Below, piece after piece: positions 1 to 64,000 of a DNA stretch of 64,000 nt. Below the pieces are notes generated by a model. That model was given only the letters and a program-made list of their open reading frames with translations. It did not search any database and was not told the DNA's origin. This DNA is from Candidatus Doudnabacteria bacterium. Its GTDB lineage: Bacteria; Patescibacteriota; Doudnabacteria; UBA920. The stretch spans positions 93,210-157,209 of the forward strand of contig PLYC01000013.1 in NCBI GenBank assembly GCA_003151625.1. The letters are read 5' to 3'. Within the stretch, counting starts at the first letter, position 1; each line of letters opens with the position of its first letter. The position numbers and the translations under genes are program-made.

Positions 1-85
1 TTATGCCCGACTTTTTAGCAAGGTCATGTTGAGTAATCCCCTGCTTGGTTCTTATTCTCTTTAAATTTTCGCCAATAGTTGCCAT
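1..85 (-). CDS. XRE/Cro-C1-type HTH transcriptional regulator (partial; N-terminus only, runs off window start)
   Basis: Minus-strand translation from ATG at 85: MATIGENLKRIRTKQGITQHDLAKKSGI..., a classic helix-turn-helix signature. Divergent from the serine recombinase. Confidence 0.5.
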   Translation of the reverse strand, partial: MATIGENLKRIRTKQGITQHDLAKKSGI

Positions 86-138
86 AGTATCCAAATTTTG
101 ATAGTCTATATGTAAATAAAATTTTAATCAATAATTCT

Positions 139-1701
139 ATGGTATCAAACAAATCTCCTTTAGTAAACAACTATTTCCTCTACGCCCGTAAATCCACTGA
201 CGTGGAAGACAAACAGGTTTTATCCATTGAAGCTCAATTGTCAGAATTACGTACATTGGCAAAGGGGCAGTCCCTAAACATTATTTGTGAGTTCGTGGAA
301 AAACAGTCGGCCAAATCTTTAGGTCGTCCTGTTTTTAACGATATGCTCGCACGGATTGGGAAAGGAGAAGCCCAAGGACTTGTCAGTTGGAAACTAGACA
401 GACTAGCCCGCAATCCAGTCGACGGCGGCCAGATAAGCTGGATGCTGCAGCGCGGAATACTCCAGCATATCCAAACCAATGAGCGGAGCTATTACTCAAC
501 TGACAATGTTCTTCTTATGAGCGTGGAGTTCGGCATGGCCAACCAGTTTATCTTGGATTTGAGCAGTAACACAAAACGTGGTCTTAGGGAAAAAGTCAGA
601 CGCGGTGACTTCCCCGCTCTGGCTCCTATCGGCTATCTTAATGACCCAAGAACTAAGACAGTTGTTATTAACAGAAAAAAAGCCGAGCTCATTAAAAGGG
701 CTTTTGAGATTTATTCTCAAAACAATTCCCGGCTGGAAGATATATCTACCTTTTTAGCCGAACATGGCCATGTTTCAAGCTATGGAAAGCCGTTGAGCCG
801 TGATCAAATTACAATGTTCCTTTCTAACCCTTTTTATTATGGTCACTTTCGATATATGGGCGAAGTCTATGAAGGACGGCATAAGCCGATTGTTACTAAA
901 CAGCTTTGGGATAAGGTGCAGGTAGTTTTAAAAGACCGCGGTCGTGTTCATAAGAGCCCGTATAACGATCCAAGGCCATTCTGCGGTCTCCTTCGCTGTG
1001 GCCAGTGTGGTTGTGCTATCACGGGCGAGAACAAGACAAAATATCAAAAAAATGGCACAACCCACCATTATGTGTATTACCGCTGTACAAGGAAGAAGGG
1101 TATTTGCCGGGAACTTGCCGTTCGTGACGAAGTTTTGGATTTGCAACTTACAAACATTCTTAAGGATTTTGTTATGCCACCGGATTGGGCCGAAACTTTG
1201 GAAAAAATGGCCGACAAACACAGTCAGCAGTCAGCACATTCCACTGCGGGGTTTGTTCAAGACTTGCGGTCAAAGGTTTTGGATATTGACCGCAAGCTCC
1301 AAAGGCTTCGAGACATCTACCTTGACCAGGATATTGAACGGGATGAATACCTAAAAGACAAGAATACCTTGATGTCCGAAAAGAAGTCTTTGGAGGGGCA
1401 GATAGCCCGTTTTGAGCAAAACCAGAATGCTTGGCTCGCACCTCTCAAAAATTGGCTGAAAGACGCAGAAACATTGGGCGAAATAACGCTTTCGCCCGAA
1501 CTGCACCCCAAAAAACTCTTTGCCCAAAAAATCTTCGGCTCGCACCTGTTCCTTCAAAATCAAAAAGTTGTTTTCACCCCACAAAAACAATGGGCGGCCG
1601 TTAAGGCCGCCCGTGCAAAAGTGGGGAAAGTCCCCTTGAGTTGTATAGTGGAGCCCACTATCGGATTTGAACCGATCACCTGCTCCTTACCATTAGGGTA
1701 A
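139..1701 (+). CDS. large serine recombinase (resolvase/invertase N-domain + recombinase domain + zinc ribbon)
   Basis: N-terminal YARKSTDVEDKQVLSIEAQ, a catalytic Ser-recombinase-like motif. Cys cluster CGQCGCAI...YRCTRKKGICR. 520 aa. The C-terminal 18 aa are encoded by the att/tRNA-derived repeat. Confidence 0.85.
   Translation: MVSNKSPLVNNYFLYARKSTDVEDKQVLSIEAQLSELRTLAKGQSLNIICEFVEKQSAKSLGRPVFNDMLARIGKGEAQGLVSWKLDRLARNPVDGGQISWMLQRGILQHIQTNERSYYSTDNVLLMSVEFGMANQFILDLSSNTKRGLREKVRRGDFPALAPIGYLNDPRTKTVVINRKKAELIKRAFEIYSQNNSRLEDISTFLAEHGHVSSYGKPLSRDQITMFLSNPFYYGHFRYMGEVYEGRHKPIVTKQLWDKVQVVLKDRGRVHKSPYNDPRPFCGLLRCGQCGCAITGENKTKYQKNGTTHHYVYYRCTRKKGICRELAVRDEVLDLQLTNILKDFVMPPDWAETLEKMADKHSQQSAHSTAGFVQDLRSKVLDIDRKLQRLRDIYLDQDIERDEYLKDKNTLMSEKKSLEGQIARFEQNQNAWLAPLKNWLKDAETLGEITLSPELHPKKLFAQKIFGSHLFLQNQKVVFTPQKQWAAVKAARAKVGKVPLSCIVEPTIGFEPITCSLPLG
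1647..1688. repeat. 42-bp direct repeat (left copy), identical to the 3' portion (anticodon loop to CCA) of the minus-strand tRNA-Thr at 26196-26237; putative att site
   Basis: Exact match agtggagcccactatcggatttgaaccgatcacctgctcctt at both positions. The reverse complement contains T-arm GGTTCAAATCC, the acceptor 3' strand and CCA. Confidence 0.85.
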
Positions 1702-1884
1702 GATGGAAATAATATCCATTTTCACCCTAGATGGTAAGGGATTACTGGAAAAAAGATTTAAAAAGTTATGCCGTTACAGTGAGCAACTCCCTGCACAAAA
1801 TTCAGGGACGAAATCCAAGAATAAAAGCTACTGCAACAAACTTATTTAAGTGCTTTTTTAATGTTCTATTTAAATCATAGCACA

Positions 1885-2835
1885 CTAAATTAAATTTTCC
1901 ATATTGGCCAAAGACTCCACGTCGGGCCGCAAGGTATGGGTTGGCAGACAGCGCAGATAGACTTCCGTCATGCGCAAATCCGTATGCCCAAGTAACTGCT
2001 TAAGCGCGGCCAAACTTCCTCCGTTCGCCAAAAAGTTTACGGAGAATGTATGCCGGTATTGGTGAACATGAAATTTCACGCCCGAACCCTCAATCACTTT
2101 GTTTACAAAATGTTTGAAGCCGTCAAAACTTAGGCGTTGGTCCCGGCTGTTGGACACAAACAGGTACGGATTTTTATAGTCTTTTTCTTTACGGGCTTTT
2201 AGGTAATCAACTAATAATTTATACGCGGCCGAATTTATGGGAATAAAGCGATCCCTCCTGGACTTGGAAGTTTCCCCCCGCACATGGAGTTCGCGTTTTT
2301 CCAAATTCAAATCAAGCACCTTAAGTTGTATTAATTCCCCTCTCCTAACGCCGGTGTTAAGCAGGGTGCCAATAAGAGCCATACTCCTTTTTTGTATGAA
2401 TGGGCTATGCCAATCAATGTTAAGACTTACGGCTAGCCAAATCCGTTCCAGTTGTTGCTTGTTCAGGAATTTTCTGTCGCTGTAAATAATCCGAGGGTAG
2501 CGCATATGCTTAAATGGATTATCGGCCAGGTATTTATTTTGTACCAGCCAATCAAAAAAACTATTTAATTTTGACCGGTATGTACCAATGGTGCTAATCC
2601 TGACGCCATTCCTTATTTCCCCTTTTCCGACAACTCTGTCGCGCTGTTCCAGGCGTTTGAAGAATTCGTTTAGAGTTTTGATAGTTAGCGTGTTTAAATC
2701 TACCCCAGGCATAAGCTTTTGGAACAATTCAAACGTCGCCACGTATCCTCTAATTGTGGCCGGTGAGCGCCGGGTTGAATACCGGCGCTCGTTCACAAAC
2801 TCCTGGTGGAGTTCGGTTAAATCTCTATTCTTCAT
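1885..2835 (-). CDS. tyrosine recombinase/integrase (XerC/D-phage integrase family)
   Basis: C-terminal HQYRHTFSVNFLANGGSLAALKQLLGHTDLRMTEVYL (R..H..R/H..Y catalytic box). 316 aa. Confidence 0.85.
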   Translation of the reverse strand: MKNRDLTELHQEFVNERRYSTRRSPATIRGYVATFELFQKLMPGVDLNTLTIKTLNEFFKRLEQRDRVVGKGEIRNGVRISTIGTYRSKLNSFFDWLVQNKYLADNPFKHMRYPRIIYSDRKFLNKQQLERIWLAVSLNIDWHSPFIQKRSMALIGTLLNTGVRRGELIQLKVLDLNLEKRELHVRGETSKSRRDRFIPINSAAYKLLVDYLKARKEKDYKNPYLFVSNSRDQRLSFDGFKHFVNKVIEGSGVKFHVHQYRHTFSVNFLANGGSLAALKQLLGHTDLRMTEVYLRCLPTHTLRPDVESLANMENLI

Positions 2836-3808
2836 TTGGATCTCCTTCGGGTAGGCTTGCTACTTTAGCCTCTATAACTTCCGGTTCGGCTTCCTCCGGT
2901 TCGTTTAGCCATCTGGCGACATGCCTTTTGACGCTCCTAAGGTTTAGTAATACCCTGGCAATGTTAATTGCGCCTATATCTGCCGGGTTATAGTTTTGCA
3001 GATGGGTTATAAGCTTTCGGGAGGCATCGCTGATTTTTTCCGCTGGTTCCATGGCGGCACTAATGGCGTCACTAACTGGCGTGGGCGAGTAGTTGGGAAT
3101 AATTTTTGACATCTGGGCATTAACCGCAAATTCGTCTAAGCCCGTGTAATCAACATTCATTATTTCCACGCCTTGGTCCGGGTATTGCACCAACGCTCTT
3201 TTAACCGCCATCGCGCTTTCTTTGGACTGGAACTCTTCGGCAATTATTTTTTCTTCCATCTCTTCCTTAAAGTCTTCCGGGATGTCTTTTAAGGCGCGGG
3301 CGTAGCTAGAGGGTATACCTTTTTCGGTTATGGCTTTTTTCATAACAGGAGAAAGATCAAGTAGACTTAATTTCTCATGCACATAGCTTTCGGACTTACC
3401 TACAGCGTGGGCAAGTTCAGTAATGCCTTTGTCATTGTGACCACCACTCCCTTTTTTTGCCTTGGCAGGAGTGATTAATGAAAGCATCTGATGTAGTGCT
3501 TTGGCTATATCCATATCGGGCATGGAATTTTGGATCAAGTTTTCTATAACCTGTCTTTGAAACCGGGCGCTGGCGTTTTCTGGATTAACTTCGCGGCAGG
3601 GTACAGTTTTTAATCCTGCTTTTTTGGCTCCTTCGTAACGGACGTGACCGGTGACAATGACAAAATTATTGTCAATTTCTATGGGATTAATAATCCCTTG
3701 AGCCGCAATACTCCTGGCCATATCAGCGACCGCCGCAGGGTCAATCTTGGAACGCGGCTGGTTTGGATCGGGTTTAATTTTCCCAATCTGTACTTCTTTG
3801 ATGTTCAT
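2825..3808 (-). CDS. ParB-like nuclease (ParB N-terminal/Srx) domain protein
   Basis: GHVRYEGAKKAGLKTVPC resembles the ParB box GxRRxxAA..G..xVP. Overlaps the integrase gene by 11 nt (operon). Confidence 0.65.
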   Translation of the reverse strand: MNIKEVQIGKIKPDPNQPRSKIDPAAVADMARSIAAQGIINPIEIDNNFVIVTGHVRYEGAKKAGLKTVPCREVNPENASARFQRQVIENLIQNSMPDMDIAKALHQMLSLITPAKAKKGSGGHNDKGITELAHAVGKSESYVHEKLSLLDLSPVMKKAITEKGIPSSYARALKDIPEDFKEEMEEKIIAEEFQSKESAMAVKRALVQYPDQGVEIMNVDYTGLDEFAVNAQMSKIIPNYSPTPVSDAISAAMEPAEKISDASRKLITHLQNYNPADIGAINIARVLLNLRSVKRHVARWLNEPEEAEPEVIEAKVASLPEGDPNEE

Positions 3809-3819
3809 ATTGATTTGAA

Positions 3820-4197
3820 TTAGTTGTTTACAATTTTACCGAATTGTTTGAAGCACAATTCATGGTACTCACACAGAACATCTTTGAAATGTTCCTTAGA
3901 AGTAGCAAATTCGAGTCTTGATTCTTCCCTAAATTTCGGATTGACTAATTCCCAATTACACTTGGCTGGATTCGCTATAAAATGTAACGCTAATACAATA
4001 GCATCGTGTATAACCTCACCGGCTACTTGGCCACATTCTAAGGAGGCGCTGATTTCTACAAGTTCATCGTCGCTAAGTTCGTATCCAAGATGTTCTTTTG
4101 CTATGTCTTTAATTGAGCTTTCAGGGATTGCTAAAACTATACGGTCAATTTTAACTTTTTTTTGATTTTGTTTTGAAGACTTTGTAATTTTGTTCAT
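3820..4197 (-). CDS. hypothetical protein
   Basis: 125-aa ORF tightly following the ParB-like gene. No recognisable motif. Confidence 0.4.
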   Translation of the reverse strand: MNKITKSSKQNQKKVKIDRIVLAIPESSIKDIAKEHLGYELSDDELVEISASLECGQVAGEVIHDAIVLALHFIANPAKCNWELVNPKFREESRLEFATSKEHFKDVLCEYHELCFKQFGKIVNN

Positions 4198-4378
4198 GGT
4201 TTTATTAATTAGTTAATTATTTATTTACTCGCCCTTAAATTTTTTCTATTTCCAGAGCGAATAATTCAGGCAATGTGCAGTTTAATCCCGCCTAAACGGT
4301 AAAGTGGATGGGTAGTGGGCAAACAGAGTTTATAAGCCCTGTTTGCCCCAGTTTCATACCACTTTTTCCAACTCGTTT

Positions 4379-4669
4379 TTACAGAGCTGTTTTAGTCCTT
4401 CTTAACAGCTGTTCGAGAATATCTCTCTCATCGCTCCTGTCATATTCCCGTTTGTCTACCAACCTGTGGAAAGCCCGGCGTAAAGCGCGCTCGTTATAGC
4501 CTTGGCCTTGAACTGCTGCCGAGAAGCAATCCAAGGTGGGAAGATTTTCGTTTCCCGCTTTGGCTTTTACTTCACGGAACTTGGTCCGTATAGTTTGCAT
4601 ATGATTATTTTTTTTCTTAACGGCTTTCATAAAAACAATCAAGGGTAAAGTTGTGCCGCTATTAAACAA
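4379..4669 (-). CDS. hypothetical protein (start uncertain; TTG or internal ATG)
   Basis: 96-aa ORF. Basic/acidic composition. No motif. Confidence 0.3.
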   Translation of the reverse strand: MFNSGTTLPLIVFMKAVKKKNNHMQTIRTKFREVKAKAGNENLPTLDCFSAAVQGQGYNERALRRAFHRLVDKREYDRSDERDILEQLLRRTKTAL

Positions 4670-4693
4670 AATACCACGCTACACGCGTGGTAT
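4661..4693. promoter_or_regulatory. perfect 11-bp-stem inverted repeat (operator-like or bidirectional terminator)
   Basis: aaataccacgc-tacac-gcgtggtattt flanked by an A-run and a T-run. Sits at the 5' end of the minus-strand operon. Confidence 0.4.
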
Positions 4694-5397
4694 TTTGAGT
4701 TTAGGGCATTAAAAAACCCCGCTAAAAACTAAATATCGCGCTATCGCGTATAACTTAGTTTCTGCGGAGGGACAAATTACCCTTGCCTAGATGTATATTA
4801 CTTCAGAACACTTTGCTGACAGTTTCATCGCCCTTTAAGCCCGTAAGCTTTAAAGTGGAGGCCGTAGCCAACCTTAGAATGACATTTTCAGCTGTTTTTC
4901 TGTTGTTGAATATAACAGTAAACCCAATATTTGATTGTTAATACTAAGTATACACCCTAATTAGCAATCTGTCAAGAGGAGTGCTAATAAATATATTAAA
5001 ACTATTTGATTCATTGATGTTTTATTTGCGGAGAAGTGGCACCCATGCCCTAGTTTTTAGTGAATTATCCACAATTTTTTGGAGCCTTAAGGACAGTTCA
5101 TCGAGCTTTAAGGTTTCTTTACGGTTTTAGAATATAACAGCTTTATAAAATTACCAGAAAACCTATAATTGGACGAAAATTGCAAAATTGCAAATACGCC
5201 TCCCACCATAACGCCCATCCCTGGCATTTAACTACTTTAAGCCAAACTACTCCCCTACCCGGTTCCTATACTTTAATCCCTTTTTCCCAGAATATATTCT
5301 AGAAACAAAAATATTTTCAGGCTAGACCTGATTAAGCGTTCCCTGACCGGCATCGTAAACAAGCCGGTCTTTTTTAATTCTTAACTTTATAAATCTA

Positions 5398-5511
5398 TGG
5401 CAAAAGATTACCACAAGTGTCCGCAATGCAATCACAATCTTTCCTACGAGGAAGAGACTGACCAAATGTGCAGTGAATGTGGTTATTCCTGGTACGACAT
5501 AAACACTTAAT
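5398..5511 (+). CDS. small zinc-ribbon protein (37 aa, two CxxC pairs)
   Basis: MAKDYHKCPQCNHNLSYEEETDQMCSECGYSWYDINT. Not in the ORF track (<60 aa). Confidence 0.4.
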
Positions 5512-5579
5512 ACCTTATTTGTGAGCGTTGCCGAGGTCGACGGTAACGTTTTTAAAATTAATCGTTAATCAAAAAATCT

Positions 5580-5804
5580 ATGCAAAAAGTTATAGAAATG
5601 AACGTCGCCCTGGCGGACCATCCATTTATGGGTATGGATCATTGCGAAATTTGCAGGGCATTATTCTTTGCTAGAAGCCGAGAAAAGTGGAATCGGCTTT
5701 TGAGCCGTTGGGATCAAATCCGGGCAAGGTCACTGCAAACCCATAGTCTAAACCCTATGATTCAGCAGGCCATTATGACCAGGACTAAGGAGGACGAGCA
5801 ATGA
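5580..5804 (+). CDS. hypothetical protein
   Basis: 74-aa ORF. Stop overlaps the next start (ATGA), so likely an operon. Confidence 0.4.
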   Translation: MQKVIEMNVALADHPFMGMDHCEICRALFFARSREKWNRLLSRWDQIRARSLQTHSLNPMIQQAIMTRTKEDEQ

Positions 5805-6109
5805 CCGAACACATTGTTAAAACCTTAACCAACTGGACCGGTTCACAAAAAACCGAGGAATTGGTTAGAGAACAAGTCCGTCAGCTCCTTGGCGAGGATG
5901 AGGCAGATTCCTTTGATCCGCGCTATAGTGCCCGGCCTTTAAGGGCGTGGCATAAACTCGGAATGCGGGTTAAGGACTCGGAATTTAACCGGCCACTCCG
6001 TTCCTTCGTGCTTATACAGAAAAAGGACAAAGACGGCGTTGTCACCAAGCGCTACTTTAAAACCATTTTCCTATACCACGTACGGCAAACGGAATTGGTT
6101 AAGAGGTAA
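5801..6109 (+). CDS. hypothetical protein
   Basis: 102-aa ORF in an operon with the RadC-like gene. Confidence 0.45.
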   Translation: MTEHIVKTLTNWTGSQKTEELVREQVRQLLGEDEADSFDPRYSARPLRAWHKLGMRVKDSEFNRPLRSFVLIQKKDKDGVVTKRYFKTIFLYHVRQTELVKR

Positions 6110-6114
6110 AGCCT

Positions 6115-6585
6115 ATGAACTATGTTATAAGCCTTAACTGTAAAGTTGACGCCAGAAATCAAGAAGAGGCCAAAGCCAAGGCGCTGATGAATATCCAGGT
6201 TAGAGAAGCCGCACCTTTAATGCTTGCGCCTCTTGATGTTTATGAGTGTCTAGAAAAATACCGAAAAAAGCAGAAGGAATATTTTATTACCTGCCTCCTT
6301 GATACGCAAAATAACCTCCTGGGCTTTAAGGTTATTGCCGTCGGCACATTAAATACTTCGCTGGTGCATCCGCGCGAAGTATTCAGGCCTGCGATAGCCG
6401 CCAACTGCGCCAGTATTATTGTGGCGCACAACCATCCATCGGGAACATTGGAGCCGAGTCCCGAAGATGTCCAAGTCACCAAAAGGCTCAAGGAGTCAGG
6501 TAAATTGATAGGAATTGAACTCACGGATCATGTCATCATAACCATGTACGGCTTTTATAGCTTCCGCGAACATCACCTGCTCTAA
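6115..6585 (+). CDS. RadC-like JAB/MPN domain protein
   Basis: JAMM motif AHNHPSGTLEPSPEDV (HxHx7Sx2D). Confidence 0.8.
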   Translation: MNYVISLNCKVDARNQEEAKAKALMNIQVREAAPLMLAPLDVYECLEKYRKKQKEYFITCLLDTQNNLLGFKVIAVGTLNTSLVHPREVFRPAIAANCASIIVAHNHPSGTLEPSPEDVQVTKRLKESGKLIGIELTDHVIITMYGFYSFREHHLL

Positions 6586-6642
6586 ATAAAAAATTAATCA
6601 GGCCGAATTGCCTAATAGGCATTTGGCGGAAATATCAAACCC

Positions 6643-7023
6643 GTGAATACTAAGTTACAAATTAACCTGTCTACTCGCATTCAACCGGAGTCGCAAAAAG
6701 TCTTGGAATATTCTGTTTTGGCTAACGTGGCGGCCAATACTATTGATGAACTCTCGGAGTTGTATAGCCAAATGAAGAATGTACTGGGAAAGGAAGTAGT
6801 TATAACCGGCTTACTACAACAACCGTATACTCCAACGCCGGTTCAATTACCGGCCGCTCCGCCGAGGCAAGAAGAAGATTTGGGATTATGCCCAAACTGC
6901 TCCGCGCCTTTAAAGCGCATTGTCTGCAAAAAGTATGGGAGCAAAAACTATGGCAAGCAATACGCTGTCTGCCCCCGTCATAGAACGACCGGGTGCAGCC
7001 ACATTCAGGAACTTGCCAGTTAA
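6643..7023 (+). CDS. zinc-ribbon protein (topoisomerase-type C4 zinc finger-like C-terminus)
   Basis: CPNCSAPLKRIVCKKYGSKNYGKQYAVCPRHRTTGC. Confidence 0.5.
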   Translation: MNTKLQINLSTRIQPESQKVLEYSVLANVAANTIDELSELYSQMKNVLGKEVVITGLLQQPYTPTPVQLPAAPPRQEEDLGLCPNCSAPLKRIVCKKYGSKNYGKQYAVCPRHRTTGCSHIQELAS

Positions 7024-7245
7024 ATAAAATAAGGGTTTGGCTTAGGGCTATATGTCCTTTGTCTTACCCTTATTTTTTTCTTCCCGCTCAACAAAGTCGT
7101 CAATAAGCGTATTTATTATTTGGTATCAGCCATCCCTAAACTTTTTTATTTCTTCGTCTGTTAGGCTTCCAAACTCTTTTCCGAGTATCTCCCTGCATTT
7201 TTCTATGGATAGCATATTTTTTGCTCGCACCCGGTGAGGACAAGA

Positions 7246-7977
7246 TTATTTTGGTTCCTGCTCACTAACAACCAAGGTTTTTAGCAATTCTTCAATCTGC
7301 TGGCGGTCTTTTGGGAAATGGTAAAAAGGATGGGAGGCAATAAGCTTTTGAATCCATTGTTTTTGAATAATATAGGTATTTTCCAGAGGTTTAAGTCCAA
7401 AAGTTATTTTAGCTCTGGAAAACACTATTGTCGGTTTTATATAAATTTCTACTCCCAGTTTTTCTTTAAGAAAGTTATGCAGGGACAAAGCCTGGGACTT
7501 GGATTGCCATAAAAAGTTTTTTTCCAGCAGTTGGCCATATCTGGTTAGCTGGGAGCCATTAAAGCCTATTATGCCTTTGTGGCTTTTAACTTCTATGGTA
7601 AATATTCCGGTTGGCCCGACAAGCACAAAGTCTATATTCCCCTGCTCTGGCTTAATAACGACATCGGCAAATACGGAATAAGCGTCCGGTAGTTTTTTAA
7701 GTTCATAGGCAACTACATCTTCCCCTTTTAACCCCTGAAAAAATTTGTCAGCCATCCCGTCCTCTTTGTCAATTAGTTTTTTTATAACCCAAAAGAGCGG
7801 AGCAAAAACAATAATAGAAATTATTATGTAGCCGGGCTGGGATGTATGGCCGACTAATTTGGTAAAATATTCGTATAAAGCCCAAAGGCCGACTAAAGCG
7901 TATAACAAAACCGCGACCACAGAAACCCAGGCCATACGGATGGAATACTTACTTCGGTTGCCAAAAAATTGAGCCAT
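7246..7977 (-). CDS. NERD (nuclease-related domain) membrane protein
   Basis: N-terminal TM helices then DVVIKPEQGNIDFVLVGPTGIFTIEVKSHKG, NERD-like. Confidence 0.55.
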   Translation of the reverse strand: MAQFFGNRSKYSIRMAWVSVVAVLLYALVGLWALYEYFTKLVGHTSQPGYIIISIIVFAPLFWVIKKLIDKEDGMADKFFQGLKGEDVVAYELKKLPDAYSVFADVVIKPEQGNIDFVLVGPTGIFTIEVKSHKGIIGFNGSQLTRYGQLLEKNFLWQSKSQALSLHNFLKEKLGVEIYIKPTIVFSRAKITFGLKPLENTYIIQKQWIQKLIASHPFYHFPKDRQQIEELLKTLVVSEQEPK

Positions 7978-7981
7978 ATAG

Positions 7982-8566
7982 TTACAGGCTCGGTCCCCAA
8001 TAAATTACGTGGTGAATCTGGGTATGCCATAGCCAGCCGGTCTCCATTCCCAAATTATAAAACATTTTCCACATAAAGAACCTGATTAATAAGTTTGGTG
8101 TCATACACGCCGACTTTTCCCGGCCATTAGAAAAAAGTATATATACTTTGCTAAAATCGGAATCGTCGTATCTCATAGTAACATCATACGTGGCTCCGAA
8201 GTAGCTAACGGTTAGGCCGAGCTGTGGCCCGGACAAAAAAATAAAATGATGGCCGTTACTGTCAAAAGTGTTTAGGTAAAGCCCGTATTTCTTTTCCAAA
8301 TCAGCCACATTTGCCGGTATCTGGCTGGGATTGCTATAGCTTACGTAGTTTAAATAACCAATCGTGGCTTTAACCCCGTGCTTCCTGGCCTCTTGGGCGA
8401 CTTGAATGAAGTTGTAAGACTTGGACAGGTATATTTTGTCGTCTACGATGCTTTTGTAATCGCAAAATGCAAGACTGCCAAAGTCAAAAACGCAATAGTT
8501 AATTGCGGGTAAAACTATAAAAATTATTAACAGCCAAAACCAAACTTTTTTGTAATATTTCTTCAC
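7982..8566 (-). CDS. hypothetical secreted/membrane-anchored protein
   Basis: N-terminal hydrophobic segment. 194 aa. Confidence 0.45.
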   Translation of the reverse strand: MKKYYKKVWFWLLIIFIVLPAINYCVFDFGSLAFCDYKSIVDDKIYLSKSYNFIQVAQEARKHGVKATIGYLNYVSYSNPSQIPANVADLEKKYGLYLNTFDSNGHHFIFLSGPQLGLTVSYFGATYDVTMRYDDSDFSKVYILFSNGREKSACMTPNLLIRFFMWKMFYNLGMETGWLWHTQIHHVIYWGPSL

Positions 8567-8568
8567 AG

Positions 8569-8766
8569 CTAAGTATTTTTATTTGTTTTTAGAAAAGTAA
8601 TCATTTTGGTTATGGCTTCTTCCAAAGTTTTTCCGGTTTCTTTATGCTGGCTTCCGCCGCTAAAATAAGTTCTAACCAAACACTCGCCTGGCTTGTAGTA
8701 TAGGCTAAAGGTATTTTTTTGGGCCAGGGAAATTAATTCTTGAATTTGATTTTCCATAGGTGACAT
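8569..8766 (-). CDS. hypothetical protein
   Basis: 65-aa ORF adjacent to the upstream gene. Confidence 0.35.
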   Translation of the reverse strand: MSPMENQIQELISLAQKNTFSLYYKPGECLVRTYFSGGSQHKETGKTLEEAITKMITFLKTNKNT

Positions 8767-8773
8767 TAAGAAT

Positions 8774-8929
8774 TTATAAATCTAAATCATCAACATCAAT
8801 CCCCAAATTTTCCATCCGCTCTAAAGCCTCGTCAGCATCGCCATTGTTAATCTGCTCGGCCAGTTCTTCCTTTAGCCCGTCTTCGTCCACTTCCATTCTT
8901 ATTTCGTCCTCTAAATCTTCAAGTGGCAT
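8774..8929 (-). CDS. small acidic protein (51 aa)
   Basis: MPLEDLEDEIRMEVDEDGLKEELAEQINNGDADEALERMENLGIDVDDLDL. A truncated paralog of its 5' end lies at 11962-12009. Confidence 0.35.
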   Translation of the reverse strand: MPLEDLEDEIRMEVDEDGLKEELAEQINNGDADEALERMENLGIDVDDLDL

Positions 8930-8948
8930 AATTGCGTATGAGCAAATC

Positions 8949-9944
8949 CTAGTGTTTAATTATGTTAATTTTTGATTCTTTTGAGTTTGCAGTTATTTCT
9001 ACTTCGCCCCCAATGGGAAGTGTAATTTTTGGGTCTGTATGGCCAAAATCTACATTTGCTATTACAGGTATATTTTTAAAGTCAGGTTTGGATGTTATTA
9101 TTTGTTTTATTTTATTATCTGACATCTGGCTGGCTTTTTGAAACCTCCCAATAACTAAACCTCTTACTTTTCCAAAATTCGGTAGCTGAATTAACGATTG
9201 CAAATTGCGGTCAAATTCCACGGCTGAAGATTCCTTTGGTAGATCATCGTCTTCCAAGAAAAGAATACTGTCTGTTAAGTCCGGGAAGTATTCCGTACCC
9301 TGTAGCAAATTAAAGGTGCAAAGATTGCCGCCAAGAATGGTGCCGCTGGCCTTACCCTGATTTATAACCAGTTGTCCTTGGTTAGGAATAAGGGCGCGTT
9401 CATTTTGGTTTTTAAACCACAGGTCATCACTCCAATCCTTGCTGGGTTCAATTTTAAAAGGCTCGTTAGAAAATAAACATTTTTTGCAATAATCCAGCGT
9501 GTAGTCAAAATATTTTTCTTGGCCAAAAGTGGAATAATGCGGCCCGTAATAACTCACAAGCCCGGTCTTGGCAAAAATCGAGTTGTTTAAAATTGTAATG
9601 TCTGAGTACCCGCAGAGAATTTTTGGGTTGTCTTTAATCAACTGCCAATCAACATGCCTTAATAATTGGTTAGAATTATAGCCGCCAATTACTGTAAAAA
9701 TAGCCTTAACGTTCTTGTCCGCAAACGCCTGGTGTAAGTCTTCAATACGCGATTCTATTGTGGTAGAATCAAATTCGTCTTTTTCTTCAACGTTTCTGCC
9801 AAAACTAATCTTTAGCCCCAAGTCATTAAATCGGTTGTTGGCAATTTGCCTTAAGCCGCCTGAAATAATCCCCAGAGATCTTGACGGAGCTATAACCCTA
9901 ACCTCGTCCCCTGTTTTTAATTTTGAAGAGTAGATTTTATTCAT
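8949..9944 (-). CDS. S66 family LD-carboxypeptidase (LdcA/MccF-like)
   Basis: GDEVRVIAPSRSL, CGYSDITIL, GGNLCTF and FGHT motifs. Confidence 0.8.
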   Translation of the reverse strand: MNKIYSSKLKTGDEVRVIAPSRSLGIISGGLRQIANNRFNDLGLKISFGRNVEEKDEFDSTTIESRIEDLHQAFADKNVKAIFTVIGGYNSNQLLRHVDWQLIKDNPKILCGYSDITILNNSIFAKTGLVSYYGPHYSTFGQEKYFDYTLDYCKKCLFSNEPFKIEPSKDWSDDLWFKNQNERALIPNQGQLVINQGKASGTILGGNLCTFNLLQGTEYFPDLTDSILFLEDDDLPKESSAVEFDRNLQSLIQLPNFGKVRGLVIGRFQKASQMSDNKIKQIITSKPDFKNIPVIANVDFGHTDPKITLPIGGEVEITANSKESKINIIKH

Positions 9945-9962
9945 AATAGTTAACTAATATTG

Positions 9963-10157
9963 TTAAAATTTTTTAGCTTTTAGTCTATTATTGGCAAAAT
10001 GCAAAGTAAAAGCCGAACCTGACGGCCGGGAAATTCCAAGCCGCGTGTCCATATAAAAACAGCGCGGACAGTCTAAGAACGTGCCAATCTTGCCCCGGCT
10101 TGGCTTAAAGAGCTTGTCGGTCGCTTGATCGAATAAATAGTTTCTTTTGCTTGGCAT
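9963..10157 (-). pseudogene. truncated paralog of the N-terminus of the Cas4-like nuclease at 15434-16177
   Basis: MPSKRNYLFDQATDKLFKPSRGKIGTFLDCPRCFYMDTRLGISRPSGSAFTL vs MAYKRSNLYEPEADKPFKLSRSKIDMFLDCPRCFYMDRRLGISRPSGPAFTL. ~85% DNA identity over ~150 bp. Confidence 0.6.
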
Positions 10158-10158
10158 A

Positions 10159-10806
10159 TTAGGATGCCAATAATTTTGTTACCCAATCGTTGAAATGTGG
10201 GCAATTATTTCTAATTTCCTGCAAACCGGTTCTGGAAGCTATTAGGCTGCCAAAAAGTGGCTTTCTATAGTTTGGGAAAAGTTTTATAAGTCTTTTGCTT
10301 GGATGAGTTTCCGGACCTTGGTTTATTTCCTCGGGAGTTTTAAAGGCATCTCTTATATTTTGCACATCCTGTTTTTTATTCCGATCCAAAGTATCGGAAA
10401 TAACTTCTGGTACTGAAAAAAGCAGGCCTTCAAACTCGTGAAGTTGCAAATAAGGAATGAAGCGTTCATTATTGATGTCGTTAGCAAAAGCCTGTTCCGC
10501 CGCTTTAACTTTATCGTAGCAAGAACCTTCATTTTTCCAATTTGGAAAGTCGGCAGGCAGGCCATAAAAATCCATCATCGTGGTTACCGCGGTAACATTT
10601 GAGTCCCTGAATAATTTTTTTGCATCGCGCTTTATGGCTCCATACGAACTTACGCCGCCCTTAAAATTTGGACTATTTTTAAGTATTTTTGTATTAATTA
10701 TGGTTGGAATTAAAAACAGACCCTGCTCCTGGAAGGTAGGGTTTAAAATATCTTTTACGAACCGTTCCTCAGTTTGTCCTTCGACTAAGATAAAAATTCT
10801 TTTCAT
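10159..10806 (-). CDS. DUF4276-like protein (partner of AAA_21 ATPase; possibly Toprim/OLD-like)
   Basis: N-terminal MKRIFILVEGQTEERFVKDIL, a characteristic DUF4276 start. 8-nt gap to the ATPase gene. Confidence 0.55.
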   Translation of the reverse strand: MKRIFILVEGQTEERFVKDILNPTFQEQGLFLIPTIINTKILKNSPNFKGGVSSYGAIKRDAKKLFRDSNVTAVTTMMDFYGLPADFPNWKNEGSCYDKVKAAEQAFANDINNERFIPYLQLHEFEGLLFSVPEVISDTLDRNKKQDVQNIRDAFKTPEEINQGPETHPSKRLIKLFPNYRKPLFGSLIASRTGLQEIRNNCPHFNDWVTKLLAS

Positions 10807-10813
10807 AAGTCAG

Positions 10814-11911
10814 TTATGGCCTGCCGCCAATAATATTTTTTTCCCACATATCTCCCAGTCCATAATCTTCAAGCCAAGAACCGAGTTCGTTAGAAGTGAG
10901 TCTTCGAAAAGAAGACTGTCCGTCGCTTCTGTCCACCACAATAATAGATTCGGGTTTTAGCTGATTTATCAAAGTTACGGATTGGGTTGAAACAATAACC
11001 TGTGTTCTGGTCGCGGCGCTTTGCAAAAGATTGGCAAGCAAATTTATTGCCGCGGGATGCAAACCTAATTCAGGTTCATCAAGCAAAATTGTGGTCGGCA
11101 ATTTTTCCGCCGGTTGTAATAATAAAGTTGCCAGGCATATAAAACGCAATGTGCCGTCAGACAATGAAGCTGCATTAAAATAGCTGTCAGAATTTTTGTG
11201 CTGCCATTCCAACTGAATACTGTCCGGTTTTAAGGGCGATGTTCTTAATACGAAAGAGTTAAAAAACGGAGCAATTAATTTAACGGTGTCAGTTATATTT
11301 TTAAAATCATAAGGATATTTTTTTTCCAATAAATACAAATAAGCCGCTAAATTTGAAGCGTCCGGTTTAAAAGAAGCGTTGTCATTTATTGGCCCGGTTT
11401 TTTTTAGTAAAGCTGTGTCGCTGGTATCATGGAAATGATACAGTCTCCAACTTCTTATGCTGGCCAAAGTGCTGGCAGAAACATTTCCCGCTTCTGCCGC
11501 GAGCCCCGTTTCCTTACGGTCGGGAGAGAGTGTATTAAATTCAAACGGTTTGGTGTAATTAGGTCCTAAATAAGAACCCCCTTCTTCTTCAAAAAATAAA
11601 GAATCATCAGCCGTAGGAACCAACTTTAGCCAGTAGGAATTGGGACCAAAATCAACTTTAACTTCCAAGGCGTGAGTAGTTTTTGAACCAAAATAAAGAA
11701 GCGTGTTGGCGCCTCCAGATTTTCTGATAAGGTTTTGCATGCGGCCTTCGGCCATTTCTCCCAAAAATTTGAAGAGTGAAATAAAGTTTGATTTTCCCGC
11801 GCCATTGGAACCAATCATTACATTTAAATCGCCCAATTTAAAATTTTCCAACGACTTGATGGATTTATAGCCTTTTATTGTAATATCAGTAACCTTATTT
11901 TGGTATACCAT
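10814..11911 (-). CDS. ABC-type AAA_21/SMC-like ATPase
   Basis: Walker A GSNGAGKSN, Walker B/D-loop LLDEPELGLHP, and VIVSTQS. Confidence 0.8.
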   Translation of the reverse strand: MVYQNKVTDITIKGYKSIKSLENFKLGDLNVMIGSNGAGKSNFISLFKFLGEMAEGRMQNLIRKSGGANTLLYFGSKTTHALEVKVDFGPNSYWLKLVPTADDSLFFEEEGGSYLGPNYTKPFEFNTLSPDRKETGLAAEAGNVSASTLASIRSWRLYHFHDTSDTALLKKTGPINDNASFKPDASNLAAYLYLLEKKYPYDFKNITDTVKLIAPFFNSFVLRTSPLKPDSIQLEWQHKNSDSYFNAASLSDGTLRFICLATLLLQPAEKLPTTILLDEPELGLHPAAINLLANLLQSAATRTQVIVSTQSVTLINQLKPESIIVVDRSDGQSSFRRLTSNELGSWLEDYGLGDMWEKNIIGGRP

Positions 11912-12214
11912 AATGCTTATATTATATCATAATTTTGACTATTTCATAGGCCAACTAGAAATCACTTTGACTCACCCTTTATTTCGTCCTCTAAATCTTC
12001 AAGCGGCATAGGTTTTAACTATTTGTTCTATCTTCTCCGGTTGTGCTTATTCCCAAGACTAAACAAAGCCCAAACGACAGAAAGCAGGCTTAAGAAAATT
12101 GCCAGTCCTTTGTGCCCGGTTTTAAAGAGTGCGTATATTAAGCAACAAAATGCTACAAATAGTATGAAGTCTAGCATGGGAGTTTAGTTATAATTTTTAT
12201 TAATAAATATAGAT

Positions 12215-12550
12215 TCATTCGCCTCTATTTTGTGTTTCGTATATCTCCCAGGCATAATCAAACGGCAGTAGTGAACATAAAAAATTGCCGTCCTTGTCCT
12301 TTGGGGTATATTCATCCACTATATCCAAAATTGCACTTTGCTCATCTTCCGAAAGTTCTCTCCCAATTAGATCCTGCAACTCAAGGAACTGTTCATCGAT
12401 AATGGCAACATTCCCTTCAATCCGCTGATCTTCATCTGTGGCTTGCTTCTGAGCAACTTTGTGCTCCACCATAAGTGTCCAAAACACATCCTCAAGAGTC
12501 ATCTTAGGAAGCATATTATCTTGTGCAAATTTTTTTGCTTTTTTCTTCAT
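12215..12550 (-). CDS. hypothetical acidic protein (last gene of the 8-gene operon)
   Basis: 111-aa ORF, 11 nt after the upstream gene. Confidence 0.45.
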   Translation of the reverse strand: MKKKAKKFAQDNMLPKMTLEDVFWTLMVEHKVAQKQATDEDQRIEGNVAIIDEQFLELQDLIGRELSEDEQSAILDIVDEYTPKDKDGNFLCSLLPFDYAWEIYETQNRGE

Positions 12551-12561
12551 ATTTATGATTT

Positions 12562-12873
12562 TTAATTTGGCAGCCTACCTTCTTTTTCTCTGATTAGATA
12601 TGTTTCTGACTTTAAACAACGGTTTATAATACCTTCCATATGCCAGTAGGTGTAACCGTTATAGTCAAAATATACCTGCTTTGTTTGATAAAAATGGGAT
12701 TCGTAACCGAAGGTGTCGATGTGATGCGCGAGTGCCAGGAACAAATCGTTATCAACCCGCTCCTGGACAATATACTCGTGAGGCCAGGTTTTTGCGTACG
12801 TGACTGCAAAAATCCACTTTGAATTGTCTATAAATTGTTTTAACTTTTCAGAAAGTTTACCATTCTTGGTCAT
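12562..12873 (-). CDS. hypothetical protein
   Basis: 103 aa. 4-nt overlap with the upstream gene. Confidence 0.45.
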   Translation of the reverse strand: MTKNGKLSEKLKQFIDNSKWIFAVTYAKTWPHEYIVQERVDNDLFLALAHHIDTFGYESHFYQTKQVYFDYNGYTYWHMEGIINRCLKSETYLIREKEGRLPN

Positions 12874-13979
12874 TCCGTCGCCTCCAAAGATTTTTTAATC
12901 CATAAACAGACTTCAAAAAATTCACGCCTGGCGTCTTCATTGGCGATAACCCGGAGAGGCAACTTTAGGCCGTTGTAGCCGTCAACATTATCCACATGTA
13001 CCGTGGCACCTTTGATTGAGCTAAGCCGTTTTAATATTTCGGAACGTTTTACCGGGTTATCAAAAGGGTATGGGCTTTTATTTCCCTGGTGGGGAGCATT
13101 CCAAGAAACATTCCCATCTCCGGTAACCGATAAAGGATAAAAACCTTTTTTACCCTCGGGATAATAACACAAGAAAAAACCGCCGCGCTGGCTCGTGGTC
13201 CATTCAATTTCTATACCATTGTCGTTTGCCCAATCAATGATCTTTTGTGCCGCTATCACTTCTTCTGCGCCAATTTCTTTCAAACGCTCTTTAAATATAT
13301 CCCAGTCCCATAATTTCTTATCACGAGTTGTTGTCTTCATGTCCTTTTTGACCTCGGCTCCAAATATTCTCGGAATAATTATCTCATACGTTTCGTGTTT
13401 ATAATACTCAAGCTCAACAGCATATATATCAAACTGGCTGTTTTGGTTAACGTAAAGTATTAAGTCCTTAAGTCTGGCATCAAGACTGTCCATCAATATG
13501 ACAAAATGAAGAGCACCGTCACTCAAATTATCGCGGACGGAATTCAGCAATTGGGCTATTTCTTCGTTAGATAGGCCAAAGTGTTCCTGAAGTTTTTGAT
13601 TCAGCGAAATCTTGAATGTTTTTTGAACATTCGCCTCAAGTATTGAGGAAAATTCACTAAAATCATTTGAGTGCTTCCAAAGAGCAGCACCATAATCCAG
13701 TGATTGAGCTACTACGGTTCGCTTATCGGGATTTTTGTACAGTTTAGTTTCAATAATATATATTTCTCCCTCTCTATCAACGCCGATTGCGTCAATTGGG
13801 CCGCTGTGCGTCGGGAACTCCCTAGCCAGGATAAGAAGCCGTATATCTTCTTTGATGTCATATAATGGGACACTGTCGGGATTATCGTAAATATATTTCT
13901 GAAGATAATCTTCTTTATCAAAAGTTGATTTTTCTATTTTTTTAGCATTTTTGCCGTTTTTAGAAATAATAATCGCCAT
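12870..13979 (-). CDS. hypothetical protein, possible PD-(D/E)xK nuclease fold
   Basis: GPIDAIGVDREGEIYIIETKLYK, a D..E.K-like arrangement. 369 aa. Confidence 0.4.
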   Translation of the reverse strand: MAIIISKNGKNAKKIEKSTFDKEDYLQKYIYDNPDSVPLYDIKEDIRLLILAREFPTHSGPIDAIGVDREGEIYIIETKLYKNPDKRTVVAQSLDYGAALWKHSNDFSEFSSILEANVQKTFKISLNQKLQEHFGLSNEEIAQLLNSVRDNLSDGALHFVILMDSLDARLKDLILYVNQNSQFDIYAVELEYYKHETYEIIIPRIFGAEVKKDMKTTTRDKKLWDWDIFKERLKEIGAEEVIAAQKIIDWANDNGIEIEWTTSQRGGFFLCYYPEGKKGFYPLSVTGDGNVSWNAPHQGNKSPYPFDNPVKRSEILKRLSSIKGATVHVDNVDGYNGLKLPLRVIANEDARREFFEVCLWIKKSLEATE

Positions 13980-14060
13980 AGGTTATATGTGTTAATTTCG
14001 CTTATACTATTTGTAATCTGATTAAGGCTCTTTCAATTAGTTTAAATTTTTATAGTTAGC

Positions 14061-15419
14061 TTATTCAAGAAAATCAGCTATCTTTTCTTGATTTATGATT
14101 CCATTTGCAAGAAAAAGGTCTTCTAATTGCGAATGGTCAACGCCAGCATGTGAAAGTTTATGAGCAATGATATTAAGTAAATCATTTGCTTTCATTAAAA
14201 CTACAGGGCATCGTGTTTCCTTATAAATATCTTTTATGGAGCTATCCAACGATTGGTTGTCAGAAAAGTCTGATGAGACAATCAGAAATGAAAATTTTTT
14301 AATCCGCCTTTTTTGGAGCTCTTTTTGATATTTTTTTATATATTCACTAATTTCTCTATCCCCAGTGCCAATAGAATATCCTTTTTCTCTAGCCTTTGCG
14401 TCATAAACAATGGCATAATAGTATTCAGAGTTTGCATCTGTCGAATAAGCGATGCCGTCTGGTTCTCTGCCTTTTCCTTGCCCGAGACTTTCCACTTCAT
14501 AACCCAAAATCCCAAATGCATAACCCAATTTTATTTCAAAAGCCCTTTCCGGTTTGAGATTCATTTTTTTTGACCATTCTGTTTCTTTATTTAAGGCAAG
14601 TTCTTTAAGGTCACTGATAATAGGCGGCACCCATTCTCTGACCAATTGATTAGGTTTTTGTTTAATGGGTGATTCCTTTTTGGTTTCTGCCTCTATTATT
14701 TCATCCGTTCTTATTGGCTCTTTAAATCCACCCCAAGGAGCTTGGTCATCTTCCGCATCAACTTTCCATAAATCTTTCACGCCAGACGAATATAGAAAAG
14801 ATGTTAATGTCCGTGGTGAGTATTTTATACCTAACTTTCTAAAACCAGCAATTAAATCATCGTTTGATTGGACAATCTTTTCCCCTATAGGGTCTTTTTC
14901 AAAATCCACGTGGCTTTCAAAGCCAAAGTATTCCGTGGCCTTTTTACGGTCTCTCAGCGAGATAACGCTGACACTGGAAGATGGGTTATAGGCAAAAATC
15001 ATAGCACTGACCGCGTTGCCGCGTGGTCCGGTTAAGTTGTTGTGGTTACCTTCATTTAACTTATATAGTTCATCAATTAATTTAGCTTTTTCTTCACCCA
15101 CGGTTTTGAATATTTGATCTAGTTGTTTATGCAGTTCTGGCTTATTTTTAATTTCATTAAACATCCGACGCCAAGCCCCTTGTGTGATCATAGTCCTCGC
15201 TACTGCTTCACTTTCTCTGGTATTGCCCTTCCCAGCCCTGTCCAATATTCTGATTATTCCATCCAATTCTAAATCATCCAAATCCTCTTTGGAATTGGTC
15301 ATAATCTTACCATTCCAAAAGTCCCTAAACTCCCTGCTTTGTGCTACCCATAAAGCGTCCTTAGACTCGGAGTCATAATTTTTTATAAACTCGTTAAATA
15401 ATTCTATGATTTTGTCCAT
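14061..15419 (-). CDS. hypothetical protein (C-terminal possible PD-(D/E)xK-like motif)
   Basis: EPDGIAYS...YYYAIVYDAKAR. 452 aa. No confident family. Confidence 0.4.
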   Translation of the reverse strand: MDKIIELFNEFIKNYDSESKDALWVAQSREFRDFWNGKIMTNSKEDLDDLELDGIIRILDRAGKGNTRESEAVARTMITQGAWRRMFNEIKNKPELHKQLDQIFKTVGEEKAKLIDELYKLNEGNHNNLTGPRGNAVSAMIFAYNPSSSVSVISLRDRKKATEYFGFESHVDFEKDPIGEKIVQSNDDLIAGFRKLGIKYSPRTLTSFLYSSGVKDLWKVDAEDDQAPWGGFKEPIRTDEIIEAETKKESPIKQKPNQLVREWVPPIISDLKELALNKETEWSKKMNLKPERAFEIKLGYAFGILGYEVESLGQGKGREPDGIAYSTDANSEYYYAIVYDAKAREKGYSIGTGDREISEYIKKYQKELQKRRIKKFSFLIVSSDFSDNQSLDSSIKDIYKETRCPVVLMKANDLLNIIAHKLSHAGVDHSQLEDLFLANGIINQEKIADFLE

Positions 15420-15433
15420 TTTAGTATGCTTAA

Positions 15434-16177
15434 TTATGTAACTTCTACTAGCTGAGATTTTTTTCTATACTGGCAGAATTCGCATTCCGGGTTAGGAGCA
15501 GGGAGACTGGCTTGGTTTAAGCAATCGTGAATATTAAAAATTGTTTGCTCTACCCAGGAGTCCGAGCCGGTGTAAGGGATTAGTTTAGCGTCAAATTCCA
15601 ATACGCCATTAAAGCCTGCCCTGTCTTTCTTGCCGTTCACATAAAAAAAGTAACCGATGTTAGAAACTTTTAAACCATTTTGTCTTAACAGCCACTGGTA
15701 GACTTCCATTTGCCTGCGGTAGGAGTTATGCCACTTGGCATCCGTTAACTCTACCTCACCCTCTTTGCTGGTGGCCTTATAATCCACCACAATGTATTCT
15801 CCTTCCGAGTTTTTCCACAAATCATCAATGGCTCCAAAAATTAACATATTGGTTTTTTTGTGGAGGCACTGCACGCCGGTAAAATTATGCCGCCACTGGT
15901 CTAAAAGCTCATGAGCTACAGGCACAGCGTCCAGGCCGTAGGCTTCCATAAGCGGATGTTTGGTTCCATTGGCGCGGTAGACATCAAATTCTTTTTTCAA
16001 CAAAGCGTCCACGGCAACGTTCAAAGTAAAAGCCGGACCGGATGGTCGGGAAATTCCAAGCCGTCTGTCCATATAAAAACAGCGCGGGCAGTCTAAAAAC
16101 ATGTCAATCTTGCTCCGGCTTAGCTTAAAGGGCTTGTCGGCTTCGGGCTCGTATAGGTTGCTTCTTTTATAGGCCAT
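15434..16177 (-). CDS. Cas4-like/RecB-family PD-(D/E)xK nuclease with 4-Cys cluster
   Basis: N-terminal DCPRCFY, IVVDYKAT (D..K), C-terminal CEFCQY. 247 aa. Confidence 0.6.
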   Translation of the reverse strand: MAYKRSNLYEPEADKPFKLSRSKIDMFLDCPRCFYMDRRLGISRPSGPAFTLNVAVDALLKKEFDVYRANGTKHPLMEAYGLDAVPVAHELLDQWRHNFTGVQCLHKKTNMLIFGAIDDLWKNSEGEYIVVDYKATSKEGEVELTDAKWHNSYRRQMEVYQWLLRQNGLKVSNIGYFFYVNGKKDRAGFNGVLEFDAKLIPYTGSDSWVEQTIFNIHDCLNQASLPAPNPECEFCQYRKKSQLVEVT

Positions 16178-16185
16178 TTTAAAGT

Positions 16186-18771
16186 TTAATTTGAAAGATT
16201 TAATTTATCGCGTCTTTTCTCCAATGCTTTTTTGCCACCTTCCAAAATCTCAATAATTTCATCTCTGATTGCCGGGTTTTCAATAGCCCCTGATTCGTAA
16301 GTAAAGTTTGGATTTTTACCCGCAGTTTTATTTGAGACAACGACTTCCTCGCTGTCTCCGCAAACCACTAGATTTGCGTTATGGGATGCTATTATTATTT
16401 GCCGCTTTATTTTTTCGGCTTTTAGAAAGTCCACAATATGTTTTGAAATAGCTTTTGCATCCAAATCATCCTCTGGTTGATCCAGTAATACCGGGTAATT
16501 ATAATCGTCAAATTTAAAAATAAACTCTAATAAAGCTAGCATCTTTTCGCCATCGGACATATTGACAAACTCATCGCCATTTCGGCTTTTAATACTTTTC
16601 TGAAAGTCTACCTTAAACCTATTCCTAAATAATTCCATGAGCAAAATTTCTTCATTTTTTCCGGACTTCAAAATTAATTGACCTGTTAAAATACCCAGCG
16701 TTAGCTGTTTAAGAAGTAATGAGAATTCAATTTTTTTGTAGTCCCATTGCTCTGGCTCTCTTAGAAATGTATTTGCTTTTTCGTTTTTTGGATTTTCTTT
16801 AAAAGAAATAGAATTGTGGTAATTAATATTGTCTTCAATAAATTTTTTAAATGATTGCGTATCAAAACTAGTGGTAATGTCCACTTTTGAGAAAGCCAAG
16901 CTCCCCAGGTTTATGCTTAAACTTTTGAACTGCTCATTAAACTGGCTATACTTTTCTACAATTTTGCTAAGTCTGTCCGAGTAAGAGGCCCTTAACTTTA
17001 TAATTTCTTCGTCTGTTTCATTAATGGTTTTTAAAATTTCGGCTTTTTCTTGCAAGGTCTTTGTTAACATTAACAGCGCTTGATGTTTTTCTACCTTGGT
17101 TTGTAGAGGCTTTAACTCCGTGTCCAGTTCTTTAATTTTCTTTTTAACGTTTTCCTTTGAATTTACTAATTCCGTAATCTCTTTTTCAATAAAGTCCTTT
17201 TTAAAAACTTCGTCAGATTCTTTAAGTTTGGCCTCCATCTTTATTACATATTTTTGCGAAAATTCAAATTCCAAAATCTTGTCCGCTGAAATTACTTCTT
17301 CCTGCTTCAACATTTTAAAAGAAGCTAAGTCCTTGTCTATAATCTTAATTTCGCGTTCTTGCGCCGCCTTGTCAGAATTTATTTTTTTATAATTTTCAAG
17401 TTCCTTATTTGTGACTTCACTATTACTTTTCCTGGTCAAATTAAGGCTTGCCTCAATTTTCAAAATTTCTTTTTCCAAATCTTCCTTTTTCCCAAGTTTT
17501 TTTAATTTTTCTCCCTTTTCCCTGCCGTTATTCCTTATTGCTAGAAGTTCTCTGACAAGAGATGTTATAGACAATACGTTTTCGTCTTCAAATTTTTTGT
17601 AATTTTGTAGCGCATTTTTAAAGTTGTCTTTATTTTCAAAAAGATTTGACAAAAAGTTGTCAAAATTAACATTTTTTTCATACACCAAGTCCCCTAGGTA
17701 TTTTTGAGGAATAAAAAGAACTCCTTTATCTTCTGTTTCTTTTAAAGAACTAACTTTGCCATCTCTCCAAAATAGTTTGAAATTCTTTAACTGCAGGAAG
17801 TCGGCACCATCAACTCCTTTCAGCCTGCACTGAACTGGATCAATAGAAAAGGCAATATTTCTTAAAAGATTTGATTTCCCTGTGGCCCGACTCCCAATTA
17901 CTGAGTTTAAATTTTGATTAAAGTAAACTATTTGTTTACTACCGTCATGATTTGTGAATTCCGCTCTGTCAATAATACAATAATCGGATTTTTCCTCTGG
18001 TTTTAATTCTTGAATTTTAACCCTACATTCTGGTTCATAAATTATTTGTTTTAAACCTTCAAAAGTTGGATCGGCTTTTATCCAGCAATTTTGTTTAAGG
18101 GAGTATTTTTTGACATTATGGTTATCGGAACAAATAACCATTGGAAAAAAGCCAATCTTCTTAAAGACAGTATCCCTATAGTCGGCCTGGTCTTTCTCCT
18201 GCCCTAACTCAAAAATTTGCACTTCGCTCGCTATGTCTTTTTTCTCAGCCATTTTTACAGGCAGAGAGTTAGTAATTTTTTCTATGGAATTCGACTTCCT
18301 GCCCGCATGGATTGAGACAACGCCGCCGAGTCTTTTTATTAAGTTCGCAGTATCTTTTAAATCGCAGTAAATTTCGTTATCCTTTTGTCCTGATTGTCTT
18401 TGCGATGCAATCTTGGCTTGGGATTGTATTTCGTTCCAAATGTAATTTACATCCGAATTTTCCGGGAAAATGCCAATAAAGTGGACCGGCTCGCTCCCCC
18501 GGCTGTCTGAGCAAAATTCTATTCCTGGCAAAACAGTCAAATCATCACCGCCAGCCTTTTTTAATTTTTCAATAACCTGGGAGTCAATAATGTGATGATC
18601 GGTAATCGCAACAACTTTAATTTGTTGCTTTTTTAAGGCTTCAGCAATTTCCTCTGAAGTGTTGGCTTTATTGTCATGGTCGTAGGAGCTGGGAGTGTGA
18701 AAGTGTAGATCCCATTTTCTCCATTCGGAACCTCTAAAGTATTTTTGCATAGTTTTTATAGTAACGGCCAA
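16186..18771 (-). CDS. PHP-domain + SMC/ABC-like ATPase fusion protein (Ppl-like)
   Basis: N-terminal WDLHFHTPSSYDHD...AITDHH (PHP metal-binding motifs). Walker A GSRATGKSN, long coiled-coil, Walker B LLDQPEDDLD. 861 aa. Confidence 0.7.
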   Translation of the reverse strand: MAVTIKTMQKYFRGSEWRKWDLHFHTPSSYDHDNKANTSEEIAEALKKQQIKVVAITDHHIIDSQVIEKLKKAGGDDLTVLPGIEFCSDSRGSEPVHFIGIFPENSDVNYIWNEIQSQAKIASQRQSGQKDNEIYCDLKDTANLIKRLGGVVSIHAGRKSNSIEKITNSLPVKMAEKKDIASEVQIFELGQEKDQADYRDTVFKKIGFFPMVICSDNHNVKKYSLKQNCWIKADPTFEGLKQIIYEPECRVKIQELKPEEKSDYCIIDRAEFTNHDGSKQIVYFNQNLNSVIGSRATGKSNLLRNIAFSIDPVQCRLKGVDGADFLQLKNFKLFWRDGKVSSLKETEDKGVLFIPQKYLGDLVYEKNVNFDNFLSNLFENKDNFKNALQNYKKFEDENVLSITSLVRELLAIRNNGREKGEKLKKLGKKEDLEKEILKIEASLNLTRKSNSEVTNKELENYKKINSDKAAQEREIKIIDKDLASFKMLKQEEVISADKILEFEFSQKYVIKMEAKLKESDEVFKKDFIEKEITELVNSKENVKKKIKELDTELKPLQTKVEKHQALLMLTKTLQEKAEILKTINETDEEIIKLRASYSDRLSKIVEKYSQFNEQFKSLSINLGSLAFSKVDITTSFDTQSFKKFIEDNINYHNSISFKENPKNEKANTFLREPEQWDYKKIEFSLLLKQLTLGILTGQLILKSGKNEEILLMELFRNRFKVDFQKSIKSRNGDEFVNMSDGEKMLALLEFIFKFDDYNYPVLLDQPEDDLDAKAISKHIVDFLKAEKIKRQIIIASHNANLVVCGDSEEVVVSNKTAGKNPNFTYESGAIENPAIRDEIIEILEGGKKALEKRRDKLNLSN

Positions 18772-21700
18772 TTAGAAATAAGCTGATCAATTTCTTTCAT
18801 AATGCGGATGGTTTCGCGGAGGGAGGCGACGATTTTCATATAGTGCTTTAAGTCGTCCAAAGACAGGCTACGCTCGGCCTTTTTGCGATCCTTTAGCCAC
18901 TTCTCACAAACCTGATAGCCGCCAATCATAAACTCCCAAACTTCTTTTTCCACACCTTCAAAATACTGGCCGGGATTTACGTAAACTCGTCGGTCTTTAG
19001 CTGAATATTTAACCTCGGTAACTTTCCAGTCTTCCAAACTTTCCGGCTTCTCACCCCCAAGACTAATCCCCCATTTGTCCGAATCGTCAAAAATTGTCTT
19101 GGACTGATCAAACGGATTTTCTCCGAGCAAATGCAAATTTACTAACTCGTTACCTTTGGCAACTAATTTTTTAAACAGTTCTTTATTGGAAGTTAGCGGT
19201 AAGCGCGGAAAATCTATTTTCAACTGTTCGGCATACCTGATCCGGTAAGTCGGGCAATGAAAAATAGCATAAGTATAGTAAAACACATCTTCCGGTCCAA
19301 AAGTTTTTTCCAAATCACCTCGCCCATCGCTAATAAAGCTTATCCCAAGTTTTTGAGAACATTCCTTAGTAAATTTTTCGGAAAAATTTACTTTTTTGTT
19401 TAGTTTCCCAAAAAGATTAGATTGTGTTGAGTCGGAGTATAGGTATAGCGGAAAGATATAAGAGCCTATTGCTGAATCTAGATTATGCATATCACACAAT
19501 AATGATGTAACAAAAAAATGGTTATTTTTCTGATTCTGGATATTTCGATGTAGGGTCAGCCCTAAATTATTTTTATTAAGGAAATGTTTCATTATATCTT
19601 GTCTAGGCCAGTCTAACAATTCCTTGTTGTATATTAAATAACGGTTGTCAAAAGCTCTGAATTGAATTTTAATAATCTCATTATTATAATCTATCTTCTT
19701 TTTTCTCGCTTCTGATAAAAGCCATCCTCGCGTATCGCCCTTTAAATACTTACCTGATCTTTTCCCAGAAGAAAAAAATCTGACCCTAATAGTATCATCA
19801 CTATTATTTAAATTAAAAAAATAATCTAACTTTTTTAACAAATCTTTTCTTTCAAATCCATAAACAAGCTGATCCCTTGAAGATTGTATGCCTGTATTGC
19901 AAGAATCAAATACATCCTTTACAGAATTTATTTGGTTATAGTCATCTTCGTGATGGACTACTTTAAAAATGTAATGTGGAGCGTTTGGTTCAATTTCAGT
20001 CCACTCTGTATTATTAACTTCATGAGTTAAAAGGAACTCAAATTTATTTTCTTTTAGGCCAAAAAGTTCAGAATAAAAAATATTCTTTGCTATTTTTCTT
20101 TCGTTTTTGATAAAAAATGAAATTACAACACCTGTTTGAATTGGAAAAACATTTTCATCCTTTGTACCATCAGGCGCCTTTTCATTTTTGACCGAACTGC
20201 CATGTAAATTAAGAATATAAATTTCATCGAAATAATTCAATAAATTATAGCGCATTCCTCTAAAAGTTGGGTTATCCAGAAAATTGTGATTTGTTATAAA
20301 AGATAAAATTCCATGTCCTATATCTGCAATCTTCCATTGAGCAAAACGAATAAATTTTACATAATCATCTTGAAGCCAATGCTTTTTTTCTCCAAAATGT
20401 TTACCATCAATATATTTATAGTCCTCAATAAGTTTATTAATCCATTCTCCTTTATTAGCCGATACCCCGGAATATGGCGGGTTGCCGATTATAGCTAAAA
20501 TTGGCGCGTCTTTTTTGACTTTACGCGCGGCTTCGCTTTCTTCAGCGATTGAGGGAAAGGCTATAGAACCAAAATCAGTTGTAGCTTTGGCCTGTTTTTG
20601 GTAAGCGTTGGGATCATCAAGCGTATTTGCCAAATAAACTTTTAAGCGGTCTTTGTCGCCGTCGCCCTTTGCCATCTCAAAATCAAAACCCAAATCTTCT
20701 AAAAGCAAAGTAAGTTTTAAATGGGCAATGGCGTAAGGTGCGACTAAAAGTTCAAAGCCATAAAAATGTTTTAAAATGTGGTCAACAACTACCCTATTAA
20801 ATTCCTTAGTTACCATTTCTGGGCCCAAGGTGTTATTTTGCTTTTGAACTGCGGAGTGAATTTGCTGAATGGCGGACATTAAGAATGTGCCGGTGCCAGT
20901 GGCCGGGTCAAGTAAATGGACGCTTTCATCAGCCAAACCTTTTTCTTTGCCGAATTTTTCTTTTAAGATGAAATCTACACTACGGACAATGTAATCTACT
21001 ACCGGCTTTGGCGTGTAGTAGACACCTCGCGCTTCGCGTTCCTTAGGGTCGTATTCGTTCAAAAACGGCTCGTAGAAATGAATAACCGGGTCCTCGCCGA
21101 CTTTATGCTCTCGTAACTTTAACTCAATTTTAGCCATCTCGGCCGCGTTCAGCTGGTCTATTAGGGCGGTGGTGGCCTGGTGAATATTAGGAATAACTTG
21201 GGAGACTTTTTTAATCAAAGAATATAAGTCGGCCAAAATAGGAACGCTTGCTGGTAAATAATCCATTGCCGTGGTTAAGGTTAGAACATCGGACTTGCCG
21301 CGCTTGGTATGCTCCAAAGAGGCCAGGAATAAAGAATACGCCACAGTTTCGGCCACCATATTGGCAAACTGGTGCGGCTCTATATTTTGGATTAAAGTTT
21401 TCTCAAAAGTTTCTTTTAGCTTAACCAAGTCCGAAGTTTCGTCGGCATCCTTAAAGGCTTCTTCCACTTGATTAGACAAAAGCTTAGTCTTTTTTGCCAA
21501 GGCCAACGCCAGCTGTTTAGTGGTACGCGCTTCATAAGCTTTGCCGGAAAAGAATTGATGCAAGATGTCAATCAGGTTTTGCTCCTCGCCGGTGGTAAAA
21601 TTTGCAACATCAAAAATTATTTCTTTTATTTTTACCGGCTTGCCTTCGTCACCCCATTGCCAAAGCTGCCACTGTTTAAAATTGGTGAATAGAATATTTT

Positions 21701-22004
21701 CTAAAGCGTCCTTATATTTTTCAAACTGCTTATTGAATTTAGGACTGTCTAAGGAATCTTCCGGTAGTTTTACTTCCACCCAGCCAACCAGCCGGTCTTT
21801 TCGCCGTACAGTAACGTCAGGAAAGCCCACGCCACCGGCAACGGCTTTAGCGCTCTCTTCGGCCGTGGCAAATATGTCTTTGGACTTTTCCAATTCGGCG
21901 AGCTCCTGCAGGAAGTTAGTTAAAGCCGGGTAAAAGGATCGTTCGGTGCCGTGGTCTTTAATCCTTAAAAAACTTTGTTGGAATTTTTCTATTGGTATGT
22001 TCAT
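18756..22004 (-). CDS. N6-adenine DNA methyltransferase, Type IIG/IIL(MmeI)-like or PglX-like; possible N-terminal PD-ExK endonuclease segment
   Basis: Motif I LLDPATGTGTFL and motif IV IIGNPPYSG. N-terminal FPDVTV..GWVEVK. 1082 aa. 16-nt overlap with the downstream gene. Confidence 0.8.
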   Translation of the reverse strand: MNIPIEKFQQSFLRIKDHGTERSFYPALTNFLQELAELEKSKDIFATAEESAKAVAGGVGFPDVTVRRKDRLVGWVEVKLPEDSLDSPKFNKQFEKYKDALENILFTNFKQWQLWQWGDEGKPVKIKEIIFDVANFTTGEEQNLIDILHQFFSGKAYEARTTKQLALALAKKTKLLSNQVEEAFKDADETSDLVKLKETFEKTLIQNIEPHQFANMVAETVAYSLFLASLEHTKRGKSDVLTLTTAMDYLPASVPILADLYSLIKKVSQVIPNIHQATTALIDQLNAAEMAKIELKLREHKVGEDPVIHFYEPFLNEYDPKEREARGVYYTPKPVVDYIVRSVDFILKEKFGKEKGLADESVHLLDPATGTGTFLMSAIQQIHSAVQKQNNTLGPEMVTKEFNRVVVDHILKHFYGFELLVAPYAIAHLKLTLLLEDLGFDFEMAKGDGDKDRLKVYLANTLDDPNAYQKQAKATTDFGSIAFPSIAEESEAARKVKKDAPILAIIGNPPYSGVSANKGEWINKLIEDYKYIDGKHFGEKKHWLQDDYVKFIRFAQWKIADIGHGILSFITNHNFLDNPTFRGMRYNLLNYFDEIYILNLHGSSVKNEKAPDGTKDENVFPIQTGVVISFFIKNERKIAKNIFYSELFGLKENKFEFLLTHEVNNTEWTEIEPNAPHYIFKVVHHEDDYNQINSVKDVFDSCNTGIQSSRDQLVYGFERKDLLKKLDYFFNLNNSDDTIRVRFFSSGKRSGKYLKGDTRGWLLSEARKKKIDYNNEIIKIQFRAFDNRYLIYNKELLDWPRQDIMKHFLNKNNLGLTLHRNIQNQKNNHFFVTSLLCDMHNLDSAIGSYIFPLYLYSDSTQSNLFGKLNKKVNFSEKFTKECSQKLGISFISDGRGDLEKTFGPEDVFYYTYAIFHCPTYRIRYAEQLKIDFPRLPLTSNKELFKKLVAKGNELVNLHLLGENPFDQSKTIFDDSDKWGISLGGEKPESLEDWKVTEVKYSAKDRRVYVNPGQYFEGVEKEVWEFMIGGYQVCEKWLKDRKKAERSLSLDDLKHYMKIVASLRETIRIMKEIDQLISNWPLL

Positions 22005-25000
22005 TTAGGCAGTTATTTTAAATTGTATTTTTGCTAAATTTTTATACTCAAAAGTCATTTCCAGTTTATTCCTTAAATCCATAACTTTTTGGTCTTTCTG
22101 TAAAAACTGTTCCTGCTGCATTTTCATATACTTATTTTGGGCTTTAAATAAATCTTTTTGTTTTTTATCTTTTTCTTCCAATATTTGCTGGCGCTCATGA
22201 AAGCCGGTAGTCTTAGATGAAATTTTTAACTTTTTACCTATTTCCTTAAGCTCCTGCTCGCGCAAGTCCATCTCCTGTTTGTATTTTAAAATGGATTCAT
22301 CCACAAAACGGTCAAGATTCTGCATTTCTTGATCCACATAACCCTCATTTTCAGCTTTAATTTCCTGTTTAAAGTCGTTCCCGTTTTTTTGTATTAAGTC
22401 CGACAATTCGTCCCGAAGCCTTTCGTGCATATTTTTTTCTTCCGTCACTTCCAACTCAAACAGTTTTTCAGCTCTTTTTGGCTCAATTTTTTGCCACTGC
22501 CCGTCTTTAAATACCAACGAGCTTACAATAATTTTTTCAAAAGTTTCTTCGGTGTTGTTTATGGTTTTCCGGCTGCAGTTTAAGACATCAACCGAAATCT
22601 GGCCGTCCAGGCCAATAAATTCTTCCAAGACTTTCCTGTGGTCCTGTGGGTGCTTAAAAGTTAAAGACCATGAACCGGACAATTTTTTGTCCTGATCAAT
22701 GTTGTGCCTGACAAAATTGGTTTCCAGGTTAATTGGCAAAATACCCTCTTCCCTTTCGGCTTCAGAGAGTCTTCCTAAACAAAATTTACCGCCGGAATAT
22801 TCAAAAATTTTGTCACTTTTATAGTTAATGGTTTTACCTAAAGTAAAATTTAAGTAAGCCTTAAGCTGGGCGTCAAACTTGTTCAAAGAATCGTCAAAAG
22901 TCTGCTGGCGAATTTTTAGTTTTTGCCTGATTTCTTCGTCAAAATGTTGAATAACCTTTTTTTGCGTGTCTTCAATCTTTTCCTCAATAAAGTCGCCTAA
23001 GTCCAGCTGTAACTGTTTAAAGCCCTGGGCTATTTGCTGTTCAGTCCGGCACTTACGGTAAATTTCCAAAATTTTTCTTTCAAAATCCAAGCCCGCTCCC
23101 AAACCTCCTAAAGCAACTTCCCGGACCTCGTAACCGTCATCGGTTAATTTTTCAGTTCCTAAAACTTGATCGCTAAAATCAAACAGGTTACCGAATAATT
23201 TGATTTTTTCCTGCAACAATTCGTAAACTCTTTGGTCAGCGTAGTTTTTTTTATTTAAAAAGTTTACTACCAAGACATCCAACTTTTGGCCGTACCTGTG
23301 GCATCTGCCGATGCGCTGTTCAATGCGCTGCGGATTCCACGGTAAATCATAGTTAATAACAATGTTGGCAAACTGTAAGTTTATACCCTCGGCTCCGGCT
23401 TCTGTGGTAATTAAAATCGCCTTTGGCAGTTCTTTAAACTTCCAAACCAAGGCTTTTCTGATGTTGATGCTTTTAGAACCTCTGGCGGCTTCATCGGGAA
23501 AAGTCTGTTCCCATTCCGCGTAAATGTCTTTTGATCGTTTGGAGGCGTTGCTGCCATTAAATAAAACTAATTCGTACCCGCTGGCGCTTAAAAGTTTTTC
23601 CAAATGGTCCTGGGTACGCCTGGACTCAGTAAAGATTACCGCTTTTTGCGGCCAATGTTGCTTTTCGGCGTGAATGAAAACTTTTTTTAATACTTTGACC
23701 AATGCCTGACTTTTTTGGTTGACATCAATACTGCAAGCCAAATAGTAATATTCCAAAACATCCTTAAGTTCACGAAAGATTTCTTCTTTACTAAATTTAT
23801 GGTCTATTTCCCGCTCATTTTTCTTTTCCTGCGTTCCGTCAACTTTTTCGTCCTCTTGTAAGTCGTCCGATTCTTGGGTTTCTTCTTCCACTTCACCGGC
23901 TTTTATTTCCGCGTCTTCAAATCCCGGCAAAACTTCCTGAATCAAATCTTTTGTAGTTTCGGCAGGTTGAAGTTGGATGTCCGGCAGTGCCTTGCTGTAC
24001 TTGGTTTGAATTTCTAATTTTTGTTGCTTTATGTAGGCCTGGACATCTTCAAAAGTTACATCCTGCTCCTGCTGCAGTCTTTTAGCTAGAAAATGGACAA
24101 TCTTTTCCAACGTTCCGGCAATCGCGAACGAGGAACTGGCCAATATTTTGCGGTAAACCAATTCCATCATGTTTCTTTGGGTCGCGAGAGTGGAAGCTAA
24201 AATCGGCCTGCGTAAATATTCGCTTACCAGGTCATAAAGCTCTATTTCGTTGTCGTTCGGCGCGAAGTCTTCGGTGTGGCTAAAACGATTGGTAAAACTT
24301 ACAAATCCTCTAACCTGTTTTCTTAAGGTTCGGGTTAAAACGCCGCCGCTGACTTCCCCATTTTCAATAGTGCCCATTAGCCGTTCCTTGAGCTGGCCTA
24401 ATGAATCATATTTTTTGTGTCTTTTTACCGGATTAACAAAAAGGTTTCTAAAAGAATATTCTGTTCCTAAATAATTTTCTTCCAAAAAACTGGTCAAACC
24501 AAAAAGCTCCATTAAATTATTTTGTAATGGCGTCGCGGTCATTAAGATTTTAGGCCTGCTTAAAATAGCATCCTTAACTTTTTTTGCGACTTTATTTGTT
24601 TTTCTCCAAACGTTCCTTAAGCGATGGGCTTCATCAATTACAACCAAATCCCAGGCAACGTCTTTTACAAATTTTTCATACCGGTAAGCAAAATTATGGG
24701 ACGCTATATATATTCCATTTTCGGAAAGCGGATTTAACTTGTCTGTTTTGTCCTGTAAAATTTTTAACTGGGCCGAATCAACAATACTGCTTTCAAGATT
24801 AAAGCGGAGCGTGAGTTCATCTTGCCATTGAGTTCTTAAGGATGCCGGAACCAAAATTAGAATATGCTGCCTGCCTTCCACCCATAACTGATTGATTATT
24901 AGCCCGGCTTCTATGGTTTTTCCCAAGCCCACTTCATCAGCCAAAATCGCGCCTCTGGAAAGAGGACTTTTAAACGCAAAAACCGCCGCATCGACCTGGT

Positions 25001-25115
25001 GTGGGTTTAAGTCAATATTGGCGGCACGAATTACATTATTCAATTTTTCCGGGTCGCTGATTGATTTTTTTTCAGTCAGCTTGTGGGCTAAATAAAGCCT
25101 TTGAATTTGGGACAT
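22005..25115 (-). CDS. SNF2-family (SF2) helicase/translocase
   Basis: ILADEVGLGKTIEAG (motif I), VVIDEAHRLRN (motif II), MTATPLQNN (motif III), QRIGRCHRYGQ (motif VI). 1036 aa with a C-terminal coiled-coil extension. Confidence 0.85.
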   Translation of the reverse strand: MSQIQRLYLAHKLTEKKSISDPEKLNNVIRAANIDLNPHQVDAAVFAFKSPLSRGAILADEVGLGKTIEAGLIINQLWVEGRQHILILVPASLRTQWQDELTLRFNLESSIVDSAQLKILQDKTDKLNPLSENGIYIASHNFAYRYEKFVKDVAWDLVVIDEAHRLRNVWRKTNKVAKKVKDAILSRPKILMTATPLQNNLMELFGLTSFLEENYLGTEYSFRNLFVNPVKRHKKYDSLGQLKERLMGTIENGEVSGGVLTRTLRKQVRGFVSFTNRFSHTEDFAPNDNEIELYDLVSEYLRRPILASTLATQRNMMELVYRKILASSSFAIAGTLEKIVHFLAKRLQQEQDVTFEDVQAYIKQQKLEIQTKYSKALPDIQLQPAETTKDLIQEVLPGFEDAEIKAGEVEEETQESDDLQEDEKVDGTQEKKNEREIDHKFSKEEIFRELKDVLEYYYLACSIDVNQKSQALVKVLKKVFIHAEKQHWPQKAVIFTESRRTQDHLEKLLSASGYELVLFNGSNASKRSKDIYAEWEQTFPDEAARGSKSINIRKALVWKFKELPKAILITTEAGAEGINLQFANIVINYDLPWNPQRIEQRIGRCHRYGQKLDVLVVNFLNKKNYADQRVYELLQEKIKLFGNLFDFSDQVLGTEKLTDDGYEVREVALGGLGAGLDFERKILEIYRKCRTEQQIAQGFKQLQLDLGDFIEEKIEDTQKKVIQHFDEEIRQKLKIRQQTFDDSLNKFDAQLKAYLNFTLGKTINYKSDKIFEYSGGKFCLGRLSEAEREEGILPINLETNFVRHNIDQDKKLSGSWSLTFKHPQDHRKVLEEFIGLDGQISVDVLNCSRKTINNTEETFEKIIVSSLVFKDGQWQKIEPKRAEKLFELEVTEEKNMHERLRDELSDLIQKNGNDFKQEIKAENEGYVDQEMQNLDRFVDESILKYKQEMDLREQELKEIGKKLKISSKTTGFHERQQILEEKDKKQKDLFKAQNKYMKMQQEQFLQKDQKVMDLRNKLEMTFEYKNLAKIQFKITA

Positions 25116-25252
25116 ATCATATGGTGCATTTCATATAATTGGCAGTAAAAGCTAACGCAAAAAGGCAAGCCAATACTCCAAATTGTCTTTATTGTGGCAT
25201 TTTTTCCGAATTTTAGCAACTTTTTGCCCACACCGGGTGAGGGCAAAATTCT

Positions 25253-26158
25253 TTATAGATTATTCAGCGGGTGTTTCGTGATTTGTGCCCGCAGATGTTC
25301 AGCCGTCGCGCTTAAATAAATTGTCGTGGTCTTGATGTCCGAATGGCCCATCATTTTGCTTAGGCTGTAAATGTCGCACCCACCTTCCAACATTAAAACC
25401 GCAAACGAATGTCTAAGTTTGTGAATTCCAAAGTTTATTTTGCTGGCTTTTTTTATAATCTCCACTAAGTTGCGCAGGCCCATTTGGGTAAAACCCATAT
25501 TCCGGTTTAACGAAGCAAAGAATTCCGGGCAGGTTTTATGTATTCTCTTTCTTTCAACCACGTATCTTTTTAAAGTTTCCGCCAGGGCAAAACAGATTGG
25601 AATCATTCTGTCTTTGTTGCCTTTCCCCTGCCGGACAAAGATTGTAAGGTTTTCCAAGTCTACATCCGCGAATTTTAAGTTTAGCAATTCGCCTTTGCGG
25701 AGCCCGGCCATTATAAATGTGGCAAAAATTGCGTGGTTGCGGTAACGCAGGTATTTATATTGGTACGGGTAATTGTAGACCACTTCCAGCAGTTTCATTG
25801 TCTGCTGTTTTGTCAGCTTGGGTGGCAGCCGCTTTTCTAACTTTGGAATTTCTATTTTCTCCGCGTAATTTTCAGGCATGTATTTCTCTTTGACGCACCA
25901 GCGGAAAAACACAACCAGACTTTTAATAAAGTTAATGTAGGTATTTGTACTCCAATTTCGTTCTGTGCGGCCATAGAAAAACAGCTTCCGGATATTCTCT
26001 TCGTTTATCTGCTCAAACTCGGTGACATTGCAATATTTGCAGTAATAGTTAATAACAAACCTATACCGTCTGATTGTGGCTTTGGCGTATCCTCGTATAA
26101 ACGAGGAATAGTCATAGAACTTTAGGGCCGCTAATTGTATGTCCATATATACCTCCAA
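25253..26158 (-). CDS. tyrosine recombinase/integrase adjacent to tRNA
   Basis: HKLRHSFAVLMLEGGCDIYSLSKMMGHSDIKTTTIYL catalytic box. 301 aa. ~40 bp from the tRNA 3' end. Confidence 0.85.
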   Translation of the reverse strand: MEVYMDIQLAALKFYDYSSFIRGYAKATIRRYRFVINYYCKYCNVTEFEQINEENIRKLFFYGRTERNWSTNTYINFIKSLVVFFRWCVKEKYMPENYAEKIEIPKLEKRLPPKLTKQQTMKLLEVVYNYPYQYKYLRYRNHAIFATFIMAGLRKGELLNLKFADVDLENLTIFVRQGKGNKDRMIPICFALAETLKRYVVERKRIHKTCPEFFASLNRNMGFTQMGLRNLVEIIKKASKINFGIHKLRHSFAVLMLEGGCDIYSLSKMMGHSDIKTTTIYLSATAEHLRAQITKHPLNNL

Positions 26159-26195
26159 AATAAAAACACTGCATAAACTTGTTGCAGTGCTTTTA

Positions 26196-26237
26196 AGTGG
26201 AGCCCACTATCGGATTTGAACCGATCACCTGCTCCTT
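26196..26237. repeat. 42-bp direct repeat (right copy) = 3' exon of tRNA-Thr; putative att site
   Basis: Identical to 1647-1688. Confidence 0.85.
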
Positions 26238-26460
26238 CACTTCTACCTCAATTTCGTAAATCTTATATGAGGGTTAGACTGTATATTTTTCCCGGCGCCG
26301 GGAAACCCTTGTCAGTCGTTCGGGCGATTGCTCGCCACGGTCTTGACCCGTGAGGGCTATTAACCGTTATTCGGGATTCGCTTTGAAATTACTTTCAGAG
26401 TGGGCATGAACATAAGCTGTTCTCACCATGGAGCTGCTCTACCAAATGAGCTAAGTGGGC
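26198..26460 (-). tRNA. tRNA-Thr(GGU), interrupted by a ~186-nt intervening sequence in the anticodon loop (putative intron)
   Basis: Minus strand: GCCCACT-TA-GCTC-ATTTGGTA-GAGC-A-GCTCC-ATGGTGA..[~186 nt]..GGAGC-AGGTG-ATCGG-TTCAAAT-CCGAT-AGTGGGC-T-CCA. All four stems are perfectly paired. Confidence 0.55.
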
Positions 26461-26602
26461 TTACAACGGCATGAGATTTTGAATGAACTTTTTTTGAGCC
26501 CGCGACCATCTCCCTGCGGGAGGTGCTCATGGGCTTTTCTCTTTTTGTGATTTTGCTCTTATATTAGAGCAAATCCCTGATAACAAGGTAGACTGCCTTT
26601 TT

Positions 26603-26638
26603 ACCATGGAGCTGCTCTACCAAATGAGCTAAGTGGGC
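26603..26638 (-). repeat. second tandem copy of the tRNA-Thr 5' half (acceptor, D-arm, anticodon stem 5' strand + GGT AA)
   Basis: 36-nt identity to 26427-26460. No T-arm or 3' half follows it. Confidence 0.55.
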
Positions 26639-26685
26639 ACAAAGTTATTGGATTTTTTAAATACCACTTCGCACGATATATTTTT

Positions 26686-27549
26686 CTACCCAACTTTATT
26701 ATCAGTTCGTGGCAACACTAGCTTTTCCAGCTTGGCTTTAACTACCCCATTTTCCGGTTCAAGGGCTTGGGCTTTATGTAAAATTTCACGGGCCAATTGC
26801 CCGTTGTTGAGCTTTAAATACACATTACTCAAGCTAATGTAATATTTAACGGAAGGTTCAAGAGAGATTGCGGTCTCGAAATTCTTTACCGATTCAGGAA
26901 AATTCCCCGCCCCTTCCAAACTTAGGCCTAGGTTATAATAGCGGTTTGGCTGGGTGGAATCAAGAGCTAAAGATTTTTGATAATGTTCGGCCGCTTTGGC
27001 GAATTGCTTATTTTGGTAAAGGCAATAACCTAAACGCGCCTGGAATTCCGGGTTTCCGGGTTCGTGGTTGCAGAGATATTCATAAATATCCCTGGCATCT
27101 GAATGGTTTGACTGTTCCAAATAAAATTTTCCAAGCAAATCGTAATTGGATAAATTCTTGGGCTGCAATTTTATCATATCCAAATAGTAGGCTTCGCTTT
27201 TTACTTCGTGGGTGGTAATTGGGGCGGCGGCAACAGGGGCTTTAAAACCGGGCAGTTTAACATTATTAAAGATTTTCTGCATTTTGTAGCCGCCTATTGA
27301 GTGAGGCCTTAAGTCCTTGGCTTCCAAAATAAAGTTCCAGATTTTTCTGACCCAAAATTTTAGAAATGAGGCGATTTTTGAAAAAGCTTCGGCAGGCAGG
27401 CCTTTAGCCAAAAGTTTTTGTTGGGCGCCAACTTCCAAAGGCGCTTGTTGTGCCTCGGAGACGGCCTCCGGCAAGCGCCTAAGGATAATTAGCATTATCC
27501 CCAAAACCGCAAAAATAAATATAATATTGGGAAGAATTTGGTAGCTCAA
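26686..27549 (-). CDS. TPR-repeat protein with N-terminal TM anchor
   Basis: Repeated A..Y..G/LG..Y helical-repeat pattern. 287 aa. Confidence 0.65.
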   Translation of the reverse strand: MSYQILPNIIFIFAVLGIMLIILRRLPEAVSEAQQAPLEVGAQQKLLAKGLPAEAFSKIASFLKFWVRKIWNFILEAKDLRPHSIGGYKMQKIFNNVKLPGFKAPVAAAPITTHEVKSEAYYLDMIKLQPKNLSNYDLLGKFYLEQSNHSDARDIYEYLCNHEPGNPEFQARLGYCLYQNKQFAKAAEHYQKSLALDSTQPNRYYNLGLSLEGAGNFPESVKNFETAISLEPSVKYYISLSNVYLKLNNGQLAREILHKAQALEPENGVVKAKLEKLVLPRTDNKVG

Positions 27550-27696
27550 GGAAGGCAGAATTGATAATTAATAATTTATAACTGATAACATCATAACATA
27601 TTTTTAAATGTTTTGAAGTTAATAAATTGCTGTTATAAATTATTTGATTGGTTAGTGTTCCTTCGCAGTGGTTTTAGATTAAAACGGTGCTCTTTT

Positions 27697-27790
27697 GGCG
27701 TCATTCTGAGCCCCTAACGCGCCATCGGGGCGAAGAATCCCTATTAAATTAGAGATCCTTCACTCGGGCGCACTCGTTCAGGATGACGCC
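27697..27790. mobile_element. ~94-bp miniature element with 13-14-bp terminal inverted repeats (MITE-like)
   Basis: ggcgtcattctgag...tcaggatgacgcc. The interior is ~80% identical to the reverse complement of the element at 30233-30327. Confidence 0.55.
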
Positions 27791-27816
27791 GGGAAGGAAG
27801 TGTTTTGCGATTAAGC

Positions 27817-28398
27817 CTAGTTTCCCAGTACAAATCTAGCAAAACGTTTTACCACTACCTTCTCCCCCATTTTTGCAACGGCTTCGCCGATTAAATCTTT
27901 GACTTTAATGTCGGGATTTTTTGCAAATGGTTGCTCCATTAAGCAGGCTTCTTCAAAATATTTGGCAAGTTTACCTTCCAAAATTTTGTTAACCATATCT
28001 TCCGGTTTACCCTTAATTTGTTCTTTGTAGATTTCCTTTTCTTTATCCACAACTTCTACCGGGACATCGGCTGTAGAAACATACAACGGGTTTGCGGCTG
28101 CTATATGCAAAGCCAATTCTTTGGCCAAATGCTTAAAATCGTCCGTACGAGCCACAAAGTCTGTTTCGCAGTTAATTTCCACCAAAACGCCCACGCGGCT
28201 GCCCGGATGGATATAGGCTTCCACAAGGCCTTCATTGGCAACACGGTCGGCCTTTTTGCCGGCTTTAAGTGTGCCTTTTTTGCGCAAAATTTCCACGGCC
28301 TTGGTCTTGTCGCCCCCGGCCTCGGTTAATGCGCCCTTAATTTCCATCATCCCAGCCCCGGTTTGTTCGCGGAGTTCTTTTATTAGATTTTTAGACAT
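27817..28398 (-). CDS. tsf: translation elongation factor Ts
   Basis: MSKNLIKELREQTGAGMMEIKGAL UBA-like N-terminus. 193 aa. Sits downstream of rpsB. Confidence 0.9.
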   Translation of the reverse strand: MSKNLIKELREQTGAGMMEIKGALTEAGGDKTKAVEILRKKGTLKAGKKADRVANEGLVEAYIHPGSRVGVLVEINCETDFVARTDDFKHLAKELALHIAAANPLYVSTADVPVEVVDKEKEIYKEQIKGKPEDMVNKILEGKLAKYFEEACLMEQPFAKNPDIKVKDLIGEAVAKMGEKVVVKRFARFVLGN

Positions 28399-28570
28399 AA
28401 GTTTACGAAGTACCTGCCCACCAATGTTAATTTTTATAGTAGCACTGATGGTAATTATCCATTGTCTGTACTATGAAAGTTTGCTTTGGCAGGCGGGCGA
28501 AATTTTACGAACTTACGAAAGGACAAACTTCGTAAGTTCGTACCTATTCGTACTTCGTAAAATCAGTTAA

Positions 28571-29299
28571 TTATTTAGTTTCAATTAATTTATCAGCTTC
28601 TTTCGTTACCGGTGTCGCTTGTCTTCCTTCGGTTATGGCTTCGGATATAACCGAGCACATAAGTTCAATACTTTTTGTGGCGTCGTCGTTGCAGGGAATA
28701 ACGTAGTCTATGCCTTCGGGGCTGCAGTTGGTGTCTACCAGGCCGATAATTTTTACTTTGCTTTTTTGCGCTTCCTTTACCGCAATGGAATCGTGTTTGA
28801 CATCGGTGACAAAAATCGCGTCAGGGAGTTTTTTCATGCTTTGGATGCCTTCGAACAATTTTCTCATTTTTTCGATTTCGCGTTCTATGAGCAAACGTTC
28901 TTTTTTGGTGTAGCGGCTTTCCAATTCACCGGAGGCTTTTAAGCTTTCCAATTTTTCCATTTTGCGGATGGTTTTTTGAATGGTCTTAAAGTTGGTAAAG
29001 GTTCCGCCGAGCCAGCGGACGTTAACGTACGGCACGGCCGCGGCTATGGCTGAATTTTTTAAAATTTCTTTGCTCTGGCGCTTTGTGCCAACAAACAAAA
29101 TTATGCCGCCGCGTGAAGTTGTTTCCTTGGCAAACTTAGCCGCTTTTTCCAAACCTTGTTTGGTTTTTTCCAAATCCAGAATGTGGATGTTGTTGCGAGT
29201 TGTAAAAATAAACGGCTTCATTTTGGGGTTCCACCTGGAGGTGGTATGGCCAAAGTGCGCGCCGCTCTTCATCAACTCTAAAAGGGTGATGTCTTTCAT
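28571..29299 (-). CDS. rpsB: 30S ribosomal protein S2
   Basis: GAHFGHTTSRWNPKM. 242 aa. rpsB-tsf synteny. Confidence 0.95.
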   Translation of the reverse strand: MKDITLLELMKSGAHFGHTTSRWNPKMKPFIFTTRNNIHILDLEKTKQGLEKAAKFAKETTSRGGIILFVGTKRQSKEILKNSAIAAAVPYVNVRWLGGTFTNFKTIQKTIRKMEKLESLKASGELESRYTKKERLLIEREIEKMRKLFEGIQSMKKLPDAIFVTDVKHDSIAVKEAQKSKVKIIGLVDTNCSPEGIDYVIPCNDDATKSIELMCSVISEAITEGRQATPVTKEADKLIETK

Positions 29300-29550
29300 T
29301 GTGGTTTTATGTAGTGTGCGGCGGTGTAGCGGCGGGTATTGCCCACCATTAATGGAGGCCGAGTAGGCCTTCCGCTACAGCGCATAAAATACACGCTACA
29401 TTATCCTTTTCCTTCCATTCTCTTTATCCCCTGCTTTGGCTCTCGAGCCGCACGGGACAGGATAATTATCCGAGAATGTGCTTAATTAATAACTGGCTTA
29501 TTATAACAGGGGTTGACGAAAATGGCAAGAGCTGGTAAAATGTCTGTACT

Positions 29551-29895
29551 ATGGGCGAAATAGACAGAGGCGCCAAAGACTATATCGATCAAATTCCGAT
29601 TGAAGAATTGGATTATTTGGGTGTAGAAACCGAGAAGGGCAGGCTGCAAGCAATCGAAGCTTTAGCCGGTTCTTTATTGGTTGCTTTAGAGAGGAAGGAT
29701 TACGAAGTTGCTCAAAGAAAAGCCCATTTGATATTTAGAACAAGTTTGCTATTTAATGAAAGATCTGTGCCCATTTCAGAAAAAGGCTTGGAGTTATTTA
29801 AAAGACAATTGGTTAAAGAGCTTTATTCAAATACAGGTAGTCCTAGCAGTTTAGATATTTTATCAAAAGGGAAAAGAATAGAAGATAAGAAATAA
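29551..29895 (+). CDS. hypothetical protein
   Basis: 114-aa ORF. No motif. Confidence 0.4.
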   Translation: MGEIDRGAKDYIDQIPIEELDYLGVETEKGRLQAIEALAGSLLVALERKDYEVAQRKAHLIFRTSLLFNERSVPISEKGLELFKRQLVKELYSNTGSPSSLDILSKGKRIEDKK

Positions 29896-29913
29896 TTAAT
29901 TTAAACAGAATTC

Positions 29914-30174
29914 ATGAAACCCACAATCCATCCCCAATTTAATACAGACGTAGTAGTAACCTGCGCTTGCGGCGCTACTTTTACCACCGGTTCAACGGCC
30001 AAGACTTTGCATACTGAAGTCTGTAGCCAGTGCCATCCGTTTTACACGGGTAAGCAAAAATTGCTTGATGCCGCCGGTTCCATCGACAAATTCAAAAAGC
30101 GCTCCGCCGCCGCCGTTCACATTAAAGCCGCGGTTAAACCCAAAAAGGAACGCAAGAGCAGAACAAAGAAGTAA
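29914..30174 (+). CDS. rpmE: 50S ribosomal protein L31
   Basis: [28 protein letters not shown]...[13 protein letters not shown]. Confidence 0.9.
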
Positions 30175-30184
30175 CTTATTTAAA

Positions 30185-30213
30185 AGGCCCTCTTTAGTTG
30201 GAGGGTCTTTTTG
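30185..30213 (+). terminator. intrinsic terminator after rpmE
   Basis: ggccctc-tttagttg-gagggtc followed by ttttt. Confidence 0.6.
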
Positions 30214-30232
30214 TGGTAAGATTAGTTTATTC

Positions 30233-30327
30233 GGCGTCATCCTGAGGGAGTGCGTCCGACCGAAGGATCTCTGTCAAAAGAAGAGATTCTTCGCCCCTCA
30301 GAGACATTCGGGGTTCAGAATGACGCC
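30233..30327. mobile_element. ~95-bp miniature TIR element, same family as 27697-27790 in opposite orientation
   Basis: ggcgtcatcctgag...ttcagaatgacgcc. Lies immediately upstream of the true prfA start. Confidence 0.55.
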
Positions 30328-30339
30328 AAGGAGATAGTT

Positions 30340-31437
30340 ATGGATTCCACTTTTAAAAAAATAGCAGATGAGTACGAACAGCTAACCGAGCAAATGGCTT
30401 CGGGTAGTTCTTTCGATATGGCTAAATTAGGCAAAAGGCAGGCCGAGCTGGCGCCAATGGTGGGGAAGATCAAAGATTTAGGATTAAAGATTAAAGAACA
30501 AGAAGATAATAAAAAGCTTTTGGAAGACCAAGATTCGGAAATAAAATCGATGGCGCTGGACGAGGGTCGGCGGCTTGAATCTGAAATCTTAAATCTTAAA
30601 TCCTCGATCGAGGATTCCCTGTTGCCCAAGGATAAAAACGACGACAAAAATATAATCGTAGAAATTCGTGCCGGAGCCGGCGGTGACGAAGCCACCCTGT
30701 TTGTGGCGGAGATGTTTAGGGCTTACGGTAAGTTTGCGGAAGAACAGGGTTTTAAACCTCATATTGTTTCTTCTTCCCGTTCGGATGCGGGCGGTTTTAA
30801 AGAAGTAATCTTCGAAATCCACAGCCCCTTGAAGATTCCCATCAAGGGGCACGATGGGAATCTTCAAGGGGCGCCTTATGCTTTGTTTAAATACGAATCC
30901 GGCGTCCACCGCGTACAGCGCGTGCCGGAGACGGAAAAAAGCGGCCGCGTGCATACCTCTACCATAACCGTGGCCGTGTTGCCCATTTTGGAAGAAAAAG
31001 ACTACGCCATTGCGGATAAAGATCTGAACATCGAGGCAACTACATCTTCCGGCCACGGCGGGCAGAGTGTAAATACTACATATAGTGCTATCCGCATAAC
31101 CCATATCCCTACCGGTATAACCGCTCAGTGCCAGGATGAGCGTAGCCAGGCGCAAAACCGGGAGAAGGCCTTGGAAGTTATTCGCGCCCGCGTTGCCCAG
31201 CATTACGAGGAAATAGAAAGCAAAAAAGTGCGCGACCTTACAAAGTCTCAAATAGGAACCGGTGATCGGTCGGAGAAAATCAGAACTTATAATTTTCCCC
31301 AAGATCGTGTTACCGATCACCGTATTAACGAAAATTTTAACCAAATAAATTTGATTATGGAAGGCAAATTTGCCGATATTGTTGAAGCATTACAGAAAGC
31401 GGATTTGGAAGCAAAAAGGGAGGCGTTAAAGAATTGA
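30340..31437 (+). CDS. prfA: peptide chain release factor 1
   Basis: GGQ motif SSGHGGQSVNTT and PET (PxT) tripeptide. AAGGAG 6 nt upstream of ATG 30340. The track ORF begins earlier (30250) inside the miniature element. Confidence 0.9.
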   Translation: MDSTFKKIADEYEQLTEQMASGSSFDMAKLGKRQAELAPMVGKIKDLGLKIKEQEDNKKLLEDQDSEIKSMALDEGRRLESEILNLKSSIEDSLLPKDKNDDKNIIVEIRAGAGGDEATLFVAEMFRAYGKFAEEQGFKPHIVSSSRSDAGGFKEVIFEIHSPLKIPIKGHDGNLQGAPYALFKYESGVHRVQRVPETEKSGRVHTSTITVAVLPILEEKDYAIADKDLNIEATTSSGHGGQSVNTTYSAIRITHIPTGITAQCQDERSQAQNREKALEVIRARVAQHYEEIESKKVRDLTKSQIGTGDRSEKIRTYNFPQDRVTDHRINENFNQINLIMEGKFADIVEALQKADLEAKREALKN

Positions 31438-31443
31438 AAAGGT

Positions 31444-31470
31444 GTGACGGCAACATGAAGTTGCCGTCAC
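31444..31470. terminator. perfect 11-bp-stem hairpin between convergent prfA and a minus-strand ORF (bidirectional terminator)
   Basis: gtgacggcaac-atgaa-gttgccgtcac. Confidence 0.5.
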
Positions 31471-31500
31471 TGGTAAGGAATGCTACTACTCGTCCAGAAC

Positions 31501-31854
31501 TCAGTCCAGAAATTCCTTGTAATGGCGCAGCAGTTCGGCAACCTGGATATCGGTGAGGTAGATGAACTTGCGGGCATTATTCTGGAATGTTGCCCACACC
31601 ATCGCGAAAAGCGGGTATGGGGTGTTGAGCTCGACCTGCGTTAGGCCTTGCTCCATGATGGGGTACAAATCTGACCCGGATTCGTCAACGCCGTCACGGA
31701 ACTTGCGAAGTATTTCCAGGAACTCGGGTTCCGTAAAAGTTGCGCTGTGGATTTCATCTGTGTTGTTTTCCCGCAGCGTGTAGTATGTTGCCGACTTAGT
31801 TTGGGCTTTAATCACCCAAACCTCAGACTGTTGGCGGTTGATCACAGTAGGCAT
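31501..31854 (-). CDS. hypothetical protein
   Basis: 117-aa ORF. Confidence 0.45.
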   Translation of the reverse strand: MPTVINRQQSEVWVIKAQTKSATYYTLRENNTDEIHSATFTEPEFLEILRKFRDGVDESGSDLYPIMEQGLTQVELNTPYPLFAMVWATFQNNARKFIYLTDIQVAELLRHYKEFLD

Positions 31855-31906
31855 TTGCTCCTCCTTGGGTAGCTAGATAGTATAGTATTAAATATTGTTT
31901 GCGTCA

Positions 31907-32023
31907 ATGCAACCTACAATAAAAGATGTATTAAAAAAATACCATAAAATAGAAATAGAACTCCTGCTGGAGCATGTGTTGCGGAAACCAAACCCTTCGA
32001 CAAGCTCAGGGTTAGATTTATGA
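31907..32023 (+). other. 38-codon upstream ORF homologous to the PrmC N-terminus (partial 5' duplication). Its stop overlaps the prmC ATG (ATGA).
   Basis: MQPTIKDVLKKYHKIEIELLLEHVLRKPNPS vs PrmC MTIRQALIKYHCIEIELLLADLLGKSKEF. Confidence 0.35.
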
Positions 32024-32874
32024 CGATACGACAAGCATTAATTAAATATCACTGTATTGAAATTGAGTTGCTTCTTGCGGATCTCCTTGGTAAATCTAAG
32101 GAGTTTTTGTTTATGAATCCCGGGCACAGCTTATCAGCTGGGCAGCTTATAAGCTTATCAGCTCTTGTTAAACGCAGGGAGAGCGGTGAGCCGATGGCTT
32201 ATATTTTGGGGTATAAGGATTTTTATGGGTTAAAATTTAAAGTTAATCGCAACGTGTTAATCCCCCGCCCGGAGACGGAATGGGTGGTTGAAAGAATTAG
32301 GAATTATGAATTAGAAATTATGAATGGGAAACCATTTCGAGTCCTTGATGTCGGTACCGGAAGCGGGTGCATTGTTATAAGCTTAGCGAAATTGTTGCCA
32401 CCCTCCCCTAACCCCTCCCGTCAAGGGAGGGGAAAACTGCAGTTTTGCGCAAGTGACATGTCATCAGAAGCTTTAAAGATTGCCAAGCAAAATGCCAAAA
32501 AGTATAAAGTAAAAATTAAGTTTATTAAAAGCGACCTTTTAAAAAATATTAAGGGCAATTTTGACGTTATAATCGCAAACTTGCCATATGGATGGCGTGG
32601 GGTCAAAAACAGATTTTCTTCGGTTAAAGATGGATTAAAATTTGAGCCAAAGAAGGCTTTATATACATCGGAACGCGGTTTGCGGGAGATCCGCCGCTTG
32701 CTACAACAAGTCGCTTTGTTAAAAAATAAACCAAAGTTGGTTTATTTGGAATTTGACCCAAGACAAAAACGCGAGCTGGGATCACTAATAAAAAAATCCC
32801 TCCCAGGATCTAAAACAAAGTTTTATAAAGACTACAACGGTTTTTGGCGTTATGCGGAAGTTATTCCGTTATGA
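32020..32874 (+). CDS. prmC: release factor glutamine methyltransferase (HemK/PrmC)
   Basis: VLDVGTGSGCIVISLAK (motif I), IIANLPYGW (NPPY-like, here NLPY). Downstream of prfA. Contains a 12-aa GC-rich palindromic insertion. Confidence 0.8.
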   Translation: MTIRQALIKYHCIEIELLLADLLGKSKEFLFMNPGHSLSAGQLISLSALVKRRESGEPMAYILGYKDFYGLKFKVNRNVLIPRPETEWVVERIRNYELEIMNGKPFRVLDVGTGSGCIVISLAKLLPPSPNPSRQGRGKLQFCASDMSSEALKIAKQNAKKYKVKIKFIKSDLLKNIKGNFDVIIANLPYGWRGVKNRFSSVKDGLKFEPKKALYTSERGLREIRRLLQQVALLKNKPKLVYLEFDPRQKRELGSLIKKSLPGSKTKFYKDYNGFWRYAEVIPL

Positions 32875-33754
32875 TTTTTTGGAATTTTTCCAAAGTTTCC
32901 TGTCCATGCACGCGGACACGAGGGATACGCATTAAATCATCCAGATTTATTAGTTTCCCTTCATGCACAGTTACACCCATTACAAAGCCGGATTTTTTGG
33001 CTTGAGTAATATAAGAGTCGGTATAGTGGCCGTAAGGGTAAATTAAAATATTTGTGGTGGTTCCGAGATTGTTGTAAATGTCGGAAATAGATGCGGACAA
33101 GTTTTGAAAAATGTAGCTAGCTGTAAATTTAGGATTTTGTCCGTCAAAATGATTTTGAGTGTGCGAGACAATTTCATTGCCCTGGCTTTGGGCATTTTTT
33201 ATTTCTTCCCAAGGGGCATAAATATTGGTACCCTGCGAAGTTCCGGGGTTTTGTGTAATTATCCCAAAACTGCCCGTATAATTATATTTTTTTAAAATTG
33301 GCACGGCGTTTATAAACACATCTTCGTATCCGTCGTCAAAAGTAAATAACACCGGTTTTTTTGGCATAACAAATTTTCCCTGGCTGTAAAGATAAATATC
33401 CTCCAGAGTAACGCTGTTATACTTGTTATCGCTTAGCCATTTAACCTCCGCTTCAAAATTGGCGGTCGGCACGGTTAAGTCCTGCCGCACTTTATTGGCT
33501 TTTGTCGGCAAATCTTCAACATGGTGGTACATTAGAATGGGAATGGATAGCGTGCGGCCTTTTACTATGGCGTCATTAGGAACCGGCAGCGGCTCGTAGT
33601 CCTTTGGTGTTACCAATTTCGGGTATGTCTTGCCCCTCGGTTCGATTACAGTCACTTTTGGCATTTGGCGATCGAAATAAAAAAATCCTCCCGCCAATAC
33701 CAGGCAGGCGAGGATTAAAATGGACAATTGGATTGCTTTTTTCTTTAGGTACAT
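32861..33754 (-). CDS. polysaccharide deacetylase (NodB/CE4 domain) with N-terminal TM
   Basis: TFDDGYEDV and ILMYHHV motifs. Confidence 0.75.
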   Translation of the reverse strand: MYLKKKAIQLSILILACLVLAGGFFYFDRQMPKVTVIEPRGKTYPKLVTPKDYEPLPVPNDAIVKGRTLSIPILMYHHVEDLPTKANKVRQDLTVPTANFEAEVKWLSDNKYNSVTLEDIYLYSQGKFVMPKKPVLFTFDDGYEDVFINAVPILKKYNYTGSFGIITQNPGTSQGTNIYAPWEEIKNAQSQGNEIVSHTQNHFDGQNPKFTASYIFQNLSASISDIYNNLGTTTNILIYPYGHYTDSYITQAKKSGFVMGVTVHEGKLINLDDLMRIPRVRVHGQETLEKFQKIITE

Positions 33755-33900
33755 TGTAGTTTAAATTATAACATAAGTATAGCGTGCCCATTTATTGGGC
33801 TGCAGCCCAATAAATGGGCACGCTACAGCAAAGATCGTCCGGGCAATAAGAGAAAACAAAACCCGCCCTGTCATCGACAGGGCGGGTTTTAAAATCGTAA

Positions 33901-34602
33901 TTATTTCTTTTCTTCTTTTTTCTCTGACTTTTCTGCCTTTTCGGGTTTTGCACCGTCTTTGGCTTCGGCAACGGGTTTGTCTTCCGCCGCGCCTTCAACT
34001 TTGCTGACGTCTTCCACAACCGGCGCGGTTAATTCTGTTTCCACCTCTCTGGGCGGCTGGACTTTAACTATCATTTCATCGCCGGGTGTTATAATTTTAA
34101 CTTTGGCCGGAGCAATTAAGTCTTTAATGTGTATGGTCTCCTGTAAGGCTTGCAAGACATCCAGGCTGACCGGAATATTGTGGGGTAAATCCGCCGGCAA
34201 ACATTCTACTTCCACTTCATTTAATATTTTGACCAATACGCCGCCGAGCTGTTTTACCGCTTTGCTTTCGCCGGTAAATTCCAAAGCCACTTTGGCTTTG
34301 AGTTTTTCTGTCAGGCTTACCTGGTAAAAGTCCACGTGTGTCGGGACGCTGGTTAAATAGTGGCGTTGAAATTCGTGAATAAGTACCGGGTGGGTTTTAC
34401 CGTCATCGGTTATTAATTCCACAATTGTACTTTCCCCCGCTTTCCTTAAGAGTTTATCAAATTCCCTGGCATTAATAGAAAGAGATACTGTCGGAAGATT
34501 GTGTCCATACATAACAGCGGGTAACAGTCCAACTTTACGCATTTTTTGAGGATTTTCTTTTTTAACATCGCGAACCGATGCTTTGAGCTGTAGTTTTTCC
34601 AT
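33901..34602 (-). CDS. rplY: 50S ribosomal protein L25/general stress protein Ctc, with Lys/Glu-rich C-terminal tail
   Basis: MEKLQLKASVRDVKKENPQKMRKVGLLPAVMYGH. The track ORF extends to 34641. Probable start is the internal Met. Confidence 0.8.
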   Translation of the reverse strand: MEKLQLKASVRDVKKENPQKMRKVGLLPAVMYGHNLPTVSLSINAREFDKLLRKAGESTIVELITDDGKTHPVLIHEFQRHYLTSVPTHVDFYQVSLTEKLKAKVALEFTGESKAVKQLGGVLVKILNEVEVECLPADLPHNIPVSLDVLQALQETIHIKDLIAPAKVKIITPGDEMIVKVQPPREVETELTAPVVEDVSKVEGAAEDKPVAEAKDGAKPEKAEKSEKKEEKK

Positions 34603-34753
34603 TTTATTCCCTGTTCGGCTTTGCCCATCGGTTTTCATCATCGGATAATGATTACTCGCCTACTCACAAAACCTTAAAATTAAATCCTGATTATTCTAAC
34701 AAAAAACCCCTGCTTTGGCAAGGGTTAAAGTAAATTATGTTAAGTAGTGTGAT

Positions 34754-35197
34754 TTAACAGTTTGTTTTAGTTAGGCTGTTTTTGCTTGTAAGTGGATTCT
34801 GTGTAAAGCTGGCCACAAAATCGCCCTTAAAGCTTTTAAGTGCCTGGTGGATGCCGATGATTTCGTTAGTTTGAATGGGACCGAGTTTGTTGAACTTGGA
34901 GCTGTCCTGGCCGGTTAAGTCGGTAACCATGCCAACGCTAAAGACCTCGGGACCGCGAATTTCGACGTTGAACATTACCGAACTTTTGCATTTACTGCAG
35001 TCGGAGTGGATTAAAACCCTGGCTTCGCCGTAAAATTCGTCCTGCTCGCTTTCAATCACCCGGGTTTTATCCAGGTTATATTTAGCCCCGCAGATTGGGC
35101 ATTTAAGCATAATGCCGAGCCACTCTATAATTCTTTTGAAGTCAAAGTTTTTTCCGGCGGAGCCGGATCCCGCTCCGCGGGACATATCATTTCTCAT
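34754..35197 (-). CDS. hypothetical zinc-ribbon protein
   Basis: CPICGAKYN...CSKCKSS. Confidence 0.4.
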   Translation of the reverse strand: MRNDMSRGAGSGSAGKNFDFKRIIEWLGIMLKCPICGAKYNLDKTRVIESEQDEFYGEARVLIHSDCSKCKSSVMFNVEIRGPEVFSVGMVTDLTGQDSSKFNKLGPIQTNEIIGIHQALKSFKGDFVASFTQNPLTSKNSLTKTNC

Positions 35198-35221
35198 ATA
35201 CTTTTATGTTATCATAATTCT

Positions 35222-36322
35222 TTAAAACCGCAAAGCCTTGGATTGGACGGAGACGTTTTGCAGGACGCCAAGGAGCATTAAACAGACAATTAAAGAACTT
35301 CCTCCAGCCGAAACAAAAGGCAAAGGAATGCCAGTTACGGGCAAAAGGCCGATATTCATGCCAATATTAATTAACACATGGAAAAAGAAAAAGAAAAATA
35401 CGCCGCCGGCCAAATACATACCCAGGTCATCTTTGGCTTTTTGCATAATTTTAAGCAGCCTGAAAAGCAGAAAAAAATACAGGCATAACAGGCTGGCCGA
35501 GCCCAAAAAGCCAATTTCTTCACTGCTGGCCGCAAAGATAAAATCGGTTTGCCGTTCGGGTAAAAATTTACTTTGGCTTTCCACTCCTTTGCCCAGTCCC
35601 CTGCCTGTAAATTCTCCGCTACCCACGGCAATGGTTGCCTGGCGTACGTTGTAGCCGCGGCCATGCGGGTCGAGTCCCGGGTTTAAAAATACCTCAATGC
35701 GGCTTTTTTGAAAATCCTTTAAAACAAATTTCCAGGTAATGCCGGCAAAAACCAAAAAGGCTAAAAATAATATGGCTAAATATTTTTTCTTGATCGGGCT
35801 GATTAAAATAATTCCCAACCAAATACCGGAAATAATAAGCGCCGAACCCAAATCTGGTTCCAGCGCCACCAAAAAAGCCGGCACTAAGGCGTAAGCCAAT
35901 GACCAAAGAATGGTTTTGTAGGAATTAATTTGCCCGCGTTTTAAATATAGCAATCGCGCCAGACCTAAAATAACGGTAAACTTTATAAACTCCGCCGGCT
36001 GGAACCTGGTTATGCCAAAATCAACCCAGCGCCGGCCGCCGCGTATTAGCGAACCGAATACAGTTAGATATAAAAGTAATGAAACCAAGACGACGTAAAT
36101 AACGCGGTTAGTTTTGGCCAGCGCGTGATAATCAAAAAAACTCAAAAATAAAAAAGCCGCCAGGCCCATGCCCAAAAATATTAATTGACGATAAAATACC
36201 CCGGAGCTTCCGTCCGAGAGAGTGGTGGCGTACAAAGTCGCCAGCCCCGCCGCTACCAGCAGTAAGGTGCAAACCAACAGCGGGACATCAAAATATTTAA
36301 AACGGTTTAGAAAATTAAACAA
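35222..36322 (-). CDS. SEDS family peptidoglycan glycosyltransferase (FtsW/RodA)
   Basis: 10 TM. PFVSAGGSSLIV C-terminal motif. Confidence 0.85.
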   Translation of the reverse strand: MFNFLNRFKYFDVPLLVCTLLLVAAGLATLYATTLSDGSSGVFYRQLIFLGMGLAAFLFLSFFDYHALAKTNRVIYVVLVSLLLYLTVFGSLIRGGRRWVDFGITRFQPAEFIKFTVILGLARLLYLKRGQINSYKTILWSLAYALVPAFLVALEPDLGSALIISGIWLGIILISPIKKKYLAILFLAFLVFAGITWKFVLKDFQKSRIEVFLNPGLDPHGRGYNVRQATIAVGSGEFTGRGLGKGVESQSKFLPERQTDFIFAASSEEIGFLGSASLLCLYFFLLFRLLKIMQKAKDDLGMYLAGGVFFFFFFHVLINIGMNIGLLPVTGIPLPFVSAGGSSLIVCLMLLGVLQNVSVQSKALRF

Positions 36323-36373
36323 GGTTTTATCCTTTATCTTTTACCCGCGTGAATGATGAAGGATTAAGGGTAA

Positions 36374-37249
36374 TTATTGCTTGCCCGCGGAAGGGTGGCT
36401 AAGGTCAGAGGAGGAGTTAGTTTGGATAGTTGGAGCGGAAAGGTCGGTTGAGTCTAAGGTGTCGGTATCGGCGGTTACATCTACGCGGTTTAAACTCGGC
36501 GCGACTAAGTTGGGCCACAGCTGTTTATAAGCTCGGCGCTCAAACGGGGCGACCGTAAATTCGTCGCGCTGGCTGACGCCGATAATTTTATTATCTTGAT
36601 CAAATAACACCAGAGTTAATCGGACTTTGCTAATGGTATAAGGACTGTTGTTTAAAAAATCTCCTTGCGCCACAAATGCCAAAGGCGAGGTCTGCTCAAA
36701 TGTTTGTGGCAAAGATGTAGAGAAACTTACCGTAGGAATGGACAGTCTTTTTTGCCAAGGCAGAGTTTGAGGCAAATTAAAATCGGCATAGGAAATTTGT
36801 CCGCTCGGCGAGAAGGTTGGAGCCGTTATGTATTTGGTCTGGTTCGGGAGCAAAAAAAGTTTGTCCTGGTACTGGTAGATTTGTTGCTTTTGGGCATTGT
36901 AAAAAGTAAATGAAAAAGGCACGTTGTCCAAAGACAAATCCAAATTTTGGTTGCTAATTTGCACAACCGCGCCAAAGTCTTCGGGGCCTGAAGTGGTTAA
37001 AGTCACCAGCGAAATTTTTGGCGCCTGCGGGTTGGTAAAACTCGGCTTGGCCATTATGGCTCCCTGTTGGTAGCGAGCCAGCCAAGTTTTTTGCGACATG
37101 CTTTTGGAAATATAATAAGCCGGAATAATTGCCAAAAAAGCTATTACAACAACCCAAATAAGAGCCGGCGGGAATTGGGTTAAGTTTTTTTGAGCAAAAA
37201 GTTCAGCCTCCTGAATTTCCAGCTCAACTTTGTCTTTAAAAAGGGACAT
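36374..37249 (-). CDS. hypothetical membrane-anchored protein
   Basis: N-terminal TM. 291 aa. Confidence 0.5.
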   Translation of the reverse strand: MSLFKDKVELEIQEAELFAQKNLTQFPPALIWVVVIAFLAIIPAYYISKSMSQKTWLARYQQGAIMAKPSFTNPQAPKISLVTLTTSGPEDFGAVVQISNQNLDLSLDNVPFSFTFYNAQKQQIYQYQDKLFLLPNQTKYITAPTFSPSGQISYADFNLPQTLPWQKRLSIPTVSFSTSLPQTFEQTSPLAFVAQGDFLNNSPYTISKVRLTLVLFDQDNKIIGVSQRDEFTVAPFERRAYKQLWPNLVAPSLNRVDVTADTDTLDSTDLSAPTIQTNSSSDLSHPSAGKQ

Positions 37250-37324
37250 TTTTGTTTAATTTGTTTAGATTTTTATGTTAATTTTAGTATAGCAAAGTTT
37301 GGGGTTTTTTGGTATTCTGTATGT

Positions 37325-37417
37325 AGAAGCGAAAGAGACGCGAAGACTGCAGCGCGAAAATAGACGCGAATTCGCGTACTGTTCGCTTGTGTCCGATTCG
37401 CGTTTGTATTCGCTTCT
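37325..37417. promoter_or_regulatory. 93-bp imperfect dyad made of 4+4 inverted (A/G)CGCGAA hexamers at ~12-bp spacing, ending 6 bp before the dnaE ATG
   Basis: agaagcgaa..acgcgaa..gcgcgaa..acgcgaa|ttcgcgt..ttcgct..ttcgcgt..ttcgcttct. Confidence 0.45.
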
Positions 37418-37422
37418 ATATT

Positions 37423-40400
37423 ATGACCTTTACCCATCTCCACTGCCATTCCCATTACTCCTTGCTGGACGGCCTTTCCAAGACCGAGCCGCTTATTGAG
37501 CGCGCCAAAGAGCTGGGAATGGACGCCTTGGCCGTGACCGACCACGGCGTTATGTACGGCACAATAGAATTTTACAACAAGTGCCGGGAGGTTGGGGTTA
37601 AACCGATTATCGGCCTGGAAGCATACATCGCGCCGCGGGGTATGGACGAAAAAGAAGGAAAAATAGACGCGGATTACCACCATTTAATTTTGCTCGCGCA
37701 AAATGATGCCGGGTATAAAAATTTAATTAAATTGACGACCGAGGCGCACCTGCGGGGTTTTTACTATAAGCCGCGGATAGATCTGGAGTTATTAACCAAG
37801 CACAGCGAAGGTTTGGTTTGCCTTACCGGATGCCAGCGCGGGGAAATTGCCCGCGCGGTAACAAACAAATCCGAAGACGAGGCGCAAAAAGTTTTGGAAA
37901 AATATCTGGCTATTTTTACTCACGAGCGGTTGTTCGTGGAAATCCAAAGAAACAGCAGAGTGAGAAATTCAAAAGAAGATGAGCTTAATCAAAAACTGAT
38001 TAAGCTGGCCAAAAAAAATAATTTAAACGTAGTTGCCACCGCCGACTGCCACTATATATACCCGGAGGACGCGGAAGCCCAGGATATTTTGGTGTGCATT
38101 GGCACCGGACGCACGGTTAATGACATAGATCGTCTGGATATGCGTAGCCACGATCTTTCTTTAAAATCCGCAGAGCAAATGATGGAACTTTTTGCCGATA
38201 TTCCGGAAGCCGTGGAAAATACGCAAAAAGTTGTAGACTTGTGCAATTTGGAAATTTTAATTGACCAGCGCTATTTCCCAAAGGTAAAAATCCCCGAAGG
38301 CTTGACCTCGGAACAATATTTAATAAATACGACTTACGAAAAGGCTTTGCCGCTTTACGGCAAAGACGGAGCCATCCCTGAGGAAATAAAAAAACGCATA
38401 GATTATGAACTGAATATTATTTGCAAAAAAGGTTTTGACACCTATTTTTTAATGGTGGCCGACGTGGTTCAGGGCGCGCATAAAACTGGCGCCATTACCA
38501 ACACCAGAGGCAGTGCGGCCGGTTCCATTGTGGGAAAAATTTTGGGAATAACGAATGTCGATCCCTTGTATTACGAACTGCCCTTTGAGCGTTTTTTAAC
38601 TATGCATCGCCCAACCCCGCCCGATATTGACCTAGATATTGCCGACAACCGGCGCGATGAGGCCATAGAATATATTACCGAACATTACGGCAAAGACAAA
38701 GTCGCGCAAATTATAACTTTTGGAACAATGGCTGCCAGGGCTGCAGTACGCGATGCCGGTCGCGCCTTGGCTGTTCCGTATTCAAAATGCGATCAAATTG
38801 CCAAAATGATTCCCATTGGCAAACAGGGTTTCCAAATGACACTGGATAAAGCTTTGGAAAAAAGTCCGGAACTGAAAGAAATTTATGAACGTGATCCCGA
38901 GACCCGCCATGTTCTGGAAATTGCCAAAAAATTGGAAGGCTGCGCCCGCCATGCCTCTATGCACGCGGCCGGGATTGTTATTACCCCAACTCCGCTGACC
39001 GACTATATGCCGCTCCAAAAAGAACCGGACGGCGAAAGAATTATTACGCAGTACGACATGTACGCGCTGGACGTTAACGCCAACGGCAAAGCTTTGGGCG
39101 TGGTTAAGCTCGACCTTTTGGGAATTCGCAATTTATCGATTTTGGAATCTGCCGTAAAAACCGCTGAAAAGCGGCACGGAGTCAAGATTGACATTTATAA
39201 TCTCCTCCACCCCGATCCAAAAACATTTAAGTTACTTTCAGAAGGCCTGACTTTCGGCGTTTTCCAGCTGGGGTCTTCCGGCATGACCCGCTATTTGCGG
39301 GAGTTGGAGCCTTCCACAATTTTTGACATTATGGCCATGATAGCCCTATACCGCCCGGGCCCAATGCAATTTATCCCCGACTATATTGCGCGCAAGCACG
39401 ACAAAAGCCTGATAAAATATTTTGACTCGGCTCTGGAGAAAATTTTGCACCGCACTTACGGGATTTTAGTTTACCAGGACGATTTGTTGACCATCGCGCA
39501 CGACTTGGCCGGCTATACCTGGGAAGAAGTGGACAAGTTCCGCAAAGCCGTGGGTAAAAAAATTCCCGAGGATATGGCCAAGCAAAAAATTAAATTTGTC
39601 CAGGGTTGCCAGGATACCAGTAAGTGGTCTTACCAAAAAGCCGAGCAAATTTGGACGTGGATTGAGCCGTTCGCGGCTTACGGTTTTAACAAAGCGCACT
39701 CCGCCTCCTATTCCGTGGTTTCCTACCAGACCGCCTATATGAAGGCGAATTTTCCCGTGGAATTTATGGCCGCGTTTATGACCGCCGAGTCCGGCGATGA
39801 AGACAAAATTTATGAAGCCGTGGAAGACTGCGAACAGATGGGAATTAAAGTTTTGCCCCCGGACGTTAACGAAAGCTTAGGTGATTTTACAGTAGTCGAC
39901 GAAAAAACTATTCGGTTTGGCTTGAACGCGATTAAGAATTTAGGGAGTGATGTAATAGAGAAGATTATAGATTTAAGATTAAAGATTGAAGAAGACGCAA
40001 GTTTGGATTCCGGCCTTAATCTTAAATCTTCCAACTTAAATCTTTTTAACTCTCTAGAGGACTTCCTTCTAAAATCCCACACCAAAAATCTCAACAAAAA
40101 ATCCTGGGAAGCTTTGGTCAAAGCGGGTGCTCTGGATACTTTTGGCGAACGCGGCCAATTGTTGAATAACACAGAAGAAGTTTTGGACTTTGTGCGGCAG
40201 CATTTTAAAAATGAAGCCAGCGGCCAAAATTCGCTGTTTGGAAAATCGGTTGATGCCGGAAAAATAAAACTTCGCCCGTCCCAGCCGGCCACCAAAGAGG
40301 AAAAACTGCTTTGGGAAAAGGAACATTTGGGCATGTATGTTTCCGCACACCCGCTTGACGTTTACAGTAAAGTACTTTCCACGCTTAGAACAGTAAAAAG

Positions 40401-40932
40401 TTTGTCGCTCGATGAGCTTGGGGCGAACGTGGTTATGGGTGGAATAATTTCGCGGCTAAAAAAAACCTTAACGCGTAAAAACGATCCCATGGCATTTTTT
40501 ACCTTGGAAGATATGACCGGCAGTATTGAAGTTTTGGTTTTTCCAAAAGTTATGGAAAAAAGCCTGCCATTTTTAACCGACGACAGGATTGTGCAGGTTA
40601 TTGGGAGACTTTCCGATAAAGATGAGGAATTTAAATTAATTGCCGATGAAATAAAAGAACTGCCGAGCGACGATTTGTACAATATGGCGCTTTCGGAAAT
40701 GGAAAGAAGCAAGCAGGTGGTTATTCACATGCAAAGCCTGGCAAATATGGAAGCTTTAAACAAGATTAAAGATATTTTGCAAAAACATCCGGGCAATGTC
40801 CAAGTGTTTCTCTCGGTCGGCTCCGGCCGCCTCGCCAAAAAAATAAAAACCCAAAGCCAGGTGGCGATGAGTAATGAGCTAATGGCGGAGCTGAGGTCGG
40901 TTTCAGAGATTGCTATGGTGGATACGAATTAG
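37423..40932 (+). CDS. dnaE: DNA polymerase III alpha subunit
   Basis: N-terminal PHP MTFTHLHCHSHYSLLDG. ~1170 aa. Confidence 0.95.
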   Translation: MTFTHLHCHSHYSLLDGLSKTEPLIERAKELGMDALAVTDHGVMYGTIEFYNKCREVGVKPIIGLEAYIAPRGMDEKEGKIDADYHHLILLAQNDAGYKNLIKLTTEAHLRGFYYKPRIDLELLTKHSEGLVCLTGCQRGEIARAVTNKSEDEAQKVLEKYLAIFTHERLFVEIQRNSRVRNSKEDELNQKLIKLAKKNNLNVVATADCHYIYPEDAEAQDILVCIGTGRTVNDIDRLDMRSHDLSLKSAEQMMELFADIPEAVENTQKVVDLCNLEILIDQRYFPKVKIPEGLTSEQYLINTTYEKALPLYGKDGAIPEEIKKRIDYELNIICKKGFDTYFLMVADVVQGAHKTGAITNTRGSAAGSIVGKILGITNVDPLYYELPFERFLTMHRPTPPDIDLDIADNRRDEAIEYITEHYGKDKVAQIITFGTMAARAAVRDAGRALAVPYSKCDQIAKMIPIGKQGFQMTLDKALEKSPELKEIYERDPETRHVLEIAKKLEGCARHASMHAAGIVITPTPLTDYMPLQKEPDGERIITQYDMYALDVNANGKALGVVKLDLLGIRNLSILESAVKTAEKRHGVKIDIYNLLHPDPKTFKLLSEGLTFGVFQLGSSGMTRYLRELEPSTIFDIMAMIALYRPGPMQFIPDYIARKHDKSLIKYFDSALEKILHRTYGILVYQDDLLTIAHDLAGYTWEEVDKFRKAVGKKIPEDMAKQKIKFVQGCQDTSKWSYQKAEQIWTWIEPFAAYGFNKAHSASYSVVSYQTAYMKANFPVEFMAAFMTAESGDEDKIYEAVEDCEQMGIKVLPPDVNESLGDFTVVDEKTIRFGLNAIKNLGSDVIEKIIDLRLKIEEDASLDSGLNLKSSNLNLFNSLEDFLLKSHTKNLNKKSWEALVKAGALDTFGERGQLLNNTEEVLDFVRQHFKNEASGQNSLFGKSVDAGKIKLRPSQPATKEEKLLWEKEHLGMYVSAHPLDVYSKVLSTLRTVKSLSLDELGANVVMGGIISRLKKTLTRKNDPMAFFTLEDMTGSIEVLVFPKVMEKSLPFLTDDRIVQVIGRLSDKDEEFKLIADEIKELPSDDLYNMALSEMERSKQVVIHMQSLANMEALNKIKDILQKHPGNVQVFLSVGSGRLAKKIKTQSQVAMSNELMAELRSVSEIAMVDTN

Positions 40933-41389
40933 TTTGTAGTTGGTAGTTGGTAGTTTGTAGCCAAACAGCGGATGTAGCGGCGGCCACTGGCCGCCGTTTA
41001 TGTCACGTTGCGATCTGTCAGTATATAAAAAAGTTCAACGCGGGCTCCAGAGAAAAGACAATCTCTGAAGTCCGCGTTATTGAATACCGCCGCGAGGGGC
41101 GGCTGGGGTTGTGGGTCGCGCCGCGCCGGGAATCTGGCGGGCGGGTTGCGCTGAATGGGATCTGCTGCTCGCTAGCCGTCGTTGGCATGGGTGATAACCC
41201 ATCTTAGGGCTATCCCAAGAAGCAGAAAGGAGACAGCGAGGATTGTCCAATCTTTTGGCGTGAGATGGGTGAGGTCTTCCCAGAAGTCCCGCATGGGAAT
41301 CTGTTCCTCGATCAGGAGCGCTATAGGGAGGATCATTGCATATCTCCAGTTGGCCTGCCACCATGTCTTCGGTGGCAGGGATTGAGAAG

Positions 41390-41674
41390 CTACGGCTTCG
41401 TCTGACTGCTGGGGGCATTCGCTTGGCGAAGCGCCGCCGTCAGATCGCTGTCGGCGCTGGTGTGCTTTTTGCTCCACCAATAGCTTGCGGCGAAGCCCAG
41501 GACTACAAACAAAAATGCGGCCACGATCACGTAAAACGGGTTTCCTATGATGGTTTGCATTTTCTCTCCAGTGTGGTAAATTCGCAAACAAACCGCTGGT
41601 TCACCCTTGTTGGTAAATCCTCCTGCGGTTTGTTTCGCTAGGCTCAAAATAGCACTACCGTGCCTTGGCGTCAA
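41390..41674 (-). CDS. small membrane protein in a GC-rich atypical segment (possibly frameshifted with 41172-41591)
   Basis: MQTIIGNPFYVIVAAFLFVVLGFAASYWW TM helix. The local GC content looks far above the flanking sequence. Confidence 0.3.
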   Translation of the reverse strand: MTPRHGSAILSLAKQTAGGFTNKGEPAVCLRIYHTGEKMQTIIGNPFYVIVAAFLFVVLGFAASYWWSKKHTSADSDLTAALRQANAPSSQTKP

Positions 41675-42018
41675 TGCCTTAAAAAATGACCTCGGATACG
41701 GGCTTTGGATTTGTCGTAAATATGACGAACAGTAGTGCTAAATTTAGGGTGTGGAAAACATTCTTGTCAGAGTTTTATTGGTATGTTATAGTAATTTCAG
41801 TTCATCAAGCGTTGATCCGAACAACCAATTCGGGGAGTTTGAAACAAATTGTAATAAATCTGTTATGTTCTAGAGCCATAACGGATGAAAAGTTTTCTGA
41901 TGCTAAACATCAGGAAAATTCTGGGACGGAAACGTCCTGCGCAGCAGGGCCCCAGGATTGGGTTATCAAATTTTGATAGCTTAATCTTGGGGCTTTTACG
42001 TATTTTAAAGTCCCATTA

Positions 42019-42454
42019 GTGTGTCATCCCGACCGAGTCGAATGCATCTGAGGCGAGTGGAGGAATCCCTTATCTTTTGTTTATGCAAGACAGGCAGTAT
42101 TTTGTATACATAATGGCCAGCCATAGCGGAACTTTATATATTGGAGTTACTAGTGACTTGTATAAAAGAGTTTATCAGCACAAAAATAATTTAATTGAAG
42201 GTTTTACCAAGAAGTATGAGTGCCATAAGTTAATTTATTTTGAAGATACTTCAGATGTCGAAGGTGCAATTTTAAGAGAAAAGCAACTAAAGAACTGGAA
42301 CAGAAAGAAGAAAGAATTTTTAATTAAAACAAAAAATCCAAGTTGGAAAGATTTAAGCTTAGATTGGAAATAGCTAATATTTAAGGGATCCCCCACTCCC
42401 CCTCGACTCGTCACCCAAAGGGTGACTCGCCCGGGGTAGGTCGGGATGACACAC
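42019..42454. mobile_element. 436-bp element with perfect 16-bp TIRs carrying a GIY-YIG nuclease gene, inserted 12 bp upstream of thrS
   Basis: gtgtgtcatcccgacc ... ggtcgggatgacacac. Subterminal ...gaggaatccc resembles the miniature elements. Confidence 0.6.
42077..42373 (+). CDS. GIY-YIG nuclease family protein (~98 aa)
   Basis: YFVYIMASHSGTLYIGVTSDLYKRVYQH. Confidence 0.8.
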   Translation: MFMQDRQYFVYIMASHSGTLYIGVTSDLYKRVYQHKNNLIEGFTKKYECHKLIYFEDTSDVEGAILREKQLKNWNRKKKEFLIKTKNPSWKDLSLDWK

Positions 42455-42466
42455 TAAAGGAAATTT

Positions 42467-44203
42467 ATGAAGGAAAACGAAAAACTCGAACACATCCGCC
42501 ACAGTCTCGCCCACCTTTTAGCCGCGGCGGTAATTAAGTTGTACCCGGGAACAAAACGGACTATTGGACCGGCTATAGATAACGGCTTTTATTATGACTT
42601 TGAATTTAAGGAACCGATAACGGACAAAGATTTGCCCAAGATTGAAAAGGAAATGAAAAAGCTTCTAAAGACCTGGACGACTTTTGAGCGCCGTGAAATA
42701 ACGGCCGATGAAGCAAGGGAAATTTTTAAAGACAATCCATATAAACTGGAACTCATCGAGGAATTCTCAAAAGAAGGCCAGACTCTTACTATGTACAAGT
42801 CCAGCCAGTACTTTGAGGACTTGTGCCGCGGCGGCCATGCGGAAGATATGTCCAAAATAGACCCGGATTCTTTTAAGCTAAATAAAGTTGCCGGAGCCTA
42901 CTGGCGCGGGGACGAGAAAAACAAAATGCTGACCCGTATTTATGGCTTGGCTTTTGAAACCAAAGAAGATTTGGAAAGTTACCTTAAAATGATGGAAGAA
43001 GCCGAAAAGCGCGACCACAAAATACTTGGCCCAAAACATGAGCTGTTTATGTTCCATCCCACAGCGCCGGGGATGCCATATTGGCTGCCTAAGGGAGTAA
43101 TTTTGTACAATCAGCTAATAGATTTTTGGCGCAAAGAGCACACCAAGCGCGGGTACCAGGAAATTGTTTCTCCTTTGTTGAATAAAAAGGATCTATACGT
43201 GACTTCCGGGCACTTTGACCACTATTGGTCGGATATGTTTGTGGCCAACATGGGTGAAAATGAGGAATACGGCATTAAAGCCATGAACTGCCCTAATGCC
43301 ATGATAGTCTTTGGCCATAAATTGCGCAGTTATAAAGACCTGCCTTTGCGGTTAAGCGATACCGATATGCTGCACCGCTATGAAGGATCGGGCTCTTTAA
43401 ACGGCTTGCTTAGGGTGCGTGAATTTCGCCAGGACGACGCCCATATTTTTATTACCGAAGACCAAATTGAAGCGGAATACGAACGGGTGTTTGAAATTAC
43501 AAAATTATTTTATGGTGTTTTTGGATTGGAGTACAACTACAGGTTGGGTACCAGGCCGGAAAAATTTTTGGGCGATGTTGAGACCTGGAATAAAGCCGAG
43601 GCGTCGCTTAAAAAAATTCTTGAGCACAGCGGACGGAAATATTCCATAGAAGAAGGCGACGGCGCGTTTTACGGTCCGAAGGTAGATATTTTAATGAAAG
43701 ACGCAATAGGCCGGGAGTGGCAAATGGGAACCATTCAGCTGGACTTCCAGCAGCCGCGCAGGTTTGAACTTGAGTACATTGCCGAAGACGGCAGCAGAAA
43801 AACGCCGGTAGCCATTCACCGCGTAATTTACGGCTCCTTGGAAAGATTTATTGGTTTGCTTATTGAGCATTATGCCGCGGCTTTTCCCGTGTGGCTGTCC
43901 CCTGTTCAGGTTGCGGTGTTGCCGATATCGGAAAACCAAGTTGAGTACGCGAAAGAAACAATTAACAATTTACAATTAACAATTAACGATCTTCGGGTTG
44001 AGCTGGATGACCGGTCCGAATCCATAGGCAAAAAAATCCGTGAGGCGACAATGCAAAAAATTCCTTATCAGTTGATAATCGGCGAAAAGGAAGTGGCGGC
44101 CGGAAAAATTGCTATCCGCCTCCGTGACGGAACGGACTTGGGGCAGATGGCGCTAGATGAATTTGTTGATAAAATAAATTTGGAAATCAAAGACAAAAAG
44201 TAA
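42467..44203 (+). CDS. thrS: threonine--tRNA ligase (short N-terminus)
   Basis: HRYEGSGSLNGLLRVREFRQDDAHIF class II motifs. Anticodon-binding C-terminus. 578 aa. Confidence 0.95.
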   Translation: MKENEKLEHIRHSLAHLLAAAVIKLYPGTKRTIGPAIDNGFYYDFEFKEPITDKDLPKIEKEMKKLLKTWTTFERREITADEAREIFKDNPYKLELIEEFSKEGQTLTMYKSSQYFEDLCRGGHAEDMSKIDPDSFKLNKVAGAYWRGDEKNKMLTRIYGLAFETKEDLESYLKMMEEAEKRDHKILGPKHELFMFHPTAPGMPYWLPKGVILYNQLIDFWRKEHTKRGYQEIVSPLLNKKDLYVTSGHFDHYWSDMFVANMGENEEYGIKAMNCPNAMIVFGHKLRSYKDLPLRLSDTDMLHRYEGSGSLNGLLRVREFRQDDAHIFITEDQIEAEYERVFEITKLFYGVFGLEYNYRLGTRPEKFLGDVETWNKAEASLKKILEHSGRKYSIEEGDGAFYGPKVDILMKDAIGREWQMGTIQLDFQQPRRFELEYIAEDGSRKTPVAIHRVIYGSLERFIGLLIEHYAAAFPVWLSPVQVAVLPISENQVEYAKETINNLQLTINDLRVELDDRSESIGKKIREATMQKIPYQLIIGEKEVAAGKIAIRLRDGTDLGQMALDEFVDKINLEIKDKK

Positions 44204-44220
44204 TCACTTAAGTGCAGTAT

Positions 44221-44256
44221 CCCCTCCCCCTTTGGGGGAGGGTTAGGGAGAGGGTC
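44221..44256. repeat. GC-rich palindromic element, cccctccccc-ttt-gggggaggg (terminator-like), related to the insertion inside prmC
   Basis: Its reverse complement is ~80% identical to 32401-32432. Confidence 0.45.
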
Positions 44257-44258
44257 TT

Positions 44259-44630
44259 ATGGTCAAAATAAAAGTTTACGATCCCAAAATAATTAAGTAT
44301 GCCAGAGAGTTAAGAAAAAACTCCACGCCTCAAGAGAGGAAGTTGTGGAGTTTTTTAAAGTCTTCAAAGTTTTACGGGTTTAAGTTCAGAAGGCAATTTC
44401 CTATCGGCGATTTTATTGTTGACCTTTGCTGTGTAAAAGCTAAGTTAGTAATTGAGTTGGATGGTGGACAGCATTCGGATAAAGAAAGTAAAGATTACGA
44501 TAAAGCGCGCAGTGATTACCTTAATAAAGAGAGCTATCGAGTATTGAGGTTTTGGAATAACGATATTGATAAAAATTCGGAAGGTGTTGGCGAGAAAATT
44601 TACGAAATGCTTATGAATCCTCATCCCTAG
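44259..44630 (+). CDS. DUF559/Vsr-like endonuclease domain protein
   Basis: FRRQFPIGDFIVDLCC...VIELDGGQH. Confidence 0.7.
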   Translation: MVKIKVYDPKIIKYARELRKNSTPQERKLWSFLKSSKFYGFKFRRQFPIGDFIVDLCCVKAKLVIELDGGQHSDKESKDYDKARSDYLNKESYRVLRFWNNDIDKNSEGVGEKIYEMLMNPHP

Positions 44631-44712
44631 CACTTTTCCAAAAGAACCCTCATCTGTCGCTCGACTGCACTCGCGACATCTTCTCTCAGGGGGAGAAGAG
44701 CTCCGCGATTTG

Positions 44713-45474
44713 CTAAGTCAAAATCCTCATGCCGGTTTTGGTAACCGCGACGGTATGTTCAAAGTGGGCGGAAAGGCCGCCGTCTTTGGTGGAAATGGTC
44801 CAGCCGTCGGGTTCAAACACAACAAAGTAGTCAAACTCGCACAGCATTGGTTCAATGGCCAAAACCATGCCTTCGCGCAAAACTTCCCCCGTCCCCTTTT
44901 TTCCGTAATTCGGCACCATAGGGTCTTCGTGGACTTCGTAGCCCACACCGTGGCCGACTAAATCCCGGACCACGGAAAAACCTGCGGATTCAGCGGTTGT
45001 TTGGGCGCAGAAAGCAATATCGCCAATCCTGTTTCCCGATCTAACCTGCGCTATGGCCGCGGATAAAGATTTTTTTGTCGTTTCCAAAAGCCTTTTTGCA
45101 ACGTCGGAAATTTTTCCTACCGGAACCGTAATGGCCGTGTCGGTAAAGAGGCTCTTATATTCCATGCCAATATCCAGGCCAATAATGTCGCCGTCGCGCA
45201 AAATTACGTCGCGCGACGGTATTCCGTGCACAACCACGGAGTTAACCGAAGTGCACAGCCCGGCCGGAAAAGGGTTCTTTTTCGGGCCGTAATTTTTAAA
45301 GCTGGGTTTTCCCCCGACCCGCGTTATTTCCTGTTCGGCAAATTCATTTAATTCCCATGTAGAAATACCCGGCTTAATCAGTTCGGCCGTAGAATGCAAG
45401 ATATTATGAAGAAGACGTCCGCCTTCGCCGATTATGTTTATTTCTTCAGGAGTTTTAATTAGACCCTTTTTCAT
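44713..45474 (-). CDS. map: type I methionine aminopeptidase
   Basis: Metal ligands in GHGVGYEVHE and SAHFEHTV. Confidence 0.95.
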   Translation of the reverse strand: MKKGLIKTPEEINIIGEGGRLLHNILHSTAELIKPGISTWELNEFAEQEITRVGGKPSFKNYGPKKNPFPAGLCTSVNSVVVHGIPSRDVILRDGDIIGLDIGMEYKSLFTDTAITVPVGKISDVAKRLLETTKKSLSAAIAQVRSGNRIGDIAFCAQTTAESAGFSVVRDLVGHGVGYEVHEDPMVPNYGKKGTGEVLREGMVLAIEPMLCEFDYFVVFEPDGWTISTKDGGLSAHFEHTVAVTKTGMRILT

Positions 45475-46084
45475 AATTTTGGAGTTTTAACAGCAATCTT
45501 TTTCTGGCTTGGAAAATTGTGCCCAGCGTGGAAATTTTCACAAACGGATAAAGTTTTTTAAAATAAGCCACAACCTCCGTAATATTTTTTTTGTAGTAAG
45601 AAATCCTGTTTTTTAAAGCTTTATTATTGTCATCGGGCCGCTTGGAAAATTTTCCCTTAAAATAGGTTTTGCGCGCCGTCATGCGCAGTATGGTTTCTTT
45701 AAGCGGGATGGAAAGATAAATAAATAAAACGCTTCCACGTTTTTCCTGCTTCAGCCATTTGGCCACTAATTTGGCTTCACCCAGCATTTTGGGCGTGCCG
45801 TTAAATAAAATTCCTTGGTTTTTGGGCGTGCTATGAATTTTATCGCGCAATAAATTCCTGACTAATTCCGTGGGCGTGAGCCTGCCGCTATCCAAAGTTT
45901 TATCCAGCTGATATTTTTTTCGCAGTTCTTTATTGTGTTCCAAGCCCCGCAGTTCTCGTCCCATATCCAAATCGTAAAGGTCATATTTGCGCGCCAAAAA
46001 TTGGCCGTGGGTGGCTTTGCCAGCCGCCGGATCGCCAAGCAGTATTATGTTTAGGGGATGTTGATTTTTCATCAGTGTTAACAA
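45455..46084 (-). CDS. adenylate kinase-like P-loop nucleotide kinase (paralog)
   Basis: LGDPAAGKAT and LFNGTPK motifs. Confidence 0.55.
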   Translation of the reverse strand: MLTLMKNQHPLNIILLGDPAAGKATHGQFLARKYDLYDLDMGRELRGLEHNKELRKKYQLDKTLDSGRLTPTELVRNLLRDKIHSTPKNQGILFNGTPKMLGEAKLVAKWLKQEKRGSVLFIYLSIPLKETILRMTARKTYFKGKFSKRPDDNNKALKNRISYYKKNITEVVAYFKKLYPFVKISTLGTIFQARKRLLLKLQNYEKGSN

Positions 46085-46121
46085 TGGGCATCATTGTGTA
46101 ACACAATGATGCCCATTGTTG

Positions 46122-46697
46122 TTAACTTAATTTCAAAACTTTATTTATTTCCTTAGTTACTTCCTCTACGCTCGGTGTCCCGTCGATTTCAAAAAAACTG
46201 GATTTTGGTCTTAGAAAATCCAAAACCGGTAAAGTGTCTTCCTCGTACTGTTTTAGCCTAAATTCAATTTTTTCCCTGGTGTCGTCCGCTCTTTTTTCAA
46301 TCTCGGCTCTTTTAAGGAGTCTGGCGATAGATTCCTCCCTGGGTAAATTAACAAACAGAGTGGCAAAATCTTTACGCCCCTGATTTAACAAAAATTTTAT
46401 TAAATGTTCGGCCTGGGCCACGCGGCGGGGAATGCCGTCAAAAATAATCCCTACATTATGGGCGATTTCGCCAAGCCGGTTGTCTACAACTTCGTAAAGC
46501 TGTTCGTCGGTTAACAGGACGCCGGAGTCAATCAAATTTTTAATTTTTTTCCCCAGAGGGCTGTCACTTGACCCGACTTCCCGTAAAATCCCTCCCATTT
46601 CCCAGTAAAAAAAGTTGAGTTTTTTTGCCAGAATTCGTGCCTGCGTGCCTTTGCCAGACCCCTGCGGGCCAATAAAGAAAATGGTATTTAGATTCAT
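46122..46697 (-). CDS. adk: adenylate kinase (short form)
   Basis: FFIGPQGSGKGTQ, IFDGIPR. Confidence 0.9.
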   Translation of the reverse strand: MNLNTIFFIGPQGSGKGTQARILAKKLNFFYWEMGGILREVGSSDSPLGKKIKNLIDSGVLLTDEQLYEVVDNRLGEIAHNVGIIFDGIPRRVAQAEHLIKFLLNQGRKDFATLFVNLPREESIARLLKRAEIEKRADDTREKIEFRLKQYEEDTLPVLDFLRPKSSFFEIDGTPSVEEVTKEINKVLKLS

Positions 46698-46794
46698 TTA
46701 AAATAAATTAAAATATTAAGCTTAGTTTATCAAAATTTGGGATTTAAATCAAGTTGTGTTATAATAAATTAAATTTTTCAGACAGAAACAAAAA

Positions 46795-48501
46795 ATGGAC
46801 CACACCTTATTTTACCAGCTCACGGGCGTGCTTTTAATAGCCGGGCTCATTGCCGTCTTAATTAGCGTCCTTAAGCAGCCCAGCGTGCTGGCGTTTATTT
46901 TAACCGGCATTTTGGTCGGTTATTTTGGGTCTACGCAGCTCCACGCGACTGCGGTTTTTTCGGATTTGGGCGAGATTGGCATTACCCTATTGCTTTTTAT
47001 GGTCGGTTTGGAACTAGATGTGGGCAGGTTAAAAGAGCTTGGAAAGGTAGTGGTTGTTACCGCTATTGGACAAATTTTAGGCAGCAGTATTTTGGGATTT
47101 GTCTTTGCCCGACTGTTTGGTTTTAACTTTCAGGCCTCGGTATTCATTGCCGTGGCTCTGACTTTTACTTCTACCATCATTGCCGTAAAGCTTTTAAGCG
47201 AAAAAGGCCAGCTGCAAAGCCTGCACGGCCGGATTGCCGTGGGTTGCAGCATTGTCCAGGATTTTGCCGCGCTGGTCCTTTTGATGTTTTTGGGCAGCTC
47301 AACCAATTCTTCAATAATCCCCTCTGCTTTGCCCGGTTGGCAGCTGGCGGTGATTACGCTGGTTCGGGCTTTAATTTTGTTTTTGCTGCTGCTTGTTGCC
47401 AGCAAAAAAGTTTTGCCCTGGGTTTTAAAATTTTTGAGCAAAAACGGCGAACTGCTTTTGTCGTTTTCTTTGGCCTGGGCTTTGGGTATGGCGGCTTTTG
47501 CCTCTTTGCCCCTGGTGGGTTTTAATTTTGAAATTGGCGGATTTTTAGCCGGCCTGGCTTTGGCCAATTCCCAGGTGCACTGGGAAATCGCGGCGAAGGT
47601 TAAATCTATCCGCGACTTTTTTATTATTATCTTTTTTATAGTTTTTGGTTCTCAGCTGGCTTTTGGCAACGTTTGGGCGCATTGGCCGCAAGTGGCGGCT
47701 TTTTCCGTTTTTATGCTGGTTGTAAATCCTTTTTTGGTTTTGCTCTTGCTTACGAGGCAGGGCTACAAATCCAAAACGGCTTTTTTGGCCGGCAGCGTGG
47801 TGGTTCCTATGTCGGAGTTTAGTTTTATTTTGGCGGCTTTGGGCAGCCGCAGCGGGCAAATTACCCAGGAGGTCGCCAGCTTAATTACTTTGGTCGGGCT
47901 AATAAGCATTGCCTGTTCTTCTTACATAATTATCCATGCCGAAAGACTGTATGTTTTATGGAAACCGGTTTTAAAATATTTTGAACCAAAAAATGGTCTG
48001 GCCGAAATTGCTTCGGACACGGTTTTAAAAAATCACGTAATTTTGGTGGGCGCCCACCGCTTGGGCAGGCATTTAATAGCCACACTGGAAAAATCCAAAA
48101 AGGCATTGGTAATAGTAGATATTAACCCCGATGTCACGGCCGAGTACGCGGCCACGGGCTTAACCGTGGTCTGTGGGGATATTACTGAAGGTTACATTCA
48201 GGACCAGGTAAATTTGGCCGAAGCCAAAGTGATTATTTCCACTGTTCCGGATTTCCAGGATAATCTTTCTTTGCTGGAAGCTGTAAAAATAAAAACAGCC
48301 AACCGCAGAAGCAAGCCCAAACTTATTTTTGCCGCCCAAACCGAAGCCGAGGCCAAAAAACTCTACGAGCAGGAAATAGATTACGCCCTATCCCCTCACT
48401 TTATTAGCGGCCTGCATCTGGCGAAAATCCTGCGCGGCACGGATAATTTTAAGGAACTGAAAACCCTGCGCGAACAACATTTGAAGGTTATAAGGGCCTA
48501 G
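46795..48501 (+). CDS. CPA2 monovalent cation:proton antiporter with C-terminal RCK/TrkA-N domain
   Basis: ~12 TM. ILVGAHRLGRHL Rossmann segment. Confidence 0.8.
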   Translation: MDHTLFYQLTGVLLIAGLIAVLISVLKQPSVLAFILTGILVGYFGSTQLHATAVFSDLGEIGITLLLFMVGLELDVGRLKELGKVVVVTAIGQILGSSILGFVFARLFGFNFQASVFIAVALTFTSTIIAVKLLSEKGQLQSLHGRIAVGCSIVQDFAALVLLMFLGSSTNSSIIPSALPGWQLAVITLVRALILFLLLLVASKKVLPWVLKFLSKNGELLLSFSLAWALGMAAFASLPLVGFNFEIGGFLAGLALANSQVHWEIAAKVKSIRDFFIIIFFIVFGSQLAFGNVWAHWPQVAAFSVFMLVVNPFLVLLLLTRQGYKSKTAFLAGSVVVPMSEFSFILAALGSRSGQITQEVASLITLVGLISIACSSYIIIHAERLYVLWKPVLKYFEPKNGLAEIASDTVLKNHVILVGAHRLGRHLIATLEKSKKALVIVDINPDVTAEYAATGLTVVCGDITEGYIQDQVNLAEAKVIISTVPDFQDNLSLLEAVKIKTANRRSKPKLIFAAQTEAEAKKLYEQEIDYALSPHFISGLHLAKILRGTDNFKELKTLREQHLKVIRA

Positions 48502-48517
48502 TTACTAAGATTTTTTT

Positions 48518-48553
48518 GTAACCATTTTAACGTGGCCACGCTAAAATGGTTAC
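48518..48553. repeat. 36-bp GGCC-centred palindrome (family member 1)
   Basis: gtaaccattttaacgtggccacgctaaaatggttac. Confidence 0.7.
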
Positions 48554-48562
48554 GCATAGTTT

Positions 48563-49081
48563 ATGCCAAGAAGCATAAAACTTAAAATCACCGAAGCAAT
48601 GCTCAAAGCAGTTTGGGACGCTTTTTCTAATTTTGGTGATCATTCGGAATACATTCAAGATAAATATGATTGTTCAAGCCAGTACTATCGCAATTCTCTT
48701 TCCCGATTAAAGAAGCGAGGGCTAATTAAAGTTGTCTCCAAACAAGGAAAAAAATTTATTGAATTGACCAAAAATGGCGAGCTAAAAGTTTTGTTAAGTA
48801 TGGCTGAACTTGAAAAAACCGACGCTTGGGATGGCAAGTGGAGGCTAATAATTTTTGATATTCCTGAAGACGCAGATATTCAAAGAGACAAGTTAAGAAA
48901 ACTTTTAAAACAGCACCAGTTTTTTAAATTGCAAGCGAGCGTTTACATTAATCCTTATCCTTTGAATCGTCAGGCTCTTGATTACTTGAGACAAAGTGGC
49001 TTAATTGATTATATACGGATTTTGCGTGTCGACGACATAGATTTTGACTTGGATTTAAAAAGAAAATTTAAACTAAAATAA
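48563..49081 (+). CDS. PaaX-like regulator C-terminal domain protein
   Basis: WDGKWRLIIFDIPEDADIQRDKLRKLLKQHQFFKLQASVY. Confidence 0.55.
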   Translation: MPRSIKLKITEAMLKAVWDAFSNFGDHSEYIQDKYDCSSQYYRNSLSRLKKRGLIKVVSKQGKKFIELTKNGELKVLLSMAELEKTDAWDGKWRLIIFDIPEDADIQRDKLRKLLKQHQFFKLQASVYINPYPLNRQALDYLRQSGLIDYIRILRVDDIDFDLDLKRKFKLK

Positions 49082-49082
49082 T

Positions 49083-49118
49083 GTAACCACTTTGACGTGG
49101 CCACGTCAAAGTGGTTAC
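49083..49118. repeat. 36-bp perfect palindrome (family member 2)
   Basis: gtaaccactttgacgtggccacgtcaaagtggttac. Confidence 0.7.
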
Positions 49119-49161
49119 AGATAAAATTGACCTTACCATTAATTTTCTTTAAACTAACCCT

Positions 49162-50577
49162 ATGCTTAAGCTTTATAATACTCTATCAAGAAAAATCGAA
49201 GAGGTTCCGCAAAAGGACCATATTAACCTCTATACCTGCGGGCCGACGGTTTATAATTACGCGCATATTGGGAATTTGCGGAGTTATATAATGGCGGATT
49301 TGCTTTATCGTACTTTAAAATACGATGGTTATAAGCCAAAGTGGGTAATGAATATTACGGATATAGACGATAAAACCATTAAGGGGGCAATCACAAAGTT
49401 TGGTAATAAGGCGACCGTGGAAAACCTGCGCGAGTTTACCCAATTTTATTTGGATGAATTTTTAAAGGATTTGAGCGAGGTGAATGTGGTCTCATCGGAA
49501 GATTATCAGATATATCAGCCGGGGCAAGCATTGGATTTTTCAAAGAAACTGATTTTTATTCGCGTAACCGATGTCATAAAAGAAACCCAGGATTTTATCG
49601 TGGAGTTAATAAATAAAGGCTACGCCTACAAAGCCGACGATGGCAGCACTTATTTTAGCATTGAAAAATACCAAAAAGGTTTTGATGATTACGGCGCATT
49701 AGTTGGTGAGAAGTTTATAGAAGGGAAAAAAGTCGGTGCGCGCGTGGCCGTGGATGAGTATGAAAAAGATAACTTGAGCGATTTTGCACTGTGGAAGGCG
49801 TGGGATGAGGCATCGGATGCCCAAATTTTTTGGGATCATTCGACTTTAGGCAAAGGCCGCCCGGGTTGGCACATTGAATGTTCCGTAATAAATAAAATCG
49901 GATTTAACGGCGAACCCACGGACATCCATACTGGCGGTGTTGATTTAATATTCCCCCACCACACCAACGAAATTGCCCAATCACAGGCGTTATTTGGCAA
50001 AGGCAATTTTGTGCACCATTGGTTCCATTCCGAGCACTTGCTTGTTGACGGCAAAAAAATGTCTAAGAGTGCTGGGAATTTTTACGTTTTGAAAGATTTA
50101 AAACCCATAAATAGTTATCATTTGGATAAATATCAGCCCTACGCTTTACGATATTTATTTTTACAAGCGCACTATAGGGTTCAACAGAATTTTACTCAGA
50201 AATCATTAGATGCTTCACACAATGGTTTGCTAGGGTTAATAGTTTCAGCTCATAAGGATGGAGTTATTTCCGATTTAAGATTAGTCGGGCTTGATAATGA
50301 TTTAAACTCGCCTTTAGCTATCTCCGAAAATAAACCCTCGGAGATTTTAGAAGCCTTGATTGGAATTTCTGTTAAATCTATGATTGACCCTAACAGATTA
50401 GTATCAGATGATGAGTTGTCAGCTGACATCAAGAGTTTAAAAAAAGAACGAGAAACAGCTAAAAATCAAAAAGACTTCAAAAAATCTGACGAATTGCGAA
50501 AGCAAATAGAAGATTTGGGGTACGAGGTTATGGACACTCCGGAAGGGCAGAAAGTTAAGAAAAAGCTGCAAATTTAG
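49162..50577 (+). CDS. cysS: cysteine--tRNA ligase
   Basis: HIGN and KMSKS motifs. Zn ligands. Confidence 0.95.
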   Translation: MLKLYNTLSRKIEEVPQKDHINLYTCGPTVYNYAHIGNLRSYIMADLLYRTLKYDGYKPKWVMNITDIDDKTIKGAITKFGNKATVENLREFTQFYLDEFLKDLSEVNVVSSEDYQIYQPGQALDFSKKLIFIRVTDVIKETQDFIVELINKGYAYKADDGSTYFSIEKYQKGFDDYGALVGEKFIEGKKVGARVAVDEYEKDNLSDFALWKAWDEASDAQIFWDHSTLGKGRPGWHIECSVINKIGFNGEPTDIHTGGVDLIFPHHTNEIAQSQALFGKGNFVHHWFHSEHLLVDGKKMSKSAGNFYVLKDLKPINSYHLDKYQPYALRYLFLQAHYRVQQNFTQKSLDASHNGLLGLIVSAHKDGVISDLRLVGLDNDLNSPLAISENKPSEILEALIGISVKSMIDPNRLVSDDELSADIKSLKKERETAKNQKDFKKSDELRKQIEDLGYEVMDTPEGQKVKKKLQI

Positions 50578-50729
50578 GTATACACCTGTATTCCCCACCA
50601 TACCCACAAATAGGCCAAAATAGGCCTATTTTTGGTCTTTCCAGGAGGCTTGAAAGTGAGTATAATAAATAATAGAAGTCATCAAATAACGATTGGCCTT
50701 TGAGGCCGATAAATCGGCACACTACACTT

Positions 50730-52121
50730 ATGTCAGACAACTCATCTATCCAACGAATCCCGCCCCAAAACCTGGACGCAGAAATGTCGGTTTTGGGATG
50801 TTTAATGCTGGACAAAGACGCGATTATAAAGATTGGCGATATTGTTAGCGCAGACCATTTTTACGACGAAAAAAATAAAATAATTTTTGAGGCGGTTTTG
50901 GCTTTGTACGCCACCAATACATCCGTGGATATTTTAACAGTTACCAACTGGCTGGAAGAAAAAAAACTTCTTGAAAAAGTCGGCGGCAGTTCCTATTTAA
51001 CCCAGCTGGTTAACGCGGTGCCCAGCGCCGCGCACGTTACCCACTACGCCTACATTGTCCGAAAAAAGGGCACGCTTCGTAAATTAATTACGGCTGCCGG
51101 AGAAATCAGCAATATCGCTTTTAAGGAAGAAGGCGAAATGGAAGATATTTTGGACGTGGCCGAGCAAAAACTTTTTAATATTTCCCAAAAACATTTAAAA
51201 CAGAATTTTGTTTCTATTGGGAACATTCTACACGCCACCTTTGAAAGAATAGATGAACTGCATCGGGAGAAAGGAAAGTTAAGGGGCCTGCCAACAGGTT
51301 ATGTGGATTTGGATAATTTGCTCGGCGGACTGCAGAAATCGGATTTGGTGGTTTTGGCCGCACGTCCCTCCATGGGCAAAACTTCCCTGGCTTTAGACAT
51401 AATGAGGAATGTTGCCGTAAACGCCAAAGTACCGGTCGGAATTTTTTCCCTGGAAATGAGCAAGGATCAGTTGGTGGACCGTTTGCTTTCCAGCCAGAGC
51501 GATGTTAACTTGTGGAAAATCCGCACCGGACATTTGAACGAGGACGACTTTGACCAAATTGGCAAAGCTATGGGCGAACTTTCCGAGTCCCCTATTTTTA
51601 TAGACGACGCGGCCGGCAGCAACATTATGGAAATTCGTACCAAAGCCCGTCGGCTGCAGTCCGAGCATGGTGTGGGGTTAATTGTGGTAGACTATTTGCA
51701 ATTAATGGAAGGCCGCAACCAGGAAAATCGCGTACAGGAAGTTTCCGAAATTTCCCGCGCTTTAAAATTGTTGGCTCGCGAGCTGAACGTGCCGGTGCTG
51801 GCTTTGTCCCAGCTGTCCCGCGGCGTGGAAAGCCGGCCGGATAAAATCCCCCAGCTAGCCGATTTAAGAGAATCGGGATCTATTGAACAGGATGCGGACG
51901 TGGTTATGTTCATTTACCGTGAGGAAATGTATAAAGGTAAAGATAGCAAGCGCCCTCACATTGCGGAAATCCACATTAAAAAGCACCGTAACGGCCCGAC
52001 CGGACAGGTGGATTTGTATTTTGACCAGGAAAAAACTTCCTTTAAGAATTTGGACCGTAGTTTTGACGTTTCACCGCAGACGGTAATGGACAGTATGGTT
52101 CCGGCGGAAGAACCGGTGTAG
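50730..52121 (+). CDS. dnaB: replicative DNA helicase DnaB
   Basis: Walker A ARPSMGKTS. Walker B/RecA-fold motifs. Confidence 0.9.
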   Translation: MSDNSSIQRIPPQNLDAEMSVLGCLMLDKDAIIKIGDIVSADHFYDEKNKIIFEAVLALYATNTSVDILTVTNWLEEKKLLEKVGGSSYLTQLVNAVPSAAHVTHYAYIVRKKGTLRKLITAAGEISNIAFKEEGEMEDILDVAEQKLFNISQKHLKQNFVSIGNILHATFERIDELHREKGKLRGLPTGYVDLDNLLGGLQKSDLVVLAARPSMGKTSLALDIMRNVAVNAKVPVGIFSLEMSKDQLVDRLLSSQSDVNLWKIRTGHLNEDDFDQIGKAMGELSESPIFIDDAAGSNIMEIRTKARRLQSEHGVGLIVVDYLQLMEGRNQENRVQEVSEISRALKLLARELNVPVLALSQLSRGVESRPDKIPQLADLRESGSIEQDADVVMFIYREEMYKGKDSKRPHIAEIHIKKHRNGPTGQVDLYFDQEKTSFKNLDRSFDVSPQTVMDSMVPAEEPV

Positions 52122-52242
52122 TCAGGTTTTAAGTTATTAGTTATGGAAGCCGGTGTGGTAGTAAGTGGTTGGTTGTAAGTAATCTAAAACTTTTTACTTA
52201 TAACCAAACTGGCTTCTATAACTTATAACCAATTACTATTTC

Positions 52243-52854
52243 ATGACAAAATTACCTACCAGCCTGCAAAAACTAATAAACGAGCTCGGAAGCTTGCCTG
52301 GCATTGGGCCAAAGACAGCGCAGCGGTTGGCTTTTTATCTGCTTAAGGAAGACAATATAGATTTAAACAATTTGTCCGATTCAATTTCCAGAGTTAAGGA
52401 AGGGATTGTTTTTTGTTCCACTTGCCATAATATGGGCGAAAGCGACCCTTGCCACACCTGTACCGACTCTAAGCGCGACAAAAGCCTTATATGCGTGGTG
52501 GAAGAGCCGCTAGACGCGCAAGCTATTGATAAGAGCGGACAGTTTAATGGAGTCTTTCACGTTTTGGGCGGCGTGCTTAACCCTTTGGAAGGAATTGGGC
52601 CGGAGAATTTGGAAGTTGAATCGTTGATCGAAAGAACCAAGAATCAAGATCCAAGAATCAAAGAAATTATAATCGCGACAAACCCATCGCTTGAAGGTGA
52701 GACAACCGCGATGCATTTGTCAAAAGTTATAAAACAATCAAACACCAAAATAAAAATTACCCGCATTGCTCGCGGCCTGCCCATGGGCGGAGACTTGGAG
52801 TACGCGGATGATATTACGCTGATGAGGGCGATGGAAGGGCGGAGGGAATATTAA
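52243..52854 (+). CDS. recR: recombination protein RecR
   Basis: HhH LPGIGPKTAQR, C4 zinc finger, Toprim. Confidence 0.9.
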   Translation: MTKLPTSLQKLINELGSLPGIGPKTAQRLAFYLLKEDNIDLNNLSDSISRVKEGIVFCSTCHNMGESDPCHTCTDSKRDKSLICVVEEPLDAQAIDKSGQFNGVFHVLGGVLNPLEGIGPENLEVESLIERTKNQDPRIKEIIIATNPSLEGETTAMHLSKVIKQSNTKIKITRIARGLPMGGDLEYADDITLMRAMEGRREY

Positions 52855-52855
52855 T

Positions 52856-53488
52856 ATGCAACCAGAAAATTTTTTGGAAAAAGAAAGGCAAGAAGTAAAT
52901 TTTCGTCATCCCGAAACGGTTGTGGAGATTGGAGCTACTGATAATATATTAGATGCCTACTATCTCAGGAATTGGTCAGACTTTGACAAAAATAAGGACG
53001 TTTACGTGGCATTAAATATTATAAATCATCAGGGTTCGTTAAATGGGATTAACTATCAGCTTTCTGATAAAAATATAAAAGGGGCTGCTATACAAGCTGA
53101 TGCTGCGAATATGCCTTTTGGAGATAAAAGTGTTGATAAGTTAGTATTAAATGACGTGCTAAATTCATTCAGATTGCCAAATGCTGACCCAGACATAGAA
53201 AAGCTATTTGTAAATGACGGTATCCATCCTACTTTTGCCGATTCTGATGAGATGTTGGCGGCTATGCGACAAATTTTTAATGATTGCAAAAGGATTGTGA
53301 AAGAAAATGGCGAAATTCTCATAGTTATGGACTTGCCGGATGCCAGTGACGGGATGGTCGATTATTTTATCGAAGGTTTAAAAACCTCGGAATCATATGA
53401 AATTATAAAACAACCAAAATTGAATATTGAACCAGACGGAAAACAAACTAACTCCGAAGTTATCACTATAAAATTTAAACTGCCCTAA
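52856..53488 (+). CDS. hypothetical protein (degenerate SAM-MTase-like)
   Basis: ADAANMPFGDKSVDKLVLNDVL resembles the MTase post-I motif, but no glycine-rich motif I. Confidence 0.35.
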   Translation: MQPENFLEKERQEVNFRHPETVVEIGATDNILDAYYLRNWSDFDKNKDVYVALNIINHQGSLNGINYQLSDKNIKGAAIQADAANMPFGDKSVDKLVLNDVLNSFRLPNADPDIEKLFVNDGIHPTFADSDEMLAAMRQIFNDCKRIVKENGEILIVMDLPDASDGMVDYFIEGLKTSESYEIIKQPKLNIEPDGKQTNSEVITIKFKLP

Positions 53489-53530
53489 GCCTAAGAGCGG
53501 GGTTTTTTTTATCAGCGTTAATTCAATATT

Positions 53531-53574
53531 TTAAATGGCACGATTTTAACGGCCGTTAAAATCGTGCCATTTAA
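53531..53574. repeat. 44-bp perfect palindrome with ttttaacgGCCgttaaaa core
   Basis: ttaaatggcacgattttaacggccgttaaaatcgtgccatttaa. Confidence 0.65.
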
Positions 53575-53607
53575 AATGAATCAATCATAGCAAATTAAAT
53601 TAAAAAG

Positions 53608-53649
53608 TGTGTAACCACTTTGGCGTGGCCACGCCAAAGTGGTTACACA
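53608..53649. repeat. 42-bp perfect palindrome (family member 3)
   Basis: tgtgtaaccactttggcgtggccacgccaaagtggttacaca. Confidence 0.7.
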
Positions 53650-53673
53650 GTAAAATAGTTCCAAACATCAAAA

Positions 53674-53703
53674 AGACTGCAGGTTAGGGCAGTCTTTTTT
53701 TAG
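53674..53703. terminator. bidirectional intrinsic terminator between convergent genes
   Basis: aaaa-agactgc-aggttagg-gcagtct-ttttttt. Confidence 0.6.
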
Positions 53704-53742
53704 CGATATATCAGCGTATTAATCAGCAATTTATCAGCGGTT

Positions 53743-53826
53743 CTATGCTTTTGTAATTTCTACTTCGATGTAAAATTGCCTTGCGCCGATTTTTCTTCCG
53801 CCTTCGCTAAAGCTTCGGCGGATTTT
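53743..53826 (-). pseudogene. start-less duplicated fragment of the rplU 3' end
   Basis: ...GGRKIGARQFYIEVEITKA* vs L21 C-terminus RRKIGARQAYTEIEIVKA*. Confidence 0.4.
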
Positions 53827-53845
53827 ATCGGTTTCTGATTATTTT

Positions 53846-54139
53846 CTAAGCCTTGACGATTTCGATTTCGGTATAGGCTTGCCGGGCTCCTATCTTACGG
53901 CGGTATTTGCTTTTGGCTTTATATTTTAGAACGTGGACTTTGGCTCCCCTGCCCTGCTTTATAACTTTGGCGGTCACTGCCGCGCCGGGGACATACGGCT
54001 TACCGACTTTGCCGTCCGCGTATAAAACTTTATCAAAAGTTAATGTGGCTCCGGCTTCGCCTTCGAGTTTTTCTACCTGGACTTTGTCGCCGGAAGAAAC
54101 CAAATATTGTTTTCCGCCTGATTCGAAAATTGATAGCAT
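53846..54139 (-). CDS. rplU: 50S ribosomal protein L21
   Basis: MLSIFESGGKQYLVSSGDKV. 97 aa. Confidence 0.9.
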   Translation of the reverse strand: MLSIFESGGKQYLVSSGDKVQVEKLEGEAGATLTFDKVLYADGKVGKPYVPGAAVTAKVIKQGRGAKVHVLKYKAKSKYRRKIGARQAYTEIEIVKA

Positions 54140-54169
54140 TAGATTAAAGATTTAGGATTAAAGATTTAG

Positions 54170-55297
54170 TTACTTGGATATTTTACCAGCTTTTTCGTTA
54201 TCCGTCAACTCCGCGTAATCAAACAAATCCGGGATGTGGGGATGTTTCCGCTTGTAGAGAATAACCACCATAATGGCCATAATCAGCATTACAAACACCA
54301 AAACTACCAGCGCTATCAATTTGCCCATACTTTGCAAAGATACCGCTACAGCGCCAAAAATCGCGGAAATTGCGTACAGCGCCAAGACAGCCTGGCGCTG
54401 GCTTAATCCAACATCCAAAAGCCTAAAGTGCAAATGTTGGCGGTCTCCGGCAAAAGGGCTTCGGTGGTAGAAAATTCTTCTGGCAATTGCCCAGGCAACG
54501 TCGAGAATTGGGATGCCCATAACCAACAACGCCGTGGCAATTTTGGCGCCTAAAATTATTGCCAGTACGCCGAGTATAAAGCCGATTAACGTGCTGCCCG
54601 ATTCGCCCAAAAAAATTGAAGCCGGATTAAAATTATAAAATAAAAATCCTAAAAGGCAGCCGGCAAAAATTATCGCGATGCTGGCTGTAATCGGCTGGTT
54701 AACTTTGGAGGTTAAGGATAGGGCGAACATTGTCAGCGAACCAATAAGGCCAATCCCCCCGCATAATCCGTCCAATCCGTCCAAAAGTTTGGTGGTAAAA
54801 ATCATTCCCATCATCCAGAGCCAGACCAAAATTACAGGTAATTGAAAATTGAAAATTGAAAATTGAAAATTGTGATTTATGTTAATTGGGGAGCCAAAAG
54901 GATTACTAATTTGGGTAATGCCAACGCCAATCCCCGACCAAACTATAATTAAAGACGCAATAGCCGGGAATAGCCACAGGATTTTTGGCGGCAGATTAAG
55001 TTTGTCGTCCAAAATTCCTCCGATAATTAAAGTTAACCCGCCAAAAATAATTCCCACAAAAAATTTGACCGGCACGATGCTATAATCCGGATTTCCAAAT
55101 TGCAGGTAAGCAGTAAGTGCGATTAAAAAACTTAAATAAACCGCCAAACCACCGAGCAGAGGCGTTGGTTTGGGATGATTTTTTCTAGGTTGGCTCGGCA
55201 AATCCAAAACACGCCAGCGCCTGGCAAAAATAATAATGGCCGGAGTGATTGCCGCAGAAAGGGCGGCGGATACCAAAAAGAAAATTAGATATGTCAT
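54170..55297 (-). CDS. polyprenyl-phosphate sugar-1-phosphate transferase (MraY/WecA, GT4 family)
   Basis: Polytopic. Contains a 7-bp tandem repeat. 4-nt overlap with the next gene. Confidence 0.7.
   Translation of the reverse strand: MTYLIFFLVSAALSAAITPAIIIFARRWRVLDLPSQPRKNHPKPTPLLGGLAVYLSFLIALTAYLQFGNPDYSIVPVKFFVGIIFGGLTLIIGGILDDKLNLPPKILWLFPAIASLIIVWSGIGVGITQISNPFGSPININHNFQFSIFNFQLPVILVWLWMMGMIFTTKLLDGLDGLCGGIGLIGSLTMFALSLTSKVNQPITASIAIIFAGCLLGFLFYNFNPASIFLGESGSTLIGFILGVLAIILGAKIATALLVMGIPILDVAWAIARRIFYHRSPFAGDRQHLHFRLLDVGLSQRQAVLALYAISAIFGAVAVSLQSMGKLIALVVLVFVMLIMAIMVVILYKRKHPHIPDLFDYAELTDNEKAGKISK
54840..54872. repeat. 7-bp tandem repeat (aattgaa) x4.7 inside the coding sequence
   Basis: aattgaaaattgaaaattgaaaattgaaaattg encodes NFQFSIFNFQL on the minus strand. 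Confidence 0.8.
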
Positions 55298-57576
55298 TGT
55301 TTTAATTTACGTCCGATTTTAAATTGCCAATAAAATAATATCAGCCACGCTAACAGCGCAAAAAAAGACAGTTTCCAGCCTAAACCGTATGCGTAATTCT
55401 TGGGATGATAAGCAATTGTGGAGGAATCTTGTCCGGCTAAAATTGGCAGAGCCCGCAGTCCCATTACATTTGAAACCGGAATTAGCTGGTTGCCAATCTC
55501 TTCAAACCAGCCTGGGTAAAAGTTGTCGGTGGTTATCAAATAGCCTTGCGTCCCGTTATTATAGCCAATTTTTTCTGTACCGTCTTCCAAAACGGAAAAA
55601 GAAGCGACCGGAGAAACCAAATCCAAATTTTTGCCTGTTTGCAAATCGGCAAGCTTATTCGCTAAATCATTAAGATTCGAAGCATTTATGGTGAATGCCC
55701 TAGGCAAAGGGTTGCTTAATTTTAATACGGTATAATTATTATCATTAAAGGCCACGCTGGTATCGCCGGGATGGGATTGCAGAAAGTCCAACCCCTTTTG
55801 ATTTGGAAATAACAAATACCCAACGCTTAAAAAACGCAACGCATTTAAATTGGGGTCGCTAAAAGTATATTCGGGGGAATAGTTGTAATTACCCACGGCT
55901 GCTTTGAGTTGTTTATTGCTGGTTAAATAAATTGTGTCATGGTCGTTGAGTTCGTTAATGTGGTACCAGGTGCCGATGTTAGGGAGCAATACATCGCCAA
56001 AAGTAAAGACACGGTAAAAATTTTGGGTATACTGTGTTTGCAAATAATTCAAAGCAGGCTCGTTTGGGTAAAAGTCCGTTGGCCTGGAAGTTTTCATAAA
56101 AATCATCCCGTGGAAAGCCGTCTCAAACGAAACTAAAATAAACAAAAACGCCAAAGCACTTTTTTTTGGCAAATACTTAAAAATAAAATAGGCAATAAGT
56201 AAATTTACAAAAAATACCGTAATCAATACGTCTTGCCATAGGCTAACCGTGTGCCAGTCTAAATTATGGGCGAACTGCCATCCGTGCGTGATCAACCGAT
56301 TTGCAATAATCAGAACAATCGAAAAAATCGTAAATCCCGCAAACGTCCGGTTTAGAAGCTTACGGCTGATTTTGCCATTAATTAAATTATCCAAACCAAA
56401 GGCCGCGAGCACAGAGCCGCAAAATGCCCATATGTATAAAAGTCGATTGTTATAATTTAGGTTAAAGCCCGGAAGTTTATTTATCAGAAAATAAATAAAC
56501 GGCGCGTGATAAACCAAAGCGAGGCAAAATAGTGTCGCAACTGCGAAAAACCATACGTGTTTTTTTACCTGTCTTTTAAAGGACATCAAGGATAAAATGA
56601 GCCCGCTGATGCCAATGTAGCCAAGCGCCAGTTCACCATAATTTGGCACGAGCAAATAACTGAAGTTTTTGACGCCGGTGTTGCCGTAAAAATCCGGAAT
56701 AATATTCGCCAAAAAAAGTAGTGGTTGTAAATAAAAGGGATTTTCGGTAAAGCCCGAGCGGTAATTTAAGTTGGCGCTTAATTTTAAATATTCCAAAAAT
56801 GGTAATACGGCCATTGCGGAGATAATCAGTCCGAGAAAAAATATGCAGGTAATTAACACAAGGCTAGAGACCCCCTTTTTAAAACTCAAACCGGAAAAAA
56901 ATGATTTAAAAATCGCGTAACCGTAAATTACAAAAAAGATGTAAAAAAAAGTCTGCGGATGTCCGGCTAACAGGCCTAAAGCCGTAACCGGAGCCAGCCA
57001 AAGGACGGTTTTGGCATTATTAGCATTAAAATGCCTTTCAATAATAAAAAGAGATAATGGCAAAATTAAAATAACCGACGTAAGCGGCCATAAAAACCAT
57101 ATTACATTGGCGTTGCAAAATGCAAATAAGATTGCCCCGAGCAAACAGGAATAAATATTTAGCTTCAGCTCTCGCAAGTAAAAATACGTAAACAAACCCA
57201 TTAAAAACAATTTTAAAAAAGCGTAGGCGGCTAATGCTGCCCGAATGTTTAAAAAATAAAAAAGCCAAGTTAGCGGAAAAAATATTGCCGACTGCATATT
57301 CGCTAAAAGCGGCAAGCCGTTTCCGGAAAAAACATTCCAAAATGGAATATGGCCGGTTCGGATAATTTCCCCGGATAATTTCCACCACGGCAGCATTTGG
57401 GTAGTAATGTCTAAATAAGGGGCAACATAGTGGGTTGTATCTACAGGCGCCAATAATCGTCCCTGAAAAAATGACGGGGAAATAAAAAGGAGAACCAAAA
57501 AGCCCAGCACCATCATGGCTGCCAAGTTTGGCCGTGAATTAATAAGTTTTTTAGTCTTAAAAAAAATTTTATTCAT
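55294..57576 (-). CDS. large polytopic membrane protein (YfhO-like)
   Basis: ~14 TM + large extracytoplasmic C-terminal domain. 760 aa. Confidence 0.45.
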   Translation of the reverse strand: MNKIFFKTKKLINSRPNLAAMMVLGFLVLLFISPSFFQGRLLAPVDTTHYVAPYLDITTQMLPWWKLSGEIIRTGHIPFWNVFSGNGLPLLANMQSAIFFPLTWLFYFLNIRAALAAYAFLKLFLMGLFTYFYLRELKLNIYSCLLGAILFAFCNANVIWFLWPLTSVILILPLSLFIIERHFNANNAKTVLWLAPVTALGLLAGHPQTFFYIFFVIYGYAIFKSFFSGLSFKKGVSSLVLITCIFFLGLIISAMAVLPFLEYLKLSANLNYRSGFTENPFYLQPLLFLANIIPDFYGNTGVKNFSYLLVPNYGELALGYIGISGLILSLMSFKRQVKKHVWFFAVATLFCLALVYHAPFIYFLINKLPGFNLNYNNRLLYIWAFCGSVLAAFGLDNLINGKISRKLLNRTFAGFTIFSIVLIIANRLITHGWQFAHNLDWHTVSLWQDVLITVFFVNLLIAYFIFKYLPKKSALAFLFILVSFETAFHGMIFMKTSRPTDFYPNEPALNYLQTQYTQNFYRVFTFGDVLLPNIGTWYHINELNDHDTIYLTSNKQLKAAVGNYNYSPEYTFSDPNLNALRFLSVGYLLFPNQKGLDFLQSHPGDTSVAFNDNNYTVLKLSNPLPRAFTINASNLNDLANKLADLQTGKNLDLVSPVASFSVLEDGTEKIGYNNGTQGYLITTDNFYPGWFEEIGNQLIPVSNVMGLRALPILAGQDSSTIAYHPKNYAYGLGWKLSFFALLAWLILFYWQFKIGRKLKQ

Positions 57577-57694
57577 GTAAACTTATTAGCGACGTAGAGC
57601 GAGTGAAAGTTATCCGCCTGAGGCGGATAACTTTCCGAGCCCAAGGAGTCTTAATACAGGTTCAATACCTCGGAGTTCTACGAAGAGCGAACCT

Positions 57695-59356
57695 TTATTT
57701 GTTAGAATTAGTTTGCATTTCTTTCATGGAAAGCCCGGTGTTCTCCCCTTTGCGGGCTTTGGGCGTTACCCAAAATTCAAGATACTGCCCAAACATTAAA
57801 CGGGTTTGGGCTTCCACGGCGGGCAAGCTGCCAAAAATTACCGAAACTATTGGCACGAAAATCCACTGCACGTACATCATTGCCGACCGCCAAATGCTGT
57901 ATTTTTTCGGCCGCGGCGGCAATAAAACCATATTTATGTAAACACTAAAAATTAAAAATACCAGGGCTATATTTAATAGAATGACTGTTATTTTTGGCAG
58001 ATTGTATCCCACTACGCTTTGGTTAAAAGCGTCACCACCTAAATAAAGCGGCAAACGGCCCAACAGAGTAATAAGAATACTGGCTGTGGCCCAGTTAAAA
58101 TTCCCTTCCGCGTACTGGTAAAGCTTATACATTCTATCCCAAAACGGTGCTTTGGATTTTAAAAGCGCGGGGACCAAATGCGGATAATATTCGACATTGT
58201 AAGCCCAGCGGCGCTTTTGTTTATATTGATTTATTAAAGTTTGCCAGGTACTTGGAGCTAAGCAGGTATCCAGGGAAATGGGCACGAAAAGAGGAACAAC
58301 CTGGTAATCCCCGTTATAATGCAAATAGCATTGCCAATAAATATATCCGTCTTCATTAACAATATCTTTTTTCCAAAAACCTACCTCTATTAGAGCCCGC
58401 AATGTCATGGTGTGGGAAGAAAAAGTCCGCAGGCGGTCGGGCCGACTGCTCTCCGTAAATTGCCAAAAAGAGTTGGAAACCGAAACTACTCGGATTATTG
58501 CAGGACTGTCCCAAATGTTATTGTTGTAAATTGCCACCGGCTGATAGCTTTTTTGGTAAGGTTTGTCGGCGGTTAAAAATTCATACATAACCCGGGCAAA
58601 GTACTGGGGATGGATAATTGTGTCGGAGTCAAAATTGGAAATTAAAACCTGGTCGGTGTTAATTCCCAAATTTTTTAATTCCGGCAAAATTGACTGCACG
58701 GCATAACTGGCATTGGCGCTCTTACCTTTAATCTCGCCAAAAAGCCCGTCGGGGTGGATTGAAACAAAGAATTTAAAAAAATGTTCCTGGTACTTTTGTT
58801 TAATTTGCGCGGCCACTTCCTGGCCTTTAATGCCCGCACGGACTTCACCGGCCAACAGCATTATCATTTTGTCCTTAGGATAGTGGCTCGCGACCAGGGC
58901 TTCGAAAGTTGAATTTAGAACTTCAAAACTTTCGTCAATAAAAGGAATTAAAATTACCTGATAGTAGTTTAAGTAATCGCCGCCCTTTTTGCTTTGGCTA
59001 ATTGCCACTTTTAATCTTTTTACTTCATTTCTAAAAAAAACTTTTGCTTGTGAAGTTTGTGCTGCGTGGCCTTGTGTTGCTAGAAATTCCGTAAAGCTTC
59101 CAAAATTATTAAGCCTTTTTATGTAATCGTGCCAGTCTATAGTGACTATAAATTTAAATTTCCAATAACTGGTGAGTAAATGAGCGGCCACGTTAATGGC
59201 TTTTAAAACCCAGTATAAATCAAAACAAATTATAAAGAGTGCCGCCCATACCGGCTGGTAGTAAGAAAGTAAAATCGAGCCAAAAAAAACCGCCCAGAAC
59301 TGCAGTCCCGGTATTGTTTCCCAAAGTCTTTCTTGAAACGTCCTTTTTCTAAACAT
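57695..59356 (-). CDS. membrane glycosyltransferase family 2 (processive, QxxRW-like)
   Basis: NFDSDT (DxD) and QKRRW motifs. N- and C-terminal TM segments. Confidence 0.6.
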   Translation of the reverse strand: MFRKRTFQERLWETIPGLQFWAVFFGSILLSYYQPVWAALFIICFDLYWVLKAINVAAHLLTSYWKFKFIVTIDWHDYIKRLNNFGSFTEFLATQGHAAQTSQAKVFFRNEVKRLKVAISQSKKGGDYLNYYQVILIPFIDESFEVLNSTFEALVASHYPKDKMIMLLAGEVRAGIKGQEVAAQIKQKYQEHFFKFFVSIHPDGLFGEIKGKSANASYAVQSILPELKNLGINTDQVLISNFDSDTIIHPQYFARVMYEFLTADKPYQKSYQPVAIYNNNIWDSPAIIRVVSVSNSFWQFTESSRPDRLRTFSSHTMTLRALIEVGFWKKDIVNEDGYIYWQCYLHYNGDYQVVPLFVPISLDTCLAPSTWQTLINQYKQKRRWAYNVEYYPHLVPALLKSKAPFWDRMYKLYQYAEGNFNWATASILITLLGRLPLYLGGDAFNQSVVGYNLPKITVILLNIALVFLIFSVYINMVLLPPRPKKYSIWRSAMMYVQWIFVPIVSVIFGSLPAVEAQTRLMFGQYLEFWVTPKARKGENTGLSMKEMQTNSNK

Positions 59357-59599
59357 AAGAAATAAATCGAATCTGCGAATAAGACCCGCCTGCCTTTGCC
59401 TGTCATTTAAGTTTAGATGATTGTTGACAGTTAATTAAAATACCAATACTCATCAAACTAACTACTAAAGGCTATGGCGGGCAGGCGAATCAACGAATGA
59501 CTACGAAGTGGTGCAATCCGTATATTTGTTGTTATTCGTAGATTCGCCCGCCTCGCGTCGACGCGAGTCGAGGCGGGTTCCATTCGTTGATTCGATTTA

Positions 59600-59956
59600 T
59601 TAATTAACTTTTGCCAAAAACAAAACAGCGGCAAGTAAAATTAATTGCGCGCAAATACTGATAAAAACAGTAAGCAGCGACAGAAAGAATTTATTATCCT
59701 TTAGCGCTTTATAAAGGACGTAATTTACAGCCGATACTGCCAGGCCGATCCCGGGAATAAAATATAAATTTTTTCCCTTGCCATACCACTGCACCCCGAC
59801 CAAAACATTATAGTGCAAAGCCAGGGTCTTATTCCCAGGGTGAATTTTGAAATAAATGAATAAAAATGTTATAATGTTAAAAATTAGACAAAGAGCCCAC
59901 AGAAACCAAACGTTCGATAACCAAAATCTGACTTTTTCCGTCCAAGTAAGCGACAT
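59600..59956 (-). CDS. small 4-TM membrane protein
   Basis: 118 aa, hydrophobic. Confidence 0.4.
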   Translation of the reverse strand: MSLTWTEKVRFWLSNVWFLWALCLIFNIITFLFIYFKIHPGNKTLALHYNVLVGVQWYGKGKNLYFIPGIGLAVSAVNYVLYKALKDNKFFLSLLTVFISICAQLILLAAVLFLAKVN

Positions 59957-60086
59957 TTAGTTTGATATGTTTAATTTTTCGTTACCTGCTCAAGTATAGC
60001 AAAATAATAGGGTTATTTCCATCCCCAAACAGTTTTTAAAAATTTCGAATATCGCGAAAAATATCTTAATTAAGGCAAAAAACCAA

Positions 60087-61877
60087 ATGAGTCAAAAGCA
60101 AAAGGCGGGTTTTATTGTAATAATCTTTTTAGCAATATTTTTCAGATTTTATCAAATTGCCAAAATGCCCGGCGGGCTGTTCCCGGACATGGCGGCCAAC
60201 GGCCTGGATATTAATTTAATGCAACAAGGTCGCCTCCAGCCTTTTTACGAAAGGGGCAACGGGCGGGAGGCTTTGTTTTTTTACATGGAATGGGCTTCGG
60301 TCGCGCTTTTTGGCAAAGGAGTCTGGCAATTTAGCATTGTCTCCGCACTGTTTGGCGTTCTGGCTGTTATGATGTGTTATTTTGTCTGCTACAGATTATT
60401 TTTAATGGGTGAGAATCGCGATGATCCTCTGGTCAAGAAAAGGTCGGTTAATATTTCTTTGCTGGCGATGTTTTTAATGGCCGTTTCTTCCTGGCACGTT
60501 GTTTTATCACGAACCGCCTTTAGGGCAACTTTAATCCCATTTTTTTCCGCTTTAACAATATATTTTTTGCTTCGTGCTTATCAGGCCGGTTCTGTAAAAG
60601 CTAAATTAGCCCATTCTTTTTTATTTGGAGCAAGCTTTGCCTTGGGTTTTTATACTTATATTGCTTTCCGTATTATGGCTCCAATTTTGGTCGCGGCGGT
60701 GGCTTGGCCGTGGCTTGGCACGATAAAAATTAGCGAGTTTAAACTAACTGCTAAAAAATATTTTTTGCCTGTAATTGTATCGTTAGTGGCTTTTATAATT
60801 TTCTTTTTCCCATTGGGAAAATATTTTTACGACCACCCTGGCTCTTTTGTCGGCCGCGCCGGGCAAGTCAGTATTTTTAACCAAACTTTGTACACAATTA
60901 ACGGGGTTCAGCTTACTTCCAAGCCTCCCTTAGTGGATGTTATCGCTGTTGCAGTGGAAGTTTTTAAAACGCAATTTTTGGGATTTTTTACCCAGGGCGA
61001 TTTAAACTGGCGGCAAAATATTTCGGGCTATCCGTTTCTGTCGCCATTAGTTAGCCCGTTTTTTGCTGGTGGGCTGGCAGTTATTGTTTTCGTGGGAATT
61101 TGGTACTTTTTTGCCCCGAATAAGCGTTCTTACTGGTGGAAATACTACCTGCTTACAGGTTGGTTCTTTGGCATGCTTTTGCCTGTTATTACCACAGCTG
61201 AAGGCATCCCTCACGGGCTCAGGGGCATCGGGGTTATCCCAGTAGTATTTATAATTTCCGCCTGGGCTATTTATTCATTCGCTCAAATTATTTTGAAACT
61301 TCACAAGAGACTTTGGGAAAGGGTTTTGTACCACTTCAAAGACCCGCAATGGATAAGAGATAATCATTTTACGCCCCTTCGTATGAGGGTGGTAAATTTT
61401 GGGCTTAAGCTCGTCGCGGTTTGTTTTTGTCTGGCGTTAATTTTGCAAACCTACTTTTTGTATTTTGTAAACGCGGCCAATGACCCCGCGAACTTTTATT
61501 ATTTCCGCTCCGACCTAACACCTGTTAGCCAATATCTTATTGATAGTTGTAATCAATCCGTGGGCGCCGGCCTTGGTTCAACTGCGGCGCATACGTATTT
61601 AGTTTTGGACAAATACTCCGTGCAAACAACGGACTATTTAACCAGCAACCGGTATGGAAACTTCAGTGACCCCTGCAATGTCCCCTACCAGCAGATTGAT
61701 CCGGAAAACTCCTGGCAGCTCACCGATTTAACCTCGCAAGACCAAATTGTCTTTACTCAAAGCAGTATGTTCGACACTAAAAAATTTAAGCAATACCATT
61801 CCGACGAACATTTAATTTTAGAATACCGCAACCAATTTAACCAAAGCGTGATGGCGGTATATAAGATAAATAAATAA
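60087..61877 (+). CDS. ArnT/PMT-like (GT39/GT83) glycosyltransferase
   Basis: N-terminal IFFRFYQIAKMPGGLFPDMAANGLD. ~12 TM. Confidence 0.7.
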   Translation: MSQKQKAGFIVIIFLAIFFRFYQIAKMPGGLFPDMAANGLDINLMQQGRLQPFYERGNGREALFFYMEWASVALFGKGVWQFSIVSALFGVLAVMMCYFVCYRLFLMGENRDDPLVKKRSVNISLLAMFLMAVSSWHVVLSRTAFRATLIPFFSALTIYFLLRAYQAGSVKAKLAHSFLFGASFALGFYTYIAFRIMAPILVAAVAWPWLGTIKISEFKLTAKKYFLPVIVSLVAFIIFFFPLGKYFYDHPGSFVGRAGQVSIFNQTLYTINGVQLTSKPPLVDVIAVAVEVFKTQFLGFFTQGDLNWRQNISGYPFLSPLVSPFFAGGLAVIVFVGIWYFFAPNKRSYWWKYYLLTGWFFGMLLPVITTAEGIPHGLRGIGVIPVVFIISAWAIYSFAQIILKLHKRLWERVLYHFKDPQWIRDNHFTPLRMRVVNFGLKLVAVCFCLALILQTYFLYFVNAANDPANFYYFRSDLTPVSQYLIDSCNQSVGAGLGSTAAHTYLVLDKYSVQTTDYLTSNRYGNFSDPCNVPYQQIDPENSWQLTDLTSQDQIVFTQSSMFDTKKFKQYHSDEHLILEYRNQFNQSVMAVYKINK

Positions 61878-61961
61878 TTTTTTGTTTCAAGTTTAGTGTA
61901 ATAAAGCTTATGGCCATATATTCTATTACACTAAATAAAATCGGGATTTTCTTTTAAAGTT

Positions 61962-63023
61962 ATGAAACTAAAATACTGGGCAATTATAATATTAGCAACC
62001 GCCGCAGTTTGCGCCGGAGTCTTTTATTACCTTAACCAACCCGCGCCGGACTTGGGTCCGGTTGTGGTTCATCACGCGTTAAAATCGGAATCTCCTCCCA
62101 CTCCCCAACCTTCCGCTTCTTCATCGTCGGCAGACATTAGCGCGATATCGTTCCCGAGCGCAGTTGAGGGGTGGAAGACATATACCAATAGTCAGTATGG
62201 GTTTTTTGTCTCTTATCCTGACAATTTGGAAGTAACGGAAGGCAAGAAGGATAATTCCGTGTCATTTTCCGATCCAAAATATAATGATCTGCCATCTATT
62301 TTGACTATCTCTGTTGAACAATCTACTAAACAATATTTGGGAACTCAGCAGCAAATGCTTTTAGCGCTTGCAAAGGATCAATTAGGGGGAAATTTTTCTT
62401 CACTTAGGCGTTATCAAGGTAATGAGATAATAGTTGACTCGCTAGACATTTATGGCGTGCACTCATACATTTACGATTCGAGCTTAAATTTGTTCGCTTC
62501 GATTATTGGACGTGATTCTGCGGATGATAATAATGATTTGTATAATAAGATTTTATCAACTTTTCAATTTACCCAACCCCAAGCCGGCGCCAGCGTGACA
62601 ACGTCCCCGAGCGCAGTCGTGGGGTGGAAGACATATGTGAGTAGTGACTATGGGGTTGAGTTTGATTACCCGGCGGATTGGACTATAGGGATTGATTCGT
62701 ATGATCAGTCTATCTCTATTAATGAGCCGGGAGATGATTTGGGTGATGGCAGTATCGGTATCTCAAAAAATTTGTATACTAAAGAAGCCGTTCTTGCTCA
62801 AATAAATCAGGATCCAGAAGTCCAAATTATTGGTCAGACTACAGAGGTATATAACAATTTAAACTGGTCTAAAGTAACAACTAAAGAAAAAGCATCGGGA
62901 CATATTGGTATAGATTATTTTAATAAAAAAAATAACGATACAGTAACTATTGCTTATTTCTATTACCCTACACAAGAAATGGTAGTGAAAAAAGTCTTAA
63001 ACTCTTTTAAATTTACAAAATAA
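61962..63023 (+). CDS. secreted/membrane-anchored protein with repeated GW(K/Q)TYxNSxYG..YP.DW modules
   Basis: Signal-anchor MKLKYWAIIILATAAVCAGVFYYL. Two internal repeats. Confidence 0.5.
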   Translation: MKLKYWAIIILATAAVCAGVFYYLNQPAPDLGPVVVHHALKSESPPTPQPSASSSSADISAISFPSAVEGWKTYTNSQYGFFVSYPDNLEVTEGKKDNSVSFSDPKYNDLPSILTISVEQSTKQYLGTQQQMLLALAKDQLGGNFSSLRRYQGNEIIVDSLDIYGVHSYIYDSSLNLFASIIGRDSADDNNDLYNKILSTFQFTQPQAGASVTTSPSAVVGWKTYVSSDYGVEFDYPADWTIGIDSYDQSISINEPGDDLGDGSIGISKNLYTKEAVLAQINQDPEVQIIGQTTEVYNNLNWSKVTTKEKASGHIGIDYFNKKNNDTVTIAYFYYPTQEMVVKKVLNSFKFTK

Positions 63024-63029
63024 CATTTC

Positions 63030-64000
63030 ATGAAACCAAAATACCGGGCAATTATAATATTAGCAACCGCCGCGATTTGTGCTGGTGTTGTTTATTATCT
63101 AGATCAACCCATTTCTGATTTGGGACCGATTACGATTCATCATGTGGTAAAAACCGCAGTAACTCCCTCATTTGGCACTTCTTCATCGTCAATAGATATC
63201 AGCGGCTGGCAGACTTATACTAATAGCCAGTATGGGTTTGAATTAAAATATCCCGTCGATTGGCAGGATGTAAATGGCACCGGACAGGGTGAGATACTGG
63301 ATATTGTTTACCAAAGAAATAAAGCTACACACGCGGAAGGTGTTGGGTATTCTTATCCCGGAGAGATTTTTTTGAGAGGAATTACAAAAAAATCAATTCT
63401 CGTTCCTTACGGTTCAACTCCGCCAGCAAACTTTTTGGATTTTGCGAAAGAGTACGATGTCTCGGGTTTAGATAACCAGGGAAACGTAGTGCCGCTTATG
63501 GCAATTGACGGTCACCAGGCAGTGCAGATTAATGCACCTGACAATCTCACTGGCCCTGATAAAGGATTAGTGCCAAATATTACACTATTGATTGATTATT
63601 CATCCGATTCTGTCATTTGGGTTGAAGTTAATTATTTTTACGAAAATAAGGATTATGTTTCAAAAACTTTTAATCAAATCCTTTCAACTTTTAAATTTAT
63701 TGCTCCGGTCACACCCCCTACAGCTCAAACCGACACGAGTGGGTGGAAGACATATACCAATAGCCATGACGGTTATCAGATACAGTATCCTTCAGATATA
63801 TCAACATCTTATTCAAATGGTGATTTAAGATTGCAAAACTACCCCTCCACAGAAGATAATTTTAAGAGCGGAGAGTTCTTTATGGATATTTTTGCGACAG
63901 ACATCGAAACTGGCTTCAAAAGCCATATCGATAATGTCCAAACTTACCAATTTGGTAACGCGACCGGTTATGGCGGCGGTCGAGCAGATGCGGACATAAG
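63030..64000 (+). CDS. paralog of the preceding secreted repeat protein (partial, runs off window)
   Basis: MKPKYRAIIILATAAICAGVVYYLDQP... with GWQTYTNSQYGF and GWKTYTNSHDGY modules. Confidence 0.5.
   Translation, partial: MKPKYRAIIILATAAICAGVVYYLDQPISDLGPITIHHVVKTAVTPSFGTSSSSIDISGWQTYTNSQYGFELKYPVDWQDVNGTGQGEILDIVYQRNKATHAEGVGYSYPGEIFLRGITKKSILVPYGSTPPANFLDFAKEYDVSGLDNQGNVVPLMAIDGHQAVQINAPDNLTGPDKGLVPNITLLIDYSSDSVIWVEVNYFYENKDYVSKTFNQILSTFKFIAPVTPPTAQTDTSGWKTYTNSHDGYQIQYPSDISTSYSNGDLRLQNYPSTEDNFKSGEFFMDIFATDIETGFKSHIDNVQTYQFGNATGYGGGRADADI

Follow-up and report, generated by a model that had tools for sequence, protein, structure and literature searches.

The window, the whole 64-kb stretch of DNA that was analysed, contains three loci, designated E1, E2 and E3, that are bounded by inverted repeats. 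E1 (27697..27790, 94 bp, no strand assigned) lies between the stop of tsf (27817-28398, minus strand) and the start of a TPR gene (26686-27549, minus strand), while E2 (30233..30327, 95 bp, no strand assigned) lies between the terminator of rpmE (29914-30174, plus strand) and the ribosome-binding site of prfA (30340-31437, plus strand). E3 (42019..42454, 436 bp, plus strand) carries a gene and ends 12 nt before the ATG at 42467 of thrS (42467-44203, plus strand). The gene annotation of the window confirmed an earlier reading made from the letters (the sequence-only reading), which had placed E1 and E2 in intergenic DNA beside tsf and prfA and E3 12 bp upstream of thrS.

All six element ends carried the core GTCATYCYGA, as expected from the earlier claim that the three loci share ends of the terminal inverted repeat (TIR) type. 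The core was matched seven times in the 64-kb window, compared with 0.18 matches expected, and none of 100 shuffled sequences reached seven. Six of the matches were the ends of E1, E2 and E3; the seventh, at 52905, had no partner or 3' motif around it and is probably a chance match. A scan of the window for further copies with one mismatch gave 13 matches against 8 expected, none of them convincing, and a generic detector (GTC and a 5-nt arm followed by the complementary arm and C) was dropped as unspecific (19 matches versus 16.6 in shuffles). Every element end has the common frame GTC–arm–variable interior–arm'–C. In each of the six repeat units found at the three loci in 64 kb, GTC is directly 5' of the arm and C directly 3' of the complementary arm (GTC-ATYCY...RGRAT-C), with a single C·A mismatch in the arm of the E3 left unit. 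The window copies are only 79-88% alike and therefore give no sign of a recent burst. ARAGORN found neither tRNA nor tmRNA in the window. The terms NTS and SRM were defined by Chenal et al. (2025, Nat Commun 16:2388, PMC11893778), where SRMs are described as 20-50-nt inverted repeats.

E1 and E2 are gene-less inverted doublets of one family in opposite orientations, composed of GGCGTCAT-type SRM units (GGCGTCATYCTGA..GAAGRATCTCT). In E1, which was aligned with E2 and with the doublets of two other contigs (L116 and L084), an A-type unit faces a B-type unit across an 8-nt spacer. The left, A-type unit (27697..27742, plus strand) has a frame that could be read directly, GGC-GTC-ATTCT-GA-GCCCC..GGGGC-GA-AGAAT-C-CCT, and the right, B-type unit (27751..27790, minus strand) reads GGC-GTC-ATCCT-GAACGAGTGCGCCCGAGTGA-AGGAT-C-TCT. 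In E2, the order is reversed, and the reading of the sequence gave a B-type unit on the left (30233..30272, plus strand), a 9-nt spacer and an A-type unit on the right (30282..30327, minus strand). The ends are GGCGTCATTCTGA and TCAGGATGACGCC in E1 and GGCGTCATCCTGA and TCAGAATGACGCC in E2. The interiors, previously estimated to be about 80% identical in opposite orientations, aligned over 48 nt at 79% and 41 nt at 88%.

E3 is a complete SRM-ssn-SRM cassette whose inverted repeat reaches 42015-42458. The perfect 16-bp TIRs described previously, GTGTGTCATCCCGACC, were present at both ends and proved to be longer still, 19 nt (TTAGTGTGTCATCCCGACC), and both units also share the subterminal GGRGGRATCCCTTA. 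The left unit is C-type (42019..42072, plus strand; GTGT-GTC-ATCCC-GACC..GGA-GGAAT-C-CCTTA), as is the right unit (42382..42454, minus strand), which has a long interior with a hairpin of its own (GTCACCC..GGGTGAC). Between them is the ssn gene (42083..42373 including the stop, plus strand). The junction with thrS (42455..42469, plus strand) consists of 12 nt that include the thrS ribosome-binding site, AAGGAA, followed by the thrS ATG, and the right SRM likewise abuts the ribosome-binding site of the next gene in L081, L086 and L087 (thrS) and in L090 (thyA). Of E1, E2, E3, L087, L088 and L090, E3 alone has TA on both sides.

The E3 open reading frame matched PF01541 (E=3.5e-15) and no other Pfam domain. 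The GIY-YIG domain spans residues 4-76 of the 95-aa query (7-79 from the ATG), and there is no second domain. The domain assignment of the sequence-only reading therefore stood, while its length of 98 aa, counted from the TTG at 42077, was reduced to 96 aa by alignment with homologues that start at the ATG at 42083. A sequence search returned more than 4000 homologues, and in 29 aligned relatives the motif residues, including the Tyr-x-Gly of the second motif (Y18, G20), R28, H32, E65 and N84, were invariant. An NCBIfam scan of the protein matched no model and the PDB gave a single, distant match, UPF0213 BH0048 (entry 1zg2). The protein is 60-65% identical to proteins flanked by repeats that match, or nearly match, the published Neisseria motif (NTS), which is exact in L058 and differs in the first base in L021, L061 and L070. 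On sequence grounds, the E3 gene is probably a member of the ssnA family, with a predicted single-domain nuclease of the SsnA kind (about 94-100 aa; the SsnA clade is cd10448 in the CDD) as its product.

The properties of this family were established with four homologues (Chenal et al. 2025, PMC11893778). Binding of SsnA to its hairpin repeat requires single-stranded DNA and is limited to the strand reading GTCAT, which Ssn hydrolyses a few nucleotides 5' of the motif; RNA is not bound. Mutagenesis showed the GTC in front of the palindrome to be important for cutting and the C behind it to be important for binding, and deletion of ssnA in N. meningitidis raised transformation with repeat-bearing DNA approximately 5-fold (PMC11893778). 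With the two units in inverted orientation, Ssn would cleave the top strand at the left end of a cassette and the bottom strand at the right, and both cuts would therefore fall at or just outside the cassette boundaries. The sequences that had been taken for terminal repeats are instead the 5' parts of oriented hairpin recognition motifs and not transposase-binding ends.

The arrangement seen in E3 is widespread. Inverted hairpins flank relatives of the window protein (50-66% identical) at 50 of 74 genome loci in many phyla, compared with 1 of 67 shifted controls, where the best inverted repeat between 300-nt flanks was counted at a score >= 12. The upstream unit reads GTCAT on the sense strand of the gene at 31 loci and on the antisense strand at 6. 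Among 80 distinct GGCGTCAT-type units, counted without correction for phylogeny, the free stem position was C..G in 63, T..A in 16 and mismatched in 1, and compensatory double changes often distinguish the two arms that flank a gene (L040, L071, L076, L020, L025). Single units folded no better than shuffled sequence (z -0.6 to +0.8), while whole doublets did (z -2.2 to -3.8). The predicted pairing of the arms is thus indicated by covariation and not by the folding energy of single units. The published degenerate string, HGTCWYN(0-2)YYVSBRHN(0-5)WNVSBRGN(0-2)RNCYNB, matched nothing in the window, the six units included; it limits the loop to 5 bases, whereas the interiors here are 20-50 nt. Only 25 of 80 homologue loci contained any match. 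The string is a search heuristic and not a definition of the SRM.

The better folding of whole doublets, and the fact that E2 and E3 end 12 nt before the prfA and thrS start codons, at the ribosome-binding site, could suggest that tsf, prfA and thrS are regulated in cis by RNA hairpins formed by the inverted repeats, as attenuators, terminators or mRNA stabilisers, and that the GIY-YIG gene is incidental. However, Rfam gave no match in the whole window at the gathering threshold and only chance-level matches at relaxed thresholds for E1, E3 and the upstream block, the units were not flagged as terminators, and they adjoin unrelated genes in both orientations. Moreover, the orthologous prfA and tsf sites lack units in L081, L085, L086 and L093, although L084 keeps the prfA doublet, the association with ssn holds across phyla and SsnA does not bind RNA. 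We consider a regulatory RNA function of this kind highly improbable.

A gene-carrying counterpart of E1 and E2 was found elsewhere. In two contigs of the candidate phyla radiation (CPR), L107 (3365-3750) and L214, GGCGTCAT-type units stand on both sides of an ssn gene, and the unit order in L107, B-type on the left and A-type on the right, is that of E2. The Ssn proteins of L107 and L214 form a second subfamily, 48% identical to the window protein, and no ssn gene of this subfamily was present in the 64-kb window or detected for the 425-kb source contig. Two SRM subtypes thus occur within 15 kb, and the window has a single ssn gene. Judged by their sequences, E1 and E2 are ORF-less doublets of the second SRM subtype and not derivatives of E3. 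The proposed relationship of miniature (MITE) copies to an autonomous partner accordingly holds in that the short copies correspond to ORF-less derivatives of gene-carrying copies, but E3, which differs in unit type and in subfamily, is not that partner. The three loci do belong together, as had been claimed: all are inverted-repeat cassettes of one superfamily that is linked to a small GIY-YIG nuclease.

Comparison with relatives showed that the cassettes turn over. The genes of L093 are approximately 96-98.7% identical to those of the window, yet L093 lacks both E1 and E2 and has a C-type (E3-type) doublet upstream of rpsB, where the window has none; the cassettes therefore turn over quickly. 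The 98% identity to L093 ends at 30229 and falls to 85.7% at E2, remaining at 78-93% up to 32862, so that the E2 doublet stands exactly at the edge of a recombination tract. The drop parallels the lower identity reported for genes adjacent to Neisseria dRS3. The comparison with L093 reaches as far as 41803, short of E3, after which the sequences diverge and the contig ends. The sequence-only reading had proposed comparing insertions across strains and looking for target-site duplications. The cassettes do differ between near-identical genomes, but no clean empty site was found: each of the three polymorphic sites has another palindromic block as its alternative allele in the comparison with L093, and homologous replacement and insertion are consequently indistinguishable as routes of gain. 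Among relatives with 80-84% DnaE identity, the spacers were too diverged for an empty-site comparison. The flanks of E1, E2, E3, L087, L088 and L090 share no direct repeat, so that no target-site duplication was found. Doublets of the E1/E2 family precede other genes elsewhere, rpmE and prfA in L084 and, in L116, an open reading frame that we take, by recognition, to have a GreA-like N-terminus. Genes for ssn that are 81-88% identical to that of the window precede thrS in L087 and are located between tmk and thyA in L088-L092, with the same geometry.

Several observations are in accord with an autonomous transposon with miniature copies, in which the GIY-YIG protein would cut out the TIR-bounded element, reinsert it and mobilise E1 and E2 in trans, 1) the insertion-sequence-like layout is kept across phyla, 2) the ORF-less doublets, with spacers of 5-10 nt, resemble exact ORF deletions of elements of the L107/L214 type, 3) cassettes are present or absent between genomes as similar as L093 and the window, 4) closely related ssn genes occupy the two different genomic sites just described and 5) Chenal et al. 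(2025, PMC11893778) had already put forward the hypothesis that repeat-ssn-repeat units are insertion-sequence-like and raised the analogy with IS200/IS605 and REP/RAYT. However, the recognised strand differs between the two ends, unlike in IS200/IS605, so that one single strand has only one cleavable end. GIY-YIG enzymes hydrolyse DNA, and we know of none that forms a covalent intermediate or has strand-transfer activity; reinsertion would therefore be left to host functions. Furthermore, neither a target-site duplication nor a clean empty site was found, the copies in the window fall short of near-identity, and the E3 protein is not of the cognate subfamily for E1 and E2. Such a transposon appears unlikely.

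A different possibility is that the system has been domesticated by the host and does not spread selfishly, so that Ssn and its repeats restrict or shape the recombination of incoming single-stranded DNA and the repeats are kept at their sites by selection. The effect of the Neisseria ssnA deletion on transformation is in line with this possibility, and CPR bacteria commonly carry DNA-uptake machinery. In addition, the right unit adjacent to thrS has an unchanged position in the window, L081, L086 and L087 (DnaE identity 80-83%, measured for L081 and L086), as if it had been retained vertically for a long time and not inserted repeatedly. On the other hand, doublets are rapidly replaced between near-identical genomes, at the thrS site, L081 and L086 have lost the ssn gene but retain the repeats, and the doublets of the second subtype are orphans with no cognate gene in the window or detected for the source contig. 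A different TIR-flanked small nuclease gene lies at the thrS site in L084, which gives the site the appearance of a landing pad for selfish cassettes. We regard domestication as a possible but doubtful explanation.

Comparison with known systems places the three loci closest to Ssn/SRM, with which they share a single-domain GIY-YIG protein of about 95 aa encoded by a gene bracketed by inverted hairpin repeats, an oriented motif in which the palindrome is preceded by GTC(A/T)Y and followed by C, further repeat copies in intergenic DNA and neighbouring genes that are unusually divergent between strains. They differ in that 1) the host is a Doudnabacteria-like CPR bacterium and Patescibacteria are unmentioned in Chenal et al. 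2025 (PMC11893778), 2) the window units, 40-73 nt long, have an outer stem of 5 bp, an internal GA/GA loop and a variable interior and are missed by the published string, 3) two SRM subtypes accompany one ssn gene in the window, 4) the window member is known here from its sequence alone and 5) the 2025 paper (PMC11893778) does not document gene-less inverted doublets or replacement at strain level, which are described here.

The REP/REPIN/RAYT (TnpA_REP) system also has a single-copy nuclease gene between inverted hairpin repeats, recognition in single-stranded DNA, dispersed intergenic gene-less inverted doublets (REPIN-like) and no target-site duplication. However, its enzyme is of the HUH/Y1 type and forms a covalent 5'-phosphotyrosine, whereas the enzyme here is a hydrolytic GIY-YIG protein with no evidence of strand transfer. 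An HUH/Y1 tyrosine transposase (REP/RAYT, IS200/IS605) is absent, the sole E3 open reading frame encoding the GIY-YIG domain protein. The "peel and paste" elements IS200/IS605 resemble the cassettes in that subterminal hairpins are recognised in single-stranded form, cleavage occurs away from the hairpin and no terminal target duplication arises, but a single strand is cut at both of their ends, which are not inverted copies of each other, while here the ends are inverted, the cleavable strand switches and the catalytic fold is another one. The GIY-YIG homing endonucleases (I-TevI, Seg proteins) share the domain, a compact selfish-looking cassette and possible break- or nick-stimulated spread; however, their N-terminal GIY-YIG domain is linked to a C-terminal DNA-binding domain and they cleave the element-free allele as double-stranded DNA, whereas Ssn consists of the one domain and its motif, recognised in single-stranded DNA, is part of its own cassette. 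The 96-aa protein with no second domain and the conserved motif inside the cassette do not fit a homing endonuclease. TIR/DDE insertion sequences and MITEs likewise have short terminal inverted repeats and occur in long gene-carrying and short ORF-less forms, but the "TIR" here belongs to a longer, oriented hairpin motif, of which it forms the 5' part. The loci do not fit an insertion sequence of this type with MITEs, as neither a DDE domain in E3 nor a target-site duplication was found.

Taken together, the three loci probably belong to the Ssn/SRM system, in which nicking at the repeats would create hot spots of replacement, recombination would drive spread and the doublets would be remnants. 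Incoming, replicating or repaired DNA would be nicked at the repeats while single-stranded, so that recombination substrates are shortened or created, and the cassettes and their flanks would become hot spots of allelic replacement. A cassette would probably spread by nick-stimulated recombination or gene conversion and not by cut-and-paste transposition, and the doublets would be lasting non-coding remnants that may be recognised in trans given a cognate Ssn. Mobility of the cassettes, including mobility by means of the GIY-YIG protein, is unproven. What is new is an example of Ssn/SRM in a CPR bacterium and not a new kind of mobile element; the earlier suggestion of an unusual mobile-element type was not sustained, since both the nuclease family and the repeats had already been reported in 2025. 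That paper alone was returned when the literature was searched for a TIR element with a GIY-YIG protein or for subsequent work on Ssn. More tentatively, and with some doubt on our part, SRM-ssn-SRM units may be autonomous mobile elements of a new mechanistic class, with a hydrolytic GIY-YIG single-strand nickase, nick-stimulated copying and REPIN-like doublets as non-autonomous forms.

The analysis places an Ssn/hairpin-repeat system in CPR bacteria. The CPR units are a long variant missed by the published pattern, and therefore current surveys probably undercount the family. Each Ssn/repeat pair is a candidate sequence-specific cutter of single-stranded DNA for biotechnology, and the window and related loci provide two new candidate pairs. 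The comparison of near-identical genomes gives direct evidence, absent from the 2025 paper, of the gain, loss or swap of doublets on short evolutionary time scales, and this short-term turnover makes the choice between a selfish element and domesticated control of recombination testable at defined loci. If the autonomous-element reading is true, the cassettes would take an active part in reshaping the intergenic regions and the recombination tracts of streamlined CPR genomes.

The three elements in the window, each composed of two inverted units, form a real and non-random family. As the sequence-only reading had described, E1 (27697-27790) and E2 (30233-30327), two gene-less doublets, had common inverted ends, of 13 nt (GGCGTCATYCTGA), and their interiors matched in opposite orientations; the two matching stretches were 48 nt (79% identity) and 41 nt (88%) long. 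The perfect terminal repeats that it assigned to the 436-bp E3 (42019-42454), GTGTGTCATCCCGACC, extended to 19 nt (TTAGTGTGTCATCCCGACC), and the distance of 12 nt from the end of E3 to the thrS ATG was also confirmed. The other genes adjoining the elements were tsf, a TPR gene, rpmE and prfA. A search of the window for the end consensus GTCATYCYGA gave seven occurrences against 0.18 expected, six of which were the ends of E1, E2 and E3; the seventh (52905), without a partner or 3' motif nearby, is probably a chance match. The unit layout was (GGC or GTGT)-GTC, a 5-nt arm (ATYCY), GA, a variable interior, the complementary arm (RGRAT), C and (TCT or CCTTA), with the GTC before the arm and the C after the complementary arm present in all six units. 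E1 and E2, which lie in opposite orientations, each consisted of one A-type unit, with the interior hairpin GCCCC..GGGGC, and one B-type unit, with the interior GAGTGCG..CGA, separated by an 8-9-nt spacer. In E3, a gene was located between two C-type units (GTGTCATCCCGACC..GGRGGRATCCCTTA).

The E3 open reading frame encodes a GIY-YIG domain (PF01541, E=3.5e-15), as previously proposed, although the protein has 96 rather than 98 residues, since its homologues start at the ATG at 42083. More than 4000 homologues were found. A scan of species-representative genomes gave at least 600 matched stretches, of which at least 598 were confirmed relatives; the best 80 of these loci, 50-66% identical to the window protein, were kept and came from CPR lineages, Chloroflexota, Acidobacteriota, Cyanobacteria, Clostridia, Proteobacteria, Bifidobacterium and others. 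A script compared the 300-nt upstream flank of each gene with its 300-nt downstream flank and scored the best inverted repeat joining them; the score was at least 12 at 50 of 74 loci and at 1 of 67 control positions displaced by 1 kb. Across phyla, the flanking repeat was a hairpin whose frame is conserved and whose stem covaries (for example TGTCATTCCCGCGAAAGCGGGAATCCAG, GTCATACCGGCGAATGCCGGTATCCAG and TGTCATCCTGAACTTGTTTCAGGATCCAT), and compensatory double changes often distinguished the two arms around one gene (L040, L071, L076). The GTCAT of the upstream unit was on the sense strand of the gene at 31 loci and on the antisense strand at 6. Judged from these sequences, the architecture of inverted hairpins around the nuclease gene is conserved across phyla.

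The window feature is a new member of the Ssn system described in 2025 (Chenal et al., PMC11893778). Neisseria meningitidis SsnA is a 94-residue, single-domain GIY-YIG protein (CDD cd10448) that binds the hairpin repeat NTS (CGTCATTCCCGCGMAVGCGGGAATCYRG) solely in single-stranded form and on that strand, cuts a few nucleotides upstream of it and acts on neither double-stranded DNA nor RNA; cutting depends most on the trinucleotide that precedes the palindrome, and binding on the C that follows it (Chenal et al. 2025, PMC11893778). The generalised repeat, SRM, is found on both sides of 42% of homologues, and in Neisseria the system decreases transformation by repeat-bearing DNA (PMC11893778). 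The authors remarked on the resemblance of NTS-ssnA-NTS to an insertion sequence, with IS200/IS605 and REP/RAYT as comparison systems, and did not demonstrate mobility (PMC11893778). A search of the later literature on Ssn returned nothing beyond this paper. The family and its repeats are already known, and the earlier proposal of an unusual type of mobile element is superseded.

Several observations place the window feature in this system, 1) the protein is small and has a single domain, 2) its gene is flanked by inverted hairpins, 3) the six units have the GTC/C frame and 4) the protein shares 60-65% identity with proteins encoded beside repeats that equal the published NTS or differ from it by one base, with an exact match at locus L058. 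The published degenerate SRM search string matched none of the six window units; it allows a loop of at most 5 bases, whereas these units have interiors of 20-50 nt. Single units did not fold better than shuffled sequence, and the pairing of the arms was inferred from covariation. Among 80 distinct GGCGTCAT-type metagenome units, counted irrespective of kinship, the free stem position was T..A in 16, C..G in 63 and mismatched in one.

DnaE look-ups identified four relatives with conserved synteny, 80-84% identical in DnaE: L084, L085, L086 and a genome represented by three assemblies (L081-L083). A cluster member led to a much closer relative, L093, most of whose genes show 96-98.7% nucleotide identity. 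The TPR-tsf spacer, 267 bp with E1 in the window, was 84 bp in L081, 95 bp in L085 and 87 bp in L086, all without a unit; in L093 an unrelated 226 bp lay between 98%-identical genes. The rpmE-prfA spacer, the site of E2, had no unit in L081, L085 or L086, while L084 had one B>..<A doublet that stops 5 nt short of the prfA ATG and another upstream of rpmE. At the E2 position, L093 carried a short, unrelated palindromic block (3290-3385, GCATTTAGCC..GGCTAAATGC) and L081 carried CTAGACGCTAAC repeats (3060-3150). Upstream of rpsB, a gene-less C-type doublet in L093 took the place of a different palindromic element in the window, a copy of a family (TGTAGCGGCGG..CCGCTACA) seen at 29302-29394 and 40970-41002. 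The presence of doublets differed between these two close relatives, L093 lacking E1 and E2 and carrying a doublet absent from the window. The dnaE gene contained an in-frame AT-rich palindromic block (39956-40056, AGATTTAAGATTAAAGATTGAAGA..TCTTAAATCTTCCAACTTAAATCT), and L093, about 96% identical in dnaE, had a different in-frame block, likewise palindromic, at the same codons (12556-12647); inverted arms of a AGATTTARGATTAAAGATT repeat, common to the dnaE block, occurred in prfA (30465-30498 and 30574-30605). These look like palindromic elements inserted in frame within essential genes, and a number of small, unrelated repeat families seem to be competing for shared intergenic sites.

Upstream of thrS, L087 had the complete SRM-ssn-SRM arrangement of the window (88% protein identity), L081 two SRMs separated by 37 nt with no gene, L086 a 254-aa ORF with a lone right unit, and L085 nothing. 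In L084 (14561-15056), the same landing site was occupied by a second kind of small-nuclease cassette, a 135-aa PDDEXK_3 (PF13366) gene between perfect 16-bp inverted repeats, CAGACCGCGGATACGC. In the window as in L081, L086 and L087, the right unit directly adjoined the ribosome-binding site of thrS, at an identical position. In L088-L092, ssn genes 81-82% identical to that of the window lay between tmk and thyA with the same compact geometry. A lone C-type unit was located just upstream of dnaB in L081 (22624; L082 22644, L083 14158) and overlapped the called 5' end of dnaB in one assembly; units near gene starts can distort start-codon calls. A putative gene for a small RNA, approximately 200 nt long (41795-41997), also lay upstream of thrS, with a promoter-like TTGTCA-17-TATAGT (41764-41792), a strong terminator (41949-41993) and no Rfam match. 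Its sequence was conserved at the corresponding position before thrS in L081, L084, L085 and L086; ORF 41686-41976, which overlaps it, is probably spurious.

That the units are purely regulatory hairpins is unlikely, since they occur in varied contexts and are absent at orthologous sites in most relatives, and SsnA does not bind RNA. A domesticated, non-selfish role of Ssn and its repeats is plausible, as the thrS-adjacent unit has long been retained and no clean empty sites were seen. The flanks of the compared cassettes were also checked for target-site duplications, and no consistent duplication was seen.

A metagenome scan for the unit type of E1 and E2 retrieved L107, which has a 386-bp cassette with GGCGTCATTCTGA..GAAGAATCTCT and an inverted A-type partner around a 94-aa ssn gene whose stop codon overlaps the right unit. 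In L214, from a Doudnabacteria genome, GGCGTCAT-type units flank a closely related ssn gene. E1, E2, the doublet in L116 and the pair of doublets in L084 can be aligned as B>spacer<A and resemble such cassettes with the ORF precisely deleted. The L107-type Ssn and the window protein share only 48% identity. On this sequence comparison, E3 is not the parent of E1 and E2, the two being separate subtypes, and the autonomous partnership proposed in the sequence-only reading was not upheld. The window has one ssn gene, and the protein collection held no close L107-type Ssn attributed to the 424,907-bp source contig, so that E1 and E2 look like orphans there, or candidate targets putatively served in trans by the E3 protein.

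The identity between the window and L093 ended at 30229, 4 nt before E2. From E2 to the right, it fell to 85.7% in prfA, ranged from 78 to 93% as far as 32862 and then recovered to 96%. The divergent tract (window 30353-32860, L093 3407-5421) covers prfA and prmC, 78-93% identical, between flanking genes at 96-98.7%. It begins at E2, as would be expected of a recombination import with the repeat as its boundary. What has been shown for homologues is that, directed by the hairpin, they nick single-stranded DNA in a strand-specific manner a few nucleotides 5' of the unit; because the two units are inverted, the cuts would lie on opposite strands, one at each outer boundary. In the preferred reading, these nicks would turn the cassettes and their flanks into recombination hot spots, recombination there would yield the observed allele swapping, and the cassettes would spread through copying, not cut-and-paste. 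GIY-YIG enzymes are hydrolytic and are not known to have strand-transfer activity.

To the published system, the window adds an Ssn in a CPR host, a long unit variant missed by the published pattern, two subtypes sharing the window with one gene in view, ORF-less doublets together with their apparent full-length counterparts, and turnover at the strain level, one of the doublets lying on a recombination boundary.

Follow-up and report, generated by a model that had tools for sequence, protein, structure and literature searches.

Long palindromes bracket a mini-PaaX gene in Patescibacteria and are candidate sites for its winged-helix/Cas2-like protein

The closest described system is PaaX of the Escherichia coli and Pseudomonas phenylacetate catabolon (PDB 8a39, 3l09), in which an N-terminal winged helix is followed by a Cas2-like dimerization domain. 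E. coli PaaX binds a 39-bp dyad operator whose outer boxes are TGATTC-N27-GAATCA, and through steric hindrance it also represses its own promoter (PMC9493321).

A smaller protein with the same domain order is encoded in the window, the whole 64-kb stretch of Candidatus Doudnabacteria DNA that was analysed (Table 1). Its gene, here called mini-PaaX, lies among adk, a Na+/H+ exchanger gene, cysS, dnaB, recR, and rplU. Two palindromes bracket the gene at a distance of 565 bp from each other, and a third lies 4.5 kb downstream of it. All three are GGCC-centred and near-perfect, with the consensus GTAACCAyTTTrrCGTGGCCACGyyAAArTGGTTAC. The spacing GTAACCA-N22-TGGTTAC (36 bp) resembles the PaaX operator geometry, although here binding is predicted from sequence. 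It is reasonably likely that the palindromes are cognate operator or roadblock sites for a homodimer of the adjacent mini-PaaX protein.

Table 1. Features of the locus, in window coordinates
Feature	Position	Strand	Description
Palindrome copy 1, upstream site	48518-48553	none	36 bp; GTAACCATTTTAACGTGG-CCACGCTAAAATGGTTAC
mini-PaaX gene	48563-49081	+	172 aa; winged helix and Cas2-like domain
Palindrome copy 2, downstream site	49082-49119	none	perfect, 38 bp; TGTAACCACTTTGACGTGG-CCACGTCAAAGTGGTTACA
cysS promoter-like element and start codon	49127-49164	+	TTGACC-N17-TAAACT-N6-ATG; consensus scan and direct reading
Stem-loop and T-run after cysS	50608-50631, then TTTTTGG		ordinary stem-loop; contains aaaataggcctatttt at 50617-50632
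General-family palindrome	53528-53577	none	perfect, 50 bp; centre ACGGCCGT
Palindrome copy 3, remote cognate site	53608-53649	none	perfect, 42 bp; TGTGTAACCACTTTGGCGTGG-CCACGCCAAAGTGGTTACACA

The protein matches Pfam PaaX_M (PF20803) over residues 87-159 (72.6 bits; cutoff 24) as well as NCBIfam cas2 (TIGR01573; 30.1 bits; cutoff 24.5). An AF2 model (pLDDT 81) adopts an H-H-H-beta-beta arrangement over residues 5-68, which, together with the Foldseek matches, identifies the N-terminal winged helix of PaaX. The best full-length Foldseek match is E. coli PaaX 8a39 (169 aligned columns), followed by Cas2 proteins; MarR-type and other winged-helix regulators are matched also. The second domain has the ferredoxin-like fold of Cas2 and its beta1 motif (h-h-h-FDIP-D/E ... 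R..LR..L ... Q.SVY), and it aligns with type II-A Cas2 at the residue level, FDIP included.

Mini-PaaX nevertheless differs from PaaX in several respects. The helical C-terminal effector (phenylacetyl-CoA) domain of the PaaX architecture (PF07848-PF20803-PF08223) is absent: that domain has no Pfam match, and the Cas2-like domain runs almost to the last residue, 172, with no further domain behind it. The score against the PaaX equivalog model TIGR02277 is 45 bits, far below the cutoff of 264.55, and the neighbourhood contains no paa genes. Moreover, mini-PaaX keeps the Cas2-type Asp (D99), which the PaaX-like protein Rv0674 lacks. In the family, this residue, FDIP, and many further polar positions in the C-terminal domain do not vary, which hints at something more than a dimerization scaffold.

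Cas2 and mini-PaaX have in common an association with palindromic repeats about 30-50 bp long. However, mini-PaaX is fused to a winged helix, and its "repeats" bracket its own gene rather than spacers. No adaptation role is implied. The 64-kb window contains no CRISPR-like tandem array; the ten genes annotated between 45455 and 57576 have housekeeping roles and include no cas genes; and cas1/CRISPR linkage is absent among the top neighbour families of the related loci. Annotation pipelines call these genes "CRISPR-associated endonuclease Cas2", a label that can inflate CRISPR-Cas calls in CPR genomes.

The original prediction, that three palindromes share one scaffold, is borne out: the degenerate scaffold matches exactly three times in the 64 kb, and never in 100 dinucleotide-preserving shuffles. 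Its extents for copies 1 and 3 are exact, whereas for copy 2 it gave the common scaffold (49083-49118) rather than the full palindrome. The copies do differ at paired positions on both arms, with 2, 2, and 1 mirrored changes in the pairwise comparisons against 1, 1, and 0 one-sided changes. Copy 1 contains a single internal A.C mismatch (TTTTAACG / CGCTAAAA). The placement of all copies just after stop codons holds for copy 2, which begins immediately 3' of the mini-PaaX stop codon and lies 42 nt 5' of the cysS ATG. Copy 1 instead starts 16 nt past the exchanger stop codon and ends 9 nt 5' of the mini-PaaX ATG, with no Shine-Dalgarno sequence in between. Copy 3 lies 119 nt past the nearest stop codon, where a methyltransferase-like ORF (+) and rplU (-) converge on a shared spacer.

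The layout of a gene with long palindromes of its own on both sides recurs in a large protein family of the CPR/Patescibacteria. The family comprises 3312 cluster representatives at 50% identity (E<=1e-10), with several paralogues per genome, and in these ultra-small bacteria it has apparently not been described before. The comparative set consisted of 82 related Patescibacteria loci and this window (672 kb). Palindromes were counted if they had zero loop and arms of at least 13 bp, and were scored as near a gene end if the centre lay within 120 nt of a homologue start or stop. The zone near mini-PaaX gene ends defined in this way makes up 6% of the sequence and holds 84 of the 110 palindromes; the figure for the GGCC-centred subset is 74 of 85. 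The association of palindromes with the gene, at starts as well as stops, is thus an observed feature of the family. Among GGCC/GATC sites, the 67 near gene ends pair at 14/14 flanking positions, compared with 5 of 3017 background sites. Under a looser palindrome definition, an upstream site accompanies 57 of 85 genes and a downstream site 66 of 85, with both present at 46.

The bracketing sites lie 0-35 nt from the start and stop codons, and the palindromes of the family are 28-58 bp long, the size of CRISPR repeats. Mini-PaaX neighbours across the relatives are assorted housekeeping genes. In the syntenic orthologous loci L001 (81% amino acid identity) and L002 (61%), palindromes occupy the same two positions and have changed symmetrically (GTGGCCAC to GCGGCCGC).

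Each gene appears to be matched to its own sites. The upstream and downstream copies of one gene have arms in common in 35 pairs. Between paralogues in one genome the boxes are unrelated: their mean distance is 0.67, and that of random pairs is 0.70. Partial Mantel tests, in which significance is inflated by the relatedness of the sequences, associate the outer box with the N-terminal domain when the C-terminal domain is controlled for (r=0.10, p=0.002, a small effect) and not with the C-terminal domain (p=0.49). They associate the centre with the C-terminal domain (r=0.36, p=0.001) and not with the N-terminal domain (p=0.30). Centre types follow protein clades. In these comparisons, then, outer-box divergence tracks the winged helix and centre divergence tracks the Cas2-like domain, which makes the family a natural system for learning a recognition code. 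To our knowledge, the CPR/Patescibacteria, with their tiny genomes, have almost no characterized regulators. Since each gene lies between its sites, the DNA target of every mini-PaaX member could be read from the genome. This provides a ready set of orthogonal pairs of protein and 36-58-bp site, as candidates to test.

These features suggest a model in which the mini-PaaX homodimer recognizes the palindromes as double-stranded DNA. The Cas2-like domains would dimerize over the conserved GC-rich dyad (CGTGGCCACG here, ACGGCCGT in most relatives), flanked on either side by A/T-rich 5-bp spacers that would be unconstrained or bent. The outer boxes GTAACCA...TGGTTAC, about 29 bp apart from centre to centre, would be recognized by the two winged helices. 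Protein on the upstream site, so close to the ATG, would occlude a promoter or block read-through from the exchanger gene, resulting in autorepression. The downstream site, which ends 7 nt before the -35-like hexamer of the putative cysS promoter, could serve as a roadblock or insulator, or form a loop with the upstream site, and may in addition modulate cysS. The same protein would also target copy 3. The original prediction offered a dimeric protein, with the PaaX-like regulator as candidate, among several readings, and this is the one that comparative evidence strongly supports: cognate bracketing in dozens of genomes, covariation, and PaaX-operator-like geometry.

Paired operators have precedents. 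The LacI sites O1 and O2, and the GalR sites OE and OI, are cognate dyads placed around a transcription unit at a spacing of a few hundred bp, served by one homo-oligomeric repressor. Mini-PaaX sites differ in that they enclose the coding sequence of the regulator itself and are much longer and perfectly symmetric. Compared with PaaX operators also, they are perfect palindromes over their full length, with a conserved GC-rich centre and a position bracketing the ORF, and mini-PaaX has expanded within genomes into several orthogonal paralogues. It is functionally odd for a regulator to have its main sites on either side of its own ORF and few targets elsewhere. No promoter is expected where copy 3 lies.

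Could the palindromes act instead as RNA? The exchanger, mini-PaaX, and cysS genes would form a co-directional operon, in which stable hairpins flanking the mini-PaaX ORF set translation, mRNA stability, or processing; the Cas2-like domain might even bind or cut them. Some Cas2 proteins have reported RNase activity, and the catalytic-position Asp of the motif is conserved in mini-PaaX. Folding predicts very stable hairpins for the three copies (-19.8, -26.5, and -33.8 kcal/mol; z-scores -4 to -8.4). Differences between copies are mirrored in both arms. Across the family, most neighbouring genes run in the same direction, separated by about 95 nt, and upstream palindromes stop 6-20 nt short of the ATG, with no Shine-Dalgarno sequence. 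The interval from the upstream gene to the mini-PaaX ATG yielded no convincing sigma-70 promoter, so mini-PaaX may be co-transcribed with its neighbour, and the upstream palindrome would then also be an RNA hairpin, close to the start codon.

Several observations nevertheless make an RNA-level role unlikely. The central 4 nt, the would-be loop, are self-complementary in every element (GGCC, GATC, TATA, or CATG) and change symmetrically between clades, for which a hairpin has no need; 120 of 132 elements have zero loop. Sense-strand G.U pairs (1.1-1.8%) are about as rare as A.C pairs (1.6-2.1%). Remote sites lie either in convergent spacers, with terminator-like hairpins on both sides, or in divergent spacers. 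Duplex DNA is indicated by the winged helix and by homology to PaaX, and an Rfam search gave no match. A T-rich tail (at least 6 T in the next 10 nt) follows only 13 of 78 family palindromes. Together, the symmetric centres, the lack of G.U excess, and the rarity of T-tails favour a DNA dyad over an RNA hairpin.

The mirrored differences had been taken as a sign of selection on a hairpin, but this conclusion is not secure: the central 4 nt are self-complementary, G.U pairs are not enriched, and quasi-palindrome template-switch mutation turns imperfect palindromes perfect without selection (PMC7202029). DNA-protein crosslinks are reported to stimulate replication template-switching (PMC6357072). 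In the family, mirrored changes outnumber one-sided changes 98 to 15, a ratio biased by the filter of at most one mismatch. Perfect symmetry extends over 36-58 bp, well beyond ordinary operators, and takes in spacer positions at which the two sites of a gene differ. The operator model could accommodate this if template-switching at quasi-palindromes, possibly stimulated by bound protein, copies changes from arm to arm; such copying would yield mirrored differences without any need for hairpin selection. The "compensatory" changes may stem from correction of this kind, which is a plausible cause of arm perfection beyond the operator norm. Mirrored changes in long palindromes therefore need not signal selection on an RNA or DNA hairpin.

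A nuclease or recombination substrate, or a relic selfish cassette, appears improbable. Winged helices would place a Cas2-type nuclease dimer on the dyad, to nick or cut at ACGG/CCGT. The unit of palindrome, gene, and palindrome, about 640 bp in all, would be a module that is, or once was, mobile or addictive, and the perfect palindromes, symmetric straight through the centre, would reflect repeated cleavage and repair or cruciform processing. The unit is indeed compact and stands by itself, and most family members have a site on each flank; it is multi-copy within genomes (at least 6 loci in AMAZON01); and the invariant FDIP/D99 and polar residues, together with the CRISPR-repeat size of the palindromes, fit such an activity. 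However, one paralogue stays fixed between the exchanger gene and cysS in at least 10 species. Paralogues within a genome are about 50% diverged in protein sequence and have unrelated arms, and so show no sign of recent transposition. Insertion sequences and MITEs leave nearly identical copies at several loci, with target-site duplications and a transposase that can be recognized. The mini-PaaX protein contains no Pfam transposase domain, relatives were not found in 2.9 million viral contigs, and target-site duplication was not apparent by eye in the flanks of two loci (W and L001). Moreover, cuts in its own chromosome on either side of a neighbourhood of essential genes would carry a high cost.

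A still bolder variant is doubtful: an autonomous "Cas2 plus repeat" system, in which a winged-helix-guided, catalytically competent nuclease dimer nicks, cuts, or resolves the palindromes around its own gene. If this were true, the module would be a previously unrecognized selfish or genome-structuring element of CPR bacteria, and might be evolutionarily related to the connection of Cas2 with palindromic repeats. Should the conserved Cas2-type active site prove functional, the module would be a site-specific DNA-acting element of a new kind.

Generic REP/BIME-like palindromes or protein-independent bidirectional terminators, near mini-PaaX by chance, were also proposed and, like the present elements, are extragenic, GC-containing, and close to gene ends (a consensus scan even flags copies 2 and 3 as terminator-like on the minus strand), but this reading is very improbable and largely refuted by gene-specific association: the arm sequence is particular to each gene; the three copies in 64 kb all lie within 5.1 kb; the motif is absent from 185,579 species-representative genomes, its sole two metagenome matches being due to chance; the elements have zero loop, a conserved dyad centre, and no T-tract on the + strand after any copy; and the ordinary terminators of the window have a loop and a T-run (50608-50631 and 53670-53700, for example).

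Other elements near the copies are of separate kinds. The aaaataggcctatttt after cysS, previously listed as GGCC-centred at 50615-50630, lies 2 nt further on and is part of a terminator-like hairpin with a T-run, outside the palindrome family. The "related 44-bp palindrome" at 53531-53574 does belong to the wider family, but it is really 50 bp long (core TTTTAACGG-CCGTTAAAA, outer arms AAATGGCACGA), and its arms are unrelated to those of copies 1-3. It is probably an orphan site of a paralogous mini-PaaX encoded outside the window; within the window, a single mini-PaaX ORF was detected. The putative cysS promoter, which defines what lies 3' of copy 2, has the same architecture in the orthologous locus L001 (3737-3774).

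Copies 1, 2 and 3 are GGCC-centred palindromes whose shared degenerate scaffold matches three times in the 64-kb window, and never in 100 dinucleotide-preserving shuffles. As originally noted, the copies differ at few positions, with changes mirrored on the opposite arm. Copies 1 and 2 bracket the gene for a 172-aa protein, here termed mini-PaaX because it fuses a winged helix to a Cas2-like domain and lacks an effector domain. Sequence comparisons make it quite probable that the palindromes are sites for this adjacent protein.

Pfam matches define the gene order: two adk genes (both on the minus strand), a Na+/H+ exchanger gene, mini-PaaX, cysS, dnaB, recR, a methyltransferase-like ORF, and rplU. 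Copy 1 ends 9 nt before the mini-PaaX ATG, an interval with no Shine-Dalgarno sequence. Copy 2 begins directly after the mini-PaaX stop codon, and ends 7 nt before a promoter-like element for cysS. The related Patescibacteria locus L001 has the same architecture at cysS (3737-3774), and the form shared by both genomes, TTGACC-N17-TAAAYT-N6-ATG, suggests that the cysS mRNA in this lineage is leaderless or nearly so. The centre of the downstream palindrome lies about 61.5 bp upstream of the cysS ATG in the window, and about 83.5 bp upstream in L001.

Palindromes, genes and associated elements in the window and in the related loci L001 and L002
Feature	Coordinates	Strand	Sequence	Remarks
Copy 1	48518-48553		GTAACCATTTTAACGTGG / CCACGCTAAAATGGTTAC	36 bp; single internal A.C mismatch
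Copy 2	49082-49119		TGTAACCACTTTGACGTGG / CCACGTCAAAGTGGTTACA	38 bp; perfect
Copy 3	53608-53649		TGTGTAACCACTTTGGCGTGG / CCACGCCAAAGTGGTTACACA	42 bp; perfect
50-bp palindrome	53528-53577		core TTTTAACGGCCGTTAAAA	perfect; general family type
L001 upstream palindrome			TGTAACACATTTAGCGCGGCCGCGCTAAATGTGTTACA	
L001 downstream palindrome			TGTAACCACTTTAGCGCGGCCGCGCTAAAGTGGCTACA	
L002 upstream palindrome			ATACTCACTTTATCGCGGCCGCGATAAAGTGAGTAT	
L002 downstream palindrome	10519-10560 (L002)		right arm CGCGATAAAGTGA	half-decayed; right arm intact, left arm degenerate
Hairpin between two adk paralogues	46080-46120			41 nt, perfect; L001 counterpart 647-687
Na+/H+ exchanger with TrkA_N domain	46795-48501	+		Pfam
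172-aa PaaX_M/Cas2-like protein (mini-PaaX)	48563-49081	+		Pfam
cysS promoter-like element	49127-49164		TTGACC-N17-TAAACT-N6-ATG	consensus-like match
cysS	49162-50577			Pfam
Methyltransferase-like ORF	ends 53488			Pfam
rplU		opposite to methyltransferase-like ORF		Pfam

Two other elements had been linked to the three copies. One, described as a related 44-bp palindrome, is really a 50-bp perfect palindrome with other arms; no mini-PaaX gene with matching outer arms lies within the window, and presumably this is an orphan, or a trans site for a paralogue encoded elsewhere in the genome. Together with copy 3 it occupies the spacer that separates the converging methyltransferase-like ORF and rplU, amid terminator-like hairpins. 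The other, aaaataggcctatttt after cysS (50617-50632), belongs to an ordinary terminator-like stem-loop with a T-run and falls outside the palindrome family.

The adk-adk-exchanger-miniPaaX-cysS synteny is kept in L001 (81% amino acid identity) and in a second related locus, L002 (61%), with palindromes at both corresponding positions. The downstream L002 copy is half-decayed; therefore, sites can erode or disappear. The tandem adenylate-kinase-family genes (209 and 191 aa; window 45455-46697) also keep their arrangement in both loci. A protein-profile scan of GTDB species genomes yielded 80 further loci, often several per genome, from MAGs labelled Doudnabacteria, Saccharibacteria, Moraniibacteriota, or just Patescibacteria; for the related loci, a heuristic was used to place gene starts. 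Searching 672 kb for zero-loop palindromes (arms of at least 13 bp, at most one mismatch), with thresholds that favour near-perfect elements, identified 110. For 84 of these, the centre is no more than 120 nt away from the start or stop of a mini-PaaX gene; zones of this kind make up 6% of the sequence. The commonest centre is CGGCCG (n=80), followed by TGGCCA, the window type, and CGATCG (n=5 each). A centre-anchored scan, which uses a loose pairing threshold alone and hence is less biased, found 67 GGCC or GATC sites by gene ends with 14/14 Watson-Crick flanking pairs, against 5 of 3017 background sites. When the definition is relaxed, upstream sites accompany 57 of 85 genes and downstream sites 66 of 85, with both present at 46.

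The palindromes have a median length of 38 bp (range 28-58 bp), and each half-site contains three subelements: a conserved ACGG core at the dyad; a 5-bp spacer of A/T only; and a variable outer box of 8-10 bp. The centre of the window motif is GTGGCCAC. The copies on either side of a gene have their outer boxes in common, and those of different paralogues are unrelated, even inside a single genome. A few cognate sites are remote (L010, L025, L034, and window copy 3): they are separated from the gene by 0.5-4.5 kb and occupy convergent, divergent or co-directional spacers. Distances between upstream and downstream centres, worked by hand, are 557-657 bp, with no obvious helical phasing. Downstream neighbours across the family have no common function beyond the cysS-linked orthologous group (10/65). 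The centre, TTGACG in a subset, was considered as a −35 element; this is not general, as only 29% of sites have G at position 5 counted from the dyad.

Among the original suggestions, a site for a dimeric protein, with the PaaX-like regulator as candidate, agrees best with these patterns: palindrome types track protein clades, DNA divergence correlates with domain divergence, and the geometry resembles that of a known operator. In partial Mantel tests, whose statistics are inflated by shared ancestry and are indicative only, the outer box correlates with the N-terminal winged-helix half when the C-terminal half is controlled (r=0.10, p=0.002), and the reverse is null (p=0.49). The central five positions correlate instead with the Cas2-like half, the N-terminal half being controlled (r=0.36, p=0.001; reverse p=0.30, null). 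Such opposite partial correlations for two parts of the DNA would not easily be produced by shared ancestry. Moreover, the site bound by Escherichia coli PaaX, TGATTC-N27-GAATCA, is itself a 39-bp dyad with outer boxes, and PaaX uses steric hindrance to repress its own promoter (PMC9493321). With GTAACCA-N22-TGGTTAC over 36 bp, the window motif resembles this site in geometry.

Could the palindromes instead act as RNA-level hairpins? Predicted folds are very stable, and copy 1 lies in an operon-like context with no Shine-Dalgarno sequence. However, some sites occupy convergent spacers, and the pairing pattern is that of a dyad. The loop is zero in 120 of 132 elements, and the central four nucleotides are always self-complementary (GGCC, GATC, TATA, or CATG), changing symmetrically between clades. 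Sense-strand G.U-compatible mismatches (1.1-1.8% of pairs) are no commoner than A.C mismatches (1.6-2.1%) in the centre-anchored tally, which was used because a tally at up to three mismatches was swamped by spurious A.A and T.T in the AT-rich outer ends. T-rich tails are rare (13/78). The symmetric centre, the scarcity of G.U and the few T-rich tails therefore fit a hairpin poorly, and this reading is unlikely. Rfam searches of the whole window gave no match at gathering thresholds. A hairpin of another kind lies between the two adk paralogues: in L001 its outer stem AACAATGGGCATC is conserved, its inner stem has changed with compensation, and its 5-nt loop is non-palindromic. From these features it looks like an RNA-type intercistronic element, distinct from the GGCC family.

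The mirrored changes had been taken as a sign of selection on a hairpin or dimer-binding structure. The mirroring itself extends to the family, with 98 mirrored against 15 one-sided changes in 35 cognate pairs, a count biased by the filter of at most one mismatch; selection on a hairpin finds no such backing, given the self-complementary centres and the lack of G.U excess. In quasi-palindromes, polymerase template switching onto the nascent strand leaves the repeat "perfect or more perfect" (PMC7202029), and DNA-protein crosslinks are reported to stimulate replication template-switching (PMC6357072). By analogy, we infer that such correction operates at the mini-PaaX palindromes. An arm change would be either erased or copied across, so the mirrored differences need no selection on a hairpin.

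The AlphaFold2 model of mini-PaaX (mean pLDDT 81) comprises a winged helix (approximately residues 5-68) and linker helix, followed by a beta-alpha-beta-beta-alpha-beta domain. Of the solved structures, the E. coli repressor PaaX (8a39) matches it best, over 169 aligned columns; next are the PaaX-like regulators 3kfw and 3l09, and then Cas2 proteins. The C-terminal domain aligns with type II-A Cas2 through the beta1 motif (R-l-i-FDIP-D/E) and the "Q.SVY" strand. D99, the Cas2-type Asp, is invariant across the family; the PaaX-like Rv0674 lacks Asp at the aligned position. Mini-PaaX passes the NCBI cas2 model (30.1 bits; cutoff 24.5), and its score for the PaaX equivalog model (45 bits) is far below the cutoff of 264.55. 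An exact-sequence search with the window's own protein retrieved no record. The family numbers 3312 representatives (50% identity, E<=1e-10); of the 150 best listed, almost all measure 165-200 aa.

The invariant Asp, together with a self-contained unit in a multi-copy family, might also suit a nuclease or recombination substrate, or a relic selfish cassette. This is improbable, however, as one paralogue is fixed between the exchanger gene and cysS in at least 10 species, the paralogues are deeply diverged, and the viral contigs searched contain no mini-PaaX relatives. PADLOC matches the C-terminal domain to Cas2 types only, with no defence-system context, and the window contains no CRISPR-like array. 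Pipelines label mini-PaaX and its homologues, including P0004, P0007, and P0058, as "CRISPR-associated endonuclease Cas2" or "PaaX", yet neither CRISPR/cas1 nor paa genes lie near them. Such labels probably lead to false CRISPR-Cas calls in CPR genomes.

Generic REP elements or terminators, both raised originally, are very unlikely, given gene-specific arms, only three clustered copies, no T-tract 3' of copies 1-3 on the plus strand, and a motif absent from every scanned collection. A scan with GTAACNNNTTTNNCGNGGCCNCGNNAAA found no match in 185,579 GTDB species genomes. In JGI metagenome contigs it found two, which are chance matches: they are GC-rich and non-palindromic, and no mini-PaaX gene accompanies them. 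Both collections therefore lack the source genome and its near relatives.

The closest functional system to mini-PaaX and its palindromes is the PaaX repressor and its operator. By domain content mini-PaaX is intermediate between PaaX and Cas2. Defining features of each family are missing: in contrast to PaaX, it lacks the effector domain, scores below the equivalog cutoff and has no paa genes nearby; in contrast to Cas2, it lacks a CRISPR context. It is rated a predicted winged-helix repressor of the PaaX type, whose operator is a long dyad. Full-text literature on PaaX with Cas2 and on Patescibacteria or CPR palindromes, incompletely covered, yielded no description of such a family or of bracketing palindromes. 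Four features are unusual: two cognate sites bracket the regulator's own ORF; the palindromes are perfect along 30-58 bp, with a conserved centre; the Cas2-type motif is kept; and in CPR bacteria the family has multiplied into orthogonal paralogues.

In a reasonably likely mechanism, a mini-PaaX homodimer would bind the palindromes as duplex DNA and regulate its own gene and a neighbour. One dimer (a presumed stoichiometry) would dock on each palindrome, with its paired Cas2-like domains covering the GC-rich dyad and its winged helices at the outer boxes. Family members are mostly co-directional with the upstream gene, across a spacer of about 99 nt. At the upstream site, bound protein would shut off its own expression through promoter occlusion or a block to read-through. 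Bound at the downstream site, it would act as an insulator or modulator of the transcription unit that follows, here cysS with its promoter-like element, and might form a loop with the upstream site at a distance of 565 bp. A further target would be copy 3.

The window contains other symmetric elements. A 46-50 bp perfect palindrome with centre CTGCAG (33778-33827), with no adjacent DNA-binding gene, lies 23 nt upstream of a polysaccharide-deacetylase gene (32861-33754, minus strand) and adjoins a bidirectional terminator-like hairpin (33858-33890), which itself follows the L25 gene. Two more are intergenic: a 31-nt perfect palindrome with a 1-nt centre (57605-57635), between a YfhO-like gene and a GT2 gene; and an imperfect 44-nt palindrome with centre ATGGCCAT (61892-61935), between an unannotated 596-aa ORF and a PsbP-like gene. 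Finally, a perfect hairpin with 20-bp arms and a 9-nt loop (30824-30872), unusual for a coding region, lies within the gene for a peptide-chain release factor (30250-31437; PCRF and RF-1 domains).
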